The notes under the pieces: generated by a model
Databases searched by the model: none
What the model was told of the DNA's origin: nothing
Seen by the model: the letters and a program-made list of their open reading frames with translations, nothing else
Position numbers and translations under genes: made by a program
IMG/VR virus record: IMGVR_UViG_3300008119_000006
Source of the DNA: a virus
Length of the DNA: 64,000 bases
Reading direction: 5' to 3' (one strand)
Shown here: positions 1 to 64,000 of the stretch, piece after piece
How the letters are laid out: every line of letters starts with the position of its first letter
Position numbering within the stretch: the first letter of the stretch is position 1

Positions 1-620
1 TTATCTCTGCCATGAAGATTGTTCCTGAATTTCAAAAACAATATAAGTTACAAATTGTGAATACCGTATTCTTAACTGATGGTGAAGGCCATGGTCTTTC
101 TGATGTTTTTTATAGAGATAACAAGGGTAATTTAAGAGATGGTTCAACCAATCAAGAAATTGATTATGATAGTATTAACTGGCGAGCAAAACGCCAAATG
201 GTGTTGCGTGATCCAATTACCAAGAATCAAGAAATTATTGAGATTAACCGTGGTCGTGAATTAACTGCATCATATATAAAGATGTTGAAGTTGAGAACTA
301 ATTGTAACATTGTTGGTTTCTATGTATTGGCTGGTCGTGAGTTGGGTCGTGAACTGCATCATTTTTATCCTAATAACTATATGTTACATGATAAAATCAA
401 AGCAGAGTTCCGTAAAAACAAATCATTGACTGTTACCAATGCCGGTTTCGATGAATACTATTTGTTGAAAACAGAAGCACTAGATACAGATGAAGATGTA
501 ACCTTTGAAGTGAAAGAGAATGCCACCACCCGTGGTCTGGTTTCAGCATTTAGTAAGTACGCTGGTAACCGTTTGAATAACCGTGTTGTATTAAATCGTT
601 TTATAGGATTAATATCATGA
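1..620 (+). CDS. C-terminal part of vWA-domain / CobT-like protein (5' end outside window)
   Basis: 'IVNTVFLTDGEG' vWA-type motif and C-terminal 'NRVVLNRFI', typical of the T4-like CobT/peptidase partner of the CobS ATPase; frame is open to the window edge. Confidence 0.7.
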   Translation, partial: ISAMKIVPEFQKQYKLQIVNTVFLTDGEGHGLSDVFYRDNKGNLRDGSTNQEIDYDSINWRAKRQMVLRDPITKNQEIIEINRGRELTASYIKMLKLRTNCNIVGFYVLAGRELGRELHHFYPNNYMLHDKIKAEFRKNKSLTVTNAGFDEYYLLKTEALDTDEDVTFEVKENATTRGLVSAFSKYAGNRLNNRVVLNRFIGLIS

Positions 621-835
621 AAGATATAGCAACTTTTGTTGGTGAAGCTGGTAAAATTATGGCCGTGATTTATGAAGGCGAAGGCTTTTGGAAAGTAAAT
701 TATGGAACATCCGAAGCACCAGCTTCTTTCAGTAAAGTGTTTATGACGGAATCTGAAGCAACTCAGTTTGCAGCAGACTATACAAACAAAAATTCTAAAC
801 CTACCTTATTGAGTGAGCAAAATGGAACTATCTAA
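617..835 (+). CDS. hypothetical protein
   Basis: ORF overlapping the previous stop (ATGA); weakly similar to the next ORF. Confidence 0.6.
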   Translation: MKDIATFVGEAGKIMAVIYEGEGFWKVNYGTSEAPASFSKVFMTESEATQFAADYTNKNSKPTLLSEQNGTI

Positions 836-1034
836 ATTTATGAATGGCGATAAGAAAGCCATTGTAGAAAGGTCGGAGTATAATTATACTATTGTATATT
901 ATCTGAATGACAAGGTAATTAAAAAAGAAGTTACTGCTGATTATCAAAAAGCTGAAGATTTGGCAGAAGATTATGTTTTGGCCGAAGAAAAGAAGGGGCC
1001 AAGTTTTTTAGTGGAGAAATGGAACAATGTCTAA
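813..1034 (+). CDS. hypothetical protein
   Basis: Tightly packed ORF; ends 'AEDLAEDYVL'. Confidence 0.6.
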   Translation: MSKMELSKFMNGDKKAIVERSEYNYTIVYYLNDKVIKKEVTADYQKAEDLAEDYVLAEEKKGPSFLVEKWNNV

Positions 1035-1293
1035 TATGGTTGCTGAAGATGAGTTTAATCCTAAGAAGATTGCTGATGAAATGATTAAACGTTGCCTTGA
1101 TGCCAGAGAATGGCACATCAAGTGTTATGTGCAAGAAGAATGGTTTATTAACGGCGTTGTACCGTTTACAATTAGTATGAAAGATGGCTTATATACTTGC
1201 AAAGTAATTGCTTCCACGAAATTGGCAGCACTTAAAAAAGTGGAAGAATATATGCCTGTAATTAAATTTATTGAAGATCCAAATGAACGATAA
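1027..1293 (+). CDS. hypothetical protein
   Basis: Tightly packed ORF. Confidence 0.6.
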   Translation: MSNMVAEDEFNPKKIADEMIKRCLDAREWHIKCYVQEEWFINGVVPFTISMKDGLYTCKVIASTKLAALKKVEEYMPVIKFIEDPNER

Positions 1294-1558
1294 AATTAAA
1301 GAAACATTAATTATAACTCAAGAGGAATGTGCCGAAGTTATTCAGGCAGTTTCTAAGGTAATGAGATTTGGTTTTGATTCTTGTTATCCAACTGAAGATT
1401 CTGCTTCTACTAAAGAGTGTTTGACAATGGAAATGGGACAATTACTTTGTATGATTGGTATTTTGGTAGAACAAGGTGTTATTGATGAAGAAGCCATGGT
1501 TGCAGCAATGGAACACAAAAGGATAAAGTTGGAAACTTGGTCAAGCATTTTTAAATAA
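1271..1558 (+). CDS. MazG-like NTP pyrophosphohydrolase
   Basis: 'EECAEVIQAVSKVMRFG...EMGQL' MazG-like acidic helices. Confidence 0.7.
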   Translation: MKIQMNDKIKETLIITQEECAEVIQAVSKVMRFGFDSCYPTEDSASTKECLTMEMGQLLCMIGILVEQGVIDEEAMVAAMEHKRIKLETWSSIFK

Positions 1559-1676
1559 TGGAAATTAAAGAATTAATAAACCGGTTACATACAATCAAAA
1601 TGTGGACCAAACAAGATTCACAAGCTAGAATTTTATTAGATGAATTGATTAATCATTTTAAATCGCAGTTACCTCA

Positions 1677-2528
1677 ATGACAAAAAAAATATTAGTAACT
1701 GGATCCGAAGGATATATCGGACAACACCTTTGTTCGCTTTTAGAACAACGTGATTTTGATGTACACAAATTAGATTCATATATTGAAGAACCTGGTGCTT
1801 ATAAGTTTAAGGTAGATTTAAGAAAACCTCAGGACATTAAAAGTTCTGGTGTTATGTATAATGATTATGATACAATTATCCACTTGGCAGCTTTAGTGCA
1901 AGTAGGACAATCAGTAGAATATCCTACTGCTTACTATAATACAAATATCAATGGTACAAATTGGTTGAGGAATATTGTATCACATAAGAAGTTTATTTTT
2001 GCCTCAACTGGTGCGGCTGAAGGTATGGCATCTCCTTATGCTATCTCAAAAAGAGTGGCAGAGCAGATGTTAATTGAACAAGAACCAAATTGTACTATCT
2101 TTCGATTCTACAATGTAATTGGTTCTGATGGTTTTGAACCTACTAATCCCGATGGACTATTTTATAATTTAGTACAAGCAATAGAAACAGGTAAAATTAC
2201 TATATATGGTGATGATTACGACACAAAAGATGGTACAGCAGTTCGTGAGTATGTTCATGTAATGGATGTTTGCCGTGCTTTGATAGAAGCTATTGATAAT
2301 CCATCTAAAAGTCGTTTTGAAAACTTGGCATACAATGATACAAGAACGGTCAAAGAGATTGTCCAAACTTTTATCAAAGTGAACAAAGTAAATTGTCAAG
2401 TTGAATATGCACCAAGACGGCCTGGTGATTTGGAATCTTGTTACTTAGAGAACCCGTCGCCGTTTATGAAAAGAAACTATACTTACGAAGAAATGCTAAA
2501 ATGGAAACCCTTAAATTTACCGGAATGA
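1677..2528 (+). CDS. galE: NAD-dependent epimerase/dehydratase (UDP-glucose 4-epimerase-like)
   Basis: TGSEGYIG Rossmann motif, HLAA, YAISK (YxxxK), RFYNV, DGTAVREYVHV, RRPGD. Confidence 0.85.
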   Translation: MTKKILVTGSEGYIGQHLCSLLEQRDFDVHKLDSYIEEPGAYKFKVDLRKPQDIKSSGVMYNDYDTIIHLAALVQVGQSVEYPTAYYNTNINGTNWLRNIVSHKKFIFASTGAAEGMASPYAISKRVAEQMLIEQEPNCTIFRFYNVIGSDGFEPTNPDGLFYNLVQAIETGKITIYGDDYDTKDGTAVREYVHVMDVCRALIEAIDNPSKSRFENLAYNDTRTVKEIVQTFIKVNKVNCQVEYAPRRPGDLESCYLENPSPFMKRNYTYEEMLKWKPLNLPE

Positions 2529-2684
2529 TTATCTTCCTAGTAGGTGTTTATGCACTTATGAATGATGATGATTACCATAAAGAGTTTGACAAACCACACA
2601 TAGTCCGTTATAATTGTGATAAGTTAATTGCTGGTTGGCATCCAGATGTTCCACCTGAAGTGATAAAAAAATGTCGTGACCCAA

Positions 2685-2966
2685 ATGAAAGGACTGTCCG
2701 TGTTACAACCTATAAAGACTAAAATTCTCATTCAATTGGAGAATATGGAAAAAGAACAAGTACTAAATTCTGGTATCGTTTTGACTACAAAAGACCAACA
2801 CGAAGCCCAGCGAGCAAAAGTGCTGGCTGTTGGTCCTGCTGTAGAATACGTTAAAGTTGGTGATAGTATTATTCCTAATTGGAATGCTGCAGAACCTACA
2901 AAATTTGAAAAAGAAGATTACTTCCTTGTTAAAGAGGAAGAAGTCGTAATGATTGTTGAGGAGTAA
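2685..2966 (+). CDS. groES: GroES-like co-chaperonin
   Basis: 'LQPIKTKILI...SGIVL...AKVLAVGP...VKVGD...YFLVKEEEV'. Confidence 0.85.
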   Translation: MKGLSVLQPIKTKILIQLENMEKEQVLNSGIVLTTKDQHEAQRAKVLAVGPAVEYVKVGDSIIPNWNAAEPTKFEKEDYFLVKEEEVVMIVEE

Positions 2967-2968
2967 TT

Positions 2969-3154
2969 ATGGTAACCACTTATGATGAGATGTATATTGC
3001 CGTATTAAGAAAAGAACGTGAACACCTGTTGAGTTTACACGACCCGCACGCAGAAGGTACAGGTCATTTTAATACGGCAGCAGGTGTATTACTTCAACGA
3101 ATTAAAGAAATTCAGGTCAAGAATGAAAAGTGGTCAGTTGAAGTTAATGATTAA
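2969..3154 (+). CDS. hypothetical protein
   Basis: GGAG RBS; packed ORF. Confidence 0.55.
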   Translation: MVTTYDEMYIAVLRKEREHLLSLHDPHAEGTGHFNTAAGVLLQRIKEIQVKNEKWSVEVND

Positions 3155-3264
3155 CGATACAAGGCTTGTGATTCTTTGATTTTACCATTGCGAGCTAAGT
3201 TAGCGGCATACTTGGCTTGACCAATTACACAGAGAAAAAAGTAGATAGATTTAAGTAGTTTCAT
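3151..3264 (-). CDS. small hypothetical protein (37 aa, MKLLKSIYFFLCVIGQAKYAANLARNGKIKESQALYR)
   Basis: Translated by hand; AAGGA RBS upstream on the minus strand; fills an otherwise empty gap. Confidence 0.55.
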   Translation of the reverse strand: MKLLKSIYFFLCVIGQAKYAANLARNGKIKESQALYR

Positions 3265-3340
3265 TTTAATTCCTTATTAGTAGTTTCACTATTAGTGTTT
3301 ATACTAGTATATAGGACAATAAGTATGACAGGAGAATGAC

Positions 3341-3526
3341 ATGACCACATTTACTAGTGAAGATAGAGAAGAAGCAGAGAAGCGCCAAAAAATTATGAAT
3401 GACCTTCAAAACAAAGACCAAATGGAATTACCATTGGATTGGGAAGAAACTTCCTCTGCATGGCCATTTAAAGAAGAAGATATTTTAGAAGAACACGAAG
3501 TGCCAGATTTCAAAACTGAAGAATAA
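3341..3526 (+). CDS. hypothetical protein
   Basis: AGGAG RBS; 'MTTFTSEDRE' start. Confidence 0.6.
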   Translation: MTTFTSEDREEAEKRQKIMNDLQNKDQMELPLDWEETSSAWPFKEEDILEEHEVPDFKTEE

Positions 3527-3740
3527 AAATGCGAAACGTAAAAACGAAACTTACCATCCTAACCGCTCTCACGCTTCTGGTTTTTGCCAGCGCTTCCGGA
3601 GCTATTAGCCGTTATATTCCCACAATAACCGAGGATACGATTACTTGTCGGCCTCAAAAGGGTTCCTCTGAGGATCTGTGGACTTGCACAGACTATTATG
3701 GTAACCGATTTAAAAATTTACAAATCACTATTTTTATTAA

Positions 3741-3941
3741 ATGATATTCTATAATATCCTCGGATTATTCTTCACGTTTATGTGGAATACTTCTATGCTC
3801 GGCGGAACAATCTATCTCATTACAAAAGAAGATTGGTCTCCGTGGACCTTAGTGGCCACTCTCTTTTTCTTTATTCGTTGGAAAGAATGGACTCCGAAAG
3901 AACCAAAACAACCTGAAGCTTCTAAGATAATCACTCTTTAA
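3741..3941 (+). CDS. small membrane protein
   Basis: Two hydrophobic segments. Confidence 0.5.
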   Translation: MIFYNILGLFFTFMWNTSMLGGTIYLITKEDWSPWTLVATLFFFIRWKEWTPKEPKQPEASKIITL

Positions 3942-4420
3942 TGACTGGAAAACCAGGTAAAAAATCGAATCTAGCCAAAGGCAGACATAGTTTCGATGCG
4001 GAGATAGGTGGAACTCTGGTACCTTTCCTTAACAGGAATATATCAGAATATCCCACAGAGGCAGGCGCAGTTAAATTTGAACTGGTACCTGTAACTCAGC
4101 AAAAAGACATAATGATTAATCATGCTAGGATGTATGCCCAGCAAGAATATGATAGAATTATGGAACTGGTTTCTGTATTACAAAAACAGGCTGATGATAT
4201 TAAACGCAGATTGAATGTCACGGATGCTGTTCATGCCGCTGTGTACCAGTTTTCTCCAGTCATGGGTCATGTATATTGGTTAGTATGGGATAAGAGAAAA
4301 CAACATATACTCTTAACACAGAATGGTCCAAAGGATTGGTCAAGTGGTGCTCCTGAAGATTATGAATATCAGACACAGGTGAAGTATATGGGTGACCACA
4401 CATGGATGGAGATACAATAG
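3941..4420 (+). CDS. DUF2452-like protein
   Basis: 'QKQADDIKRRL...VHAA.YQFSPVMGHVYWL...GPKDW' pattern. Confidence 0.6.
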   Translation: MTGKPGKKSNLAKGRHSFDAEIGGTLVPFLNRNISEYPTEAGAVKFELVPVTQQKDIMINHARMYAQQEYDRIMELVSVLQKQADDIKRRLNVTDAVHAAVYQFSPVMGHVYWLVWDKRKQHILLTQNGPKDWSSGAPEDYEYQTQVKYMGDHTWMEIQ

Positions 4421-4589
4421 AGTATGGTTCTAAATAAGACATACAATAGAACCGCTAAGTGGGACGTAGAAAATAATCGGTGGCGGATCGGAGAAACCAC
4501 TCTCTACCAATGGTACACTAATGAAGAAAAATCTGCCTCTCCAATCTACTCAAACCTTACCGAAGCCCTCCAATGGATCATCCAACACG

Positions 4590-5345
4590 ATGAAAACCTA
4601 TCGTAGTATCTTTATCTCAGATGTACATTTAGGTACCAGAGATTGTCAGGCCGATAAACTGAATAATTTTCTTAAACATAATACCTGTGATACTCTCTAC
4701 CTTATTGGTGATATCATTGATGCTTGGAAGATTACTCAAAACAAATGGCGGTGGCAACAATCTCATTCCAATGTAGTTCGTAGAATCCTTGGTCATGCAA
4801 AGAGAGGTACCAGAGTAATCTATGTTGCTGGTAACCACGATGAATTTCTACGACCTATGATACCCTATGGATTCTCTTTTGGTACCATAGAGATACACAA
4901 TCAAACTGAACATATCGATGCCAATGGTAAACGCTTTCTGGTTACTCATGGTGACCTATTTGATGGTATCTCTAAGTTGGCTCCGTGGTTGACTTTCCTT
5001 GGTGATAAACTGTATGATATGATACTCGGATGGAACTCGAAATTCAATTCTTTTCGTAGACGCTTTGGATTAGGTTATTGGTCATTGAGTAAGTACCTCA
5101 AATATAAAGTAAAATCCTCCGTAGACTTTCTGTTAGGCTTTGAGAAGAATATCTCTGAATACTGTAAGAAACGTGGCTTTGACGGAGTTATCTGTGGACA
5201 TATACACCATGCTGAGATAAAAGAGATAGACGGCATTCTCTATATGAATGACGGTGATTGGGTAGAATCGTGTACCGCTCTGGTAGAACACCATGACGGG
5301 ACATGGGAGATTATCCATTGGACTAAAGAACAGGACGCATCGTAA
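4590..5345 (+). CDS. LpxH-like (UDP-2,3-diacylglucosamine hydrolase family) metallophosphoesterase
   Basis: ISDVHLG, GDIID, GNHD, HGD, CGHIH, NDGDWVES motifs; start placed at MKTYRS. Confidence 0.85.
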   Translation: MKTYRSIFISDVHLGTRDCQADKLNNFLKHNTCDTLYLIGDIIDAWKITQNKWRWQQSHSNVVRRILGHAKRGTRVIYVAGNHDEFLRPMIPYGFSFGTIEIHNQTEHIDANGKRFLVTHGDLFDGISKLAPWLTFLGDKLYDMILGWNSKFNSFRRRFGLGYWSLSKYLKYKVKSSVDFLLGFEKNISEYCKKRGFDGVICGHIHHAEIKEIDGILYMNDGDWVESCTALVEHHDGTWEIIHWTKEQDAS

Positions 5346-5660
5346 TCCTTCTTGGCCGGTCCTAAAAAAAAATTTCGAAATACTGATTCCGGCCTAAAAA
5401 AAACTTTTTGGATTTAAAGTGTTTGACCTGGTACGGACTTTTTTTTACCTATACGGATCAACTGCTTGCCGGCGCTTTCTCTCAGCGCCTCTCTGAGCTG
5501 CTCTATACCCCCTCTGCGTCTCCTGTCTGGTTTCCATGCGTCCTGCCTTATCCCCTGTACGCCTCGCCGTGCGTCCCGAAGCGTCCCAATAATACTTGAC
5601 CACCCCGCTACAGTATTATCCTCAATAAAATCAACCACTTACCGCATCAAAAATTAACGG

Positions 5661-5688
5661 TTGACAATTTCGGTGGTTCGTGTATACT
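5661..5688 (+). promoter_or_regulatory. sigma70-type early promoter
   Basis: TTGACA-N16-TATACT at the head of the early gene block. Confidence 0.7.
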
Positions 5689-5756
5689 AGTAAAATCAAG
5701 TCTGCGCAACGATATTGCGCTTTATTATTATCTGAAAGTATTATATTATTATTATT

Positions 5757-6104
5757 ATGAATAACGATATTAAAGCATTATCCAATATGAGTATCGCTGA
5801 ATTAAAGCAATTATTATCTTGCGTTAATCAAGATATTAAGTCCATTAAGCGTGCTGAGAAAATTGCTGCTGATAATGTACCTACTGAATTTGAAATATGT
5901 AACGATATTGCTAAACGATTTACTAATAAACAATATCCAAAACCAGTAGAAAATGCTAAACTAAAAGCAGATATTCAAATTCAGCAAGATATTCTAGAGT
6001 ATCTCAATAGTGGTAATCATATTATCACTGCTCGACCAAGAAAATCGAGAAAATATAGTAATAAACCATTTACAGTATCATTAACCAAAATCGTATCACT
6101 TTAA
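5757..6104 (+). CDS. early hypothetical protein
   Basis: First ORF after the promoter. Confidence 0.6.
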   Translation: MNNDIKALSNMSIAELKQLLSCVNQDIKSIKRAEKIAADNVPTEFEICNDIAKRFTNKQYPKPVENAKLKADIQIQQDILEYLNSGNHIITARPRKSRKYSNKPFTVSLTKIVSL

Positions 6105-6120
6105 ACTAAAAGGAAATTAT

Positions 6121-6339
6121 ATGTTATTAATCGACACTATTCAAGCATTATCATTAAAAGATAAAAGAGCATTAGTTAAAACAATCCGCTCTATTATCTC
6201 AGAAGAAGTAAAAGAGCAAAAAGTATTAAAAGTATTTTCTAAAGTAGCAAAAGAAAATGCTAAGAAGGAAAAAGTATTAGCGCAGATTAAAGCGGCAGAA
6301 GATAAACTTGCCAAATTAACTGCAAAACTAGCAGTATAA
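6121..6339 (+). CDS. early hypothetical basic coiled-coil protein
   Basis: AAGGA RBS; Lys/Ala-rich. Confidence 0.65.
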   Translation: MLLIDTIQALSLKDKRALVKTIRSIISEEVKEQKVLKVFSKVAKENAKKEKVLAQIKAAEDKLAKLTAKLAV

Positions 6340-6341
6340 TG

Positions 6342-6381
6342 TTTATAATATGCTTTGAGAGTATCAGAGCATATTAGTAAG
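6342..6381 (+). other. intergenic RNA hairpin with bulged G (copy 1)
   Basis: TTA-TAATATGCTTTGA / TCAGAGCATATTA-G-TAA. Confidence 0.65.
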
Positions 6382-6422
6382 TATTATTACCACTTATAAA
6401 CAATTAAACTAAAAAGGAAATT

Positions 6423-6680
6423 ATGTTAATAGAAAAAACTGATAATTATGTAGTATTGCAATCGTTTGCGTCCCGTACTGAAAATGAATATGAAGTATAT
6501 GATTTAAATGAGAATATGCTCGGGTATTTTGTAGAGCGCTCTGATAATGATTATGAAGTATATTCGTTAGATTGCGCAGAATTCGGAAATATATCGCATG
6601 AAGAATTCAACCAAATTGATTATGTTGATGATTTTGCTAATGCTGTTAATCTTATTGTGAGTAACGCTTATGCTGAATAA
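6423..6680 (+). CDS. early hypothetical acidic protein
   Basis: AAGGA RBS; Asp/Glu/Tyr-rich. Confidence 0.65.
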   Translation: MLIEKTDNYVVLQSFASRTENEYEVYDLNENMLGYFVERSDNDYEVYSLDCAEFGNISHEEFNQIDYVDDFANAVNLIVSNAYAE

Positions 6681-6842
6681 TGCCTTAGATATTAAAATTG
6701 TTGCCATTCGCAATGATATTACACAATTAAAAGATGAGTTTTATATAGACCATCCAGAGTATGTTGCGATATTGAATACCGCTTATACTGCTCTAGATGA
6801 TTTAGTTTACCTTAAAATAATAAAGTAATACCATATTGATGA

Positions 6843-6892
6843 TTTATAATAATCATTATGTCGCTCAGAGGTGCATAGTGATTATTAGTAAG
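6843..6892 (+). other. intergenic RNA hairpin with bulged G (copy 2)
   Basis: TTA-TAATAATCATTATG / CATAGTGATTATTA-G-TAA. Confidence 0.65.
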
Positions 6893-7065
6893 TTATTGAT
6901 TATATTGAATATTTTATTGTGATAATCTTAGATAGTGCTCGGATAATCTGTTTGGATTAACTAGGACGCACTAGGATAATCTGGTATTCAAACTAAGACT
7001 TAATCGAAGCACTATACCGGCGACATTATGGCGACATATTATTAATTATTATAAAGGAAGTTATT

Positions 7066-7212
7066 ATGAGTAAAAAGCATTACATTATCGTAGCAAAATC
7101 ATTATTTGAATCAAAAGCAGATTTTCTATTATGTTCTAATCTGGCAGTCCAGTTTAAGAATGATAATAGATTATTCGACATTAACCGTTTTCTAACAGCG
7201 TGTGGACATTAA
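7066..7212 (+). CDS. small phage protein (48 aa, MSKKHY...DNRLFDINRFLTACG)
   Basis: Translated by hand; AAGGA RBS; resembles a recurrent phage small-protein pattern 'DN..FD..RF..ACG'. Confidence 0.65.
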   Translation: MSKKHYIIVAKSLFESKADFLLCSNLAVQFKNDNRLFDINRFLTACGH

Positions 7213-7593
7213 TATGATAAATGATATTGTAGTAAGCATTATTTGTATGTTATTATCTCGTTTTTCTTATGATTTTACATGGGAACAGCGAGATAGAATC
7301 CAAGATATTCTATCAGAAAATCAACCAATTTAAGGTATCATTATGTCATGGGAAGATAAGCAGTATATTAAGATTGTGTTATTAAGCAGTAGTTTATTAT
7401 TATTAGGAGTATGTTTATGAGTTTATCTAAAGCAGATATGGTAGCATTATTAGAAAAAGCGCAGGAGTTAATCGATACGGTCATTACTGAATATCCAGAT
7501 GATAATGATTTGGACGATATGGATTCACCATTATCTTATCTGATTAACGCTTCTGGTGATATATCAGATGCACTTAATCTAATAGAATAGTGG

Positions 7594-7630
7594 TATTATA
7601 GTGGATATTGATTAGTATCCATTAGTAATA
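7594..7630 (+). other. intergenic RNA hairpin with bulged G (copy 3)
   Basis: TATTA-TAGTGGATA / TATCCATTA-G-TAATA. Confidence 0.6.
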
Positions 7631-8243
7631 TTATTAGGAGTTTGTTTATGAAATTTATTGTATTGTGTTTGGTTATATCATTATCTTACCATTTTTCTGA
7701 TATCAATAGTCAATTTATGGTAATGAGTGGTAATTTACATATTGAAAGGTCATTATGAGTGGTACGAAGCGGTTAATCGAAGAATTTAATTATTACTTTG
7801 ATAATAATAATAGTGGTGTGGAAATCTCTGGTATTAAGTATTCAGCATCGGAGATATTGTTTAATCTTAATCCAAATGCGTATCAAAGTGAATTTGATAC
7901 TTGGTTGGATATACAGGAGAGTAATAATGAGTAAATTTATTGCAGATAATACACGGGTAATTGGTTTATTTCAAAATGAAGCGGTTATCGGTAAGGTAGA
8001 ATCCAGTAGAATGTATGGTAAGCGTATTGTATATACGGTCAAACTGGATAATCCAATATCATTAAGGTGGCGTACCGATCCAGTATATACTATAATGCTG
8101 GGTAAAGGTGAAATTAAGGCGGCGCCATTATGATAAGGAAATTATATTATCTTACCATTTTATTTTGTTTGTGGGCATTAACATTATGTGCATTAAATTT
8201 ATATTATTCGGTAATGTATTTTAATTATTATCTCAAATAGTCC

Positions 8244-8336
8244 GTTGTGCCCATACAACACATTATGGTTTTTCGGCAGAGAAACCGTATTGGAATATGC
8301 CATATTGATTGTGGTCTATTCTAATGCCTGTATAAT
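8244..8336 (+). promoter_or_regulatory. early promoter with upstream GTTG-N8-CAACA box
   Basis: GTTGtgcccataCAACA 8244-8260; TTGTGG-N16-TATAAT 8309-8336. Confidence 0.6.
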
Positions 8337-8385
8337 GGTTTTTTCAGTAGCAAATCTTGATTGAAATTTTTAAGAATAGGAAATT

Positions 8386-9162
8386 ATGAATTTATTATCA
8401 GTCGGTAATCCCAAGACTTTAAAGGGAATGGCACAAGGTTACAATACCTTTATTTTGCATCTTGCGCCATATACATTATCTGGACATAATACTTGTCCTA
8501 AGGCGTCAGCAGGTTGCGCTGCCGCTTGTTTGAATACGGCAGGCAGAGGTGGTATGTTTAAGCGTGGTGAGGTAACGAATACTATTCAGCAGGCGAGAAT
8601 CCGTAAAACTAAAATGTTTTATGATAATCGTGAACAGTTTATGGCATTATTGGTAAAAGATATTGAATTGGCAATTAAACAATCTGCCAAAGCAGGTCTT
8701 ATTCCAGTATTCCGTTTGAATGGTACTAGTGATTTATCATGGGAAAAGTATTCAGTAACCCGTAACGGTGTAGTATTTACTAACATATTTGCAGCTTTTG
8801 ATAATGTCCAGTTTTATGATTATACTAAGGTGCTTGGTCGTAAAGTAAAACATATTCCTAATTATCACCTTACATTCTCTATGGCAGATGGTAATTACAT
8901 GGATTGTAAACAGGCGGTTAATGAAGGTCTTAATATTGCTGTGGTATTTGGTATTAAGAAAGGCACAGCAATGCCAGAGAAATTCTTTAATTCTAACCTG
9001 ACCGTATTTAATGGTGATGAAAGTGATTTACGCTTTCTTGATCCAAAAGGTTGTGTGGTTGGTTTATATGCCAAAGGCAAGGCAAAGAAGGATACTAGCG
9101 GTTTCGTAAAATATCCTGTTGGTGAGTATTCATTTACTATCAAATTAGATAAGGCGGCATAA
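8386..9162 (+). CDS. GP88-family protein (Cys-cluster, radical-SAM-like)
   Basis: 'CPKASAGCAAACLNTAGRG', 'RLNGTSD', 'FYDYTK', 'NYHLTFS', 'GDESDLRFLD'. Confidence 0.75.
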   Translation: MNLLSVGNPKTLKGMAQGYNTFILHLAPYTLSGHNTCPKASAGCAAACLNTAGRGGMFKRGEVTNTIQQARIRKTKMFYDNREQFMALLVKDIELAIKQSAKAGLIPVFRLNGTSDLSWEKYSVTRNGVVFTNIFAAFDNVQFYDYTKVLGRKVKHIPNYHLTFSMADGNYMDCKQAVNEGLNIAVVFGIKKGTAMPEKFFNSNLTVFNGDESDLRFLDPKGCVVGLYAKGKAKKDTSGFVKYPVGEYSFTIKLDKAA

Positions 9163-9163
9163 T

Positions 9164-9460
9164 ATGAATTTATTTAAATTAATTGATGAAGTTACCGAAT
9201 TGACCGAGAATTATATTGGTACAATGGAAAAAGTACCTGCTGTCAAATTAGGTCTTGATAATAGGTCAGGTAGTTTGTTTGTATCACCTGATTGTATTGC
9301 TGTATATAAAGGTAATGACCGTGCCTTACAGTATTATGGTGGTTTTGAATATGTTGATACACAATATCGGCATGAAATGGGTGATTTTGTATTCTATTCA
9401 GCGGAAGATGATAGAGTCCAAGGTCATTTAGAAACTTATTTGAATGCTGAGGTAGAATAA
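9164..9460 (+). CDS. hypothetical protein
   Basis: Packed ORF; 'LQYYGGFEYV'. Confidence 0.65.
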   Translation: MNLFKLIDEVTELTENYIGTMEKVPAVKLGLDNRSGSLFVSPDCIAVYKGNDRALQYYGGFEYVDTQYRHEMGDFVFYSAEDDRVQGHLETYLNAEVE

Positions 9461-9946
9461 TGGTAACTAGTTTTAGACCTGAATGGCGGGATAATGCCAT
9501 TGAAGCATTGGTAAATGATGATTTAAATTCATTTATGACAATGCGTGAAGAATGTGGTGATGAATCGGTATTGGCACAAATACTATATTCTGGTTTCAAA
9601 GGTTATCAGAATTACTTTGATGAAGAATTAGAAACGGAATTGCGTGAGCGTGATATCTCAACAGTATTTGGAGATAATGATGATTAGTCAAACTGTATTA
9701 ATCGTATTATTTGCCTTAACTGGTACATTAACAGTAATTGCAGGCATTGGATTTATTAAACTATTTAAGGAACCGATTAAATGAATACATGGGATTTTGT
9801 GGTAAGTGAATTAAAATCACTCCAACAAGGTTTTGAGGATCATCAGGCAATCACGGAATTGTTTGTGGAACAAAAACTGTTGCGTGGATACAACATTGTT
9901 AAGAGTAAAACCAAGTAAAGCTTGACAAAAATTATTTTCGCTTTTC

Positions 9947-9997
9947 GTTGTTTCCATACAACAAACCTATTGTGGTATTCATTGGTACCTGTATAAT
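9947..9997 (+). promoter_or_regulatory. early promoter with GTTG-N8-CAACA box
   Basis: GTTGtttccataCAACA 9947-9963; TTGTGG-N16-TATAAT 9970-9997. Confidence 0.65.
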
Positions 9998-10024
9998 GGT
10001 TTCATTAATTGATTAGGAGATATT

Positions 10025-10309
10025 ATGTTGAAATTTGAAGGAATTGCTACTGTTGGTGATATTATTCGTGCATATGATTTTAAACCATGTGCAGGTCGTG
10101 ATGATGCATTTATTGAAGGTGTGGTGATTGATACCAATTCTTATGAGTCCGGTTTTAGTTCATACAAAATAAAAGTAACGGTTGATAAGTTTAAAAAATA
10201 CGAAACCAAAGCTACTGCTAGAAACCGTGTTGAGCAGATTGCTTTTGTACCACATCAAACCAGTTTTAGCGAATTCGATTTTAGAGTAATTAATTTAAGT
10301 AAAGTTTAA
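10025..10309 (+). CDS. hypothetical protein
   Basis: AGGAG RBS downstream of the promoter. Confidence 0.65.
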   Translation: MLKFEGIATVGDIIRAYDFKPCAGRDDAFIEGVVIDTNSYESGFSSYKIKVTVDKFKKYETKATARNRVEQIAFVPHQTSFSEFDFRVINLSKV

Positions 10310-10363
10310 TGTTAAATGAGGCATCCTGTCGGGTATAAGACCTCATCTTTTTGAAAGTATATT

Positions 10364-10684
10364 ATGAGTAATAATATGAATTATCGTTTAAAAGAAATTG
10401 CAATGTGCCAAGCATTAGAGAATTTTCAGGCACCAGCTAATTTTCGTTCTACTTATAAGGCAGTACCAATTGCTTTGTATGAAGAAGTAAAACAATTTAT
10501 TGATTTCACCAAGTATTATGTTTGCTTCCGTGGTCCTCGTTTTAATCGTAGTTATTCTACCCGTAAGCGTGATGCTAAGGCGTTTGATGTATATCAACGC
10601 AGTGACCGTGATACCAGAGAAATTCGTATTGAGCGTGATGCCTTTAATCGTGGTGTCCGTTGGGCAAACAATAGGAGCCATTAA
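10364..10684 (+). CDS. hypothetical protein
   Basis: Packed ORF; 'FRGPR...STRKRDA' motif. Confidence 0.6.
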   Translation: MSNNMNYRLKEIAMCQALENFQAPANFRSTYKAVPIALYEEVKQFIDFTKYYVCFRGPRFNRSYSTRKRDAKAFDVYQRSDRDTREIRIERDAFNRGVRWANNRSH

Positions 10685-10867
10685 TGAGTAATGTATATGT
10701 GGTGAGTTCTGGTCGTTTTGATGAAATGACAGGTAATACCAATTGGTTGACATTGCGAGCTTTTACTGTCTATGCAGATGCTGAGGCATGGATTGCTTCA
10801 GAGATTAAGCGTGACCCAAGCTTCAATGAAGATTTGGATTTTTATGACATTGATGGAGTATCATTAT

Positions 10868-11191
10868 ATGGTAGCTTATAAAGATTTAGATACTGGTTTG
10901 CAAGAGTATGTGGCGCACCTACAGGCAGATTATGATAGTAAAGGTGGCAACCAGTTCATAGAGTTTTATTATGAGCGTGGTCGTAAATATGCTCATGTCA
11001 TTATGAAGCATATTGGCCAGTTTAGTATTGGTCAACGCAGTTCACATTCTTGGATTATGCTTGATAATGACAAACAGTTTAAGCAAGGTGAAATTCTAAA
11101 GTCAGCAAGTTGGAAAGCACCTGCTCGTAACTTTGGTCGTGGCAATGTATTAACTGGTGAATTTAAACATATTAGATGGGCGGGTGTATGA
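10868..11191 (+). CDS. conserved phage hypothetical protein
   Basis: 'GRKY...GEILKSASWKAPARN.RGNV' motif; start moved to the ATG after GGAG. Confidence 0.65.
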   Translation: MVAYKDLDTGLQEYVAHLQADYDSKGGNQFIEFYYERGRKYAHVIMKHIGQFSIGQRSSHSWIMLDNDKQFKQGEILKSASWKAPARNFGRGNVLTGEFKHIRWAGV

Positions 11192-11426
11192 GTGATTTTG
11201 ATGATATGAATGTTGAAGAATTACAATCGTATTTCTCTGATTTTCATAAAGATTATTATGGTTTTCGTCCTCGTTTTGCAACACCAGAACAATGGCGTAA
11301 CCGTGATTGGTTGATTGAAAGTATTAATGGCATACATGATGCTTTTGATGCTATGAAGAAAACACCAGAAGGCCGTGCTCAGTTGCGTGCTGAAGGTTGG
11401 GTTATTGAAGAAAGTGAGATTGTATA

Positions 11427-11876
11427 ATGGGTACTAGGTCATTAACATTTGTATATGAAGAATATAATCATGTGCAGAAACCAGTTTGCAATATGTACCG
11501 ACAATATGATGGTTATCCAACCGGTCATGGTGCTGAGTTGGCAGAGTTTTTGAGTGGTGGTCGTTTAGTAAATGGTTTGATTGAAACCAAAACTGTTGAA
11601 GAAGTTGTTTTTAATGGTATGAGTTGTTTAGCAGCATCGATGGTTGCTTATTTCAAGCAAACACCTGGTGGTTTCTACATTTACCCTACTGATATGACCG
11701 ATTGTGGTCAAGATTATGAATATCACATCTATGATAGTGGTAAAGGTTTGTATATTGAAGTGGTTGATTGTGGTTGTAATATGTTTGGTGTCACCATGAG
11801 TGATAAACATGATTTTGTATTCAAAGGCAATCTAAAAGAGTTTACTGAATTTTGTAAAGAAAAGGAATTAGCATGA
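11427..11876 (+). CDS. conserved phage hypothetical protein
   Basis: 'MGTRS...YRQYDGYP.GHG..L' motif. Confidence 0.7.
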   Translation: MGTRSLTFVYEEYNHVQKPVCNMYRQYDGYPTGHGAELAEFLSGGRLVNGLIETKTVEEVVFNGMSCLAASMVAYFKQTPGGFYIYPTDMTDCGQDYEYHIYDSGKGLYIEVVDCGCNMFGVTMSDKHDFVFKGNLKEFTEFCKEKELA

Positions 11877-12399
11877 GTTATGATTCAGATTTTGAAAGAA
11901 TTTACATGGTTGAATTTCAATCAGGTAGAATTATTCATGTTGGCCAATATACAGTTGAAGATGTAAAAGAATATTGTGCTGATGAGCATGAGGGTGAAGT
12001 TATTAAATCCATCTATGAAGAAGTTTATACTAATGATGGTGAAGATGAATAAAAGCAATTATCAAATCGATTGGGAAAGATTGGCAAAGTATAATATTGT
12101 GGTCAATACACAGCCAAAAAACCCATTAGATGATGTTGTGAAGAATGATGAGTTGGTTTTATGGATGAAAGAATATCCTGATGCCATGGAAGCCATTAAT
12201 AAAATAAAGGATAGAAAATGAATTATTATCTTGTTGAATTTATGGATGATTCGGTTCATCCTCAATATGAAGAAGTGTCCGCTATTTCAGCAGAGGAAGC
12301 AGTTCATTCAATTAAATTAGGTTGGCCTAACGCCAAGATTTGGAATGTTTGGACTGAAACTGGTGAAAACGACCAATGGAAAGATGATGATGACGGGAG

Positions 12400-12738
12400 A
12401 TGTTAATGAGTGATTATACGCCTGATAGATGGCTTGTAGTAAAGATTACAACCGATAAAGAAATGCTATATAAGGTATTTGCTTGTTGGTATGGCGGACT
12501 TGGTGGCTCTGATTCGTGGCAATTCAATAGCGGTATTGTTAAAGTTGAATTGGCAGATAACTATTATGAATTTCATGGTCACTCTGGATCGGTATATCGT
12601 TGTCATAAGAATTGTTATGGCACCAATGGTTATGGCGGCAGTGTGTTAGCGAACTTTATTGATAAGGCAGATTATAAAATTGAAATACTGCCTGAGAATA
12701 CAAATTGGAAAGAATTAAAATATGCCCGTGAGGTATAG
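12400..12738 (+). CDS. conserved phage hypothetical protein
   Basis: 'YTPDRW...W.GG..GSDSW..NSGI...GSVYRC'. Confidence 0.65.
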   Translation: MLMSDYTPDRWLVVKITTDKEMLYKVFACWYGGLGGSDSWQFNSGIVKVELADNYYEFHGHSGSVYRCHKNCYGTNGYGGSVLANFIDKADYKIEILPENTNWKELKYAREV

Positions 12739-13011
12739 TACCAACTGGATGGGACCAATTAATAAGCAATGGTATGAAGAGCGAGGCCTTGAGCTTTGGA
12801 CTTATGCTGCCGGTCGTATTGATTGTCGTGGTGAAGATTTAGGACCATACGGTGATGAAATTGGCTTATCACCAATGCTTGTTGAAGATTGGGGTAGATT
12901 TAGTGACTGGTTGAATACCTTTGAGACCGATTTTATGTGGTCATTGGAAGAATTGGTTGAGTTGTATGAAAGAGAAAATCCAAAAATTACTTGGGCTGAA
13001 GGATATGAATA

Positions 13012-13419
13012 ATGAGTATTAGTGCATATAAAGAAGTAACAGAGTGGGACAATTCAGAGTTTGTGGTGCCGAACCATACTTACCTATTTGATGGTAAGTC
13101 CAATATTTTGGCATATGCGAAGGCGAGCAATAATGAATTGGTGATATTACATAAACCATTACCAATGGATACCCGTAGGCGTAAGTTTATCAAGGTGAAA
13201 CATGAGGCATTGGACTCATATGGCGCAACGGTGGTGCTTGATGTGCCTAACCTTGAGAATACGCCTCATTGGTCAGTTAAAAGCGATTCAGGCAAGACCT
13301 ATACGGTCACCTTAGAATCTGGTAAGTATCAATGTAATTGTATCGGGTATGCCTATCGTGGTAAATGTAAGCATTCGGAAAGTGTTGCTTCGGCACAACA
13401 GCCAGCAGATATTACTTGA
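13012..13419 (+). CDS. SWIM zinc-finger protein
   Basis: C-terminal CNC-x7-CKH preceded by 'GKTYTV'. Confidence 0.7.
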   Translation: MSISAYKEVTEWDNSEFVVPNHTYLFDGKSNILAYAKASNNELVILHKPLPMDTRRRKFIKVKHEALDSYGATVVLDVPNLENTPHWSVKSDSGKTYTVTLESGKYQCNCIGYAYRGKCKHSESVASAQQPADIT

Positions 13420-13443
13420 CATATAATGTGGTACCTGTATAAT
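13384..13443 (+). promoter_or_regulatory. early promoter with GTTG-N8-CAACA box, upstream of tRNA-Tyr
   Basis: GTTGcttcggcaCAACA 13384-13400; TTGACA-N16-TATAAT 13416-13443. Confidence 0.75.
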
Positions 13444-13456
13444 GGTTGATTAAATT

Positions 13457-13542
13457 GGGTAAGCGGTAAAGTTGGAGAGTTACAGCAGACTGTAAATCTG
13501 TTGCCTATGGCTGAGTTGGTTCGAATCCATCCTTACCCACCA
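13457..13542 (+). tRNA. tRNA-Tyr (GTA)
   Basis: Acceptor GGGTAAG/CTTACCC plus A-CCA; anticodon arm GCAGA-CTGTAAA-TCTGT; long variable arm; TTCGAAT T-loop. Confidence 0.92.
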
Positions 13543-13970
13543 GTATTTGTTATGTTTAATTGGAGAGTGTATGAAAAAAATTAAACTAAAAACTGCTATT
13601 GATGCCATTGTTGATTCAGAAATGACAACAATTCGTAAACTAAAAAAGCGTGACTTACTTGGCTTATGCCGTGATTTACTTGAAGAGCGTTGTTTGGAAA
13701 TGTCAGACGATGCATTGATTGATTTTTATAATGAGGTGACTAATGAAATTGCCGTATAAAGATATATTTGTTGGTGAAGTTGATGAGTTCATTACTAATC
13801 CATTTTCAGGCGAAGGCATTATGCTGACAGCCGAAGAAGTTGCCGTGTATGACACATTAAAAGGTTGTGAGTTGTTTGGTGATTACGATGGTGTAAGAAA
13901 AGGCATCAATTGGTTTATTGAGAATAACGCAGAAGCGTATATGGTTTTATTGGATTAATTTTGTTATTAT

Positions 13971-14045
13971 GCACCCATCGTCTAACGGTTAGGACATCGC
14001 CCTTTCACGGCGGGAATAAGAGTTCGATTCTCCTTGGGTGTACCA
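13971..14045 (+). tRNA. tRNA-Glu (TTC)
   Basis: Acceptor GCACCCA/TGGGTGT plus A-CCA; anticodon loop CTTTCAC; TTCGATT T-loop. Confidence 0.93.
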
Positions 14046-14062
14046 TATTTTGAAAGGTAGTT

Positions 14063-15226
14063 ATGAATAAAAATGCAAAGCAGTTTATCGTAGCGTGTGA
14101 GCAAGTGTTTGGTAGTGAAACAATTATTACCCGTGACGGCATTACACAGATTTGTAATGAATCTGGTGCACCGTATCCCTATTGGTTGGTTACTAAGGCA
14201 CAATATCGTTATGACCGTGGTCAATACAAAGTACCACCATCAGGTGAAAAGATTGTAAAGAAATCTGAAACTATTGTAAAGAATCCTGAACCTGAAGTTG
14301 AAATGGCATATCAGACCAACACAGCACAAGTGCTAGAGTTTCGTCAGCCAAAACTGATTGATGATTCTGAACCTGCTGTGCCACAAAAATGGCCTGATTA
14401 TGTACCATTTGGTTTCTACAAAGATATGAAGAATATCATTAGTAGCAAATCATTCTATCCGATATTCGTTACTGGTTTGTCAGGCAACGGCAAGACCTTG
14501 ATGGTCGAGCAAGTGTGTGCTGAATTAAATAGGGAGTGTATTCGTGTTAATATTTCAGTTGAAACTGATGAGAGCGACCTACTTGGTGGTCCTACCTTGG
14601 TCAATGGTAATGTGGTCAATCGTGATGGTCCTGTTCTTATTGCAATGAAGCGTGGCGCAGTATTGTTGATTGACGAAGTAGACCGTGGTTCTAATAAGTT
14701 GATGTGTTTGCAAGGCATCATGGAAGGCAAACCACACTACAATAAGAAATCTGGTGAGATGGTATATCCAAAGAATGGCTTTACTATCATCGCAACGGCA
14801 AACACCAAAGGTCGTGGTAGTGACGAAGGCAAATATCTGTCCCAAATCCTTGACGATGCTTTCTTAGAAAGATTCCCAATTACGGTAGAACAGGAATATC
14901 CTGATGCCAAAACTGAGAAGAAAATTCTATCACCATTGCTTGATGATAAAGATTTTGTTGAGAACCTATGCCAATGGGCTGATGTGGTTCGTAAATCGTA
15001 CCAAGAAGGTGCTACTGATGAGATTATCTCCACTCGCCGATTGGTACATATTGCCAAGGCATATGGTATCTTTAAAGATAGAATGAAAGCCATTACATTG
15101 TGTGTGAATCGTTTTGACGAAGAAACCAAAATGGCATTCTTAGACCTGTATTCTAAGGTCGATAGTTCGGTAGAATCACCTGCTAATACAGCATTCAATT
15201 CTACCACAACCGAGGTTGCCAATTAA
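14063..15226 (+). CDS. CobS-like MoxR-family AAA+ ATPase
   Basis: Walker A GLSGNGKT, Walker B LLIDEVD, ATANTKGRG, AFLERF, ISTRRL. Confidence 0.88.
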   Translation: MNKNAKQFIVACEQVFGSETIITRDGITQICNESGAPYPYWLVTKAQYRYDRGQYKVPPSGEKIVKKSETIVKNPEPEVEMAYQTNTAQVLEFRQPKLIDDSEPAVPQKWPDYVPFGFYKDMKNIISSKSFYPIFVTGLSGNGKTLMVEQVCAELNRECIRVNISVETDESDLLGGPTLVNGNVVNRDGPVLIAMKRGAVLLIDEVDRGSNKLMCLQGIMEGKPHYNKKSGEMVYPKNGFTIIATANTKGRGSDEGKYLSQILDDAFLERFPITVEQEYPDAKTEKKILSPLLDDKDFVENLCQWADVVRKSYQEGATDEIISTRRLVHIAKAYGIFKDRMKAITLCVNRFDEETKMAFLDLYSKVDSSVESPANTAFNSTTTEVAN

Positions 15227-15313
15227 CCACAGATGTGATACCATGGTTAAAATGGTAAGGGTGTTGCCATCCTTCGGGTACCATGAACCCCGTAAAACTC
15301 GCAGTCTACTTTT

Positions 15314-15348
15314 GCTGGTTTTTGACTATAAAATAAAACCAGCTTTTT
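15314..15348 (+). terminator. putative intrinsic terminator/attenuator
   Basis: GCTGGTTTT / AAAACCAGC stem followed by TTTTT. Confidence 0.5.
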
Positions 15349-15376
15349 ATTATGTTTAATTTGAAGGAGTATTACA

Positions 15377-15715
15377 ATGGCTTTAACAGTTCGCAAGGGT
15401 AAGATTAATCGTCATGAGAAAATCACCCAAGTATTATTAAGTGGCAAACCAGTATCACCTCAGGAAATTGCTGATGTATTCAAAGGCACAAACCAAGAGG
15501 CAGTATTGTATCGCCTATCAACCAACATTTACAATATTCGTAAAGACGGTGGTATTGTAAAAGTTATCAAACAAGGCCGTAAAGTTACCGGTTATCAATT
15601 GGTTAATAATGACCAGTTCGATGCCAATGGTCGTTTCAAAAGCAATCAACAGTTACAGACCAAAGCATCACCTGTAAAACCTGTTGTAGTCCAACAACCA
15701 ACAGTAACGGCTTAA
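15377..15715 (+). CDS. winged helix-turn-helix DNA-binding protein
   Basis: 'LLSGKPVSPQEIA...RLSTNIYNIRKDG..V...GYQL' wHTH pattern; AAGGAG RBS. Confidence 0.6.
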   Translation: MALTVRKGKINRHEKITQVLLSGKPVSPQEIADVFKGTNQEAVLYRLSTNIYNIRKDGGIVKVIKQGRKVTGYQLVNNDQFDANGRFKSNQQLQTKASPVKPVVVQQPTVTA

Positions 15716-15723
15716 TAGTTTTA

Positions 15724-15887
15724 TGCCATTGCAGCTCGCTGTGAAGCGCCGTAAGTCGGTGGCACCTTATTAAAGCATATTGTAAGCCATGGGTAATGCA
15801 AAGCCTGAGTAACTACCGCAATAGTCTGGTTAATCCGGATGACTCCAGTGAGTGGTAGCAAATAGTGCAGTATGCTTTAATGAGGTG
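15724..15887 (+). ncRNA. putative structured RNA
   Basis: 22-bp closing helix 15763-15784/15866-15887 whose only non-Watson-Crick pairs are G-U; nested CTACCGC/GTGGTAG stem; upstream hairpin. Confidence 0.55.
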
Positions 15888-16552
15888 AGGATATAATATG
15901 AAAATTGAAATTGAAGTAATTGAAGAAAATGAAGATGGTTCGGCTGATGCTACTATTAACTTTGATAAAGAAGCACTCGCATTGTTGATTCAATGGGGTT
16001 TGGTTGCCATGTTAAAAGAATCAGTTAATAATGATTTTTACAATCCAAAGAAAAAGGTAAAAAAATGAGTGATAGATTTGATTTTGAACAACAGATTCAA
16101 AAGTGTTGGTTGGTTACTGATGACATCTATGATTTGTCTGAGGCCATTCTCGAGCGTGATTTAAGCCATGACCAGATTACCAATGTATTATTTGGTCTGA
16201 AAGAAATCAACGAAATTAGATTCAACAAGTTGTGGGAATTATTTGAAGATGTACATATGTCGTTGGTTCGTGAGAATCGTATGTTGAATGAAGAATGTGC
16301 TGCATTGCGAGAGCAATTATTAGAAAAAGAAAAGAAGAAAAAATGAAATACATTGCCAAGCCAAAGTTATTTAATAATACAGGCATGAAAGAATTTGATG
16401 ATGCTCGTGAGGCAGTCCTATACTTGAACCAGGTGCTGTCTGATAGTGTCGTGAAGCCTGAGTTGGACTATGTGTTCATTGCACCTAAGGCGTCACCTAA
16501 GCAGTTGAAACACGCTATTGAGGAGTATGTTGGTATTGGTAAGTTAATTTGT

Positions 16553-16603
16553 GTTGCTTAGGAACAACATACCACTTGACACCATCCGTGGTTGTGTTAC
16601 AAT
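16553..16603 (+). promoter_or_regulatory. early promoter with GTTG-N8-CAACA box
   Basis: GTTGcttaggaaCAACA 16553-16569; TTGACA-N16-TACAAT with TG extension. Confidence 0.7.
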
Positions 16604-17097
16604 GGTATTTTAGTTGATTAGGAAAATTTATGGATTCTATTTCAAGAAGTGATATTATTTTGATGTTATCAGTAAAAGGTTATTTTACTACTGATTCATT
16701 AATGAAGAAGTCCGATGAAGAATTGGATAATTTGTATATTGAATATATTGTATTAGAGGAAGATTATATATGATTAATGTAATTATTGGATTTGTTTTAG
16801 GTTTCTTTGTTGCTACAATCGGATTTAGTGGTCTAGCACAAGCATTAGATGAAGGCATTGAAACATTAAAAACTATATCAGTTAAAGTGGATACAGGCAA
16901 ATGACAAATAAGATTGCCGTAAGAATGAACGGTTATCCGTTTGCTTTCTTTAATACCGAACAAGAAGCAAATAGGTTTGTTGAAATATTTAAAGTTGAAC
17001 AGGCTATTAAACTGTCGCAACTTGATTATATTGACCATTCCGTTGCTGTATCAGAGTTACATGAAGCAAGAGAAGTAATTAACCATATTATGGAGTT

Positions 17098-17328
17098 ATG
17101 ATGAAAAAAACATTAGTAGTATTATCTTTGTTATCGTTGACCGCTTGTGGTACAACATACACAATTAAAGGTTATACAGGTCCTGAAGTTATGGGTCGAA
17201 ATGAAGTTATTAATGCTGCAAGAGAATGTGTTCGTGCCAAGATGCGGCCTACAACCGAATATGTAACACAAAAGGTTGATGGTAGCAAAGTGTTGGTACC
17301 CGTTGATGTTCGTTGCGATGCTTATTGA
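17098..17328 (+). CDS. putative lipoprotein
   Basis: Signal peptide with lipobox LTAC. Confidence 0.65.
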   Translation: MMKKTLVVLSLLSLTACGTTYTIKGYTGPEVMGRNEVINAARECVRAKMRPTTEYVTQKVDGSKVLVPVDVRCDAY

Positions 17329-17867
17329 GATTAAACATGGAATTATTTGAGAATTTATCTTCTATTGGTATTACTACCAGAGTATTACAGTTTGCTATTT
17401 TGGCAGGCATTATAATCTTTTTGGTCGGTATGTATTGGCGTTTTGTTGTGACTGGCGTAGGCATTTTGTTTTGCGTTACTGTATTTGCCATGTCATCAGG
17501 AAATAGTTCTACTGAATCAAAGCCTGCGGTCATTGCACCAGAAGATGTTGTGCCAGCAGAGTTTATTGAAGATTGTATTAAATACAATTTAAATGCAACC
17601 AAATCAAGTTGTGAAAATCATTGGCGGGAGAATGGCAATGGCAAAGATTGATGATGGTATGTTAGAACATTTATCTGAAGATATTGATAATGCTTTAATT
17701 AAATGGCTGACTACATATGAAGTGCCTGGATTAAATTTAACTGCCGTTATGCTGGCAAGATTAACACACTTGGCCAAACAAGGAAATTATACTGATGATT
17801 TTCTTAGATTATTAGAAGCACCTAAAGATATTGTTGAAAACGAAAAAATAAAACCACAGGTACATTA

Positions 17868-18743
17868 ATGAAAATTGCATTAGCCTCAGATATCCATTTA
17901 GAATTTGGGGACCTTTTCTTAAAGAATGAGGAAAATGCTGACGTTCTTGTTTTGAGTGGTGATATTTGCACAGCAAAACAATTTAAACACAAGCCAAAAG
18001 AAAGAATGATGGTTAAAGATTTCTTTAAGCGGTGTGCATTTCAATTTCCTCATGTTGTGTATATCATGGGTAATCACGAGCACTATAATTTTGATATTGC
18101 TAACACCTACGATAGGTTAAAAGCTGAATTGGCCGATTTGCCAAACATTCATTTGCTTGAGAAAGAAACATGGGAACACAATAGTGTGACCTTTGTTGCT
18201 GGTACATTATGGACTGATATGAACAAAGATGATCCATTGACCTTGTGGCATTGCGGCAAAGGTATGAGTGATTTTAGTGTGATTACAAATAGTAATCGTA
18301 TGGTTCAACACAAGAGAAATGTTTACCATGAGAGTGAGCGAAATGAAGATGGTACTTTAATTGTTAAAGCTGTGGATCATTATCAATCGCCGTCTAAGTG
18401 GTCAGTAGAAGATTCTGTGGAAGACCATAAGAAAATGTTAGACTTCATTAACATTGTAACACAAGATAAGACAAAATGTTATGTAGCAGTAACACATCAT
18501 GCGCCATCACCAATTAGTATTGCTGAGTGTTACAAAGGTGATACACTAATGAATGGTGCCTTTGCATCTGATTTATCCGATTTTATTTTAGATAGACCAC
18601 AGATTAAATTGTGGACTCACGGTCATATGCACAATGTATCGGATTATATGGTTGGTGACACCAGAGTTGTTTGTAATCCAAGAGGTTATGTGAAGCACGA
18701 ACAAAGAGCAAAAGACTTTGAATTAAAATATATGGAGATTTAA
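17868..18743 (+). CDS. calcineurin-like metallophosphoesterase
   Basis: SDIHLE, GD, GNHEHY, THHAP, HGHMH, CNPRGY. Confidence 0.88.
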   Translation: MKIALASDIHLEFGDLFLKNEENADVLVLSGDICTAKQFKHKPKERMMVKDFFKRCAFQFPHVVYIMGNHEHYNFDIANTYDRLKAELADLPNIHLLEKETWEHNSVTFVAGTLWTDMNKDDPLTLWHCGKGMSDFSVITNSNRMVQHKRNVYHESERNEDGTLIVKAVDHYQSPSKWSVEDSVEDHKKMLDFINIVTQDKTKCYVAVTHHAPSPISIAECYKGDTLMNGAFASDLSDFILDRPQIKLWTHGHMHNVSDYMVGDTRVVCNPRGYVKHEQRAKDFELKYMEI

Positions 18744-19406
18744 ATGAAAGTATACATGAATGGTTATCCAGACACTTGGTTGTCACCATACACCATTATT
18801 GACTATGTGTTCTTTTGGACAAATTGGTCAAAGTGTTCACGCAACAAACAAATTATTGCTGATGAAAAATGGATTGACCATCCTGCATGGGTTGAAAAGG
18901 TCGTACCACTATTGAATCCATTTTGTAATGCATTACAAAAGGTTCGTGAGGTAATCAGTCCACAAATTCGTTATGTGAAGATTGACCGATACGATACATG
19001 GTCAATGGATCATACCTTGGCTTACATCATTCACCCTATGTTAGTTCAATTAAATGAAACTAAACACGGCGCACCTTATACTGATGATGAAGATGTACCA
19101 GAACACCTGCGTAGTCATATGGCAGAACCAAAAGAGAATGAATGGGACACCGATAGTTTGCATTTCATGCGTTGGGATTGGATTCTCAATGAAATGATTT
19201 GGGCATTTGAACAAGAACTTAAAGACGATGATGAACACCAATTCTTTGACCATTCTGAATGTGGTGATGAAAAATTCCCATGGAATGAAAATGGTCAATA
19301 TGTAAGTAAAGTTAAAGTAGACCGTGAAGGTTTAGAAGCACATCAAAAGCGTAAAGCAAACGGCTTTAAGTTATTTGGTAGTTATTACAAAAATTTGTGG
19401 GACTAA
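18744..19406 (+). CDS. conserved T4-like phage hypothetical protein
   Basis: 'IDRYDTWSMDHTLA..I.PML...RWDWILNEMIWAF...GFKLFG.YY..LWD'. Confidence 0.75.
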   Translation: MKVYMNGYPDTWLSPYTIIDYVFFWTNWSKCSRNKQIIADEKWIDHPAWVEKVVPLLNPFCNALQKVREVISPQIRYVKIDRYDTWSMDHTLAYIIHPMLVQLNETKHGAPYTDDEDVPEHLRSHMAEPKENEWDTDSLHFMRWDWILNEMIWAFEQELKDDDEHQFFDHSECGDEKFPWNENGQYVSKVKVDREGLEAHQKRKANGFKLFGSYYKNLWD

Positions 19407-20583
19407 TATGATACCTTATTATTATCTCTGGCAGGCCAAGAAGTCATTGGAAGGTGCCAAGAAAACTATTGAATTGATGGGTGATTCTTCCAATTATATG
19501 TTAGAGGCACAGAAAGATATGCTCGAGTTAGAAGTGGAACATTTCCGTGAAACATCAAGAAAGTTTACCGTTTTTCTGTTGACTTTATTGGTATTCTGTG
19601 TTAGCCTAGGTTACTCAATTAATAAGGGGTTTATTGATGTTTACAAAATTATTGGATAAAATCAAATCAATTAATGTTGCTGGTTATTTCATTGGCATAA
19701 TTATTGGTTCATTTATAATTGCTGGTGTTTCTTTCTTTGTGGAGAATCCACCATTACAAGAATATAAAGATGGTATTCAAAACCGTTTAGTTTGGAATAT
19801 TAAAGGTGAGTGTTACTTTGTAAGACCTGCCACCAATACAGTATATTTAATTCGTGTTCAAGATTGTGATAAAGGAATCAAGTAATGACTAATAAAGATT
19901 TTTGCCTAAGTAAAGAGTCCAAAAGGATCCTATCAGGCCTACCTACTGATAAGCGAGGTCATTGGAAGAAGATGTTGATTGAAGCAGAAGTATCCGAAAA
20001 ACGAGCCAAGATGGCTAAATTAAGTGGGACGAAATCCCAATCAAACCAAGGAGATGAGTGATGGCATTATTTGTTGAAGTTACATCGAAAGAAAAGATGT
20101 GTAAAGTTATTATTAATTTGGATCAAATTGTAGAAGTTGCTCCTTTAAAGAGTGGTGGTTGTGATTTGTTCTTTAATGATGCGGCCGCAGTTGGTGGTAC
20201 CCGTGTTATGAAGGTAGAAGATTCATATACACAGTTCCAACAATTTGCTATGCAGACAGTATCGAGTGAAGATATTGCCGCACGTCTAAAATCTTTAAAG
20301 AAAAATATTGCAGTTGACTTGGATATTCCAAAACTATGAGCAAGTTTACATTTATCTGTGAAGATGAACCAATGCCATTTGCTGATGCAATCGTCACCAA
20401 AAAAACATTTGAGTTTAATGCTGACTGTTTAGATAGTGTCATTGGTGAATTTGAAACCTTTTTACGTGGTTGTGGTTTTCACCTTGAAGGTAATTTAGAA
20501 TTTGTAGGTGAACCTCTCGGTAAAAAATATTCAAATGGTCGTGATGACTTGGACATGTATACCGAAAGTATATTTGACAAGAA

Positions 20584-20868
20584 GTGAACGATTTATTTTA
20601 TAATGTGTTTGGTTGGATAAGTGACGATTGGAAATCAAATAAACTCCGCTTTGTTGTGGAGTTATTGGCATGGGCAATTAGCATTGGTTGTGCTCTCGCA
20701 ATGGCTCTTACAGTACCCAACCCACCGTTACTCATATTATATCCAATTTGGATTCTTGGTTGCGCCATGTATGCTTGGGCTGCTTATACTAGGAAATCAG
20801 TTGGTATGTTGGCTAACTATCTTCTGCTCGTAACTATTGATATTGTCGGCTTAATGAGAATGTTATAA
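20584..20868 (+). CDS. small multi-pass membrane protein
   Basis: Three hydrophobic helices. Confidence 0.6.
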   Translation: MNDLFYNVFGWISDDWKSNKLRFVVELLAWAISIGCALAMALTVPNPPLLILYPIWILGCAMYAWAAYTRKSVGMLANYLLLVTIDIVGLMRML

Positions 20869-20883
20869 TATATTGGAATAATT

Positions 20884-21549
20884 ATGGTAAAAAAAGCAAA
20901 AGTAGTTGGTGAAGTTTCTGAAAACACCAACGAATTAAAAAGTGAGCAAGTACAACTTTACGGCGCCAATTATTTTTGTAGTAGCATCTACTCTTTGATT
21001 GAACCAAAGTTTCTTGATACACTAAGAAAAGTATCTAAACTATATCTTGATGAATCAAAGAAAAAAGTTAAACTAGATAAAACTTTTCCTATTGCTCAAG
21101 GTGACAATATGTTTACTGATCCAAGGATTAGTGACTTTGTTGGTTTTGTGAGTGGTGCTGCACATCAAGTATTGCTCTCGCAAGGTTACAATGTAACCGG
21201 TTTTAAAATGGTATATACTGAAATGTGGGCTCAAGAACACCACACAGGTTCTGGCCACGAAGAACACATTCACGGCATGGGTAATCAAATATCTGGATTT
21301 TATTTCCTTGATACCCCAAAAGATGGACCGAGAGTTGTGTTTCATGATCCAAGACCTGCTAAAGTTTATGCCAATTTACCTGAAATGGATATTACTCAAG
21401 CAACGATTGCAAGCAACATGATAAACTATACGCCTGAACCTGGTTTGATGATTCTAACTAATTCTTGGTTGCCACACACCATTCAAAGAAATCCAAGTAA
21501 ACAACCATTAAGATTAATTCATTTTAATTTGGCCATAACAAACGCATGA
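20884..21549 (+). CDS. putative 2OG-Fe(II) oxygenase (TIGR02466-like)
   Basis: HxH (HIH), SGFYFL, FHDPR, PEPG...SWLPH. Confidence 0.75.
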   Translation: MVKKAKVVGEVSENTNELKSEQVQLYGANYFCSSIYSLIEPKFLDTLRKVSKLYLDESKKKVKLDKTFPIAQGDNMFTDPRISDFVGFVSGAAHQVLLSQGYNVTGFKMVYTEMWAQEHHTGSGHEEHIHGMGNQISGFYFLDTPKDGPRVVFHDPRPAKVYANLPEMDITQATIASNMINYTPEPGLMILTNSWLPHTIQRNPSKQPLRLIHFNLAITNA

Positions 21550-21787
21550 ACAAATATCATATTCGTTTTAACAAATCAAAAGGCCAACCAGGTCGTGGCG
21601 GTAAAGACCATGCGTGGCGTGTATTTGAAAATGGTGATGAGTTTATTTTTAAAAATGTAAAGATTAATGTGCCATCACAATCAGAACGATCCGGCAATGA
21701 ATTTGGTGATGACTGGAATATTGCTTGTGAAGGTTATATGACAATAGATGAAAAAACATCTACTGCAACTATTAATAAGGTGAAGAA

Positions 21788-22378
21788 GTGAATATATTTT
21801 ATCTAGATAATGATCCTGTGAAGTGTGCTCAAATGCACGTTGATAAGCACGTTTGCAAAATGGTAATTGAGTATGCTCAGTTGCTTTCCACAACACATCG
21901 TGTACTTGACGGTGAAGAATACCGTAGACTTTCTGCCAATAACCGTTCAATCAAGGCATGGCGACTACCTGATGGTCGTGAAGAACGCCTCATGAAGCCT
22001 ACAATGATGAACCACCCATCCGCCATATGGTTACGCCAATCTGATAAGAACTATGTATGGTTATACAATATGTGGTGCGAACTACTAAAAGAATTCACCT
22101 ATCGTTATGGCAAAACTCATGCTTGTGCTCGATTAATACCAGACCTTGCGGTACTGCCTACAAATATTCCACATAAACCGTTTACTGGTCCTACACCTGC
22201 TATGCCTGATGAATGTAAAGTACCAGGCAATTCATTACAATCTTACCATAACTATTACAATATGAGCAAAGGTCATTTGTGGTCATGGAAAGGTAAGATA
22301 AATAGTAGGCCAGTACCAAAATGGTTGATTAATATGAGAATGAAGGATTTGCCAGTATGCCGACCTACACCTTTGTAA
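21788..22378 (+). CDS. conserved T4-like protein, pyrimidine-dimer glycosylase-like fold
   Basis: 'MNIFYLD..P..CAQ.H.DKHV.KM..EYAQLLST.H', 'NHPSAIW.R', 'AMPD'. Confidence 0.65.
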   Translation: MNIFYLDNDPVKCAQMHVDKHVCKMVIEYAQLLSTTHRVLDGEEYRRLSANNRSIKAWRLPDGREERLMKPTMMNHPSAIWLRQSDKNYVWLYNMWCELLKEFTYRYGKTHACARLIPDLAVLPTNIPHKPFTGPTPAMPDECKVPGNSLQSYHNYYNMSKGHLWSWKGKINSRPVPKWLINMRMKDLPVCRPTPL

Positions 22379-22635
22379 ATAAAGAAACAAATGAACGTGA
22401 AGAACACCGTATGTCCTATACCGTGTTGGACCAATTCAAGGTCGACAATCCCCAACTAGAACAGCATATCTTTCTTGAAAACTTTCCTGTGTACTCCGAT
22501 GGTAACCGTTTGTCTGTACCAGGTATTGGTAAACCAGAATCGGCGTTTGAGAAGTATGTTATCAACCGTATGAAAGAAACTATTCCTGGTAATACAATGG
22601 GTGGTCATAAAACAAAGACACCTAGAGAATGGTAA
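22357..22635 (+). CDS. FmdB-like protein (Cys-less)
   Basis: 'MPTYTF' start typical of FmdB-like phage proteins. Confidence 0.55.
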   Translation: MPTYTFVNKETNEREEHRMSYTVLDQFKVDNPQLEQHIFLENFPVYSDGNRLSVPGIGKPESAFEKYVINRMKETIPGNTMGGHKTKTPREW

Positions 22636-22746
22636 TCAATAATCTTCCTGTTTTACTCACCTACAAAGGAGTCAAATTTGATAACAAAATTGCCCCCGTA
22701 GTAAAAGCTCAAAACCTATCCGATAACAATAACAATGGGGATTACA

Positions 22747-22896
22747 ATGAGCAAAAAAAGAGGAATGTCCAAACAACAGCGGCTGTATTACGAATATCAA
22801 AACAAGGACAGAGTAAAGCAAGAACTAATTGAATATGTCAAACAAGTAAAAGAGTTTGAAAACCGTAAAGAACCACAATTTAGGTATAGAGAATAA
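22747..22896 (+). CDS. small hypothetical protein (49 aa, MSKKRGMSKQQRLYYEY...)
   Basis: Translated by hand; GGGG purine RBS; stop abuts the next ATG. Confidence 0.5.
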   Translation: MSKKRGMSKQQRLYYEYQNKDRVKQELIEYVKQVKEFENRKEPQFRYRE

Positions 22897-23493
22897 ATGA
22901 TACCCGATATATTATGTGTCAACAATTTCTTTGATGACCCACACAAAATTGTTGAATTGGCCAAAAAACAAAAATATTATCTAACAAAAGATAACCCATC
23001 GATGACCAATCCAAAGTTTGGTTATAGTGGTATAAGAACATTACACATTTCTGATATATTAAGTGAAGAATTGTGTTATGAATTAAATAATAAGATAGTA
23101 TCCAAACTCTTTAAAGACAGCGTACCGTCCAAAATTAAATTACAATCCATATGTTTGTTTCATTGTTTATTTGATACCCATATACCAAATAATTCTTGGG
23201 TACACAAAGACACCTCTTTATATTCTGGTTTAATTTATTTAAATGAAAACTTTGTGGATAAATTTAATAATCATGGAACAAAAATATACAGAAATGGTGA
23301 AGAAACCAACATTAGTTATGAATTCAATAAAATGATATTGTATCGTGGAGATTATTTTCATTCTCCCAATTTTGGTTTTGGCCAAAGCATTGATGATTGT
23401 AGATTAAGCCTTAATTTTTTCATTAATGAAATTAATATTGATATGAAAAATTTGAATCGTGTGAAAGAAAAACATTATGATTACGAAACATGA
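22897..23493 (+). CDS. putative 2OG-Fe(II) oxygenase (DUF6445-like)
   Basis: 'NNFFDDP...GIRT...WVHKD...SGLIYLN...GT...FNKMILY....HS...RL'; HxD...H triad. Confidence 0.7.
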   Translation: MIPDILCVNNFFDDPHKIVELAKKQKYYLTKDNPSMTNPKFGYSGIRTLHISDILSEELCYELNNKIVSKLFKDSVPSKIKLQSICLFHCLFDTHIPNNSWVHKDTSLYSGLIYLNENFVDKFNNHGTKIYRNGEETNISYEFNKMILYRGDYFHSPNFGFGQSIDDCRLSLNFFINEINIDMKNLNRVKEKHYDYET

Positions 23494-24049
23494 GTGGTGG
23501 TCAACTCCCGTTTGGGAAATAGACACTGGTTTAAACTATCTTTTTAATGATAAATTATTGGAAGAATTGAATGGTACGATACCAAAAAATTCACGCACTA
23601 ACCTATGGGAATATTCAACTCCGTGCTTGAATATTTTAAAAGATAAAATATTTGAATCTTTGGATAACACGGTAACTGAATACTTTCCAGACTTTTACCC
23701 TTACAATCCATGTATTATGTTTGGCTGGATTAATGAAAATCTTAAAGGTGTGGGTAACCCACTACATGACCATGGAGGTTCATTATTAACCTGTACTTAC
23801 TATGTTAAATCTCCGGCCGATTGTGGTGATTTGTTATTGGTTGACCCTAGAGGTGGTGTAAATTGGGAATGGTTGGAAGATGGTGGTATTCGTGGCATTA
23901 AATACAAAAGAGTTAAGCCGAAAGAGGGTAAATTGGTGTTATTTCCGGCATATGTTTTACATGAGGTTGAGAAAAATATGTCGGATGACAAAAGGATTAG
24001 TATTACTACAAATATACATAATGGATCAGTATCAAATATTAGTAGATAA
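23477..24049 (+). CDS. putative 2OG-Fe(II) oxygenase (TIGR02466-like)
   Basis: HDH, TYYV, GDLLLVDPR, PKEGKLVLFPAYVLHEV, RISI. Confidence 0.82.
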   Translation: MITKHEWWSTPVWEIDTGLNYLFNDKLLEELNGTIPKNSRTNLWEYSTPCLNILKDKIFESLDNTVTEYFPDFYPYNPCIMFGWINENLKGVGNPLHDHGGSLLTCTYYVKSPADCGDLLLVDPRGGVNWEWLEDGGIRGIKYKRVKPKEGKLVLFPAYVLHEVEKNMSDDKRISITTNIHNGSVSNISR

Positions 24050-24052
24050 ATA
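24045..24052 (+). promoter_or_regulatory. T4 late-promoter-like element
   Basis: GATAAATA (consensus TATAAATA) about 25 nt before the Cys-rich gene. Confidence 0.45.
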
Positions 24053-24076
24053 CCTCATTAATTTAAGGAATTGTAA

Positions 24077-24559
24077 ATGACATTACCAGCCTCGGGACCC
24101 ATAACCATATCCAATATCAATACGGAAATTGGCCAAGCGCCTACTTTTTCCTCATCTTTAAACTTTTTGAATGGGTTATTGAAATCGGCGCCAGCATCTC
24201 CTAATATGGCGGCCTTTTACAGTAAGGCATATTATCAAAGCAACAATGAAGGTAATTGTAACAATGGTAATTGCTCTGAATCTGGCGGTCCAAACGGTAA
24301 TTGTACAAGTAACTGTAATTGTGGGGACACAAATTGTAGCAATTGCTTAATTGCAGGTCCATCAGATTGTTCGAATTGTTCAAATTGTAATGCAATTAAT
24401 TGTGCAAACTGTGATAGCCAACCATTTTTGCAAAATAATTGTAATTGTGCTTGTTCATATAATTGTACACAAAACGCTCCGTCTTATAATTGCACCACCT
24501 CCACCGTAAGTTTTAACTGTGCGTGTGCTTGTTGGATTTGTGCTTGTGCTTGTTGGTAA
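24077..24559 (+). CDS. Cys/Asn-rich protein; putative RiPP-like substrate with tail-adhesin-like N-terminus
   Basis: 60 Cys-free residues starting MTLPASGPITISNINTEIG, then 23 Cys in 100 aa, ending CACACWICACACW; AAGGA RBS. Confidence 0.8.
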   Translation: MTLPASGPITISNINTEIGQAPTFSSSLNFLNGLLKSAPASPNMAAFYSKAYYQSNNEGNCNNGNCSESGGPNGNCTSNCNCGDTNCSNCLIAGPSDCSNCSNCNAINCANCDSQPFLQNNCNCACSYNCTQNAPSYNCTTSTVSFNCACACWICACACW

Positions 24560-24575
24560 ATAAAAAAGGATTATT

Positions 24576-26015
24576 ATGATATTTGAAATATATGCTGAAA
24601 AAAATTCTACTGATGGTAAGAAGTTTTACTATGATAATGTAAATTCAATTTTGAAAGATGAAACTGGTTTTGTTTATGAATATCCAGAAATAAAAAAACC
24701 TAATCTAAAAGAAACTGTACCTTTTTCGAAAGAAAATCCACTTAAAAAATCAAAAAATATTGATTTGATTAAAATTCAATTAGGTTTATCTTGCAATTAC
24801 ACCTGTGACTATTGCAGTCAAAGATTTGTTGAAAGGCCACCAGAAACAAGCAAAAAAGATATTGAAGAATTTATGCGTAAACTGGACGCATTAAACATTA
24901 CTGAAGAATCTGGTTTAAGAGTAGAATTTTGGGGTGGCGAACCATTAGTATATTGGAAAACTTTAAAACCTTTGGCCGAAGCTTTTGCTGAAAGATATAG
25001 CCATTGGAAAAAGAAAGTTAATTTCAGTATGGTAACCAATGGATCACTATTAACAAGAGAGATTTGTTCTTGGATCTACTACATGGGATTTAGTGTTGGC
25101 ATCAGTCACGATGGTCCTGGCCAATATGTTCGTGGTCCTGATCCGTTTGATGACGCTGAGAAGAAAAAGATTATCTTGGAGTTTTATAACATCATGAGGC
25201 CACAAGGCAGAATTAGTTTTAATGCCATGTTGAATAATAAAAATATTGACCGTAAAGCAATTTATGATTTCTTTGCTGAGTTGACTGGTGATCCATCAGT
25301 TCCAATTGGTGAAGGTGGATTCATTGATGCGTATGATGATGCAGCAGTAAATAATTCATTAATTACATTAGACGAACACTTTAATTACAGAAGAAAATCT
25401 TTTGGCGATATTTACGCCTCCCAAGGCAGTATTAATTTTGGTATGGTCTTTACCAAAATTGATAATTTTATTAAAGGCACATTGGCTCATGTTGAAAACA
25501 AATATGTTGGCCAAAAGTGTGGTATGGAAGAACCAACAACAGTTGCACTTGATTTAAAAGGTAATATTGTAACTTGTCAGAACGTTTCTATCGTTGAGAA
25601 TAGTAAGAATGGTGAACCACATTATGGTGGTAATCTAGATGATTATGATAATGTTAGCTTAACATCTGCCACACATTGGATGAATCGTGTGAGTTGTTCG
25701 GATTGTCCAGTTCTACATATCTGTAAAGGTTCTTGTATGTATTTGGACGGAAAACATTGGGATGTAACTTGTGATAATGCTTATTCGGATGCCATTAGTT
25801 TATTTGCTTTGGCATTAGAAAAAATAACAGGTGGTTATATTCCTGTTACGATTAAAGGTGAAGGTTTACCTTTATCACGCCAAGATATTTTTGGAACAGT
25901 ATATAAACATGAAGAAAAACCCACAAGAAAAATTATACCAATTAAAGTTGTTGCAGAAAAAATTGGTGAATTGAATGATGTGGAAATTTATGGAAAATCT
26001 AGAGTAGAGGTATAA
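24576..26015 (+). CDS. radical SAM protein with SPASM domain (peptide/protein maturase type)
   Basis: CNYTCDYC (CxxxCxxC), FWGGEPL, VTNG, ISHDG; C-terminal CG...GNIVTC...CSDCPVLHICKGSC...C. Confidence 0.92.
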   Translation: MIFEIYAEKNSTDGKKFYYDNVNSILKDETGFVYEYPEIKKPNLKETVPFSKENPLKKSKNIDLIKIQLGLSCNYTCDYCSQRFVERPPETSKKDIEEFMRKLDALNITEESGLRVEFWGGEPLVYWKTLKPLAEAFAERYSHWKKKVNFSMVTNGSLLTREICSWIYYMGFSVGISHDGPGQYVRGPDPFDDAEKKKIILEFYNIMRPQGRISFNAMLNNKNIDRKAIYDFFAELTGDPSVPIGEGGFIDAYDDAAVNNSLITLDEHFNYRRKSFGDIYASQGSINFGMVFTKIDNFIKGTLAHVENKYVGQKCGMEEPTTVALDLKGNIVTCQNVSIVENSKNGEPHYGGNLDDYDNVSLTSATHWMNRVSCSDCPVLHICKGSCMYLDGKHWDVTCDNAYSDAISLFALALEKITGGYIPVTIKGEGLPLSRQDIFGTVYKHEEKPTRKIIPIKVVAEKIGELNDVEIYGKSRVEV

Positions 26016-26687
26016 ATGTCGGTAACAATAACACCAAATTTACAAGAAAAAATTGATTTTTTTGATAGTATGGTAAATATCACTAGTGTTGAGATTTATA
26101 ATAATCCAATTGAATACAAACAATTGATTGGTGGTGTTGAGTGTTTTATGTTTAAGTTATTTAAAAATGAACATTTTATTGAATTGGTTATACCAAAAAT
26201 ATTTTGTTCAGAACCTCTTCCACAAGAAGTTATACAAAATAAAAGTCAAATTGATATGTTGATGGAAGGTTATTTTGATAGAAAGTCTTGTACAGATAAT
26301 GATTGTACATTGTGTATCAATACCGATTATTTGGATTCTTTTTATTATTTAAATCCAGAGACCGATATCATTGAACAAATTCATAAGGCCACAGCCATAA
26401 CGGAAATTAGTGTGATACAAGCTCAATTGTTGGAAAAAATTAATGAATTTGAGTTTGTGGAAAATATTAAGTTATATAACAATAGTATCTCAAATTATAT
26501 TGTTATTAATTGTGATATGAAACATTCAAACGATACAAATATCTTTACAAAATATTCAGGTACATTTCCAATTGAAGTTTGTGAAGATGTTGAACAACAC
26601 CCCAATATAGTTGAAAAAATAAAAGAATATTATAATAATACTATGCCAAAAACTTTAGAAGAACACACCAACATTTTACCACTATGA
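26016..26687 (+). CDS. hypothetical protein in modification cassette
   Basis: Abuts the radical SAM stop and overlaps the halogenase start. Confidence 0.65.
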   Translation: MSVTITPNLQEKIDFFDSMVNITSVEIYNNPIEYKQLIGGVECFMFKLFKNEHFIELVIPKIFCSEPLPQEVIQNKSQIDMLMEGYFDRKSCTDNDCTLCINTDYLDSFYYLNPETDIIEQIHKATAITEISVIQAQLLEKINEFEFVENIKLYNNSISNYIVINCDMKHSNDTNIFTKYSGTFPIEVCEDVEQHPNIVEKIKEYYNNTMPKTLEEHTNILPL

Positions 26688-28207
26688 AATATACAATTAT
26701 TGGTGGAGGTACGGCAGGATGGTTAACAGCTCTTTATGTTAGACATATTTGTCCAAAAGATGAAGTGGTTGTAGTTGCAAGTAGTGAGATAGGAATATTG
26801 GGTGCAGGCGAAGGTACTACACCACAATTCGTTGAACTGATGAACGAAATGAATATTCCAATCTCTGATATCATTAAAAACGCCAAAGGTACATTTAAAA
26901 ACGGTATTAAATTTACTAATTGGAATGGAGATGGTAGCCATTATTATCACGGGTTTCAAGATTACTTTAAGAATACCGATGAGCGAGCAAATGCCGATTT
27001 TAAACCATACTACTTGAATAAGATTTCATCTGGCGATTCATTCAATGATATCAATCTAACATCATATATTTCAGAAAAAAATCAAGTAAAAATACACAAA
27101 GAAAATTACGAATCATACGGAGCATATGCGTTACATTTTGATGCCAATCTATTGGCAAAACATTTACAGTCCGTTGGTCTAAAAAGAAATATTAAATTAA
27201 TTGATGATGAAGTAATTTCTATTAATAATGATTCTGAAGGTTTTATTAAAAGTTTTGATTTAAAATCACAAGGATTAATGACAACCGATTTTGTGTTCGA
27301 TTGCACAGGATTTAAAAGATTAATTATTGGTCAACATTATGGTTCTAAATGGAAATCATACAAAGAGCATTTACCATTGAACCGAGCACTTCCTTTTTTC
27401 ATTGATAATGATGGCGAAGAATTGCCACCATATACAGAATCAATTGCAATGAAACATGGATGGGTGTGGAAAATTCCCGTGCAAGGTCGTCATGGGTGTG
27501 GTTATGTTTTCGATTCTAATTTTGTTTCAGATGAAGATATTATTAAAGAATTAGAAGAATATTTTGGCCACAAAATAACAAGCCCAAGAGCATTTAATTT
27601 TGATCCCGGTTGTTTTGAGGAGGTTTGTGTAAAAAATTGTGTTGCTATGGGTTTAAGTTCGAGCTTTGTTGAACCTCTAGAAGCAACAAGCATATGGGTA
27701 ACTATTCTAATGTTAAAGAGTTGGGGAAACAACAAAGAAAAAATATTAGAAAAAGACTTAAATATAATTAAAGACTTTAATGATTCTATGAAACGGACAA
27801 ATTTAGATGTTTTAAATTTTATACACTTCCACTATAAAACAAAGAGAAACGATAGTGAATTTTGGATAAATTTTTCTACAAAAAATAAAATTCTACCATT
27901 TATTGAAGATTTAAATTTAATAATAAAAGATAATATAATTGAAAAACACAATTTAACCTATCTAAATGATTTGGAAACAAACAGAATCAATCCAAGCATA
28001 AAACATATACCAATGTTTTCAGAAAGTAGTTGGTTACAAGTTGGATCTGGTATAAAGTATTATAGTTCTGAGATGGCTAAAAAAATATTAAACCGAGATT
28101 TTAAAGATTTTACAAAAACTGAAAATGATTTGACCGAATTATTTGAGTTAGAAAGTAGTTTTATGTTTCACCATAATGATTATATTGAGGAACTTAAAAA
28201 TACATAA
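26684..28207 (+). CDS. flavin-dependent tryptophan halogenase-family protein
   Basis: GGGTAG, GAGEGT, GTFKNGIKF (position of catalytic Lys), WVWKIP (WxWxIP), FVEPLEATS. Confidence 0.9.
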   Translation: MKYTIIGGGTAGWLTALYVRHICPKDEVVVVASSEIGILGAGEGTTPQFVELMNEMNIPISDIIKNAKGTFKNGIKFTNWNGDGSHYYHGFQDYFKNTDERANADFKPYYLNKISSGDSFNDINLTSYISEKNQVKIHKENYESYGAYALHFDANLLAKHLQSVGLKRNIKLIDDEVISINNDSEGFIKSFDLKSQGLMTTDFVFDCTGFKRLIIGQHYGSKWKSYKEHLPLNRALPFFIDNDGEELPPYTESIAMKHGWVWKIPVQGRHGCGYVFDSNFVSDEDIIKELEEYFGHKITSPRAFNFDPGCFEEVCVKNCVAMGLSSSFVEPLEATSIWVTILMLKSWGNNKEKILEKDLNIIKDFNDSMKRTNLDVLNFIHFHYKTKRNDSEFWINFSTKNKILPFIEDLNLIIKDNIIEKHNLTYLNDLETNRINPSIKHIPMFSESSWLQVGSGIKYYSSEMAKKILNRDFKDFTKTENDLTELFELESSFMFHHNDYIEELKNT

Positions 28208-28863
28208 TGATTATTGAAAATGTTTTTGATAGTACAATCGTAAGAATACAATGTCAAAATGAAGAACTTTATCGTAATGAAGATTTAACAAAAAGTGTTG
28301 ACCACGTTTTGAATATGCCTACGGTGAAAAACAGAAAACGAAATGACAAAGGCGATTCACATAAGGGTAACGGTTTAACTTCTGTTGGTCAGTCATACTT
28401 AGATTTAATTCACTTACCTGGTGCTTCAAACTTAACCAATTGGATTACAGAACAATTTCTTTTGGTACACAAACAATTAGGTGTTGACAAAGAAGTAAAA
28501 TCGGTGTATTATAAAAGAAGTTGGGCAAATAGACTATTTCGTGATGGCCAAGGATTATGCCATAATCATGTTAAACTGGATGAGTATATGTCTGAAATGA
28601 CCCAATACTCACCAGAGAATTTTAGACCAGATGCCGTTGGAATTTTTTATGTTGATGTACCAGAAGGCAGTTCAGATTTAGTTTTTATACGCAACGGTAA
28701 AGCAGATACATATATTCATGAATATGATGAATGTGATAGGTACTATTTAAAACCAAAACAAGGAGAATTAGTAATACATTCACCAGAAGTATATCATGCT
28801 GTTAGTGTCCATAATAGTGATTTGCCTCGTAATGTATTTGTATTCGATATAGATTATGTTTAA
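28207..28863 (+). CDS. putative 2OG-Fe(II) oxygenase (TIGR02466-like)
   Basis: SWAN, HNH, GIFYV, PKQGELVI...YHAV, RNVFVF. Confidence 0.75.
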   Translation: MIIENVFDSTIVRIQCQNEELYRNEDLTKSVDHVLNMPTVKNRKRNDKGDSHKGNGLTSVGQSYLDLIHLPGASNLTNWITEQFLLVHKQLGVDKEVKSVYYKRSWANRLFRDGQGLCHNHVKLDEYMSEMTQYSPENFRPDAVGIFYVDVPEGSSDLVFIRNGKADTYIHEYDECDRYYLKPKQGELVIHSPEVYHAVSVHNSDLPRNVFVFDIDYV

Positions 28864-29509
28864 TTATTGTCCACCAAAAGTCCTTGCTGACTTAAAATCT
28901 GAAACCTTTCCTGATGGAAAGCGTTACTATACACTAGAAGATGGTACCAAATTACCTTCTGTAACTACTGTGCTTGGTGCCCAAAAGAAACAGGCCATTA
29001 TGGAGTGGCGTAAGAGAGTTGGTGAAGAAGAAGCCAATCGTGTATCAAAGAAGGCAACTAGTCGTGGTACCAATGTTCACACACTCTGTGAACGATATCT
29101 CAATAATGAATCATTGGGTGATATTATGCCTGATGCCAAAGAAATGTTTGTATCATTGAAACCATTACTTAATCGAATCGACAATATTCATTACCAAGAG
29201 TGTGCCTTATGGTCCAAACAATTAGAAATGGCAGGTCGTGTAGACTGTATTGGTGAATTCGATGGTGAACTATCTGTAATTGATTTTAAAACATCCAAGA
29301 AGATTAAATCAAGCGCAAACATTGAAGATTACTATTGGCAAACAGCTGCATACGCTTTGATGTATGAAGAAATGATTGGTACACCTATAAATAATCTTGT
29401 AATTATAATGGCGGTAGAAAATGAACAACCGTTGTTATTTAAACAACGGACACAAGACCATATTCCTGGTTTGGTGAAGGCGATTAAATTTTACAAGGAA
29501 CAAAGATGA
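28856..29509 (+). CDS. PD-(D/E)XK exonuclease
   Basis: PSVTTVL, RGTNVH, AGRVDC, IDFKTS, QTAAYA. Confidence 0.88.
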   Translation: MFNYCPPKVLADLKSETFPDGKRYYTLEDGTKLPSVTTVLGAQKKQAIMEWRKRVGEEEANRVSKKATSRGTNVHTLCERYLNNESLGDIMPDAKEMFVSLKPLLNRIDNIHYQECALWSKQLEMAGRVDCIGEFDGELSVIDFKTSKKIKSSANIEDYYWQTAAYALMYEEMIGTPINNLVIIMAVENEQPLLFKQRTQDHIPGLVKAIKFYKEQR

Positions 29510-29943
29510 AAAACATTTTGATTGCATTATTATTGGTTACTTCAACAACAGTATTTGCACAGAAACAAAAAGAAGGCGTAACATATACTGCAACCATTAC
29601 CAGAGTTATTGATGGTGATACTGTGGCATTTCAAGCACTATGGTTACCAGATCCATTAAAGAAAGAATTATCAATTCGTGTATTTGGTGTGGACACTCCA
29701 GAAAAAGGCCATCGTGCGCAATGTCCCTCTGAAAATGAAAGAGGTCAAGCGGCCACGGCATTTACCAAAAGCACTATCAATGCAGCCAAAACTCGCCAAG
29801 TGGTATTAATGGATTGGGACAAGTATGGTGGTCGTGTCCTAGGTGATGTATTGTTAGATGGTAAATCGTTGCGTTCCATGTTGATCCAACAAGGATATGC
29901 ACGGGAATACTATGGTGGAGCTAAGGTCGGTTGGTGCCAATAA
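29506..29943 (+). CDS. thermonuclease (SNase family) with signal peptide
   Basis: RVIDGDT, RVFGVDTPE, DKYGGRVLG. Confidence 0.88.
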   Translation: MKNILIALLLVTSTTVFAQKQKEGVTYTATITRVIDGDTVAFQALWLPDPLKKELSIRVFGVDTPEKGHRAQCPSENERGQAATAFTKSTINAAKTRQVVLMDWDKYGGRVLGDVLLDGKSLRSMLIQQGYAREYYGGAKVGWCQ

Positions 29944-29966
29944 AACGGTAATAATGCCAACGATGG

Positions 29967-29995
29967 TTGACATCTAAATAGTTTTATGTTACAAT
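29967..29995 (+). promoter_or_regulatory. sigma70-type promoter upstream of small ORF and tmRNA
   Basis: TTGACA-N17-TACAAT. Confidence 0.6.
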
Positions 29996-30164
29996 AGTTT
30001 CTTATTTCGTTAAAATAAGTGGTGGGTCGGAAAATGAAAGTTAAAGAGTTAATTAAAAATTTATATGAGGCTGAAATTAAGCATGATACGCCATTGATTA
30101 AAAAACTATGGTTTAAATTGTTAAAGAAAAGCCTTAAGCATAAACATACCGAAGCGGTAAAGTA

Positions 30165-30455
30165 ATTCGTAGAAGTTGTTTGAACGTTGTTGTGGACGTG
30201 GGTGCGATTCCCACCACCTCCACCAAAAGTATATTGACGAACCGAGTTATCGGTAGCAAACACACAATATAGTTGTGGCAATATACTTCTGATGGGGGTG
30301 CCTAGATTCGACATGGCAATAATTAGAACAATGGAGAATCGGCAGAGAAGCCGTAAAAACTATTTAAATTAAACGCAAACGATAATAAGTATGCACTTGC
30401 TGCCTGATAGGTAAGCGGAGTTTCGCCAGGTGAACTTAGCAACAGAATCACCTGG
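30165..30455 (+). ncRNA. ssrA: circularly permuted (two-piece) tmRNA
   Basis: T-arm GTGGG-TGCGATT-CCCAC and CACCTCC-A-CCA (ends 30225) precede the 5' strand GGGGGTG (30294-30300), giving G3-U70; tag ORF GCA...GCC TGA (30375-30407) reads ANDNKYALAA; outer ends approximate. Confidence 0.9.
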
Positions 30456-30522
30456 ATAAATAAAACACCAGCAACACACAAACCGCTGGTAATACACATA
30501 AACACACACAAGGAGTAACAAT

Positions 30523-30795
30523 ATGACACCCTATGAAATTCGCCTAGAATTATTAAAGATGGCGCAAGGTTTAGTATCTGATGAGTATTCATACAACAGA
30601 AGCGCTAAACTAGAACAATGGCACACACAGGTCGAGGCAGCAAAGATTGCCGGTTTAGAGTCACCTGATATCCCCGAGTTGCCACCATTCCCCACAGAAA
30701 CAGACATAGTTAAGAAGGCGGAAGCCCTCAATCTATTCGTTTCTCAAACCCCTCCACAACCTGAAGTTAAAATAAAATCGAAATCAAATTCGTAA
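30523..30795 (+). CDS. conserved T4-like hypothetical protein
   Basis: 'MTPYEIRLELLKMA...FP....I..KA..L..FV'; AAGGAG RBS; GATAAATA at 30455. Confidence 0.75.
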   Translation: MTPYEIRLELLKMAQGLVSDEYSYNRSAKLEQWHTQVEAAKIAGLESPDIPELPPFPTETDIVKKAEALNLFVSQTPPQPEVKIKSKSNS

Positions 30796-30845
30796 TTGGA
30801 GATGTTCGACCTGGTTCGCCAGGTCGGCCTTAACAAGGAGATATA

Positions 30846-31352
30846 ATGTTTCATCACATTAAACAAGTGCTGGTCGGAATTTTGGCCGCCTCACTACTAA
30901 TTTCAATACCTTCTATTTCACAAGAAATTAAGGATAATAATATCAAACAAGAAGTCAATGAGGACTTCAACAAACAATTAGACTGCTTAGCTAAAAATAT
31001 TTACTTTGAGGCAGCCGGAGAATCTTACGAAGGCAAACTGGCAGTAGCACAAGTTACCATCAATCGTGTTAATGATTCTAGATTTCCATCTACCATTTGT
31101 GGTGTGGTATATCAAAGAACATTAGGTACCTGCCAATTTAGTTGGACTTGTTTAAAGAATTTGGCAGTAAGAAACAAATACGCTTGGGAAGAATCGGAAA
31201 TAGTAGCACGCAAAGCATTGACAGAACCAATATTACATGATAAAATAGCAAGCACAAATGCACAATTCTATCATGCAGTATATGTAAATCCTGGTTGGAA
31301 AAACCGAGTAGTGGCCAAGATAGGTAACCATGTATTCTATGCAAGAAACTAA
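30846..31352 (+). CDS. SleB-like cell wall hydrolase (Hydrolase_2)
   Basis: CLAKNIYFEA.GE...AVAQVTINRV...FP.TICGVV.Q...QFSW...IGNHVFY. Confidence 0.9.
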   Translation: MFHHIKQVLVGILAASLLISIPSISQEIKDNNIKQEVNEDFNKQLDCLAKNIYFEAAGESYEGKLAVAQVTINRVNDSRFPSTICGVVYQRTLGTCQFSWTCLKNLAVRNKYAWEESEIVARKALTEPILHDKIASTNAQFYHAVYVNPGWKNRVVAKIGNHVFYARN

Positions 31353-31371
31353 TAATTGAAAGTATAACATA

Positions 31372-31593
31372 ATGCCTACTAAAGATGAAATAAAACATTT
31401 TAGTGATTTGATTGAACAGGTTGCTAAGACAGAAAAATTGACCTTGATGGATGCAATATGCCATCATTGTAAAGAAAGTGGTTTAGAAATCGAGGTGTCT
31501 GCCACATTAATCTCTGCCGCATTAAAGGCTAAGATTAAATTGGAAGCACAAGACTTAAATCTACTAAAGAAAACTTCTAAGCTACCAATATGA
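31372..31593 (+). CDS. gp33: late transcription coactivator gp33
   Basis: 'MDAICHHC...IE....LIS..LK.KI..EA..LN.L'; synteny with gp59 and gp32. Confidence 0.85.
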   Translation: MPTKDEIKHFSDLIEQVAKTEKLTLMDAICHHCKESGLEIEVSATLISAALKAKIKLEAQDLNLLKKTSKLPI

Positions 31594-32210
31594 CCGAGAA
31601 TACCGGTTTTGAAGCATACGCATTATGGAATGCCTTGAAGCTTCATTTTACTTCCGATTCATACAACTACTTTAAATACAGCGGCAAGACCAATGTATCA
31701 AAGCAGTCGTTTACCACAAATAAATCCAAATACCAATTCTACAAGTTATCTCGCAAGTATGATTTGGAAGAATTGAAATCATTCTATGTGGCAAACTTCA
31801 TAGAAGGTAAAGGTGATTGGGTTGGTGAATTACTACAAGATGGTGATGAGAACTATGCCAAGTGGCAAAAACGGCAACAAAGCTTGACTTATACCTTTGA
31901 GAATGATATAATGTATTTGTTTGATTTGGTGGATGGTGCTGAATTTGTTAACCGTGATGATATACTAAAGCCCATCGATGGCGGATGGCCAATGATTATC
32001 ACAAAATTGATGAAGAATCAGGTATCGTTGGAATCAGTTTGTATATTGGTTGATTTGGTGGGTTGTATGCCAAGATGGGAAAAACAAATCACCGAAGATA
32101 TTATTTGGCCAACACACAAACGATTAATACAAAGATATACACCATTTATACAATACGATAAAGAAAAGTTTTTACATATTTTAAAGAAAAAGATACATGA
32201 ACAGGCCTAA
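31590..32210 (+). CDS. gp59: helicase loader gp59
   Basis: 'ALKLHFT...YNYFKY.GK...F.KLSRKY...ANF'; synteny. Confidence 0.88.
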   Translation: MTENTGFEAYALWNALKLHFTSDSYNYFKYSGKTNVSKQSFTTNKSKYQFYKLSRKYDLEELKSFYVANFIEGKGDWVGELLQDGDENYAKWQKRQQSLTYTFENDIMYLFDLVDGAEFVNRDDILKPIDGGWPMIITKLMKNQVSLESVCILVDLVGCMPRWEKQITEDIIWPTHKRLIQRYTPFIQYDKEKFLHILKKKIHEQA

Positions 32211-32688
32211 CATTAAATGTGTTTATTTGGACATGGATGGAGTTATTGCTGATTTTGATAAGCGATATAGAGAACTCTATAACATGGCACCAAAAGATGC
32301 AGAGAAACACAAACAATTTGATAAGTTTTTTAGTGAGTTTATTGCTACACAACAGTTTGCTAGCCTAGATTTAATGCCAGGCGCAGCAGAAGGTTTGGAA
32401 TATTTGAGAAAATCCAATGTACTTACTCAGATGCTTACCTCATCGTCAAGCGAAAAACGCCATGATGATGTTTCTAAACAAAAAATGTTGTGGTTGGAAA
32501 AACACGGCATTACGTTTTACCCTATTATAGTACCAGGTAAAAGGTTGAAACAGAACTATGCAGAACCAGATTGCATTCTTATTGATGATACTGAAATAAA
32601 CATCACTCAATGGACAGCAAAAGGTGGTATTGGTATTCTACATAAAGACTGGCACAGTACTATGGCAATATTGCATATGTACATTTGA
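32197..32688 (+). CDS. HAD-family 5'(3')-deoxyribonucleotidase-like protein
   Basis: DMDGVIADF, K..W, ILIDD...W..KGGIGILH. Confidence 0.85.
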   Translation: MNRPNIKCVYLDMDGVIADFDKRYRELYNMAPKDAEKHKQFDKFFSEFIATQQFASLDLMPGAAEGLEYLRKSNVLTQMLTSSSSEKRHDDVSKQKMLWLEKHGITFYPIIVPGKRLKQNYAEPDCILIDDTEINITQWTAKGGIGILHKDWHSTMAILHMYI

Positions 32689-32781
32689 CAAACGCCTAAA
32701 TACTATGATATACTAGCAGTTGATTATGAGAAGTAATTTGATATATTCCGTTTATACTCCGTTAATACGAAAGGTAATACT

Positions 32782-33663
32782 ATGAGTTTCGCAAATCTAA
32801 AACGCCAATCCGGCAACCTCGACAAACTTGCTAAAGCAGTTGAGGCACTCTCCCAAACATCCGAAGGTTCTGAAAAGTCCGATAACTATTGGAAACCAGA
32901 AGTTGATAAAGCAGGTAATGGCATGGCCACTATCCGTTTCTTACCAGCATCTGAAGCCGATGGTGAAGATGGTCTGCCTTGGGTTAAAATCTTCTCCCAT
33001 GGTTTTCAAGGACCTGGTGGTTGGTTAATTGATAATTGTTTGACCACAAAGAATCAACAATGTCCAGTATGTGAACACAATTCTACATTATGGAATTCTG
33101 GCATTGAAGCGAATAAAGATGTTGTTCGCAAACAGAAACGTAAGTTAAATTATGTTGCCAATGTGTATATCGTTTCGGATCCTAAACATCCAGAAAATGA
33201 AGGCAAAGTGAAATTGTTCCGCTTTGGTAAGAAAATCTTTGATAAGATTACTGAAGCAATGAATCCACAGTTTGAAGATGAATCACCAATCAATCCATTT
33301 GATATGTGGAAAGGTGCTAACTTCAAGTTGAAGATTCGTAAGGTAGAAGGTTATCAGAACTATGATAAGTCAGAGTTTGATTCACCAACTGCTCTATTAG
33401 ATGATGATGCAGCATTAGAGAAAATCTGGAAGTCAGAGTTCTCTTTGAATGAATTGACTGCTGGTAAAGAGTTTAAATCTTATGATGAGTTGAAGCAACG
33501 CCTCGACAAAGTTCTTGGTTTGAATGGTGAAGTAGTTGCACCAAAGACAACCGTAGAAACTATTAAAGAGCAAGTTCGTACTGCTCCTAAGTCAGTTGAA
33601 CCAAAGATTCATGAAGATGATGATGATATGTCTTATTTTGCCAAGTTGGCAGAAGAAGATTAA
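32782..33663 (+). CDS. gp32: single-stranded DNA-binding protein gp32
   Basis: DKAGNG.A.IRFLP, HGFQG.GGW...C..T....CPVCE, GKKIFDKI, acidic C-terminal tail. Confidence 0.96.
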   Translation: MSFANLKRQSGNLDKLAKAVEALSQTSEGSEKSDNYWKPEVDKAGNGMATIRFLPASEADGEDGLPWVKIFSHGFQGPGGWLIDNCLTTKNQQCPVCEHNSTLWNSGIEANKDVVRKQKRKLNYVANVYIVSDPKHPENEGKVKLFRFGKKIFDKITEAMNPQFEDESPINPFDMWKGANFKLKIRKVEGYQNYDKSEFDSPTALLDDDAALEKIWKSEFSLNELTAGKEFKSYDELKQRLDKVLGLNGEVVAPKTTVETIKEQVRTAPKSVEPKIHEDDDDMSYFAKLAEED

Positions 33664-33682
33664 GTTTTCCCATGTGTGTACG

Positions 33683-33706
33683 AACCCCGCTACGGCGGGG
33701 TTTTTT
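33683..33706 (+). terminator. intrinsic terminator between convergent genes
   Basis: AACCCCGC-TACG-GCGGGGTT followed by a T-run. Confidence 0.85.
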
Positions 33707-33711
33707 ATTGG

Positions 33712-35154
33712 TTAAGTCGGTCTAAGATTTTGTTTAAGAATTTTTTGAAGTGTGGGGTCATCAGTACGAACATTTACCGTTGTATCAAGTAGTACGCCTC
33801 GGCCTCCAGCACCAACACTATTGACTTTCGTAGAAGCATCTACCACAACATTATGCATACCAGCAAACTCAGCATTTTCTAAATTAACATTTTCATCAAT
33901 CGCTGATTGTACTCTGCTGGTAATAGGATTGGCTTGTGGTGCCTCGGGTGTTGCGGTTGGAACTGACTGTGATTGACTAGATTCTGGCGAGGTAGACTTA
34001 GATATATCTCTACCCATGCTTACCGCACCAATAGCAGTAGATAATGCAGTGCCAACAAATGGTACTATTGCAGCTGCACCTTCAGCAAGTTCTAAACCAG
34101 CACCAACAACATCACCTTCTTTTAATCTATCATAAGCGAAGTATCCTGCGGCACCAAGGCCTAATCCAAAAGGAAGTTTTTTAAGTATGGACTTACCGGC
34201 GGACTTAGCAGCACCTTTAACACCTGCTTTCTCGGTTTTTTTCTCTATTTCTTTTTCGGTGGCCTTTTCAACTTTTTTACCGTATTCTTTATCTAAAGCT
34301 TTTTCTTGTTCTTTGGTAAATTTTTCTGTTCCTTTTTTAGGTTTTTGTACTTCTTTACCTTTTTGGCCAAGTTGACCTATTGCTTTTTCAGCCAGTTTTT
34401 TAAGACCTAACATTCCAGCAACAGTAGCTAAACCATTAGTAAGAAATTTGATAGCACCCCAAAGTGCTTCTGCAATAGAAGTTATAACTTTTTCAACCAT
34501 TGCGGCCACATTTTTAAATATATTACCAATAAAATCTAAAAGGTTAAATCCTTCTTTTTGTTCTTTTATTGGGGTTGCTGTACCACCTCGTTTAGATAAA
34601 GCATCCAATAGTTCTTTATGCCATTTTTCTTTTTCTCTATCTTTTTCTTTTTTAAAGTTTTTTTCAATTTTAAGTTTTTTGCTTTCAGCAATGTACTCAG
34701 CCTTCATTAGGTTGTATAACCTTGCCAACACATCAGCAACACCATCACCTTTTCTCAGTTTTTGTTTTTGGCCATCTGAAACATTGGTGTATAAAGCCGG
34801 TTCAATACTGCTTAGTTTACTACCACTAGTTCTTTCATTAATTTGATTCGCTCGGCCTTGTTTATTTTTCACACCTTTGTTGGCAAAATATTCAATATCT
34901 TCTCTTTTGCGGCCAGTTGCACTACCAACTATCGATGACATTGTATTACCCATTAACATTCTAACAATGTTTAAGTAATCAAATTTTTCTTTGAATCCCT
35001 TACTTCTGGCGGCCATTTTATCTGATATGGCACCAGTAATCGATTTCATTGCGCCAAATTCTCCACTACTAGCTTTCTCACGAATGAGTTCACCTAATGA
35101 TTTTTTGTTTACTCTAGAAGCTTGTTGATATGAATTAATGGCCATGTTATGCAC
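33712..35154 (-). CDS. tape-measure/baseplate hub-like protein (gp29-like), paralogue 2
   Basis: Helical, Lys/Ala/Gly-rich with 'KKLPFGLGLGAAGYFAYDR...GAGLE' segment; lies downstream of gp26/gp51. Confidence 0.55.
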   Translation of the reverse strand: MHNMAINSYQQASRVNKKSLGELIREKASSGEFGAMKSITGAISDKMAARSKGFKEKFDYLNIVRMLMGNTMSSIVGSATGRKREDIEYFANKGVKNKQGRANQINERTSGSKLSSIEPALYTNVSDGQKQKLRKGDGVADVLARLYNLMKAEYIAESKKLKIEKNFKKEKDREKEKWHKELLDALSKRGGTATPIKEQKEGFNLLDFIGNIFKNVAAMVEKVITSIAEALWGAIKFLTNGLATVAGMLGLKKLAEKAIGQLGQKGKEVQKPKKGTEKFTKEQEKALDKEYGKKVEKATEKEIEKKTEKAGVKGAAKSAGKSILKKLPFGLGLGAAGYFAYDRLKEGDVVGAGLELAEGAAAIVPFVGTALSTAIGAVSMGRDISKSTSPESSQSQSVPTATPEAPQANPITSRVQSAIDENVNLENAEFAGMHNVVVDASTKVNSVGAGGRGVLLDTTVNVRTDDPTLQKILKQNLRPT

Positions 35155-36607
35155 CCATAAAAAGTGGTAAATCTAAATCGCTGCCTGTATGTAATACTTG
35201 TGTGGAGGGTCCTGCACCCACATTGTTTATTGTTTGGCTAGTATTTAGAACAATGTTGTTTGGTTTGGATGTGCCTTTTAAATCTTTGTTTTGAACTGAT
35301 TGGTTGTTCAATACGGCACCACTTTGTGGAATTGGTGCTACTGTTGATATAGGTGAGTTGGAAAGAAATAAATCCGCTTCACGGGCTCGTCTGGCTTTTA
35401 ATACAGGATGAGGCCTGCCTTGTTCGGTAGCAATACCATTTCTAATAATTTCTGAAGCTTTATTTGTATCTCCCGAATCGATTGCGGTTTTCAAACCTTT
35501 TAAACCTTTTAAAGATCCTACATTATAGGCGTAACTAGTTAGTGCAGCTTTTTGATTATCATTAAGTTTACTCCAAGTAGAATCACCTAAATCTTTTTTT
35601 GCTTGTCCTTCATACTTTGGCATATCCATTTTTAATAATTTTTGTGCCTGCTCTTTAGTAATGATAGTGTCTATTCCTTTATTACCCAAAATTGGAATTT
35701 GTTCGTCACCCGCTTGTATAAAACCTTGTTTGTATTCATCATCTTTAATTTGGTGACCATAACCAATTGAAATTTTTCCACCATCAGGATAGGCTTTCTT
35801 AGCAAAACCTTCCTCTTTAATAATAAGAGCCATACTACCACCAGCAGCAACTGCACCACCTACTGCTAAACTACCAGCACTAAGTGGTCCAGATTTAGAT
35901 GCTGATGTGCTTGGTGTTTGAATTGTAGGTGTTTCTTTGGTACTTGTTGCTGGTTTAGTTTCTTCTTTTGGTATTTTATCTACTGTTTCTTTTTTAGGAG
36001 AAACCTTAGGTTCTTTTTTAATTTTAATTTTACCTAATTTTGTAGTTTGACTTTTTTTAATTTGTTCAATTAATTGTTTGTGGCGTCTTTCTTCTTCTTC
36101 ATGTAATTCTTGCTCAAAGTTTTTTTCTAATTCATAATTAAGTTTATTTTTTTCATTATGAGTTTTTACTAAATTAAACAGTTTACCTGCCACATCGGCT
36201 ACAGAGTTACCTTTACGGAGACCTTCTCTTTGGCCAGATGTTACTGTGGTATAAAATGATAAAGACATTGAAGATTTTTTATCGCCTAAGAAATACTTCA
36301 TAGTATCTTTATTGGCACCAAATGTTTTGCCAAGTAAAGATGCGCCTGTTTTACCAACAAGCGATTTAGCGATGTTTAATGGATTGAATTTTTCTTTGAT
36401 GCCAACTACTTTGGCTTTGAAATTTTCTGATATAGTTTGTTTAAGAGGTTTGCCCTCTATCGCACCATTTCTGATGTTGGCAAGAAAACCTCTTTCTCGT
36501 ATTTCTTTAAGGCGCTGACGGTCTGTACCAGTAAGTGGTCGCTTTTGTGCAATTAAAGCATCCACTTCTTGAAGTTCTTGTAATAGTTCTTCGCTACTCT
36601 TTTTCAT
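35147..36607 (-). CDS. tape-measure/hub-like protein with phage lysozyme (GH24-like) domain
   Basis: 'IIKEEGF...AYPD....SIGYGH', 'NQKAALTSYAYNVG', 'RRAREADLF'. Confidence 0.7.
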   Translation of the reverse strand: MKKSSEELLQELQEVDALIAQKRPLTGTDRQRLKEIRERGFLANIRNGAIEGKPLKQTISENFKAKVVGIKEKFNPLNIAKSLVGKTGASLLGKTFGANKDTMKYFLGDKKSSMSLSFYTTVTSGQREGLRKGNSVADVAGKLFNLVKTHNEKNKLNYELEKNFEQELHEEEERRHKQLIEQIKKSQTTKLGKIKIKKEPKVSPKKETVDKIPKEETKPATSTKETPTIQTPSTSASKSGPLSAGSLAVGGAVAAGGSMALIIKEEGFAKKAYPDGGKISIGYGHQIKDDEYKQGFIQAGDEQIPILGNKGIDTIITKEQAQKLLKMDMPKYEGQAKKDLGDSTWSKLNDNQKAALTSYAYNVGSLKGLKGLKTAIDSGDTNKASEIIRNGIATEQGRPHPVLKARRAREADLFLSNSPISTVAPIPQSGAVLNNQSVQNKDLKGTSKPNNIVLNTSQTINNVGAGPSTQVLHTGSDLDLPLFMGA

Positions 36608-36801
36608 TTACCTTTTTGTCTTTGCTTAATTTTTTCGTTTTCTTGTTCAATATATTGTATAAGCATAGTAACGTAAATATCTCTTTCCCACGGAATCATA
36701 TTTTCAAGTTCCGTAAGACTATATTTGTGGTGTTGCATCAAACTAAAATTAGTAGTGTAGTAATTCTTCAGATTGTCATAACGAAATGTTAGTCGAAAAA
36801 A
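36604..36801 (-). CDS. gp51: baseplate hub assembly protein gp51 (first in-frame ATG at 36738; probably reached by -1 frameshift from gp26)
   Basis: Translated by hand: YDNLKNYYTTNFSLMQHHKYSLTELENMIPWERDIYVTMLIQYIEQEN. Confidence 0.85.
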   Translation of the reverse strand, partial: FFRLTFRYDNLKNYYTTNFSLMQHHKYSLTELENMIPWERDIYVTMLIQYIEQENEKIKQRQKGK

Positions 36802-37529
36802 CTGTCTAAGCCTTCGACTTCAATGGAATGGTCATAACCACACTTGCCACACTTCATTTCAATCTTTTTGTTTAACTTTGGCAAATTCTCAAAAAATTGT
36901 TCAATCTGTGCAAACTGTTCCTGATTCAATGATTCCAAAAAATCATTCAATTCTTTTTTGGTACTCTCTTTGGCATAATAGTATTGTTGGCCATCATAGA
37001 TATGTTCGATACTATTAATAATCATATCAAATGCCATATCAGTTACATTATTGGTTTTTGCAACCGATTCCAACACAGAGAACTCTGGATACTTTAATTT
37101 GATACTAATTGTGTTGGTTAAATTAATAATCTCTTTTGTGGCCCCCATCTCAACTTGAATATCCAAAAGATTAATTTTGGTTTTCATAGAATTACCACAT
37201 GGTGTTGGGTCTGTGCGATCCTCTAATTGAACCATGTTCTCACAACGATAGTTGCTTTCTACAATTTCACCAACAGAACGGGCTCTCAAATTTAAGAAAT
37301 AAAACTCAACATCAATAATTGGTAACGAATCAATATCAACATTTTCAGTCAAAGTACAATTGTGTAACACTTGACGAATATTTTTTTCAATAGTTTGTCT
37401 ATCGTCTGATTCCAAAGCCATCATTAAGTTACGTTGTTCTTTAACCAAAAACGGTCTAAATCGAATGTGTTTCTTGGATAATGGTAAATCTATTTCATAC
37501 ACTGGTGCATCAATTTTTGGTAAAGCCAT
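36789..37529 (-). CDS. gp26: baseplate hub subunit gp26
   Basis: MALPKI..P.Y...LP......FRPFLVKE, LRARSVGE, C..C...EGLDSFF. Confidence 0.92.
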   Translation of the reverse strand: MALPKIDAPVYEIDLPLSKKHIRFRPFLVKEQRNLMMALESDDRQTIEKNIRQVLHNCTLTENVDIDSLPIIDVEFYFLNLRARSVGEIVESNYRCENMVQLEDRTDPTPCGNSMKTKINLLDIQVEMGATKEIINLTNTISIKLKYPEFSVLESVAKTNNVTDMAFDMIINSIEHIYDGQQYYYAKESTKKELNDFLESLNQEQFAQIEQFFENLPKLNKKIEMKCGKCGYDHSIEVEGLDSFFD

Positions 37530-37553
37530 TTTATTTTCACTCCATATTAAAAA

Positions 37554-38237
37554 TTAATCAAAATCTCTGTTAGCTTGGCTGCCATTCAAACTATTTCTAT
37601 CTCTAAAAACATTTGTCAAATCAGCTCTATTTGGAATTTGTGTTGTAAAATCATTAACTCCGGCAGCAATTTCCGATGTAATAGATTGCAACAAACTGGA
37701 ACCCAATGCTTGAATTGAATTGTTTTGCCAGTATGTGTAAGCAAACACCACGGTTAATTTATGGTACGCATCTGATGACCAATCCAAATCTAATTGATTT
37801 ACTGAAATAGGAAATGCATCAATCAAATTAACAGAATATATTTTTTTATTCTGCTGGTCGTACTGATTAACTTGTAGTGTTGATATGTAATCTGATTTGT
37901 ATCTAAAGTCAAACTTGTAAGACGGATTGATATATTCCATCCAAGCATCAAAGAATAACTTTTCTTCCATACTTTCTGAAACAATGAATGTCATGGTGAT
38001 ATCATTGTATTGAGATTGATATGGATGTTTTTCGGTTGGATTGGTACCAAACTTTTGTTCCGTTGTGGCAAATGTTCTACTTGGTAATTCGGTAGATTCA
38101 CAGCGCAATGATAAAGTTCTGCCAGTATTTCGGTAAGGAAACAAAGTTAGTGGTACGGGAATGTTTACATCAAACCGATTGGGTTTGGCCAAATCTTTTA
38201 CAAAACTGGCACGAAAATCGTTTAAGCTACTAGGCAT
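37554..38237 (-). CDS. gp54: baseplate-tail tube initiator gp54-like
   Basis: AKPNRFDV, RCESTELP, FDAW...I, LIDAFP, tail-tube fold motifs. Confidence 0.75.
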   Translation of the reverse strand: MPSSLNDFRASFVKDLAKPNRFDVNIPVPLTLFPYRNTGRTLSLRCESTELPSRTFATTEQKFGTNPTEKHPYQSQYNDITMTFIVSESMEEKLFFDAWMEYINPSYKFDFRYKSDYISTLQVNQYDQQNKKIYSVNLIDAFPISVNQLDLDWSSDAYHKLTVVFAYTYWQNNSIQALGSSLLQSITSEIAAGVNDFTTQIPNRADLTNVFRDRNSLNGSQANRDFD

Positions 38238-38833
38238 TAACTTTTCCTTATTTCATTTACTGATTCTTGCCATACTTTCTGTGGTTTAGCACCTTTAAAC
38301 AGTTGAGTAGGTAAGAAAATTGCCACTTCCCACTCTTGTGGTTCAATGGTAAGTATTTTTGACCTTATTTGGCTAAATAAGTATCTTTTAATACACGGCC
38401 TAAACTCTCTAAACCGTCTGGAGGCCGTCAATATATCATAGGTGATGCGTAACCTTGCTGGATTATCTTCATCGTCTAGGATGGCGTAATTTAACAGTTT
38501 GTCTAAAAATGCCACTCTGTACTTAATTGGTAAATAATGTAGGTTTAATCCTAAAAATCCATCATCATATTTTTCCAATATTAATACCAAAGGAAAACGG
38601 TCATAATAAGGCATATCTGCCTTACCTTTTGGATCGTAAAAAAATTGGTATAATCTACCTTTAAATAATCTTCTAGTTTGTCTAAACCTTTCATTAGCAA
38701 TAGTTCTTGGAATTAATGAAGGATTTCGTAATTCATTAATTTTTTTCAAGAGCCATTGATATGATTCTCTGGACATCTTTTGCATTTGAGCTGCAGATAG
38801 TTGTTGTGTGAGCAGTGTAAGTTTAGAGGCCAT
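38237..38833 (-). CDS. gp2: DNA end protector gp2
   Basis: YDPK.K..MPYYDRFPL...GLNLHYLP...R, PCIKRYL. Confidence 0.92.
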   Translation of the reverse strand: MASKLTLLTQQLSAAQMQKMSRESYQWLLKKINELRNPSLIPRTIANERFRQTRRLFKGRLYQFFYDPKGKADMPYYDRFPLVLILEKYDDGFLGLNLHYLPIKYRVAFLDKLLNYAILDDEDNPARLRITYDILTASRRFREFRPCIKRYLFSQIRSKILTIEPQEWEVAIFLPTQLFKGAKPQKVWQESVNEIRKS

Positions 38834-38841
38834 AACGTTAT

Positions 38842-39279
38842 TTAGTTGATTCCTAGGTGATGTTCAGTAAGAATTTTAAACTCCCAACCACGGTCAGCAC
38901 AGAATTCTTCAGCCGCCTTCCATTTGGCTTGGTTCACCCCCCACGCCACCACTTCGTTTATGTATTGTTTAGTGATACGTTTTTTTTGTTGTGGTTCTTT
39001 GGTTTGTTTGTCTGGTTTAACTTCAATCATCATTGTTTTGAATTTATTGTCTTTGGTTCTTACTTTAGCAATAAAGTCTGGAAAGTAACGGTGCCATTTG
39101 CCATCAACAGGAGATTTGTAAGGAACAATGAGTTCTTCTGATTGCCATGATATAACATCGGAATTACGGTCAAGCCAATCCATCACCTTTACTTCCCATG
39201 AAGAACGGTAGATGATGTTGGTGTGGTCTCCAACATATTTTTGAGGGTATTTTGGTGTGAATCGTCCTGAATAAGCCAT
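38842..39279 (-). CDS. gp4: head completion nuclease gp4
   Basis: MAYSG.F.P..P.KY.GD...I.YRSSWE, YFPDF, EVKP, NQAKW.AA. Confidence 0.93.
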   Translation of the reverse strand: MAYSGRFTPKYPQKYVGDHTNIIYRSSWEVKVMDWLDRNSDVISWQSEELIVPYKSPVDGKWHRYFPDFIAKVRTKDNKFKTMMIEVKPDKQTKEPQQKKRITKQYINEVVAWGVNQAKWKAAEEFCADRGWEFKILTEHHLGIN

Positions 39280-39286
39280 ATAAATA
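39279..39286 (+). promoter_or_regulatory. T4 late promoter
   Basis: Perfect TATAAATA upstream of gp48. Confidence 0.8.
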
Positions 39287-39317
39287 CTATGTATATTTCA
39301 ATTTAAAGAGTTAATCA

Positions 39318-40475
39318 ATGGCCGTAATCTCCATACCAACATCAGTCGCTGGCGTTTCTCTACCTGGCCCCCTAGGTCAAATTGCTAAAGGTCCACTTGC
39401 CGCTTTGTATGGTGGCAAAGGAGTACAAACCTTAAAGTATCCTTCTGACCTTGCTACTGATGCCACTAAAAATCATTATGTACAATTTTCAATTAAAGAA
39501 GTTATACCCGCTGGGTATTCAACAACAGGACCAACAACTCCTGGCCAAAGCATCAATCTTAATGGTATTGCTCAGGCAACAGGAGCTATTGGTGAAGCAA
39601 TAAGTAATGGAATTAAAAGTGCCGCTAGTGGTTCTTCTGAAACTACACAAGAATTAATTGGACGAGCCACAGAGGGAATTGGTGATGGTTATAAAAAAAT
39701 TGGTGAATATATTCCCACCTCATTACAAATTTCACCCACAACAACACAAGCGAAAGCATATATTTCTTTATATATGCCAGATACATTAATGGCACAGTAT
39801 TCAGCCGACTGGCAAGAAATGAGTTTAGGTGATATGGGCACAGGAATATCTACATTAAGGATGATTGACCAATTAGCCACTAATGCAGGACAACAAGGAA
39901 CTTTTACCTCTGGAGATTTAGGAAAAAGTTTAGGTAATTTAGCATCAACAGATCCAGCAGTTACAGCAACAGTTGCAAACTTATTGGGTGCGAGTGGTAT
40001 TGGTAGTAATTTAATTGATGCTAAAGTGATTGGTGACGTTATATTAAAAGGCCAAGGTTATGCAATTAACCCACAATTGCAGATGATTTTTAGAGGTGTT
40101 GGTTTTCGTAGTTTTCAATTATCTTTTATGTTTACTCCAAAATCTTTGGAAGAATCTACTGAAGTTGACGATATTATTAAAACATTTAAATATCATTTTT
40201 CGCCTGGATTTGAAGCCGGCAAAACCGATTCAACACAAAGTATGTTTTTGACTTCGCCTTCAATATTTAATGTACAATTCAAAATTGGCCAAAACGAAAA
40301 TCAGTATACACCAAAATATGGTGATTGTGTTTTAACTGATATTGACGTTAATTATGCACCAAATGGTTTTGCTGTACATGAAAACGGTGCGCCAGTACAA
40401 ACAACACTCAATTTAACATTTAAAGAAATTGTTATTGTTGATAGAGATAAAATTGCTAAAGGAACTTTAAGATAA
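39318..40475 (+). CDS. gp48: baseplate tail tube cap gp48
   Basis: LKYP, ISLYMP, NP.....F.G...RSF...F.F.PKS..E, VNYAP, L.L.F.E. Confidence 0.85.
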   Translation: MAVISIPTSVAGVSLPGPLGQIAKGPLAALYGGKGVQTLKYPSDLATDATKNHYVQFSIKEVIPAGYSTTGPTTPGQSINLNGIAQATGAIGEAISNGIKSAASGSSETTQELIGRATEGIGDGYKKIGEYIPTSLQISPTTTQAKAYISLYMPDTLMAQYSADWQEMSLGDMGTGISTLRMIDQLATNAGQQGTFTSGDLGKSLGNLASTDPAVTATVANLLGASGIGSNLIDAKVIGDVILKGQGYAINPQLQMIFRGVGFRSFQLSFMFTPKSLEESTEVDDIIKTFKYHFSPGFEAGKTDSTQSMFLTSPSIFNVQFKIGQNENQYTPKYGDCVLTDIDVNYAPNGFAVHENGAPVQTTLNLTFKEIVIVDRDKIAKGTLR

Positions 40476-40841
40476 TGTTATATTTTAATACCTTACCAAA
40501 AATTCTAACTAACGACAATAAAAATAATGCTATTGTTTTAACTAATCTTTTGGCAAGAGCGGAACTTGTACAAAATTTAATGACAAACCCTCTAATGTTT
40601 TATGAATATAATATACAAGATGGTGATACACCAGACATTGTTGCTTCCAAATATTATGGCGATTCATATCGTTATTGGTTGGTTTTGTTTTCAAATCAAA
40701 TATTAGATCCTTACAAAAGAGGCTGTTAACATATATGATTGGGAAGTTGAACAAAATGAATCAAAAAGAACTATTAAATTAATAAATGCAATTTATGCAC
40801 CGCAATTTGAAAGTCAACTTAAATCATTAATGGGTACATAA
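40475..40841 (+). pseudogene. gp53: baseplate wedge gp53, interrupted as assembled (internal deletion and frameshift near 40711)
   Basis: N-part 'YF...P...Y.IQDGDTPD.VA.KYYGD....WLVL..NQI.DP' ends early; C-part 'AVNIYDWEVEQNESKRTIKLI...LKSLM' is in another frame up to TAA 40841. Confidence 0.75.
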
Positions 40842-40842
40842 A

Positions 40843-42216
40843 GTGGCGGACATATCTTCTTCAGCACCAACGCCAGCTGGTGTATCTTATCCAAAAGACT
40901 ATGCGTTAATAAATCTTACCTTACTATCAGCATCCAATAGTATGGACATGAAAAATTTATTGACCGAATTATCATATCAAGAAGATTTGTTTAATAATAC
41001 AGCGTCAGGTTATCTGATGGTTGTTGATTCTATGGGTTACATTGAAACATTAAACCTTACCGGTAATGAATATCTGCGGATGACATTTGGTAAAACCAAT
41101 CAAAATTCTAACTGGATTGATAAAATATTCCGTGTTTATAAAGTAGACAAAAGGCGACCAGAAGGTAAAGGCGATACAGAATCTTATTCTTTGTATTTTT
41201 GTTCTGAAGAAATGTTATTGTCTGAACAATATAAAGTAAGTAAATCATATCGTGCCAAATCTATTTCAGATAATGTTATTGATATTTTAGAAAATTATTT
41301 AAAAGTACCAAACAAAAAAATTGCTCAAATTGATTCAACCTATGGCATATATGATTTTGTTATACCAACAATAAAACCATTTGATGCAATTAATTATATG
41401 GCGGGGTATGCCAGACCACAACCAGACAAACCTGGTGCTGATATGTTGTTTTATGAAAATAAGTTTGGTTTTAATTTTAGGTCAATTCAATCTATGATGA
41501 AAGAACCTGTTTTTTATAATTACAGTTATGATCCAAAAAATATAGATAATGCCACATATGATTTAAATAAACGAATACATAATGTTACGACATATGAAAT
41601 TTTAAATTCTTACGATTCATTGGGAGCAATTAATTCTGGTATATTTGCCAATAAATTAATATCTGTGGATCCAGTCACAAGACGTTATAAAGAAACTAAC
41701 TTTGATTATGCTGGTTATATTCAGGAAGCCACGATGTTAAACGAACATCCAATCACCAATACATTTAAAAATAGATTTGGTGAAGGAGTTAACCAAACTC
41801 CAGAAGCAGTAACAAAATTAATATTCTCAAATTTTGAACAAAATTTAGTACCTTACATTGCTGAGCAAGGACCTGATTCTGTTGGTAAAGACATTTATGC
41901 TGAAACTTACATACCATATAGAACAGCACAGTTAGCATTGGCAAATTATACAAGAGTTAAAATTTCTGTACCTGGAGATCCTGGTCTTACTATTGGTACA
42001 AACCTTAACTTGTCTTTATTATCTAAAAATCCTAACAACAAAGAACCTGATCCGTTTTATTCAGGAAAATATTTAATTACAGCAGTTCGTCACATGATTA
42101 CAATGAATGAATACAAAACTGTGCTTGAAATTACAAAAGAAAGCACAACTAAACAATATGCTTCACCAGATAACAATTCTGCTCTGTGGCAGAATACGGT
42201 TAAAGGAATTGCATAA
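40843..42216 (+). CDS. baseplate hub protein (gp27-like)
   Basis: Position between gp53 and gp5; 'EDLF...SG', 'LFYEN..GFNFRSI', 'VPGD..L..G', 'SGKYLITAVRH'. Confidence 0.7.
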   Translation: MADISSSAPTPAGVSYPKDYALINLTLLSASNSMDMKNLLTELSYQEDLFNNTASGYLMVVDSMGYIETLNLTGNEYLRMTFGKTNQNSNWIDKIFRVYKVDKRRPEGKGDTESYSLYFCSEEMLLSEQYKVSKSYRAKSISDNVIDILENYLKVPNKKIAQIDSTYGIYDFVIPTIKPFDAINYMAGYARPQPDKPGADMLFYENKFGFNFRSIQSMMKEPVFYNYSYDPKNIDNATYDLNKRIHNVTTYEILNSYDSLGAINSGIFANKLISVDPVTRRYKETNFDYAGYIQEATMLNEHPITNTFKNRFGEGVNQTPEAVTKLIFSNFEQNLVPYIAEQGPDSVGKDIYAETYIPYRTAQLALANYTRVKISVPGDPGLTIGTNLNLSLLSKNPNNKEPDPFYSGKYLITAVRHMITMNEYKTVLEITKESTTKQYASPDNNSALWQNTVKGIA

Positions 42217-42521
42217 TGTCTAAAATGATTAACAACTTTGCCGGCCTAAATGGTTTTGTTTGGTGGGTTGGAGAAGTAGAAAATAGAATTGATCCGTTAG
42301 GATTGGGTCGTTGTCAAGTTCGTATCTTTGGTTGGCATACACAAAATAAAGAATTAATTCCATCTGAAGATTTACCTTTTGCGCATCCGTTATACCCAAT
42401 AAATAATTCGAAATCGTTTTCTGCACCAATGGTAGGAGATTGGGTTGTTGGATTCTTTATGGATGGAGAATCAGGACAATTTCCTATAATGTTTGGTGTA
42501 ATGCCTGGACTTAAACAATAG
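42216..42521 (+). CDS. gp5: gp5 N-terminal OB-fold domain as a stand-alone gene
   Basis: WWVGEVENR.DP..LGRCQVRIFG.H...LPFA...GDWVVGFFMDG...QFP. Confidence 0.88.
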   Translation: MSKMINNFAGLNGFVWWVGEVENRIDPLGLGRCQVRIFGWHTQNKELIPSEDLPFAHPLYPINNSKSFSAPMVGDWVVGFFMDGESGQFPIMFGVMPGLKQ

Positions 42522-42529
42522 GAATTAAA

Positions 42530-43213
42530 ATGAAACCAAATCTTGGAACTGCCGAAAATCCACCTTTTAGTCCTTATACAGGAATATTCAATACTGCTGG
42601 ACAACCTACCACTCCCGCCCTCGGTATAGGGCAGGTTGCCAATACTGCTATTAGCTTTACCAATAGTACATTATCACACAATTGTGATTTTAGTTTGGAT
42701 ATTATTAAAAATAATGCATTAAAAAGATTTTTAAATTCTCAAGCAATTAATATTAGAAATGCGATTCGTGACGTAATGAGAGCGTTAGGTTTTTCTGATG
42801 CAACAGGAGAAAGTCAATGGTTGTATAATAAACTTAAATCAATCACTAAAGAGTTAAAGTATATACAAAAAAATATAATACAACCTATTCTTGATTTTGA
42901 AGCTCTTGTTGTTCAATATATTAAAAAAATACAAGACATGATTGCTTATATTTTAAGTTTGCCTGGAAGATTGTTAGCTATGTTACAGGATTGTTTAAAA
43001 AATCTTTATGCTGCAGTAGGTAATGCTCTAACTGATATTACTGGTGGTGCAAGTGGTGGGTTTGGTGATGAACTTAAAGCTGCCAAAGAGGCCGCACAAA
43101 CATTTAATCAGACCGTTTCTATGGCTGCCACAGCGGCCGCTGGTGCCGTAGCAATTTCTAGTGCAGTTACTCAATTACCCAATGTTGCAACGCAGTTTAA
43201 AAAAGGTATATAA
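42530..43213 (+). CDS. hypothetical helical protein between the gp5 halves
   Basis: AGGA RBS; packed between the gp5 fragments. Confidence 0.7.
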   Translation: MKPNLGTAENPPFSPYTGIFNTAGQPTTPALGIGQVANTAISFTNSTLSHNCDFSLDIIKNNALKRFLNSQAINIRNAIRDVMRALGFSDATGESQWLYNKLKSITKELKYIQKNIIQPILDFEALVVQYIKKIQDMIAYILSLPGRLLAMLQDCLKNLYAAVGNALTDITGGASGGFGDELKAAKEAAQTFNQTVSMAATAAAGAVAISSAVTQLPNVATQFKKGI

Positions 43214-43983
43214 TGGATAATCCGTCATCTGTTTTATGGACACAACCTGAATCAGCAGCTAATGCAGACACTCAGCCAGAATATCCATATAACAATATAC
43301 AACAAAGTGAATCTGGTCATTCGTTTGAGATGGATGACACACCAACCCGTGAGAGGGTTCGTTTATCTCATCGTTCAGGCACTTTTATTGAAATGCAGCC
43401 TAATGGCGATGAGGTACACAAAGTATATGGTACTGGTTATGAAATTACGGTTAAAGGTAAAAATGTAGAAATTAATGGTACTTGTAACATTACCATTAAT
43501 GGCGATTCAAACATCCATGTTTTAGGTAATAAGAGTGAAAAGATTGATGGCAACTATAATCTTCAAGTGGTGGGTGACATGGTTGCCAGAGCTGCAGGAA
43601 CCAATGGTATGCAGTTAATCTCGGATAACGATATGAGTATTCAATCTTCTTCAAGTTCGACTGGTGCGATGTACCTGTCTGCTGGAGACCATATATACAT
43701 AGCGTCAGACTTGGAAGTTGGAGGTTCAGTTTCGGCTGACGTTGTTTCTGCCGAATCCAGAGTTAATGCTGGTGTGGGAGTATATGCTGGTATTAATGGA
43801 ATGTATTCTCAAGGCCCAATAACTTCTTTGGTATTGGTACAATCACCACTTGGTGAATTTGGTATTATGGAGGCCACTTTGATGACTGATACTATTAATA
43901 GTAACATCTATAATACTCATGTGCATATTGGTAATAGAGGATTTCCAACCAGTAAACCTTTGACCGGTTTCTTCGGAGTTTAA
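43213..43983 (+). CDS. gp5: gp5 C-terminal needle (beta-helix) protein
   Basis: YPYN....SESGH.FE.DDTP..ER....HRSGTF.E, V/I-x-G-D/N repeats, terminal HVH. Confidence 0.85.
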   Translation: MDNPSSVLWTQPESAANADTQPEYPYNNIQQSESGHSFEMDDTPTRERVRLSHRSGTFIEMQPNGDEVHKVYGTGYEITVKGKNVEINGTCNITINGDSNIHVLGNKSEKIDGNYNLQVVGDMVARAAGTNGMQLISDNDMSIQSSSSSTGAMYLSAGDHIYIASDLEVGGSVSADVVSAESRVNAGVGVYAGINGMYSQGPITSLVLVQSPLGEFGIMEATLMTDTINSNIYNTHVHIGNRGFPTSKPLTGFFGV

Positions 43984-43985
43984 TT

Positions 43986-44801
43986 ATGTCAACAGTTAAT
44001 AATGCAACAGGGGTATATGCAACACTAGGTTATAGTTTTAGTGACCCGAATGGTTATGTGGAACCACTTTCAACTGATGCTGTTAATCATTTAGAAAAGC
44101 AACCTGCTTTTATTCAAACATGGCAAGCACAAGATATTGCAAATAATGCTGTGAGTGGTTATTTTCAAAATCCTGTATTAACTTATGTAAATACAATTCT
44201 TACAACCGCCAATACAATTGCGGCCAATATTGCTGTGTCCAATTGTGCGGCTTTAGCAACTGCGCAAACGGCGTGTAGAACTTTGTCTACGACATCGGTA
44301 GCTTTTAATGCTCACACTAATAGATTGTCTGGAATAACTCCGTTTAATGGTGAAGATGTAACCAACCCCTATTATGAAACAGCAATTTCTTTTGGAAAAA
44401 CAGCACTATATATCACCAATCAAACGGATAACATAACCAATACATCACCTATCTTGGGTAGTTTTGGTAGTATTTTGATTGGACCGCAAATTAGTAATCA
44501 ATCCAACACAATTTACCCATACATTGCTTTGATTGCCAATAGTATTAGTGGTGATCCTGAGGTTGGTCAAAACACATCATTAACAGCGGCACAAATTAAC
44601 CAGATTGTATCGGACATATCAAATACCAACACTTTACTGTCATCTCAGAGAAGTGCAGACGTAGCATTTTATGGTAACTTAAAAACATTTTCCGACAAGT
44701 ATAACACAGTAAGACAATTTTCAAGTATGGGCGAAACTCAAACTTATCTGTGTAACAACTTTATTGGCACCGACAAGTTAATTACACGAATTAATTCATA
44801 G
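43986..44801 (+). CDS. hypothetical virion protein
   Basis: Within the structural operon; Asn/Thr-rich. Confidence 0.65.
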   Translation: MSTVNNATGVYATLGYSFSDPNGYVEPLSTDAVNHLEKQPAFIQTWQAQDIANNAVSGYFQNPVLTYVNTILTTANTIAANIAVSNCAALATAQTACRTLSTTSVAFNAHTNRLSGITPFNGEDVTNPYYETAISFGKTALYITNQTDNITNTSPILGSFGSILIGPQISNQSNTIYPYIALIANSISGDPEVGQNTSLTAAQINQIVSDISNTNTLLSSQRSADVAFYGNLKTFSDKYNTVRQFSSMGETQTYLCNNFIGTDKLITRINS

Positions 44802-44820
44802 GAAGCATCATAAATAATAA

Positions 44821-45213
44821 ATGGCAACACTAACCAATCTTTATTCCGATTTAGACTTCACATTTAACCTTGTTCCTGGTTCGAAAGATGTTGCTCGAAG
44901 CTTTGATGACCAAGCGGTTATTCGTTCGGTTCGTAATCTTTTATTGACCAATTTCTATGAAAGACCGTTTCAACCAGATATTGGTGGAAATATCGACAAA
45001 CTTTTATTTGAACCGGCCACCACTTTGACGGCCAGTTTAATTAAAACCGAAATTGAAAATGTTATAACAAATTATGAACCTAGAGTACAAATAGAAGATA
45101 TTACGGTTACCGGTAATATTGATGAAAACTCATTTACGATTAATCTAACATTTTACATAGGAAATAATACCTTGCCAACATCGGTAAATATACTTCTTGA
45201 AAGGTCCAGATAA
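44821..45213 (+). CDS. gp25: baseplate wedge subunit gp25
   Basis: YSDLD..F, RSVRNLLLT..YERPFQP..G, YEPRV; CATAAATA late element at 44809. Confidence 0.93.
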   Translation: MATLTNLYSDLDFTFNLVPGSKDVARSFDDQAVIRSVRNLLLTNFYERPFQPDIGGNIDKLLFEPATTLTASLIKTEIENVITNYEPRVQIEDITVTGNIDENSFTINLTFYIGNNTLPTSVNILLERSR

Positions 45214-47288
45214 TGGCATCTTCAAACAACAATATACAATTAACTGAATTAGATTTCAGTAATATCAAAAACAATTTTATTGCTTATTTGCAATCACAAG
45301 ATGCCTTTAAAGATTATAACTTTCAAGGTTCTGCCATGTCTGTTCTTTTGGACATTTTGGCATATAATACACAATACAATGCTTATTATTTAAACATGGT
45401 AGCCAACGAGATGTTTTTGGATTCTGCCTTACAAAGAAGCTCGGTTGTTTCCCATGCAAAATTATTAAACTACACTCCAAAATCTTCTATTGCACCAACA
45501 GCATATATCAATGTTGCGTTTACTGGTGTTACATCTAGTTCTTTTACTTTGCCACGTTATAGTAATTTTATATCCGAATCAGTACAAGGCGTAAATTATA
45601 ATTTTGTTTCTACTGACGCAACGACTGTTGCAACTTCTGGTGGTACTGCCAATTTTACCAATTTACAAATTAAACAAGGCATTCCAGCAGCATACACCTA
45701 TACAGTCGATTCAACAATCAATCCAAAATATGTTTTTGAAATTCCTGATTCAAAAATTGATACAACATCAATTCAAGTTACTGTACAAGAAAATTCATCA
45801 AATAACTCTTATACAACTTATCAACCTGCCGGTAGTTTTTTAACTTTAACACCAACTGACCAAGTATACTTCTTGCAAGAATCACTAAATGGCAATTATC
45901 AAATTAGTTTTGGTGATGGTGTATTGGGTTATGAATTACAAGACGGAAATATTGTTGTGGTGACCTACATTTCAACTGATGGTACGTTGGCTACAGGTGC
46001 GAATAGTTTTGTTTTGATGGATAATATTGGAGGATTTACAAGTTCTTCTGTAACAGGAGTTATTCCTGCATCGCAAGGTGGCGACAAAGAGTCCATCGAT
46101 TCAATTAAATTTCAAGCACCTAAAGCTTATGCAGCACAAAATCGTGCGGTAACTAAAGAAGATTATATTACTGCTATTCAGCAAAACAATTTAGGTTTTG
46201 CTTTTGATTCTGTTTCTGTATGGGGCGGACAAGAAAATGAATCGCCAGTTTTTGGCCAAGTGTTTATCTCCATGAAGCCAGAAGGTTCTTTTCTTTTAAA
46301 TGATGCCCAAAAACAAAGCATTATTACTAATATTATAGACCCAATTAGTGTATTAACAGTAACTCCTACTATTGTAGATCCAGATTTTACTTTTATAAAT
46401 GTTTCTGTTAATGTTATTTACAATCCAAATAAAACAACAAAAACAGCGTTACAAATAGAAAATGGTGTAAAAGCAGCAATTGTAGCTTTTGCAAATACTT
46501 CCTTAAATACTTTTAATTCAACATTTAATGGATACGATTTATTGAATGCTGTTCAAAGTTATGACCCTTCAATTGTTAATAGTGAATATTCTTTAAAATT
46601 ACAAAAAAGAATACTTCCGAGTTTAACCGATTCATCAACATATAATTTATACTATAATACTCCATTGCAAAAAGGTGTTTTATTAAGCGGCGTTTCTAGT
46701 TCTCCTGGTCTACAATTTGTTAATCCAGCAAACACAGAAAACATTATTGATGGCGTATTTTATGAAGAAGTGCCAGCAACAACCTATGGTGTTGATACTA
46801 TATCTGTATTGAATCCAGGATATGGTTATCAATCTGCACCAATTATTACTATTTTAGGTGATGGACAAGGTGCAACGGCTCATGCGGAAATTGCTGGCGG
46901 AACAATACAAAAAATTGTTGTAGATACTTCAGGTAACAATTATACTACTGCTATTGCAACAATCACTCCAGTCAACGGCGACACAACAGGTCAATTAGGT
47001 GCAGTTGTTGTTAACCTACAAGGACGTTTTGGTACATTAAGAACATATTATAATAATGTCACAAATGTTAAAACTGTACTTAATAATAATGCAGGAACAA
47101 TTGATTATTCAAAAGGTATTATTTCGTTAGTATCTCTTGCGCCAGTTGATGTTAACAATGATTTAGGTGAACTTTCTGTTGATGCGACACCAGTATCGTC
47201 TTTAATATCTTCTTCGTACAATACCATTTTAACATTGGATAGCAGTAGTCCTACAGCAATTACCGTAAATGTTATTGCTCAAAGTTAA
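45213..47288 (+). CDS. gp6: baseplate wedge subunit gp6
   Basis: LDF..IK......L, DYNFQGS, LLDILAYNT.YNA, FLDSA..RSSVVSHAK, FGDG, QNRAVT.EDY. Confidence 0.94.
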   Translation: MASSNNNIQLTELDFSNIKNNFIAYLQSQDAFKDYNFQGSAMSVLLDILAYNTQYNAYYLNMVANEMFLDSALQRSSVVSHAKLLNYTPKSSIAPTAYINVAFTGVTSSSFTLPRYSNFISESVQGVNYNFVSTDATTVATSGGTANFTNLQIKQGIPAAYTYTVDSTINPKYVFEIPDSKIDTTSIQVTVQENSSNNSYTTYQPAGSFLTLTPTDQVYFLQESLNGNYQISFGDGVLGYELQDGNIVVVTYISTDGTLATGANSFVLMDNIGGFTSSSVTGVIPASQGGDKESIDSIKFQAPKAYAAQNRAVTKEDYITAIQQNNLGFAFDSVSVWGGQENESPVFGQVFISMKPEGSFLLNDAQKQSIITNIIDPISVLTVTPTIVDPDFTFINVSVNVIYNPNKTTKTALQIENGVKAAIVAFANTSLNTFNSTFNGYDLLNAVQSYDPSIVNSEYSLKLQKRILPSLTDSSTYNLYYNTPLQKGVLLSGVSSSPGLQFVNPANTENIIDGVFYEEVPATTYGVDTISVLNPGYGYQSAPIITILGDGQGATAHAEIAGGTIQKIVVDTSGNNYTTAIATITPVNGDTTGQLGAVVVNLQGRFGTLRTYYNNVTNVKTVLNNNAGTIDYSKGIISLVSLAPVDVNNDLGELSVDATPVSSLISSSYNTILTLDSSSPTAITVNVIAQS

Positions 47289-47291
47289 TAA

Positions 47292-49974
47292 ATGATTCCA
47301 AATAATCAAAAAACATCTTTATTAATACCTCAACAATTACCCGCATTTATTCGGGAAGATTCGTCATACGCCAACTTTCTTGCTTTCTTAGAAGCATACT
47401 ATGAATGGTTGGAACAAACCAATAATGTTACAGACCGTTCAAAAAATATATTAAATTATGCTGATATTGATAACACAACAGAAGAATTTATTAATTATTT
47501 TACTGAAGAATATCTTTCATATTTTCCTCAAGAAATACTTGCAAATAAACCTGCAGTTATTAAAATAGCAAAACAGTTATACCAATCAAAAGGAACTACT
47601 GCATCATACAAATTTCTTTTTAGAATTCTTTTTAATTCTGATGTTGATTTCTTTTTCACAAAAGACGCTGTATTAAAAGCATCTTCTGGTGTTTGGTATG
47701 TGGCTAAAAATCTTAATGTTGATACCTCAGACCAAAACTGGTTATTACTTAATAATTTACCGTCAGGCAGTCTAAGGGTGTTTGGAGAAACAACCAAATC
47801 ATTTGCAACAATTGAAAATGTAATATTTACTGGCACAAAAATGCAAGTTTATATTTCTAATCCAGTAAGACAATTTAGTTCTGGTGAATTTGTTCGTGTT
47901 GTAGATTCAAATAATAAAGATTATATTATTAATATAAATGGGGCAAATTACATACTTAGAGGTCCAATTGTTGGCCAAGTTAACCAAATAATTATTGATC
48001 CAAACAACCAAGGATTATTATATCAACCTGGAGATCCTTTAGTTTTTTATGGCGGGTTAGATCCAGGATCAACTGATAGTGCTGCAGCAGAAGTTGCTAC
48101 AACATCAAAAGGTTCATTTGCTTCTATCGGTCTTGTTAACGGTGGTTATGGTTACAGATTTAGTCCTAATACAGTAATTACCGTAAATGCAGATGCTCAA
48201 GTATTACCTAATGCAGTAGTTGGAACTGTTAATGCGGATCCAAGCCAACAAGCAAATGTATATTTTGTGCCAACAGATATTATTGCTACTGTAGCTAATT
48301 CATATATTGGAAATACTGCGGCAGGTTTTGGACCTCCACCATTAGGAAATAGTGTTTATAATTTTTCTATTAATCAAAGTGCTAACGCAAATACAACTCT
48401 AGCTAATGCATTTAGCTTTATAGAATTTACCACTTTTCCTATATCTTCGGTTTTATTAACATCTTCAGGTACAGGAATTTCAACTGTAAGAGAAATTTTT
48501 GCTTCGTCATATTATCCAGTTCAAAGTGGCGGCCAAGGAAATTTGGCCAATTTAGGTATTCTTGCACCTATTCAAATTCAAAGTGGTGGCCAAGGGTATC
48601 GTGCAAATGACCAAATTGTATTTACTGGTGGATCCGGTTACGGAGCTCTTGCAAACGTAGCTTCAGTTAATATTGCAAACGGAAATACAATCAGTTACTA
48701 TTACGGATCCTGGACAAGATTATAGTTCAACACCAAATATTTCATTGGCGGTACAAGACCTTTCAGTAGTTGTACCATCTACATTATTTTTACCAAATAA
48801 AGGTGATATTTTATTTCAAGGATCCAGTTTTGCGGCCGCTACTTATACGGCAACAGTAGATTCTTATTCCATTTTGTCCTTTAGTGGTAATTCTTCTCAA
48901 ATAATTTACAATGTTCGAGTTTATAATTACTCGTCTAAACCAATTTATGATTTGCCTTTAAAATTAAATTCAAACAATCAACAATTTATAACACTAACAA
49001 ATTCATATAATACAATTAATACTGCTAGTAGATATGATTCTGGTGGTGTTTTAACATACGGTGATGGTACTGCTAAAGCTACCGCAGTTTTTGTAAACGG
49101 TTTAAATAGTAGTTCTGGCCAATATTTAAATACTCAAGGTCAACCAAGCGGATTTTCAGTTTTACAAAATCAAGAATATAATAATTTTACTTACCAACTT
49201 ACGTCAGGTGTAGAAATTGCCAAGTATCGTAAAGTACTATTGGATTTATTACATCCAACAGGTTTAAAAGTTCTTGGAAGATATACAATTGAATCGTTGG
49301 CCGAAACTGATTTTTCAACTTCTACTGGTTTTCATTCAGGATTCCCGTTGGCCTATTATACTGGTGCGCCATCGTTTGCCACAATGGTTGCAAACACTAG
49401 CTACCCAAGTACCAATACCGTTGCTTTCACCTTTTTATATGGTGCAAACTTACAACAAATTCTGGCAGTTGGCAACGAACTTTTAATGACCACCGCCAAC
49501 GGTTTTGCAATTCAGTCTGAAATTGAATCGGTTAATGTGAGTTCTAATACAGTTACTTTGGTGGATCATTCTTGGTTATCATTTGCGAATGTTGCTTATG
49601 TAACCGCAAATGCTGGAAGTAATCGAATAAATATATCATCATTGACTGGTTCTTACAATATTGTAAATAATGGTACTTATAGTAATCCGACACAACCATT
49701 AAGGGATATTGTATTTACTGGTGATACTGTTGTAATTTCAAACAATTCAGTTAGAACAGTATCCAATGTTGATTACCAGAATAATGTTGTTTATTTGACC
49801 AGTAATTTGTCGGCATACGCAAATTCTGGTTCGTTAATGACGGTCAATCGAACATTTGTTACAAGTAATGTCTATGATTTTGGTGCAGTAGGAGTTCAAT
49901 ATTTCCCTGTAATTACTACTGACGATGGAAATATAATTATAACGGAGAATGGTTTAGAAATTCTATTAGGTTAA
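47292..49974 (+). CDS. gp7: baseplate wedge initiator gp7-like, split by a +1 frameshift near 48685 (ORFs 47292-48725 and 48673-49974)
   Basis: N-terminal 'QLPAFIRE...FLEAYYEWLE...YQSKGT..SY.FLFR.LF'; C-terminal 'LQ...YNNFTY...Y......LLHPTG'; lies between gp6 and gp8. Confidence 0.75.
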
Positions 49975-49978
49975 AAAA

Positions 49979-51766
49979 ATGTCAACAATAAAAATATCGC
50001 AATTACCTCTGGTAACAACTTTTACCGCAAATACTCAAAATACCGTTTTTGTGGGTGTAGATTTGGACGCAGACTTGACAGGTCAATTTACTGCTCAGGC
50101 AATTGCTAGAAACTTATATTTAAATAATACTCTTATTGTTGGAAATAATGTTGTACAATTTGATAATGTTATAGGCCAATTTTCAGGTAGTAGTCCAACA
50201 TATTTACAAATCAATAATCAAAACTTTAATGCCAATGGTTCAGCAGATTATGTAGCATCTACTAGCGATTCTGACAACACCTTTGGTTTTGTTGACATGG
50301 GTATCGAAAGTGCAAGTTATAACGGTGTTGCTGCTGGTTATCCAGCATTTAAACCATATGATGGTTACCTTTACATGGTGGGTAAAACAACTACTAGTCC
50401 AACAGGTAATTTGATTATTGGTACACAAAATAAAGCAAATACTGTATTCATTAATGGCGGTGTTACTAATCAAGACATTGTTGCTTTAATGACTGCCAAC
50501 GGATTGGTATTAAACACTCAATCCTACATTACTTTTGCTGATGGTACAAGACAAATTACTAATGCAGCAAGTTTTAATTATACAACCACAGCATCAGCAG
50601 TAGCAAACAATGCTTCAGCAAATTCAATAGTATTACAAGCTGGTCTTAATGCCACCAATACTAATGTAGCAATTGCTTTGGCTGGTGTTGCAGCAGCTAA
50701 TGCCAATATTTCAGGTGGTGTTGCTGCAGTTAATGCTAATATTGCTTTTTTAAATGCTGTCAATTTAACTCAAAACGACAATATTCAAACGGCAACAACT
50801 TTATCACAGTATGCGCTTGGCGTACAAACAACTCAAAATACTCGAATTCAAACTGCTCAAAACCAAGCTAACGTTGCTGGTATTGTTGCTAATACTACTG
50901 CCGTAGTGGCCAATAACGCATTAGCCAATACCACAGGTACTTTTGGTGGCACTTTAAATATTTCAAATAACTTAGCAGTCAATGGCACCGCTGTTCTAGC
51001 CAATTCAAACTTCTCATCAACAGAAGCTGCCTTTAGAATCACAGCATCAGGAAGTTCACAAACACCAACACAAGCCGGCACACTAATGCAATTGACTGGC
51101 AAATCAAACGTTCCTGCTAGGGTGTTGATTGATTCTGTTGGTACATCAAATACAGCATATTCTCTTATTGCTGGTAGAACTGCCAGGGGTACAGTAGGTG
51201 CACCAACAGCAACACAGAACAATGATATTCTGTTGCGTATTGCTGGTAACTCTTATGGTGATACAGGATATGCACCATTTGGTGATGCAAGAATTGATTT
51301 TGTGGCTACTGAAAATCGTTCTGACACAAATCGTGGTTCTAGAATAAGATTCTGGAATACACCAACGGGTTCAAATGTTGTTAATGAAATTGCTTCATTT
51401 AATGGTGATTCTGTATCATTCACCGGTACTGTGGCACCAACAAAAGGATTCATTTATACACCAAATATTTACCCAAGTTCACAAACAGCAATTACAATTG
51501 ACTTTGCAAATAACTCAGTTGTTCGTGCTCAGACTTCAGCCGGTTTGGTTGTAACGCTATCAAGTTTTGTTGCAGGTAAAGTAGTTGAGGCTTGGATTAC
51601 TAATACTGCTGGCAATGGACAAACATTTACTCACGGATGTTCTGCAATTAATTCAACCATTAATTCAACAACATATAGTATTCCAGCAACATCAAGTATT
51701 TTTGTAAAATACTGGTGTATGGATGGAACATTAGCAAATACTTTTGTAGCTATTACACACGCATAA
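49979..51766 (+). CDS. virion structural / tail fibre-like protein
   Basis: 'M.T.KISQLP' N-terminus, ITFADGTRQ.T motif, Ala-Asn-rich coil. Confidence 0.7.
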   Translation: MSTIKISQLPLVTTFTANTQNTVFVGVDLDADLTGQFTAQAIARNLYLNNTLIVGNNVVQFDNVIGQFSGSSPTYLQINNQNFNANGSADYVASTSDSDNTFGFVDMGIESASYNGVAAGYPAFKPYDGYLYMVGKTTTSPTGNLIIGTQNKANTVFINGGVTNQDIVALMTANGLVLNTQSYITFADGTRQITNAASFNYTTTASAVANNASANSIVLQAGLNATNTNVAIALAGVAAANANISGGVAAVNANIAFLNAVNLTQNDNIQTATTLSQYALGVQTTQNTRIQTAQNQANVAGIVANTTAVVANNALANTTGTFGGTLNISNNLAVNGTAVLANSNFSSTEAAFRITASGSSQTPTQAGTLMQLTGKSNVPARVLIDSVGTSNTAYSLIAGRTARGTVGAPTATQNNDILLRIAGNSYGDTGYAPFGDARIDFVATENRSDTNRGSRIRFWNTPTGSNVVNEIASFNGDSVSFTGTVAPTKGFIYTPNIYPSSQTAITIDFANNSVVRAQTSAGLVVTLSSFVAGKVVEAWITNTAGNGQTFTHGCSAINSTINSTTYSIPATSSIFVKYWCMDGTLANTFVAITHA

Positions 51767-51773
51767 ATAAATT

Positions 51774-53138
51774 ATGGCATATAAAAATATATTAACTTAC
51801 AATGCAAGAGTTTCTCAGGTAGAGCAAACTTACTATTCACCCACTGCGGTATTACCTGTTACTGGTTTGCCAATTAGTTCAATTTACGTTTTTCTTTCTC
51901 GTATTGAACCATGGGCAAATGATTTAAATCCTGATACACCACTACAAACTCAACAATATATTAAACAAGTTTTTAGAAATATGTTTGTTGCAAAAATAGT
52001 TAATCAAAATAATATTTCGCCAGTAATAGAAAGACATGATTGGTTATCCGGCACAACATATAATTATTACAAAGATGATATTGATATGTTTCAAGTGGAT
52101 CAAAATGGTTTTAATGTTATAAATTATTATGTTCGTAATAGTTTTGACCAAGTATTTAAATGTTTGTGGAATAACCTTGGCACACCATCAACAGTAGAAC
52201 CTTATTTTCAACCAGGAAACTATGGTTTAAATAACATATTCAAAGGTTCTGATGGTTACAAATGGAAATATATGTACACCATCGATGTTGGTATTAAAAA
52301 AACATTTATGGATGCAACTTGGATACCTGTGCCAGTAGGACAAAACACACCAAACCCAATTCAAAATGCAGCAGGTTCTGGTGACATAGAAGTAATTAAT
52401 GTTACCAACGGCGGTTCTGGATATGATACAGCAAACGGTGCAATTACAGTAACTATTACTGGTGATGGTACAGGCGCTCAAGGATTGGCGTTAGCAAATG
52501 TGGCCGGATCAATTACTGACATAGTTGTACTAAACGCAGGAACAAATTATAGTTATGCGACAGTGACCATTTCATCAGCTATTGGTTCTGGTGCAACGGC
52601 CGAGGCGCAAGTAAGTCCAATTGGTGGCCACGGATTTGATCCCATAGCTGAATTGGGTGTCAAGGCTGCAATGATTACTGCCGAATTTGATGGTTCAGAG
52701 GCTGGAAATATTCCAACCGATGTAACCTATTATCAAAGTGGGATTTTAATTAATCCGACATCTTTGCAAAGCTACCCTTATCCTGCTAACGGACAAATTT
52801 ACTCTACTAGCACCGATTTAGTTGTATCAACAGGCTTTGGTGCATTTGTAAGTGGTGAAACTGTGTATCAAGGTAGTGAAACAAATCCAACATTTAGTGC
52901 AACTATGTTAAGTTTTGATTCTATAACCAATGTGGTTAGGCTGATAAATATAACGGGAACACCAAGTATTAATCTACCAATTTTTGGTACCACATCACAA
53001 ACAGCTCGAACTATTTTAACTTACAATACTCCAAACTTTGTACCATTTTCTGGTTATTTGGCGCAAATACAAAACAGAAGTGGTACTCAAAGAAGTTCGG
53101 ATGGAATAGAACAATTTAGATTTGTATTAGGATACTAA
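51774..53138 (+). CDS. gp8: baseplate wedge subunit gp8
   Basis: R.DW.SGT.Y, YYV.N...QVFKCL.N, DGYKWKYMYTI, GGHG.DP..ELG. Confidence 0.9.
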   Translation: MAYKNILTYNARVSQVEQTYYSPTAVLPVTGLPISSIYVFLSRIEPWANDLNPDTPLQTQQYIKQVFRNMFVAKIVNQNNISPVIERHDWLSGTTYNYYKDDIDMFQVDQNGFNVINYYVRNSFDQVFKCLWNNLGTPSTVEPYFQPGNYGLNNIFKGSDGYKWKYMYTIDVGIKKTFMDATWIPVPVGQNTPNPIQNAAGSGDIEVINVTNGGSGYDTANGAITVTITGDGTGAQGLALANVAGSITDIVVLNAGTNYSYATVTISSAIGSGATAEAQVSPIGGHGFDPIAELGVKAAMITAEFDGSEAGNIPTDVTYYQSGILINPTSLQSYPYPANGQIYSTSTDLVVSTGFGAFVSGETVYQGSETNPTFSATMLSFDSITNVVRLINITGTPSINLPIFGTTSQTARTILTYNTPNFVPFSGYLAQIQNRSGTQRSSDGIEQFRFVLGY

Positions 53139-53147
53139 AGGAATAAA

Positions 53148-56100
53148 ATGTCTTTAAATTTTAACGTTGATCCGTATTATGATGATTTTGATCCTGCAAA
53201 GAATTACCATCGTATTCTTTTTAAGCCTGGCTTTGCCGTTCAAGCTCGTGAATTAACACAAACTCAATCTATTCTTCAAAATCAAATTTCTAATTTTGCT
53301 GACAATATTTTTAAGCAAAATACTCCTATTACTGGCGGCCAGATAACCACCAATTTAAATTGTTTTTATGTTAAATTACAAACAACTTTTAATAATGTAA
53401 CTATCAGTCCAATAACTTTTGTTGGAAAATCAGTTCAAGATATTACTGGTACTGTTAAAGCTCGTATTATTGCTGCAGCTTCTGCCAGCGGGTCAGGTGC
53501 TGGCGGAGATCCTCCTACAATAATTCTAACCTATACATCTGGCGTACAATTTACTAATGGTGACATAGTATATGATGCAACAACTTTGCAACCAATTTGT
53601 CAAGCTATCACTTCTGCTTCTACCGGTTCAAGTTCTGTTGCTTCTGTTTCTCAGGGTGTTTTTTATATTTCTTCCAATTATACCGCACCATCGGGTGAAG
53701 TAATTACTAAAGGCACTTTTGTACAGGTTAATCCACAATCTGTTATTATAAACAAATATGATAGTATTCCAAATTTAAGAGTTGGTTTAGACATTGTAGA
53801 ATCAATTACAACTTATTTAAATGATTCTTCTTTGTTAGATCCGGCTATTGGTGCTTCGAATTATCAAGCGCCTGGTGCAGACCGTTATAAAATTGATTTA
53901 GTATTAGAAACAAGGCCATTATTATTAGGTAACGATGATTCATTCATTGAATTGATTCGTGTAATTAATGGTGAGGTGCAAACAATTGTAAACGGAACAG
54001 TTTATAATGTTATTGATGATTATTTTGCAAAGCGTGATTATGAGACCAATGGTGATTATATTGTTAATGATTTTAAATTAACTCCAAAAGCAAACACCGC
54101 AGACGCTTCAAATAATAGTTATATTATGAGTGTTGGTAAAGGTATTGCTTATGTTCACGGTTATCGTATTGAAAATCAAGCACCTATTGATTTAACAACA
54201 ATGCGTTCCAGAACCACCGTAGCACAAAATAATAATCCAACATATATGTCTTATGGTAATTATTTTTATGTTGATACAGTTCGTGGTGCAAACGGACAAT
54301 TCTTTGATACAACCACATATTCAAACGTAGATTTTCATTGTGTGTCTGTTGCAAATGTAAGTGTTGCAACTTCTAGTTCTTATTCTTCAACTGTTGTTGC
54401 AACAGGATATATTCGTGGATTAGAATTTGACAAGGTTAATGGCACAGATGCAAATTCTTATGTGTATCGTTTATATGTTGACAGTTTACAAGCAAATAGT
54501 ATTAGTGCTAATGTAACAACTGCAACACCTAATACTGTAACTTTTCCATCTTATTTTTCCACATCAAATACTGCCTATCCAGGTATGACCATTAGCATTT
54601 TTAATGGTAGAAATGCTGGTGATAGCCGAACAATTGTTGCTTATAACGGCGTATCAAAAGTTGCAACAATTAATCAAAATTGGACTACAACTCCCGACAC
54701 AACATCACAATATACATTAAATTTTGATATTAAATATGCAAATACCGTGGTGTTTGCAAATAAATCGTCCTTCCCCGCACAAATATATTCTACTGCTATT
54801 ATTGACGAATCAAGCAAAGCAAATGGTGTTCCATCAGGATTAACAACATTACAAAATCCAACATATCCAGAATTAATTTTCCCTGTTGGAAGTCCTTATG
54901 TTGCCAACTTAACAAGCACAACATATACCACCCAACAGTTGTGGAGAAATGTTGGTTTCACTTCTACTGGTGTTGGTTCTACGGTTTCAACAGCGTTACA
55001 GTATACTGGCGACTATTCAAATGTTATTCGTCACATTGGTACTGGTGGATCAACACTCTCATCTTCTTTAGTTAGACAAAATTTTGTTATTGTTGTTACT
55101 GCTATTGGTGGAGGTTGTACATTAAATGTAGGAGAAATTGTTCCTTGGACAACAGCAGGAAGAACAGTAGTTTTAAGTGCAGACGCTTCAACTGCAACAC
55201 TACAAGCATCAGATGTCGGTGGTACATTTACAGCAACTATTCTTGCTACTGTCTATGCAGTCAATGCTGACAATACCGCTCACTTGTTACGAAATAAAAC
55301 ATTAATAGCAGGAAACACATCTGTTATTAATTCTAGTAATACTCAAGTAGCAACATATACATTTGTTGATAATACGGCCACAACATCAAAAGGTCAAGTT
55401 TATATACAAAATGCCGGAATAGTAAATCCAGGAATTTCACAAAGTTTATATTTATCAGATGTTAAAAATATTGTTCGTGTTATTGATACTGGCAGCGTAG
55501 GTACTTTACCAACTGCTTCTATGTTGATTGCAGGTTCTTCATATGATATAACTAGTAGATTTAATTTTGATAACGGTCAAAGAGATGGATTCTATGACCA
55601 CGCTTCAATTACATTAAAACCTGGATACCCTAAACCTTCTGGTAATATGCTAGTTGTTTTGAACTACTATCAACATACTGGTGGAGATGGTTATTTTAGT
55701 GTACAATCTTATTTGAATGAAGTTTATCAACAAATTCCACAATATACTAGTAAAGCCGGTATAGTATATGCACTTAGAGATAGTTTGGATTTTAGACCAG
55801 CAAGATTGAATGCTCAAACTTTATTTACTTTCCGCTATTCAAATACTGGTGATACAACAAAGTATGGAGTATTTTTGCCGTATGATATGTCTACTTTTAC
55901 AGGTTATTATAATTATTATTTGGGTAGAAAAGATAAATTAGTTTTAACAAAAGATAAGAGTTTTAAAATTATTGAAGGAACTTCATCTTTAACTCCTTTA
56001 TATCCTGCTCAGCCTGATGGTTCACTTGTAATAGCAAATTTATCTTTGGATCCATATACTGGTTATTTGCCAACAGAAGCACCTTCTGGATTTATGCCAA

Positions 56101-59100
56101 ATTTATCCATCGAAAAAGTTAAACACCAACGATATACAATGCAAGATATTGCTGGTTTGGAAAATCGCATTAATAATGTTGAATATTACACATCTTTAAG
56201 CCAATTAGAACAAACTGCAACTTCTCAGCAAATTTCTGATGCTTATGGATTAAATCGATTTAAGAACGGTATTATTGTTGATGACTTCTCTAGTTACGCA
56301 ACTGCCGATACTTTAAGTCAGGATTATTCTGCTACCATTAATCGCCGTGAAAGAAGAATGACGGCATCACAAAGTGTTAAAAATTATCCATTAAAATCTT
56401 CAGCTTTAGCTTACAACATGGGATTGCCTTCTTCAGCAACCTCAAGTGCATTAGGTTATAATATTAGTTATGATGGTTATGTAAATTATTTTACTTTACC
56501 TTTCACAACAGCAAATGTGTTTAGCCAAAAATTGGCTTCTAGAACAACCAATGTTAATCCTTTTGCTTATGTAACGAGTGAAGGCGTGTTATCTTTATCT
56601 CCAAATATGGATAATTGGGTTGATACAAATTATTCTCCAGCATTATTAATTACCAATCCAGATTTACAAGTGTTTCAAGCTAGCGAAAATATTAGCGTGT
56701 TATCTTCTGGTGACTGGAAAACAATTTCAGGAACAACAACTAGTGCAACAACTTTTACCGAAGGCCATGGAATCAATCCAAGTCCGTTTGGTCGGGTTGG
56801 TTTTTCAACTACATCAAGTGTGACGACTTTGCAACAAGCAAAATCAGACATTCTTGGTCCGTATGATAGAATTGGTAGTACATATGCATTAAATAACGGA
56901 TATATTACTGACATTTCTGTTTTGCCATATATTAGGCCACAACAAGTTGTTGTTCGTGCTGGAAGCTTATTGACAAATTCTCCAATTACGGCATATTTTG
57001 ATAACACAAGTATTATAAATTATATTCGTAAACCAAATATTATTGAATTAACAAATGTTGTTGGTGCATTTAAACAAGACGATGTATTAGGTTATTATTT
57101 AAGTGGTATATTCACTCCAACCGCAAGAGTTGTTGGGGTATACAATTATGCCAATACAAGTAACACAAGACTATATGTTGCGGCTGATCCTTCTTCTATT
57201 ACATATAATAATTCTTTATCTTTAGTAAATGGTTTTTTTGACGTAAACGGAATTTACCAAGGTAATACAGCATCAGGTACAATAGCCTCAACCAAACATT
57301 TTGGCGGTAGAATCTTAAACGCCAACACGACAACATCAATTCAATTGTCTAAATTGGCCGCAACAACAGATGGTTACTATACCGGCAACACAATTTACAT
57401 TTGTGCTGGTACAGGTAAAAATCAATCTGCAACAATTTCTAATTATTATGGTGCAAACCAAGTTGCTGTGTTGGCTTCTTCTATTACTAGTGCTAATGGC
57501 GACATTTATTCGATTGGAAGCATTTCAACTGATGAAACCGGATCTTTCTATGGTATCTTTAATTTACCAGACAGTACTTTCCGTACTGGCGAAAGAGTAT
57601 TACGAGTAGACAATAGTACTGGAGGCAATCAAACTTCAGCAACAACATATGCAGAAGCAACTTACTACGCTGAAGGTTTACAAACAACTCAACAACGTGT
57701 AGATTTTGGTGCTTCTCCTGCAGGTGCCAAAGGTACATTTACTCAAACATCACAACAACAATTAACATCGGTTTCAACATCTATAAGTCCTTGGGATCCA
57801 GTTGCACAATCATTTATTGTATCTAAGAGAAATTATCCAAATGGTTTCTTCTTAAATTCCATTAAATTGTTCTTTAGGTCTAAACCTACCACAGAAAATA
57901 TTCCTGTATCATTGTATATTGTTGGTACTTTAAACGGTTATCCTAATGGCGACATTTTGGATCACTCTATTGTTAGTCTGACACCAGATATGGTGAATAC
58001 TTCTGAAACTCCACAGTACTTAGATGGCACAACTGCAACGGTATTCCAATTTTCTGTACCAGTTTATATTCAATCTGATGTATTGTATGCGTTTATTGTA
58101 AAGACGGACAGTAACCAATACACAGTATGGACTGCTGCTAACGGAGATACTGCTATAGGTTCTTCTGCCAAGAATTTACCAACTGATAATACACCTTCTG
58201 TTGTTACTAAAATTGGCGGTGCACCTTATGTTGGTGGTTTGTTCATATCTCAAAATTCTCAAACATGGAGCGTTGACCAAAACCAAGCTTTAATGATGGT
58301 TGCAGACCAATGTATATTTACAACAAGTGCAACACCACAAATTCCTTATGTGATACCAAGATTATCTCCACAAAGAGAATTAATTGAACAATCGGTTGAT
58401 TATTATACAAATGCAAACACCGTTTCAAATACTTTGAATTCAATTTCAAATTCCACAACTTATGTTGACGCATTTAATATTACAACAACTGATTTTACTC
58501 CTACAACAACACAAATTTCATATAATTATGTTGCTACTTTAGCAAGCGGTTCAAGTGCTGGTAACAAAAATATTACACCTGGAAAATACGGTACTGCAAC
58601 GGCAGATGACATTTATTTGGATGACGGTAATGGAGAACGAGTAATTTTACCATATTCGAATAACTCATTTATATTAAATGCAACACTATCCTCTACTGAT
58701 TCTTTTGTTAGTCCAGTAATTTCTGATGCTGGTTTAAGTGCTTATGCAATTAATTGGAACATCAATAATTGCTCAATATCAAACAATTTAATTCAATTGG
58801 CCTCTGGTGGAACAGGTTACAGTAATAACGCAAACCTTTCTGTAACAATATCTGCTCCAACAGGAGTTGGTGGTTCTCCTGCAATTGCTGAAGCTAACGT
58901 AGAGAATGGAGTTATTAAATCAATCTATATCACCAACGGTGGTTCAGGTTATTTGGAAACACCAACAATTACAATTATTGACGCCAATACCACTCCAGGT
59001 ACTGGTGCTTCCGCCAACGTAATTGGTGAAACTTCTCAAGTTGGTGGTCCTGCTCTTGCTAAATATGTAACAAGACCAATTCAATTGGCACAAGGTAACG

Positions 59101-59480
59101 ATTCTGGTGATATTAATGTATACTTAACTGCTTACAGGCCACCAAATACCGATATTAATGTTTATTACAAAATATTAAATCGTAATGATACTCAAGGCCT
59201 TAATAATAGTTCTTGGCAGTTAATGACAAAAATTAATAACAGCAATACACAATTTTCATTAACTAGAACAGATACTTATGAATATGCTTTTGCTCCTGGA
59301 ACAGCAGGTGTTGATGTAGGTTATGTAAGTTATGTAAGTTCAACAACTGGCCAAACATACACAACATTTAGTCAGTTTGCAATTAAAATTGTTTTAACAA
59401 CAACCGATAATACTTTTGTTCCATATGTAACAGATATGCGAGCTCTTGCTTTACCATCTAACGTAAACACAACATTCTAA
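53148..59480 (+). CDS. large virion protein, DUF4815 / VrlC-like
   Basis: NFNVDPYYDDFD..KNYHRILFKPG.AVQARELTQ.QSILQNQ, APGADR, RYTMQDI..LE.RI..VEYYTSLS.LE, RFKNG..VDDF, DPVAQSF. Confidence 0.9.
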   Translation: MSLNFNVDPYYDDFDPAKNYHRILFKPGFAVQARELTQTQSILQNQISNFADNIFKQNTPITGGQITTNLNCFYVKLQTTFNNVTISPITFVGKSVQDITGTVKARIIAAASASGSGAGGDPPTIILTYTSGVQFTNGDIVYDATTLQPICQAITSASTGSSSVASVSQGVFYISSNYTAPSGEVITKGTFVQVNPQSVIINKYDSIPNLRVGLDIVESITTYLNDSSLLDPAIGASNYQAPGADRYKIDLVLETRPLLLGNDDSFIELIRVINGEVQTIVNGTVYNVIDDYFAKRDYETNGDYIVNDFKLTPKANTADASNNSYIMSVGKGIAYVHGYRIENQAPIDLTTMRSRTTVAQNNNPTYMSYGNYFYVDTVRGANGQFFDTTTYSNVDFHCVSVANVSVATSSSYSSTVVATGYIRGLEFDKVNGTDANSYVYRLYVDSLQANSISANVTTATPNTVTFPSYFSTSNTAYPGMTISIFNGRNAGDSRTIVAYNGVSKVATINQNWTTTPDTTSQYTLNFDIKYANTVVFANKSSFPAQIYSTAIIDESSKANGVPSGLTTLQNPTYPELIFPVGSPYVANLTSTTYTTQQLWRNVGFTSTGVGSTVSTALQYTGDYSNVIRHIGTGGSTLSSSLVRQNFVIVVTAIGGGCTLNVGEIVPWTTAGRTVVLSADASTATLQASDVGGTFTATILATVYAVNADNTAHLLRNKTLIAGNTSVINSSNTQVATYTFVDNTATTSKGQVYIQNAGIVNPGISQSLYLSDVKNIVRVIDTGSVGTLPTASMLIAGSSYDITSRFNFDNGQRDGFYDHASITLKPGYPKPSGNMLVVLNYYQHTGGDGYFSVQSYLNEVYQQIPQYTSKAGIVYALRDSLDFRPARLNAQTLFTFRYSNTGDTTKYGVFLPYDMSTFTGYYNYYLGRKDKLVLTKDKSFKIIEGTSSLTPLYPAQPDGSLVIANLSLDPYTGYLPTEAPSGFMPNLSIEKVKHQRYTMQDIAGLENRINNVEYYTSLSQLEQTATSQQISDAYGLNRFKNGIIVDDFSSYATADTLSQDYSATINRRERRMTASQSVKNYPLKSSALAYNMGLPSSATSSALGYNISYDGYVNYFTLPFTTANVFSQKLASRTTNVNPFAYVTSEGVLSLSPNMDNWVDTNYSPALLITNPDLQVFQASENISVLSSGDWKTISGTTTSATTFTEGHGINPSPFGRVGFSTTSSVTTLQQAKSDILGPYDRIGSTYALNNGYITDISVLPYIRPQQVVVRAGSLLTNSPITAYFDNTSIINYIRKPNIIELTNVVGAFKQDDVLGYYLSGIFTPTARVVGVYNYANTSNTRLYVAADPSSITYNNSLSLVNGFFDVNGIYQGNTASGTIASTKHFGGRILNANTTTSIQLSKLAATTDGYYTGNTIYICAGTGKNQSATISNYYGANQVAVLASSITSANGDIYSIGSISTDETGSFYGIFNLPDSTFRTGERVLRVDNSTGGNQTSATTYAEATYYAEGLQTTQQRVDFGASPAGAKGTFTQTSQQQLTSVSTSISPWDPVAQSFIVSKRNYPNGFFLNSIKLFFRSKPTTENIPVSLYIVGTLNGYPNGDILDHSIVSLTPDMVNTSETPQYLDGTTATVFQFSVPVYIQSDVLYAFIVKTDSNQYTVWTAANGDTAIGSSAKNLPTDNTPSVVTKIGGAPYVGGLFISQNSQTWSVDQNQALMMVADQCIFTTSATPQIPYVIPRLSPQRELIEQSVDYYTNANTVSNTLNSISNSTTYVDAFNITTTDFTPTTTQISYNYVATLASGSSAGNKNITPGKYGTATADDIYLDDGNGERVILPYSNNSFILNATLSSTDSFVSPVISDAGLSAYAINWNINNCSISNNLIQLASGGTGYSNNANLSVTISAPTGVGGSPAIAEANVENGVIKSIYITNGGSGYLETPTITIIDANTTPGTGASANVIGETSQVGGPALAKYVTRPIQLAQGNDSGDINVYLTAYRPPNTDINVYYKILNRNDTQGLNNSSWQLMTKINNSNTQFSLTRTDTYEYAFAPGTAGVDVGYVSYVSSTTGQTYTTFSQFAIKIVLTTTDNTFVPYVTDMRALALPSNVNTTF

Positions 59481-59481
59481 T

Positions 59482-59709
59482 ATGATAGTTCAAATACCAG
59501 GCACCAGTTTAGTTCGTGATACAACAACAATGGCTTTAATTAATCAAGACCAAAATGGTTTAAACGAATATATGAAAAAAAGAAAGCTTTTGGAAAGTCA
59601 AAAAAACGAAATAAATAGTATGAAATCAGATATTTCTGAACTTAAAGGTGATATGCAAGAAATCAAACAATTAATTTTAAAATTAATGGAAAAGTCAAAT
59701 GGCAGCTAA
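59482..59709 (+). CDS. conserved small coiled-coil protein following DUF4815
   Basis: 'LVRD..T.A.IN.D...Y...K'. Confidence 0.75.
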   Translation: MIVQIPGTSLVRDTTTMALINQDQNGLNEYMKKRKLLESQKNEINSMKSDISELKGDMQEIKQLILKLMEKSNGS

Positions 59710-60871
59710 TACAATTCCAACACTTAGTTATGCCAATACCTTTGGCGATTGGGTGGTTGCAACAAATTTCTTGATTAATCAAAACAATCAAGCTTCAACT
59801 AATAGTTTTACAAAAGCGGCCGGTACATATTATTTCAATGATCCATCATTAGGTTTATCTGTTGCAAATAATGCAATTATTGGCGGTGGACTTCAAGTTG
59901 TCGGCTCAGGATCTTTTGTAACAGTTCAAAACGGATTAACCGCTGGACAAGGCACATTTTCAAATACAGGAACTTCATTAACTGTAACTGGTTCTTCCGT
60001 ATTCTCAAATACCATGTTTGCAAATGGAAATACTGGACTTGCTGTAGCCAATAGTGCCACAGTAGGAACAAATTTCACAGTAGGTGGTGCAACTTCTTTA
60101 AATACTCTATCTGTTTCAAATGGTGCATCGTTTTTAGGAACTACAGCCTTTAATGGTAGTTTAATTGTTGGTGGTGCTACCGCCTATAATTATAATACTG
60201 GCCAATGGAATATTAGTATCACGGGAACCTCAGGTAACGCAAATACTGTAACTAATGGTATTTACAGCAATTTATACTATTCCGATCCAACTTGGATTAC
60301 TGGAATTGCAAATACTAAAATTCTTGGGTTTATAACAGGTAGTCAAATTGCTCCAGGTTCAATAACAGGTAGTCAAATTGCAGGTGGCGCAATTGTTGGA
60401 ACAATTACTGGAACCGCTAACCAAGTTATTGCAAATAATAGTACAGGAAACATATTATTATCTACTCCACAAAATATTGGTACTGGTGCAAATTTTCAAA
60501 TTAATTCTCTTGGAGTTGGCACAGCAGGTTCAGGTACGGCTGGCGAAATTCGTGCAGTTAATAACATTACCGCATACTACTCAGACGACAGACTAAAAAC
60601 TCGTTTAGGTAATATTGAAGGTGCTCTAGATAAAGTAATGAGTTTGAATGGGTTTCATTATGAAGCTAACGAAACCGCACAAGCGTTAGGTTATGATGTT
60701 AAATCAGAAGTTGGCCTTTCCGCACAAGAGGTACAAGCAGTATTGCCTGAGGTGGTCGTACCTGCTCCAATTGATGAGAAGTATTTGACAATTCATTATG
60801 AAAGAATTATACCACTTTTGATTGAGGCGATAAAAGAACTCAAGGCCGAAGTAAATAGTCTTAAAAAATAA
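59699..60871 (+). CDS. tail fibre protein with C-terminal peptidase S74 intramolecular chaperone
   Basis: 'NITAYYSDDRLK...I..AL.KV..L.G..Y...GLSAQEV..VLPE.V...Y.....LLIEAIKEL'. Confidence 0.88.
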   Translation: MAANTIPTLSYANTFGDWVVATNFLINQNNQASTNSFTKAAGTYYFNDPSLGLSVANNAIIGGGLQVVGSGSFVTVQNGLTAGQGTFSNTGTSLTVTGSSVFSNTMFANGNTGLAVANSATVGTNFTVGGATSLNTLSVSNGASFLGTTAFNGSLIVGGATAYNYNTGQWNISITGTSGNANTVTNGIYSNLYYSDPTWITGIANTKILGFITGSQIAPGSITGSQIAGGAIVGTITGTANQVIANNSTGNILLSTPQNIGTGANFQINSLGVGTAGSGTAGEIRAVNNITAYYSDDRLKTRLGNIEGALDKVMSLNGFHYEANETAQALGYDVKSEVGLSAQEVQAVLPEVVVPAPIDEKYLTIHYERIIPLLIEAIKELKAEVNSLKK

Positions 60872-61005
60872 AAATTCGAATTTTTGCGTTCCGGCCCCAG
60901 AATTCTCCGGACGCTATCCTAGAGTTGGAAAAGCGAATTTACTTTTAAGGTGAGGTAGGTATTGACATAAATATCCAATAAGAATAATGACTTCAGGAAT
61001 TTTAA

Positions 61006-61341
61006 ATGCCAGCTGCCTATCAAAATCTCTACATAGAACAAGGAACCTCATTCAGTACCACAATTACCTTAGATGATGTCTATGGTGATATCTATGACTT
61101 GACTGGATATACAGCAAATAGTCAAATTCGTAAGTCTTATTATTCATCCAATGCTACAGCAGCATTTCTTGCAATTGTTAATGCCAATACAGGCACAGTT
61201 TCATTGTCCATGAGTACTCCTACAACAGCCAACATAGCAGCCGGACGTTATGTTTACGATACAATCATTAAGACACCTTCTGGTGATGCCACCAGAATCT
61301 TAGAAGGTGTTGTTGATGTATCTCCATCAGTTACGAGGTAA
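61006..61341 (+). CDS. conserved virion protein (BppU-like Ig fold)
   Basis: NLYIEQG..F...DLTGYTA.SQIRKSY...GRYVYD...RILEG; CATAAATA at 60966. Confidence 0.75.
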   Translation: MPAAYQNLYIEQGTSFSTTITLDDVYGDIYDLTGYTANSQIRKSYYSSNATAAFLAIVNANTGTVSLSMSTPTTANIAAGRYVYDTIIKTPSGDATRILEGVVDVSPSVTR

Positions 61342-61343
61342 TA

Positions 61344-61583
61344 ATGGCACTTGGTAATATAAAAGTCACAGTAGGAACTCCTACAAATCCAAGAGCAACC
61401 TCTATCACCTACGGAAGTAGAACTTTAAAGAGCGCTACTGATTTAAGTCTAGCAGGTGCAGGCCAAGGTTTTGCAATTGTTTATGAAGCTAATACAAATA
61501 GCTTTGTAACTTCAAATGTTATTGCTATTGCTGAAAATGCTATCGTTGCAAGTTTGGCATTGATTGACGGAGGTACATTTTAA
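61344..61583 (+). CDS. small virion protein
   Basis: Ends 'IDGGTF'; structural operon. Confidence 0.65.
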   Translation: MALGNIKVTVGTPTNPRATSITYGSRTLKSATDLSLAGAGQGFAIVYEANTNSFVTSNVIAIAENAIVASLALIDGGTF

Positions 61584-63184
61584 TGGCAAATACTTCAATT
61601 ATACAATTAAAAAGAAGTAATACGGTATTTTCTATGCCAGCAGCCAATACTTTGGCTCCTGGTGAATTGGCAGTAAACTTAACTGATGGTCGTTTATTTT
61701 TACAGTTACAAAATGGTCATGTAGTTGATATTTCTTCTACGCCAGCTGGCAAAACTTATTATGTTTCAACAACAGGTAATGACCAGTTCGATGGTACGAC
61801 TCCAGGTGCATCAAAAGCAACCATTCGTGCAGCAGTAGCTGCAGCAGTACCAGGAGATACAGTTTTTATTCATAGCGGTTTATACACCGAAATTACTCCT
61901 ATTATTGTTCCACAACAAGTACAGATTTGTGGTGCAGGAGAAAGAAATACTATTATTAAGCCGATTGATTCAACAAAAGATATTTTTTGGATGAACAACA
62001 ATGGTTATGTAACTGGTGTAAAATTTATTGACTACTCAGGTTCGGCAATTTCATTTCCAGCTCCAATAGTTGAAACTGGTACAGTACAAAGTGGTACTGC
62101 AACTACTGTTCGATTGGCTGCATCTGCATCTTCTTATGATGATTATTATACTAGTATGAATATTACCATCACAGCAGGTGCTGGAGCAAATCAAACTAAA
62201 ACAATTACTGCTTATGATGGCAACACAAAAATTGCTACGTTAAGCACTAGTTTTATTAATTTTCCTGATAGCAGTTCTTCTTACAATCTTTTTATTCCAT
62301 TGAGAACTTCACCAGCTACTAGCAATACAAGATATACAACTTATATTACTGGAAGTCCATACATTTATAATTGTTCTTCTATTACTACTCTTGGTGGAAC
62401 AGGATTAAAAATTGATGGATCAAGAGCTACTGGTAATAAGAGTATGATTTCTGCACAATATACTCAAGTAAATAATAATGGTACTGGTGTACATATTTTA
62501 AATGATGGTTACTCACAATTAGTTTCTATCTATGGTATCTTCTGTGACACTTCTTTCTTAGCGGAAACTGGTGGTTCGGCTTCAATGGGTAACTGTAACG
62601 TAAACTTTGGTAATCGTGGTCTTGTTGCTAATGGCAAAGGTGCTCTTGCTATGACTGCGGTGTTGGACGGCATTCAAGCTGCCAACAATAATACTTTTGA
62701 TATTAAAAATATAGTTGCAAATACAGATTTTGTAACATCAACAGTTCCTTTTTCTACCATGGTTATGAAAATTGCTGGTGATGATCCGAGCACATATTAT
62801 ACCGTTAGTTCTGCAACTCCATTAGGTGCAAACGGAAATAGTACGGTTACATTTGCACTAAGTAATACATCAGTATTTGCTAACGGTACACAACTTAGTT
62901 TTTACCAACAAAGTCAATTAAGAGCATCAGCACAAACTTTTGAATTTGTTGGTGCCGGAACAACAATTAATGCACTACCAAGATTAGGTGGTGTTGCAAA
63001 TTCAGCAAATCAAATTATTGTAATTGCAGAAGGTGCTGTTTACGCCACAGCAACAGATGAATCTGGTAATTTTATTGTAGGCGACTTAGTACTTAATCAA
63101 TCTACAGCAACTATTGCTGGTAGAACATTTACAAAAAGTTTATTTGCAGAAATGACACCTTATATTTTAGCGCTCGAAGGATAA
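61583..63184 (+). CDS. tail fibre/spike protein with pectin-lyase-like beta-helix
   Basis: IQLKRS...GELAVN..DGRLF N-terminus; YYVS..GND..DG....K.TI..A...A.PGD.V....G.Y.E; SPYIYNC. Confidence 0.75.
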   Translation: MANTSIIQLKRSNTVFSMPAANTLAPGELAVNLTDGRLFLQLQNGHVVDISSTPAGKTYYVSTTGNDQFDGTTPGASKATIRAAVAAAVPGDTVFIHSGLYTEITPIIVPQQVQICGAGERNTIIKPIDSTKDIFWMNNNGYVTGVKFIDYSGSAISFPAPIVETGTVQSGTATTVRLAASASSYDDYYTSMNITITAGAGANQTKTITAYDGNTKIATLSTSFINFPDSSSSYNLFIPLRTSPATSNTRYTTYITGSPYIYNCSSITTLGGTGLKIDGSRATGNKSMISAQYTQVNNNGTGVHILNDGYSQLVSIYGIFCDTSFLAETGGSASMGNCNVNFGNRGLVANGKGALAMTAVLDGIQAANNNTFDIKNIVANTDFVTSTVPFSTMVMKIAGDDPSTYYTVSSATPLGANGNSTVTFALSNTSVFANGTQLSFYQQSQLRASAQTFEFVGAGTTINALPRLGGVANSANQIIVIAEGAVYATATDESGNFIVGDLVLNQSTATIAGRTFTKSLFAEMTPYILALEG

Positions 63185-63187
63185 AAA

Positions 63188-63526
63188 ATGGCAGCCATTC
63201 CATTAAATACGTTTAAGACAACAACTTTAGATTTAACAACCACTCCACAAACTGTATACACTTGTCCAATTAGTGTAACAACCGTGGTTCTATTGGCTCA
63301 AGTATCAAATATTAATGCTACAAGTTCAATTACAGCGTCAGCAAATTTTCTTAGAGGTCCGAATACAACATCAATTATTAAAAACACCATTATACCAATT
63401 AATGATGCGGGTACTTTGTTAACAGGAAAATTAATATTACAAACTGGAGATTCACTTTCAGCCAGTTGTAGCACAAATAATTCAGGACAATTAATTTTGT
63501 CATATCTAGAAACAGCAAATCAATAA
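63188..63526 (+). CDS. conserved small virion protein
   Basis: NTFK...YT.P....TVVL..QV.N...GKLIL..GD...LS.LE. Confidence 0.75.
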   Translation: MAAIPLNTFKTTTLDLTTTPQTVYTCPISVTTVVLLAQVSNINATSSITASANFLRGPNTTSIIKNTIIPINDAGTLLTGKLILQTGDSLSASCSTNNSGQLILSYLETANQ

Positions 63527-63532
63527 TAAAAT

Positions 63533-64000
63533 ATGACCAATAGATCCAGACTGGTTAGCGGTCGTGTACCCACAAGTAACTCTGCTAATGTTACATCAGA
63601 CCGATATCAATTTTTAGATTTAAGTTCAGCAGAACCAAATCTAGGCGCAGCCAATACCGGAGATATATTAAGTTATAACTCTAATTATCCTGGTGGTCGT
63701 CAATGGATATCTGCCAATACATTAGTAGCTGGTAATACTCAACAAATATTTGATAAAGCCAACTCAGCCAATGTACTGGCACAAGCGGCTTATAATCAAG
63801 CAAATAATGCGTCTGCCAATACAATAGTTTTGGCTGCTGTAGATGTGGCACAAAATGCCAATATATCTATTGCTTTAGCTGGTGTTCAAGCAGCCAATGC
63901 CAATATTAGTTTCTTAACTGGTTTCAGTCAAGGTGCTTTTGATAAAGCCAATGCAGCCAATGTATTAGCTCAAGCGGCCTATAACCAAGCAAATACGGCA
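63533..64000 (+). CDS. tail fibre-like protein, partial, with FDKANxANVLAQAAYNQAN repeats
   Basis: Translated by hand: MTNRSRLVSGRV...RYQFLDLSSAEPNLG...; frame is open to the window end. Confidence 0.75.
   Translation, partial: MTNRSRLVSGRVPTSNSANVTSDRYQFLDLSSAEPNLGAANTGDILSYNSNYPGGRQWISANTLVAGNTQQIFDKANSANVLAQAAYNQANNASANTIVLAAVDVAQNANISIALAGVQAANANISFLTGFSQGAFDKANAANVLAQAAYNQANTA

Follow-up and report, generated by a model that had tools for sequence, protein, structure and literature searches.

A viral gene cassette encoding an Asn-Cys-rich protein and a SPASM radical SAM enzyme, with a probable role in the maturation of a virion fiber tip

We describe here a gene cassette in a 64,000-nt stretch of DNA from a T4-like phage, referred to as the window. 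Among the open reading frames (ORFs) of the window, seven co-oriented genes, called A to G, lie at positions 22897 to 28863, all on the plus strand and tightly packed or overlapping, as a first-pass annotation of this DNA had listed them. They encode three 2OG-type oxygenases, a 160-aa protein with 23 Cys residues, a SPASM radical SAM enzyme, a protein without a family match, and a flavin halogenase. An extra 2OG-Fe(II) oxygenase gene (20884 to 21549, plus strand; PF13759, Pfam E value 4.3e-15; phrog_81; HxH at residues 128 to 130) sits just outside this block, and whether it belongs to the cassette is uncertain. The block had been placed between conserved T4-like core genes, which is loosely right: a gp32-type SSB gene is at 32782 and baseplate genes occupy 39 to 53 kb, but the immediate flanks are accessory genes.

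Gene C (24077 to 24559, plus strand) encodes the 160-aa protein, a member of a conserved family of Asn-Cys (NC) proteins. Its N-terminal module (residues 1 to 58; 24077 to 24250; HMM match 1.3e-27) is free of Cys, and the first Cys comes no earlier than residue 61. The NC core (residues 61 to 160; 24257 to 24559) holds all 23 Cys residues, 16 of them preceded by Asn, and six NxxC motifs. Trp is present at residues 153 and 160, the latter closing the protein (...CACACW), and no Arg, Lys, or His occurs after residue 50. Gene C matched no family in Pfam, NCBIfam, or PHROG. A profile search, in which matches to the N-terminal plus NC part or to a C-terminal extension domain both counted, returned 478 representative proteins at a threshold of E<1e-3 and 229 when it was tightened to E<1e-10. 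In an alignment of 35 short-form NC proteins the Cys and Asn columns are invariant, and a conserved family with such columns cannot be explained by chance. AlphaFold2 (AF2) modeled residues 1 to 30 with a pLDDT of 72 to 82 and did not fold the NC core with confidence (pLDDT of 27 to 43). The N-terminal module also heads proteins with a Gly_rich_2 fiber, Hint, or Peptidase_S74 domain, and we propose that this conserved modular head is the fiber-docking part. A T4-type late-promoter-like heptamer, ATAAATA, assigned at the level of the motif, lies at 24046 to 24052 on the plus strand, 24 nt upstream of the gene C ATG, with an AAGGA ribosome-binding site after it. Across the window this heptamer is rarer than expected (13 copies versus 40.6 expected, 12 of the 13 on the plus strand); several copies lie just 5′ of baseplate genes, and the one copy within the cassette is that before gene C. 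To judge from this motif, gene C is probably expressed late.

Gene D (24576 to 26015, plus strand; PF04055; phrog_1802, 1e-63) encodes the SPASM radical SAM enzyme. It contains CxxxCxxC at residues 73 to 80 and a complete seven-Cys SPASM array (C315, C334, C374, C377, C383, C387, and C399), all invariant in 28 homologs. Its best NCBIfam matches are peptide maturases (PapB, 1.3e-24; QhpD, 4e-20; CcpM, 4e-19), and the top-ranked families form thioethers in peptides or proteins; every specific NCBIfam cut-off is missed by a wide margin. The AF2 model (pLDDT of 88) begins with a small three-stranded beta unit, has no helices before residue 81, and is closest in fold to the thioether synthase CteB (Foldseek, 3.5e-13), followed by anSME, ChlB, TigE, and SuiB. 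The closest solved relative by sequence is a cyclopropyl synthase, and among solved structures the relatives nearest in sequence or fold differ in reaction (TigE, cyclopropanation; anSME, formylglycine formation; SuiB, C-C bonds).

Gene E (26016 to 26687, plus strand) encodes 223 aa with no match in Pfam, NCBIfam, PHROG, or Atlas; homologs with 27 to 34% identity occupy the interval between the radical SAM and halogenase genes in the closest relatives only (loci L004, L005, L007, and L024). Gene F (26684 to 28207, plus strand) is a flavin-dependent halogenase of the Trp-halogenase family (PF04820, 2e-97) with GxGxxG, WxWxIP, a catalytic Lys (FKNGI), and a catalytic Glu (EPLEA). Its PDB matches are BrvH (the best, 8e-59), PyrH, PrnA, and VirX1 (1e-45), with alignments that end near residue 400, before a C-terminal module. 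BrvH is listed with activity on indolic substrates (PMC8407142). Halogenase genes are common in cyanophages. Gene G (28207 to 28863, plus strand; Pfam, 7.4e-7; phrog_81, 2e-14) is the second PF13759 2OG-Fe(II) oxygenase gene of the cassette; its start codon overlaps the stop codon of gene F, and its counterpart adjoins the halogenase gene in L004, L005, L008, and L100. The first, gene B (23477 to 24049, plus strand; 2OG-FeII_Oxy_5, PF13759, 2.6e-18), lies just before gene C. Gene A (22897 to 23493, plus strand) is the weakest call of the seven, a 2OG/cupin-like DUF6445 protein with HxD...H (28.3 bits against a Pfam cut-off of 24), and it is found upstream of the C-D pair solely in the closest relatives (homologs in L004, L005, L007, L024, and L029).

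Relatives of gene D are encoded on 449 IMG/VR contigs. A same-strand ORF with an NC core was found near the radical SAM gene in 76 of 81 viral loci seeded with this enzyme, mostly directly adjacent and otherwise within about 1.5 kb. Four of the five loci lacking one are truncated on the relevant side by the end of the contig. Locus L006 has a radical SAM gene with no NC gene within 6 to 8 kb. Loci seeded with gene C have a radical SAM gene adjacent or within about 1.6 kb in 14 of 14 cases. Gene order in the viral loci varies with the form of the NC protein, short forms being encoded upstream of the radical SAM gene and long forms downstream. In bacterial loci, where the radical SAM proteins are 35 to 47% identical, an ORF with an (NC)n tract lies at most 4.5 kb upstream on the same strand in 52 of 53, the tract ending <12 aa from the stop in 50 of them; among 13,320 six-frame ORFs, only 72 have such a tract. 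The pairing is thus near-obligate over deep divergence. The first-pass annotation had coupled the Cys-rich protein to the SPASM enzyme and had looked to homologs without a Cys-rich neighbor as a possible refutation; the pair is conserved, and the neighborhoods do not refute it. The NC protein and the radical SAM enzyme are the core of the cassette, and gene C is very probably the substrate of gene D. A literature search found no description of this pairing of radical SAM enzymes with NC fibers or of fiber tips chemically modified in this way.

The other genes follow this core less closely. The halogenase gene is present with 24 of 25 Trp-ending short NC forms (the locus of the 25th has no downstream coverage), with 0 of 17 short forms with other endings, and with 0 of 27 long forms. 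Two S74-fused NC forms with a halogenase would end in ...CFW once cleaved at the S74 Ser. This lends support to the earlier suggestion of a halogenase acting on Trp in the Cys-rich substrate: in the viral loci, every halogenase goes with an NC protein whose last residue is Trp, either directly or after Peptidase_S74 self-cleavage. The carriers fall into two clades within an unresolved polytomy, and the link therefore counts as one or two events. Gene F belongs to the same family as VirX1, a cyanophage halogenase without a known natural substrate, and the active sites of VirX1 and BrvH are open (PMC8407142); here, in contrast, a specific candidate, the C-terminal Trp of gene C, is encoded two genes from gene F. 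A parallel is the Qhp system, in which a small Cys-rich protein, QhpC, is modified, together with its Trp, by QhpD and the flavoprotein QhpG (PMC7876137). QhpG has a halogenase-like fold and follows QhpD in acting on a Trp of QhpC; its match to gene F is faint (16.9 against a cut-off of 240), and the WxWxIP, Lys, and Glu motifs mark gene F as a halogenase and not a hydroxylase. We put the chance that gene F halogenates the C-terminal Trp of gene C at about even. Halogenation of protein Trp on a virion part was not found described in a literature search.

PF13759 genes are a further accessory. One lies within 1.5 kb in 23 of 25 Trp-ending viral loci and between the fiber gene and the radical SAM gene in 47 bacterial loci, and 15 bacterial loci carry another 2OG type (PF13640, cluster 3); no PF13759 gene is present in 15 of 19 non-Trp short-form viral loci. 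A PF13759 oxygenase accompanying the pair, as first annotated, is seen in the 47 bacterial loci and in most related viral loci, and is frequent yet dispensable. Adjacency is weak evidence in the window, since PF13759 is very frequent in these phages and three such genes lie within 8 kb. Gene B is a candidate hydroxylase of the NC protein, and action of the oxygenases on gene C can be suggested tentatively, at somewhat less than even chances. The proposed single pathway requiring all seven genes is not supported, as the halogenase, gene E, and the oxygenases are lineage-specific accessories.

These distributions bear on a narrower explanation, that just C and D belong together while F, A, B, G, and E are unrelated auxiliary genes of a variable region, acting on small molecules or other proteins. 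It draws on the abundance of Trp-halogenase genes in cyanophages and pelagiphages, including HTVC008M, in which the halogenase adjoins a 2OG gene with no radical SAM gene in the 13-kb region examined; on the abundance of PF13759 and its gaps among the non-Trp short-form loci; on the restriction of the halogenase to one or two clades; and on L110 (Burkholderiales), whose fiber ends in ...CDCW with no halogenase in its 15-kb locus. The exact match of halogenase to terminal Trp, which extends to S74-fused forms whose terminal Trp is exposed only by cleavage, argues otherwise, as do the 47 bacterial loci, far from these phages, in which PF13759 sits between the fiber and radical SAM genes. The QhpCDG flavoprotein, moreover, acts on Trp only inside the complex of radical SAM enzyme and substrate (PMC7876137). 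We consider this explanation somewhat unlikely.

For the reaction of gene D, one precedent is streptococcal NxxcB/NxxcA, a radical SAM RiPP system in which NxxcB joins Cys sulfur to the Asn beta-carbon in NxxC motifs (PMC9389541). Both systems place a SPASM-type radical SAM enzyme beside an NxxC-bearing substrate, gene C having six such motifs with invariant Asn and Cys. NxxcA, a short peptide, has just one motif, whereas the gene C tract spans 100 residues with 23 Cys in a fiber-type protein, and NC tracts in other phages form the tail-fiber end. CrpC of Methanococcus voltae cross-links the Cys-rich protein CrpA (PMC13692751); it is likewise a SPASM enzyme encoded beside a repeat-containing Cys-rich protein, its ranthionine cross-links have been shown by experiment, and a Cys-free N-terminal region of CrpA engages the enzyme, a layout like that of gene C. 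The CrpC system differs in being archaeal and cellular and in its CxxQ/D motif within 17-residue repeats, and the score of gene D for the CrpC-related TIGR04463 family is 51.8, where the cut-off is 525. QhpD, of quinohemoprotein amine dehydrogenase, resembles gene D in being a radical SAM/SPASM enzyme that forms several Cys thioethers in a small Cys-rich protein, not a peptide; it is the third-best NCBIfam match (71.8 against a cut-off of 453), but QhpC acceptors are Asp and Glu, and the window lacks a dehydrogenase context, its target being a phage fiber-type protein. The ranthipeptide maturases CteB (SCIFF) and PapB (freyrasin), the closest fold and the best NCBIfam match, also act on conserved Cys-rich substrates; gene D is 17 to 18% identical to them, scores 87 bits for PapB against a cut-off of 340, and has fiber proteins as its presumed substrates.

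Many chemistries are known for SPASM enzymes (PMC9389541), and C and D could be partners in a reaction other than thioether formation, such as conversion of Cys to formylglycine or dehydroalanine, epimerization, or C-C or C-O linkage. The anSME fold, nearly as close to gene D as CteB, and the cyclopropyl synthase as closest solved relative by sequence would fit this, as would the failure to reach any specific NCBIfam cut-off. Gene C has no anSME substrate motif, however, the top-ranked matches of gene D are thioether formers, and the invariant Cys and Asn with recurring NxxC fit the known Cys-Asn thioether reaction (PMC9389541), which makes another chemistry unlikely. Thioether formation itself we rate as a fifty-fifty matter.

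NC tracts occur repeatedly in fiber proteins, and hundreds of other phages and prophages have this radical SAM enzyme next to true tail fibers that terminate in Asn-Cys repeats. Seven of 10 sampled NC-tailed bacterial proteins match PHROG tail-fiber families, and one of the 10 is a collagen-repeat fiber. In phage JWF, gp028, with a T4 gp36 tail-fiber domain according to its record, carries its NC tract immediately ahead of a Hint domain and is encoded two genes from the JWF radical SAM gene. The side tail fiber of RSP15 ends in NCQCGN, with a radical SAM gene three genes away. In L103 and L104, contigs of isolate genomes, a short NC protein like that of the window is encoded directly after a match to the distal long-tail-fiber subunit and before the radical SAM gene. 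A self-cleaving Peptidase_S74 or Hint domain directly follows the NC core in some relatives of gene C, and the C-terminal domain after the NC core also ends a protein of cyanophage SynMITS9220M01 whose gene is flanked by those for a "fiber protein" and a "tail fiber". Peptidase_S74 domains are self-cleaving C-terminal chaperones of fibers and spikes; none is present in gene C of the window. The gp38-type proteins are fiber-tip adhesins of T-even phages, and the short NC proteins of prophage-like tail regions follow the distal-fiber subunit as gp38-type genes do, with no sequence similarity found between gene C and gp38. To our knowledge, enzymes do not modify side chains in either the S74 chaperone or the gp38-type adhesin system. 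As a module, the NC tract belongs to fiber proteins and is not the precursor of a free peptide, and gene C is probably part of a virion fiber tip. Against this placement, the cassette of the window has accessory genes around it and no adjoining fiber genes, and some 10 kb separate it from the baseplate block.

The RiPP natural-product framing of the first-pass annotation is accordingly not upheld. It would have residues 1 to 58 as a leader and the NC part as the core of a free RiPP-type peptide (antimicrobial, signaling, or host-manipulating) freed at lysis, in keeping with the leader-then-core layout, the adjoining RiPP-type enzymes, the RiPP maturases among the best family matches of gene D, and the disordered AF2 model of the core, as in many precursor peptides. 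The core is instead strongly conserved and not diversified, lies at true tail-fiber C termini and beside distal-fiber genes, and is fused to Peptidase_S74, Hint, and Gly-rich fiber domains; genes for a leader protease, an exporter, or immunity are absent from the cassette, and the motif ahead of gene C resembles a late promoter. A free peptide is thus very unlikely. Equally improbable is a mainly metal or iron-sulfur ladder at a trimeric fiber tip, with the radical SAM enzyme in cluster or metal handling or minor tailoring. In its favor, alternating CxCxC sets all thiols on one strand face, the tract lies at the distal fiber end, the NC core lacks a confident stand-alone fold, and the T4 gp37 tip, with its His-x-His iron sites, offers an analogy, but simple metal binding does not explain the dedicated SPASM peptide-modifying enzyme that almost always accompanies the tract, and Asn is conserved as much as Cys.

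On balance, we favor reading the region as a maturation cassette for a virion fiber-tip protein and not as a free-peptide pathway. In such a cassette, gene C, probably expressed late, would dock on the fiber through its N-terminal module and display its Asn-Cys-rich end. Gene D, dedicated to Asn-Cys tracts, would most likely build ranthionine-type thioethers, joining the sulfur of Cys to a carbon in the side chain of Asn or a different residue, within one chain or between chains. Such cross-links would serve as redox-proof staples whose formation is compatible with the reducing cytoplasm. The flavin halogenase F of this lineage would probably halogenate the C-terminal Trp of gene C, and the PF13759 oxygenases (B, perhaps with G and A) would probably hydroxylate the protein. 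Phages and prophages of this kind probably modify their host-binding fiber tips chemically.

ORF analysis of the window recovered all seven genes of the cassette (22897-28863), closely packed and co-oriented on the plus strand, where the first-pass annotation had placed them. Genes A (22897-23493), B (23477-24049) and G (28207-28863) are 2OG-type, C (24077-24559) encodes an Asn-Cys (NC) protein, D (24576-26015) a SPASM radical SAM (rSAM) enzyme, E (26016-26687) a protein of no family, and F (26684-28207) a flavin halogenase. The window phage is a T4-like myophage with gp32-type SSB, baseplate wedge, tube-cap and CobS-like genes and a GC content of ~35%; by megablast, the cassette region matches none of 50,697 cultured phage records at the DNA level. 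Genes for tRNA-Tyr(GTA) (13457-13542) and tRNA-Glu(TTC) (13971-14045), both on the plus strand, adjoin the CobS-like (porphyrin biosynthesis/ATPase) gene at 14063-15226, and the stretch from the SSB gene to the baseplate block contains two neighbouring ORFs of 480-486 aa with endolysin/peptidase-like PHROG matches (33712-36607, minus strand). A permuted (two-piece) tmRNA is located at 30120-30459 on the plus strand (Rfam tmRNA_permuted, 115.5 bits), with the tag peptide ANDNKYALAA predicted by ARAGORN; the beta_tmRNA model scores it at 85.2 bits, slightly over the gathering score. This tmRNA is a hint that the host belongs to the Betaproteobacteria, as would be in keeping with the large number of rSAM homologs in Burkholderiales prophages.

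A T4-type late-promoter-like heptamer lies at 24046, 24 nt 5′ of the start of C. The heptamer ATAAATA is three-fold depleted in the window (13 copies found, 40.6 expected), with 12 of the 13 copies on the plus strand and several just 5′ of the starts of baseplate or structural genes (39280, 44810, 51763, 59611, and 60967). Judged by this distribution, ATAAATA resembles a T4-type late promoter and behaves like one that is avoided elsewhere by purifying selection.

With C alone as the query, IMG/VR yielded 14 loci, all of which contain a D homolog adjacent to the NC gene or at most ~1.6 kb away. An alignment search with the rSAM enzyme returned 449 viral contigs, and a same-strand ORF with an NC core is present in 76 of the 81 rSAM-seeded viral loci analysed, mostly as the immediate neighbour. 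Four of the five loci lacking such an ORF are cut by the contig end on the relevant side, leaving one true absence, in L006. This is the only well-covered viral locus of its kind: no NC gene lies within 6-8 kb of its rSAM gene (L006:6103-7551; 70% identical), which is surrounded by replication genes (primase/helicase-like) and has a halogenase 6.9 kb downstream. Short NC proteins of the window type (115-175 aa) are encoded directly upstream of the rSAM gene, and long forms (~300 aa, with an additional domain at the C-terminus and a hydrophobic end) downstream of it. That the pair stays together despite the changed gene order is good evidence of a functional link. Viral locus L020 has two divergent rSAM copies (8385-9680 and 10634-11956; 37% and 44% identical to D) downstream of one short NC protein.

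A scan of one genome per prokaryotic species placed the rSAM clade in 216 bacterial contigs at 35-56% identity, mostly in Burkholderiales such as Limnohabitans, Polynucleobacter, and Paraburkholderia. Among the 53 bacterial loci with enough upstream sequence, 52 have an ORF of ~190-620 aa with an (NC)n tract on the same strand, no more than 4.5 kb upstream of the rSAM gene, and in 50 of the 53 fewer than 12 residues separate the tract from the stop codon; of all 13,320 six-frame ORFs in the bacterial loci, only 72 have such a tract. The proposed pairing of a Cys-rich protein with the rSAM enzyme therefore holds in viruses and bacteria alike. The seven genes had also been taken to form one pathway, and this part of the proposal is not supported: C and D are the invariant core, and the other five genes are lineage-specific accessories.

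The assignment of D to the SPASM radical SAM enzymes was borne out by both of its Cys motifs, each complete and invariant in 28 homologs: the CxxxCxxC motif at residues 73-80 (C73, C77, and C80) and the seven-Cys SPASM array (C315-G-C334, C374/377/383/387, and C399), tested with the two-auxiliary-cluster pattern Cx9-15Gx4C ... Cx2Cx5Cx3C ... C. PF04055 matches at 37.5 bits (cut-off, 29.5). The AF2 model of D is confident (pLDDT 88), and the fold it most resembles is that of the thioether synthase CteB, followed by anSME, ChlB, TigE, SuiB, and SkfB, and the nearest solved sequence relative is a cyclopropyl synthase (8vpo). The nearest NCBIfam families are peptide or protein thioether maturases, namely PapB (1.3e-24), QhpD (4e-20), CcpM (4e-19), and the SCIFF maturase, with D wide of all curated NCBIfam cut-offs: it scores 87.1 bits for the PapB-family ranthipeptide maturase (NF047865; cut-off, 340), 71.8 for QhpD (TIGR03906; cut-off, 453), and 49.4 bits for anSME (TIGR03942; cut-off, 349). 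With such mixed nearest relatives, homology fixes the class of D, a SPASM enzyme acting on a polypeptide, and not its reaction. An anSME role, given in the GenBank annotation of the rSAM enzyme of Achromobacter phage JWF, was rejected, as the C/S-x-P/A-x-R substrate motif is absent and no sulfatase occurs among the cassette genes and the flanks examined.

The chances that D forms Cys-to-carbon thioether cross-links appear about evenly balanced, judged from sequence and by analogy with characterised enzymes. This reading is suggested because Cys and Asn are the invariant residues of the NC tract, because the tract has six NxxC motifs, and because SPASM enzymes are known to staple whole proteins, as in QhpC (PMC7876137) and CrpA (PMC13692751). 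Within NxxC, NxxcB joins Cys to the beta-carbon of Asn (PMC9389541); NxxcB/NxxcA and the present pair have in common a substrate with this motif encoded beside the rSAM gene. Thioether staples would brace a Cys-rich fibre tip covalently within the reducing cytoplasm, where disulfides cannot form.

C is best read as a modular protein of fibre type, unlike a typical precursor peptide. It is 160 aa long and ends in Trp, with 23 Cys residues, all beyond residue 60 and 16 of them preceded by Asn, and contains no Arg, Lys, or His after residue 50. C itself matches no Pfam or PHROG family, tail-fibre families included; its link to fibres is indirect, through shared modules and the gene context of other loci. 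Neither C nor its N-terminal 58 aa gave a tblastn match in cultured phages, a search in which the low-complexity filter may mask the NC core; cultured carriers were reached only via the rSAM enzyme and the C-terminal extension domain of the long forms. The C-family profile matched 478 representative proteins among 1.84 billion, 229 of them at E<1e-10, counting matches to either the N-terminal plus NC part or the extension domain. The AF2 monomer of C, built from a 35-row alignment, has a mean pLDDT of 46.6 and is confident at residues 1-30 only; the three-copy model scored 0.00, and its fold is uncertain.

Four further architectures occur in the family: a Gly_rich_2 fibre domain separating the N-terminal module from the NC core, a Hint domain directly after the last Cys of the core, an NC protein with a Peptidase_S74 intramolecular chaperone domain, and an NC protein with the C-terminal extension domain. 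Peptidase_S74 is a self-cleaving trimerisation aid of fibres and spikes. The extension domain (~165 aa, no Pfam match; L009:8400-8894 and relatives; P0069, P0073, P0076, and P0091; L099:5630-7480) begins with Cys or Ser, preceded by a tract of poly-Gly, poly-Pro/Arg, or NC type, and has a hydrophobic helix at its end. It also closes large Gly-rich or DUF4815 proteins of up to ~1,850 aa, as well as a 616-aa protein of cyanophage SynMITS9220M01 whose gene lies between "fiber protein" and "tail fiber" genes, and it may be a further fibre assembly or anchoring module beside Hint and Peptidase_S74. In gp028 of this Synechococcus phage (L099:5630-7480), ~33 uninterrupted Pro residues and then 8 Arg residues directly precede the domain.

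NC tracts also sit on recognisable fibres. Seven of 10 representative NC-tailed bacterial proteins match a PHROG tail-fibre family; one of the ten is a collagen-repeat fibre, and one has a Hint domain after the tract. Achromobacter phage JWF gp028, which has an annotated T4 gp36 fibre domain, contains an NC tract that leads straight into a Hint domain, with the rSAM gene (gp030) two genes away. The side tail fibre of Ralstonia phage RSP15 (ORF048), three genes from its rSAM gene (ORF045), ends in a minimal NCQC tail, which rules out RSP15 as an exception lacking an NC partner. In two isolate-assembly contigs, a window-like short NC gene directly follows a match to the distal long-tail-fibre subunit and directly precedes the rSAM gene, and the order in Polynucleobacter is tail assembly protein, J-type central fibre, distal fibre, NC protein, rSAM. 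In T-even phages, the position after the distal-fibre gene is occupied by genes for fibre-tip adhesins or their assembly; homology of the NC protein to these T-even proteins was not found. In 42 bacterial loci (for example, L105:5128-5955), the NC-tailed fibre gene is separated from the oxygenase/rSAM genes by the gene for a conserved protein of ~275 aa with no Pfam family, which has a phage counterpart in RSP15 ORF047 (L001:3314-4129) and none in the window.

The first-pass annotation had described the cassette as RiPP-like. Against a free RiPP product, the NC family is fused to fibre domains, no protease or transporter family was detected among the seven genes or their flanks (Pfam, NCBIfam, and PHROG), and the cassette contains no immunity gene. 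Most likely, the cassette yields a modified fibre-tip protein of the virion and not a free RiPP. Full-text searches of literature outside subscription-only journals found no description of an NC protein/rSAM fibre system.

F belongs to the Trp-halogenase family PF04820 (2e-97; 327 bits; cut-off, 21), with GxGxxG at residues 7-12, WxWxIP at 260-265, and catalytic K72 and E330. PDB alignments end near residue 400 of its 507 residues, short of the C-terminal module, which binds Trp in halogenases of free L-tryptophan; the best match is BrvH, and the cyanophage enzyme VirX1 also aligns. Both are described as having open active sites and non-Trp substrates, and BrvH is listed with indolic substrates (PMC8407142). 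The closest functional precedent is QhpD/QhpG/QhpC, in which a flavoprotein acts on Trp of an rSAM-stapled small protein (PMC7876137); F scores 16.9 for QhpG (NF049967; cut-off, 240).

Among viral loci, a halogenase lies ~2-3.4 kb from the NC gene in 24 of 25 distinct short forms ending in Trp, and the remaining one has just 2.7 kb of downstream sequence. Halogenases are found with 0 of 17 short forms ending in GG, NCNC, or CC (L022/L058 have a flavoprotein-like match only, 21% identical) and with 0 of 27 long forms. In the two S74-fused forms that have a halogenase, the S74 Ser follows ...CFW. Since characterised Peptidase_S74 members cleave at Ser, cleavage there would again leave a terminal Trp in both. 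The halogenase is thus likely linked to the Trp end of the NC protein, as far as co-occurrence in genomes can tell. In the rSAM tree, however, the trait falls in two well-supported clades within an unresolved polytomy, so the link may reflect only one or two events, and it is not replicated outside the T4-like clades, as no halogenase occurs at locus L110, whose Burkholderiales fibre has a terminal Trp. The first-pass idea that F acts on Trp of the same substrate is supported, with these caveats, by the way halogenase presence tracks the Trp end in viral loci. A further caveat is that halogenases are common in cyanophages and that pelagiphage HTVC008M has a paired halogenase and 2OG gene with no rSAM gene nearby.

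As for the three 2OG oxygenases first listed, B and G are PF13759 (2OG-FeII_Oxy_5) proteins, scoring 66.7 and 29.9 (cut-off, 27), and A, a DUF6445 protein with an HxD...H pattern, is the weakest call. A fourth PF13759 gene begins just upstream, from 20884 (score, 56.4). For this oxygenase class, the TIGR02466 cut-off was narrowly missed (60.9; cut-off, 62.5). Because PF13759 genes abound in phages of this kind, their adjacency in the window is weak evidence alone. In bacterial loci, the interval from the fibre gene to the rSAM gene contains a PF13759 oxygenase in 47 cases and a PF13640 one in 15. PF13759 occurs within 1.5 kb in 23 of 25 Trp-ending and 17 of 29 long-form viral loci and is absent from 15 of 19 other short-form viral loci, a distribution that marks the oxygenase as an accessory that is often present yet dispensable. 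These enzymes could plausibly hydroxylate the NC protein. E, which is confined to the nearest relatives, has no family match in Pfam, NCBIfam, or PHROG, and an Atlas search gave no usable match.

The original interpretation is supported in its substrate-enzyme pair and, likely, its halogenase link, and is not supported in its RiPP framing or its seven-gene unity. In its fullest form, the fibre reading is tentative: C would be a small distal fibre cap or adhesin with an Asn-Cys ladder thioether-stapled by the rSAM enzyme and, in this lineage, a halogenated terminal Trp and hydroxylated residues, a combination that is possible and rather less than probable. If true, RiPP-type chemistry would build and tune the host-recognition tip of a virus, and virions would have their first known halogenated residue in this Trp. 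Protein-scale thioether stapling, known so far from QhpC and, since 2026, CrpA, would be extended to viruses, and orphan viral halogenases would gain a concrete candidate substrate. The enzyme clade is widespread, in 449 viral and 216 bacterial contigs. The host range of a phage is decided at its tail-fibre tips; if dedicated enzymes modify these tips covalently, the receptor-binding surface would not be set by sequence alone, which would bear on host-range prediction and phage engineering.

Follow-up and report, generated by a model that had tools for sequence, protein, structure and literature searches.

An Asn-Cys repeat protein encoded beside a radical SAM/SPASM enzyme in T4-like phages: a candidate crosslinked, fibre-associated adhesin

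The window, a 64,000 nt stretch of the metagenomic virus record IMGVR_UViG_3300008119_000006, belongs to a T4-like phage with a G+C content of 35% that encodes gp59, a gp33-like co-activator and baseplate genes. A co-directional block of genes (Table 1) contains, in order, a DUF6445 protein, a 2OG-Fe(II) oxygenase, the small Cys- and Asn-rich protein P0001, a radical SAM (rSAM) enzyme, a 223-aa protein, a flavin-dependent halogenase and another oxygenase, followed by nucleases. P0001 has no match in Pfam, PHROG or NCBIfam, and its C-terminus carries no Peptidase_S74 domain (PF13884).

Table 1. Coordinates of P0001, its neighbours and the tail-fibre genes in the window.
Feature	Position	Strand	Basis or remark
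DUF6445 / phrog_1644 protein	22897..23493	+	also upstream in closest relatives
2OG-Fe(II) oxygenase, upstream neighbour	23477..24049	+	PF13759, 2.6e-18
ATAAATA, T4-type late-promoter-like motif, within GATAAATA (24045-24052)	24046..24052	+	31 nt before ATG
P0001 gene, Cys/Asn-repeat protein, 160 aa	24077..24559	+	stop-free translation
N-terminal folded adaptor domain, residues 1-55, Cys-free	24077..24241	+	AlphaFold2 and structure/profile comparison
Asn-Cys repeat core, residues 61-147	24257..24517	+	alignment of 93 sequences
CACACW-I-CACACW tail, residues 148-160, both Trp inside	24518..24556	+	residue count
Radical SAM/SPASM maturase, 479 aa, predicted core modifier	24576..26015	+	PF04055
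223-aa protein after rSAM	26016..26687	+	position conserved, no family match
Flavin-dependent (Trp-type) halogenase	26684..28207	+	PF04820, 2e-97
2OG-Fe(II) oxygenase, downstream	28207..28863	+	PF13759, 7e-7; same BLAST cluster as upstream oxygenase
2110-aa structural protein (phrog_358), precedes fibre	53148..59480	+	homologues in L070, L073
S74-terminated tail fibre, candidate docking partner	59699..60871	+	PF13884 at residues 295-353

P0001 is sharply divided in composition. Residues 1-60 contain no Cys and residues 61-160 contain 23, preceded by Asn in 16 cases, Ala in five and Asp and Ile in one each; retranslation and recounting show that these counts and the duplicated CACACW, both reported in an earlier sequence-only reading, are right in every detail. 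The only Trp residues, W153 and W160, each close one CACACW unit. The core contains 15 NC dipeptides, a number reached in none of 20,000 composition-preserving shuffles, and CxC and CxxC spacings recur along its length. Cys makes up 23% of the body, Asn 21% and Gly 6%, and it is not of the Gly-rich, polyglycine-II (PGII) kind. That the open reading frame is not a chance one is indicated by its 176 homologues and by 10 invariant columns, eight of which are Cys or Asn.

The homologues come from metagenomes, and 145 IMG/VR stretches encode a relative of P0001. A tblastn search of 50,697 cultured-phage records returned none, using a whole-protein query in which the low-complexity filter probably masks the core; a query with the N-domain only gave weak matches. 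The family is known only from metagenomes and has no Pfam, PHROG or NCBIfam model, and it is abundant in freshwater and marine viromes, with several hundred clusters and contigs of 160-350 kb. In an alignment of 93 sequences the core forms a scaffold consisting, in order, of GNCNNGNC; NCNCGN.NC.NC; NC.NCD.Q.(W/F)LQ.NCNCAC(T/S)YNC; and SYNC, followed by a variable CxC tail, and the blocks from GNCNNGNC through SYNC are 85-100% conserved. The sequence-only reading, which suggested a possible receptor-binding tip here, had proposed comparing core variability across related phages; in these 93 sequences the core is very conserved and not hypervariable. P0001 itself corresponds to the 130-aa family consensus plus three lineage-specific core insertions at approximately residues 68-76, 95-105 and 140-146, and these insertions are present in just 5-11 of the aligned sequences.

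The N-domain and core are common to four C-terminal forms: (a) a bare form with no added domain; (b) a form with a Peptidase_S74 chaperone, starting at C(F/L)(W/F)↓SDD(R/T)LK (arrows in motifs mark the boundary); (c) a form with a Hint autoprocessing domain, starting at C↓CF(P/L)A(D/G); and (d) a form with an all-alpha domain of ~170 aa, starting at NCSKI(I/V)C and ending in a hydrophobic helix. S74 domains, which occur in trimeric phage fibres, spikes and MyRF, are found at the C-terminus of ~15% of the homologues, and both S74 and Hint modules start straight after the CxC tail, as illustrated for S74 by P0008, P0072, P0083, L050 and L078. Form (d) is the commonest (47 of 67 loci), and its hydrophobic end could reflect membrane association. 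On the rSAM tree the S74 form in L050 groups inside a set of near-identical (d) forms, showing that the C-terminal modules are interchangeable. The best PDB matches of the all-alpha domain, the NEL domains of SlrP and SspH1, were rejected, their Z scores of 7.0-7.4 lying under the noise level for helical folds; in Atlas the domain matches unnamed viral clusters alone, and in BFVD it also ends larger phage proteins, a DUF4815 protein among them. When family profiles were run against PDB sequences, only chance matches appeared. AlphaFold2 gives no confident fold for the P0001 core (pLDDT <40), and a trimer prediction (three copies, 93-row alignment) scored 0.00 with the fold of P0001 itself uncertain, which speaks neither for nor against a trimer.

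The rSAM enzyme encoded next to P0001 has the CX3CX2C motif at residue 73, and its seven-Cys SPASM motif is complete (C315-X13-G-X4-C, C374-X2-C-X5-C-X3-C, C399). Its top NCBIfam matches are PapB (1e-24), QhpD (4e-20) and CcpM (4e-19), together with the SCIFF maturase, all of which are thioether-forming peptide or protein maturases. It lies under every curated family cut-off (87 vs 340 bits for PapB, 72 vs 453 for QhpD, 69 vs 500 for CcpM and 45 vs 425 for SCIFF), so its chemistry is guessed by resemblance. The halogenase retains intact GGGTAG (GxGxxG), GTFKNGIKF (Lys region) and WVWKIP (WxWxIP) motifs and is 26-40% identical to homologues in cultured phages. The 223-aa protein has no match in Pfam, PHROG or NCBIfam, and proteins in the same slot after the rSAM gene in relatives are 15-18% identical to it, with zero invariant catalytic residues. 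The same three databases reveal no leader peptidase, protease or exporter/transporter in the P0001 cluster.

The pairing with an rSAM gene holds across the family. Among the 67 loci with distinct family proteins, an rSAM gene is adjacent in 66. It is found downstream of the family gene in forms (a) and (b) but upstream of it in (d), and some loci place it one gene away, so that the pair occurs in three gene orders and in several phage types. A 2OG-Fe(II) oxygenase cluster is present in 51 of the 67. The halogenase is distributed more narrowly: it accompanies all 10 distinct bare forms ending in Trp, none of the six bare forms ending in Gly or Cys that have enough flanking DNA, and one of three S74 forms ending FW↓SDD. 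Because the Trp/halogenase forms are spread over at least two clades of the rSAM tree, this link rests on 2-3 independent events. In the window lineage, the two CACACW Trp residues are the probable targets of the linked flavin halogenase.

Expression late in infection is suggested by the sequence upstream of P0001. ATAAATA is the core of the T4 late promoter TATAAATA, and the late-promoter-like motif that had been noted upstream of P0001 is real. The motif is strongly avoided in the window, which contains 13 sites where 40.2 +/- 5.7 are expected. Of the 13, 12 lie on the + (coding) strand, and other copies stand before baseplate genes at 39318 and 51774 and before the fibre gene at 59699. Across the family, 35 of 61 distinct upstream regions have ATAAATA no more than 70 nt before the gene, with most copies at -27 to -41, as against 4.6% of the other ORFs of the same loci. 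At form (d) loci it is embedded in the 3' end of the rSAM gene, and all five bare forms that lack it sit directly after a fibre gene.

Residues 1-55 of P0001 are predicted by AlphaFold2 with a pLDDT of 85-93 as three short helices and a strand pairing with the conserved (W/F)LQ strand. This segment had been likened to the N-terminal domain of T-even gp38, and as a claim of sequence homology the likeness is not supported: the Gp38_N (PF21721) and GP38 (PF05268) profiles match none of 15 N-domains at E values up to 10 (the positive control, S16 gp38, matches at 1e-19 and 4e-73), and when the N-domain profile was set against a gp38_N alignment with hhalign the probability was 0.4%, that alignment being drawn from eight phage records after a word-index search had returned 2 proteins. 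Structural comparison gives a faint resemblance. The sole chain with Z >=2 among 48,161 PDB representatives comes from the gp37-gp38 tip complex of phage S16 and is its gp38 (6f45_D, residues 2-46), and this match is weak (Z 2.1, rmsd 2.1 A, 45 aligned). Two Gp38-domain proteins (probability 0.84-0.89, E 0.18-0.33) are among the BFVD matches to the first 50-60 residues, and Foldseek of the P0001 model against the PDB returned nothing. Clear homology is seen with the N-termini of Vibrio phage nt-1 ORF127, an FG-GAP propeller protein (hhalign 94.5%, E 7e-8), and Rhizobium phage Pasto gp053 (93.6%, E 2e-7), a Gly-rich protein encoded straight after a tail fibre, and in P0163 a P0001-type N-domain is joined to a lectin-like body. 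The domain thus heads varied binding domains and is a modular head, not an rSAM-specific leader.

The S74 fibre predicted in the window is genuine, with PF13884 and AYY↓SDDRLK, and, as had been stated, no P0001-like gene follows it: the M.LP.SG N-terminus is missing from ORFs 61006-61341 and 61344-61583, and the ORF after the fibre is a fibre-assembly-like protein (phrog_3304). P0001 lies 35 kb away from the window fibre genes and so does not occupy a distal-fibre position; here and in most T4-like relatives the gene is in the replication region near gp59 and gp32, among oxygenases and nucleases. The recurrence of this N-terminus after S74 fibres, which the sequence-only reading had described, is borne out in L067, L070, L073, L074, L075-77 and L103, where the family gene is immediately 3' of an S74-terminated fibre gene, and in L080 it directly follows a fibre-like gene without S74. 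The fibre and family genes often overlap by 4 nt, and a family gene directly follows a tail-fibre gene in at least seven lineages. The upstream gene in L103 is a PHROG "long tail fiber protein distal subunit", placing the family member in the T-even gp38 position. In L070 and L073 the order is a ~2000-aa protein, an S74 fibre, the family gene and the rSAM gene, and the first two are homologous to the 2110-aa protein and the S74 fibre of the window. Over the S74 region, the window fibre shares 75% identity with the L074 fibre, which a family member directly follows. These preceding S74 fibres have in common the motif ...GN(I/V/L)(T/A/G)(A/G)Y↓SD.(R/K)LK, represented in the window fibre by ...NITAYY↓SDDRLK, and the two preceding fibres without S74 (in L080 and Rhizobium phage Pasto) terminate at this same motif. 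L102, the nearest distinct relative, encodes a separate GP38-domain protein two genes upstream.

Additional context is provided by two cultured phages, Achromobacter phage JWF and Ralstonia phage RSP15, which encode rSAM homologues with 43-45% identity to that of the window, both within tail-fibre modules; the rSAM search of cultured phages gave no cyanophage match. The JWF fibre gp028 contains ...NCNCDCNCNCSC and then a Hint domain, and the RSP15 side tail fibre has the C-terminus NTNCQCGN. The NC/CxC repeat and the rSAM therefore travel together even when the repeat sits in the fibre polypeptide.

A plausible scenario, which we regard as slightly more likely than not, is that P0001, an adhesin-like protein made late in infection, associates with fibres and has its core crosslinked by the rSAM enzyme. 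P0001 would be built in the style of a gp38 adhesin, with a small folded N-terminal adaptor and a specialised C-terminal body, and the Asn-Cys repeat body would be the protein substrate of the neighbouring rSAM/SPASM enzyme. The enzyme would most likely make Cys thioether crosslinks of the ranthionine or sactionine type, which, unlike disulfides, could be formed in the reducing cytoplasm and would serve as covalent staples. P0001 may also be a hydroxylation substrate of the flanking 2OG-Fe(II) oxygenases, and Trp halogenation and hydroxylation would be lineage-specific additions. The N-domain would attach to the end of a tail fibre, for example to the ...NITAYY that S74 self-cleavage of the window fibre would leave, and the finished P0001 would then act as a chemically stapled distal tip.

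Crosslinking is supported by the near-constant adjacency of the rSAM gene, the full SPASM motif and the thioether maturases that are the enzyme's best matches, and the fibre association by the S74 and Hint modules of relatives, such modules being known from fibres and spikes, as well as by the position after fibre genes, the JWF and RSP15 fibres, the N-domain and the late-promoter motif. Several observations count against this reading. Receptor-binding tips are usually hypervariable, whereas this core is conserved and has no confident AlphaFold fold, and the Trp-halogenase link is drawn from few independent events. The fibre association is further weakened by the non-structural gene position so distant from the fibres in the window and by the hydrophobic helix that ends the commonest form, and the gp38-like architecture by the separate GP38-domain protein near the L102 gene, by the lack of any relation to the Gp38_N profile and by the low structural Z score.

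Some of the same observations suit a different role, which we consider unlikely, in which P0001 is a non-virion RiPP-like product and its N-domain the leader or recognition domain for the rSAM, with the product acting in the infected cell or after lysis as, for example, an antimicrobial, a signal, a metal or halogen carrier or a membrane-directed factor. The cluster make-up (a Cys-rich ORF, a SPASM rSAM, a halogenase and oxygenases), the non-structural genome region in T4-like relatives and the hydrophobic helix of the commonest form are all consistent with such a product. Moreover, N-terminal protein domains aid substrate engagement in CrpA/CrpC (PMC13692751), and cyanophage dioxygenase/halogenase arrays have been taken as secondary-metabolite pathways (Iyer et al. 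2010; PMC2938197). However, the N-domain is confidently predicted to fold, as is not expected of a short precursor with a disposable leader, and it heads nt-1 ORF127 and Pasto gp053, both of which lack a Cys core and a nearby rSAM; the cluster contains neither a leader peptidase nor an exporter; and the late-promoter motif, the S74 and Hint fusions and the post-fibre position are hard to square with a free peptide.

Assembly chaperones, too, are typically encoded directly after fibre genes, and the phrog_3304 ORF after the window S74 fibre indicates that assembly factors are in use in this phage. We nonetheless find it improbable that P0001 is a fibre assembly factor of the T4 gp38 or Tfa type, binding the folding fibre end and absent from the particle, for the partner fibres already own an intramolecular S74 chaperone, the S74 and Hint modules of family members mark matured products and not helpers, the JWF NC repeat belongs to the fibre polypeptide, and a dedicated rSAM, halogenase and oxygenases would be a heavy investment for a transient chaperone. 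A metal-binding role, either metallothionein-like or as a metal-stapled fibre shaft, would leave the Cys residues as free ligands and have the rSAM act on another target or on non-Cys residues. It draws on the CxC/CxxC spacing and the high Cys content of the core, on the S74 fusions, which suggest a trimer, and on the metal ions that phage fibres often hold on the three-fold axis, as in T4 gp37 and gp12, the gp37 needle having His-x-His iron sites. This role is highly improbable, given that a SPASM maturase almost always accompanies the family, that the closest families of this enzyme all act on Cys in peptides or proteins, and that Asn is invariant beside Cys, which is unusual for metal sites.

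Returning to a crosslinked, fibre-associated P0001, we put forward more tentatively the wider proposal that several phage lineages build the receptor-binding fibre tip by RiPP-style chemistry, as an Asn-Cys domain that is stapled by a dedicated rSAM and, in some lineages, halogenated on a C-terminal Trp and hydroxylated. Display on the virion would rely on a gp38-like adaptor, or the domain would form the fibre end, as in JWF and RSP15. If correct, this would be a new way of building host-recognition hardware, with covalent staples instead of disulfides, and would extend rSAM/SPASM "RiPP" chemistry beyond peptides to virion proteins. Full-text literature searches found no description of the P0001 family or of rSAM-modified fibre proteins, nor any phage structural protein crosslinked or halogenated by enzymes; a study of pelagimyophages does describe radical-SAM cassettes within a host-recognition cluster. 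As cultured phages, JWF and RSP15 give direct experimental access to these questions.

Comparison with known systems provides further context. Like T-even gp38 (S16, PDB 6f45), P0001 is a small two-part protein with a compact N-terminal domain of ~45-55 residues, putatively for attachment in P0001, and a repeat-scaffolded body with short variable segments, and in relatives its gene directly follows the distal fibre gene. It differs in that the body is an Asn-Cys repeat and not a polyglycine-II sandwich, dedicated modifying enzymes are present, there is no detectable sequence homology and the window gene is far from the fibre genes; gp38 is not known to undergo enzymatic crosslinking. Among thioether systems, the ranthipeptide, SCIFF and sactipeptide pairs (PapA-PapB, CcpM, NxxcB) likewise place a SPASM rSAM beside a Cys-rich precursor, and the known thioether chemistry joins Cys to Asp, Glu or Asn side chains, with NxxcB linking Cys to Asn. 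Their precursors are short and lose a disordered leader by cleavage, whereas the P0001 family has 125-330 aa, a folded N-domain, no protease or exporter, and self-cleaving fibre modules.

A further protein-level thioether precedent is the maturation of QhpC, the gamma subunit of quinohemoprotein amine dehydrogenase, by QhpD and the flavoprotein QhpG (PMC7876137). Both systems combine a small Cys-containing protein with a SPASM rSAM and then a flavoprotein of halogenase/monooxygenase fold acting on Trp, the chemistry on P0001 being predicted. The window enzymes score far under the Qhp cut-offs (for the rSAM as given above, and 17 vs 240 bits for the halogenase against QhpG), and the window differs in that the dehydrogenase subunits are absent, the flavoenzyme is a bona fide member of the halogenase family with WxWxIP, and the setting is that of phage fibres. 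By description, CrpA/CrpC of Methanococcus voltae is also similar, a Cys-rich protein gene lying beside the gene of a three-cluster SPASM rSAM that puts ranthionine crosslinks on the adjacent product (PMC13692751), and it differs in being archaeal and cellular and in having no fibre-type modules.

The accessory enzymes resemble those of cyanophage arrays (VirX1 of Syn10, and the Syn9 cluster), in which T4-like aquatic phages encode a flavin halogenase with several 2OG-Fe(II) oxygenases. Secondary-metabolite synthesis was proposed for the Syn9 arrays, with no substrate named (Iyer et al. 2010; PMC2938197), and for VirX1, a characterised cyanophage halogenase, a review gives non-natural substrates only and no associated gene cluster. 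Unlike those arrays, which lack both, the window cluster contains an rSAM and a Cys-rich ORF. If our interpretation holds, P0001 would provide a concrete and testable protein substrate for viral flavin halogenases and the cyanophage oxygenase arrays, and the first natural protein substrate to be named for such halogenases and dioxygenases encoded by aquatic T4-like phages.

The most frequent form of the family carries an all-alpha C-terminal domain after the CxC tail and is found at L017 and 46 further loci. The domain is ~170 aa long (NCSKIICAKLY...) and has a hydrophobic helix at its end; W170, W188 and PW213-214 are invariant, and a fold search with it gave no informative match. Larger phage proteins in BFVD, including a DUF4815 protein, end in this same domain. 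In L050 and two other loci, L018 and L022, the radical SAM maturase (rSAM) genes are near-identical and the CxC tail is the same, but the tail is followed either by a Peptidase_S74 (S74) or by the all-alpha module. This difference indicates that C-terminal modules were exchanged recently.

In the bare and S74 forms the rSAM gene is always followed by a gene of ~220 aa. The products compared, from the window and five other loci, share only 15-18% identity, and no invariant catalytic residues were found among them; one possible role of this product is that of a specificity or chaperone partner. In the T4-like relative L103 the family gene is followed by two radical-SAM genes, one of 438 aa and one of 480 aa, with a 297-aa ORF between.

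The closest distinct relative of P0001, the Cys/Asn-repeat protein of the window, is encoded at L102 (64% identity); two genes upstream of it lies a gene whose 195-aa product matches GP38 (PF05268). At L080, three tandem paralogous glycine-rich genes lie just upstream of a fibre-like gene and the family gene, and the one tested against Pfam matches Gly_rich_2 (5.5e-7).

Locations of the genes and loci discussed
Feature	Location	Description
~220-aa product gene	window 26016-26687	directly after rSAM; equivalents in L003, L006, L053, L054, L078
ORF behind S74 fibre	window 61006-61341	match at 1e-20 to phrog_3304, annotated "L-shaped tail fiber protein assembly"
All-alpha form	L017:10001-10909	
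Glycine-rich genes	L080:5284-8208	
GP38-matching gene	L102:4542-5129	
Two radical-SAM genes	L103:6385-10037	
Achromobacter phage JWF gp028	L010:2802-4253	tail fibre, C-terminal NC/CxC repeats
Ralstonia phage RSP15 ORF048	L009:2431-3303	tail fibre, C-terminal NC/CxC repeats

The late-promoter-like motif ATAAATA is three-fold depleted across the whole window, with 13 sites where 40 would be expected. All but one of these sites are on the + strand. Such a pattern would fit a selective pressure against stray late promoters.

The N-terminal domain of P0001 is also present in a 162-aa metagenome protein, P0163, where it heads a body that contains a GDPCxGxxKxL motif and resembles SUEL/rhamnose-binding lectins; P0163 has no Pfam match. 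Among cultured phages, JWF gp028 carries the sequence NCNCDCNCNCSC ahead of a Hint domain, RSP15 ORF048 ends in NTNCQCGN, and a homologue of the window rSAM (43-45% identity) is encoded one or two genes away from each of these fibres.
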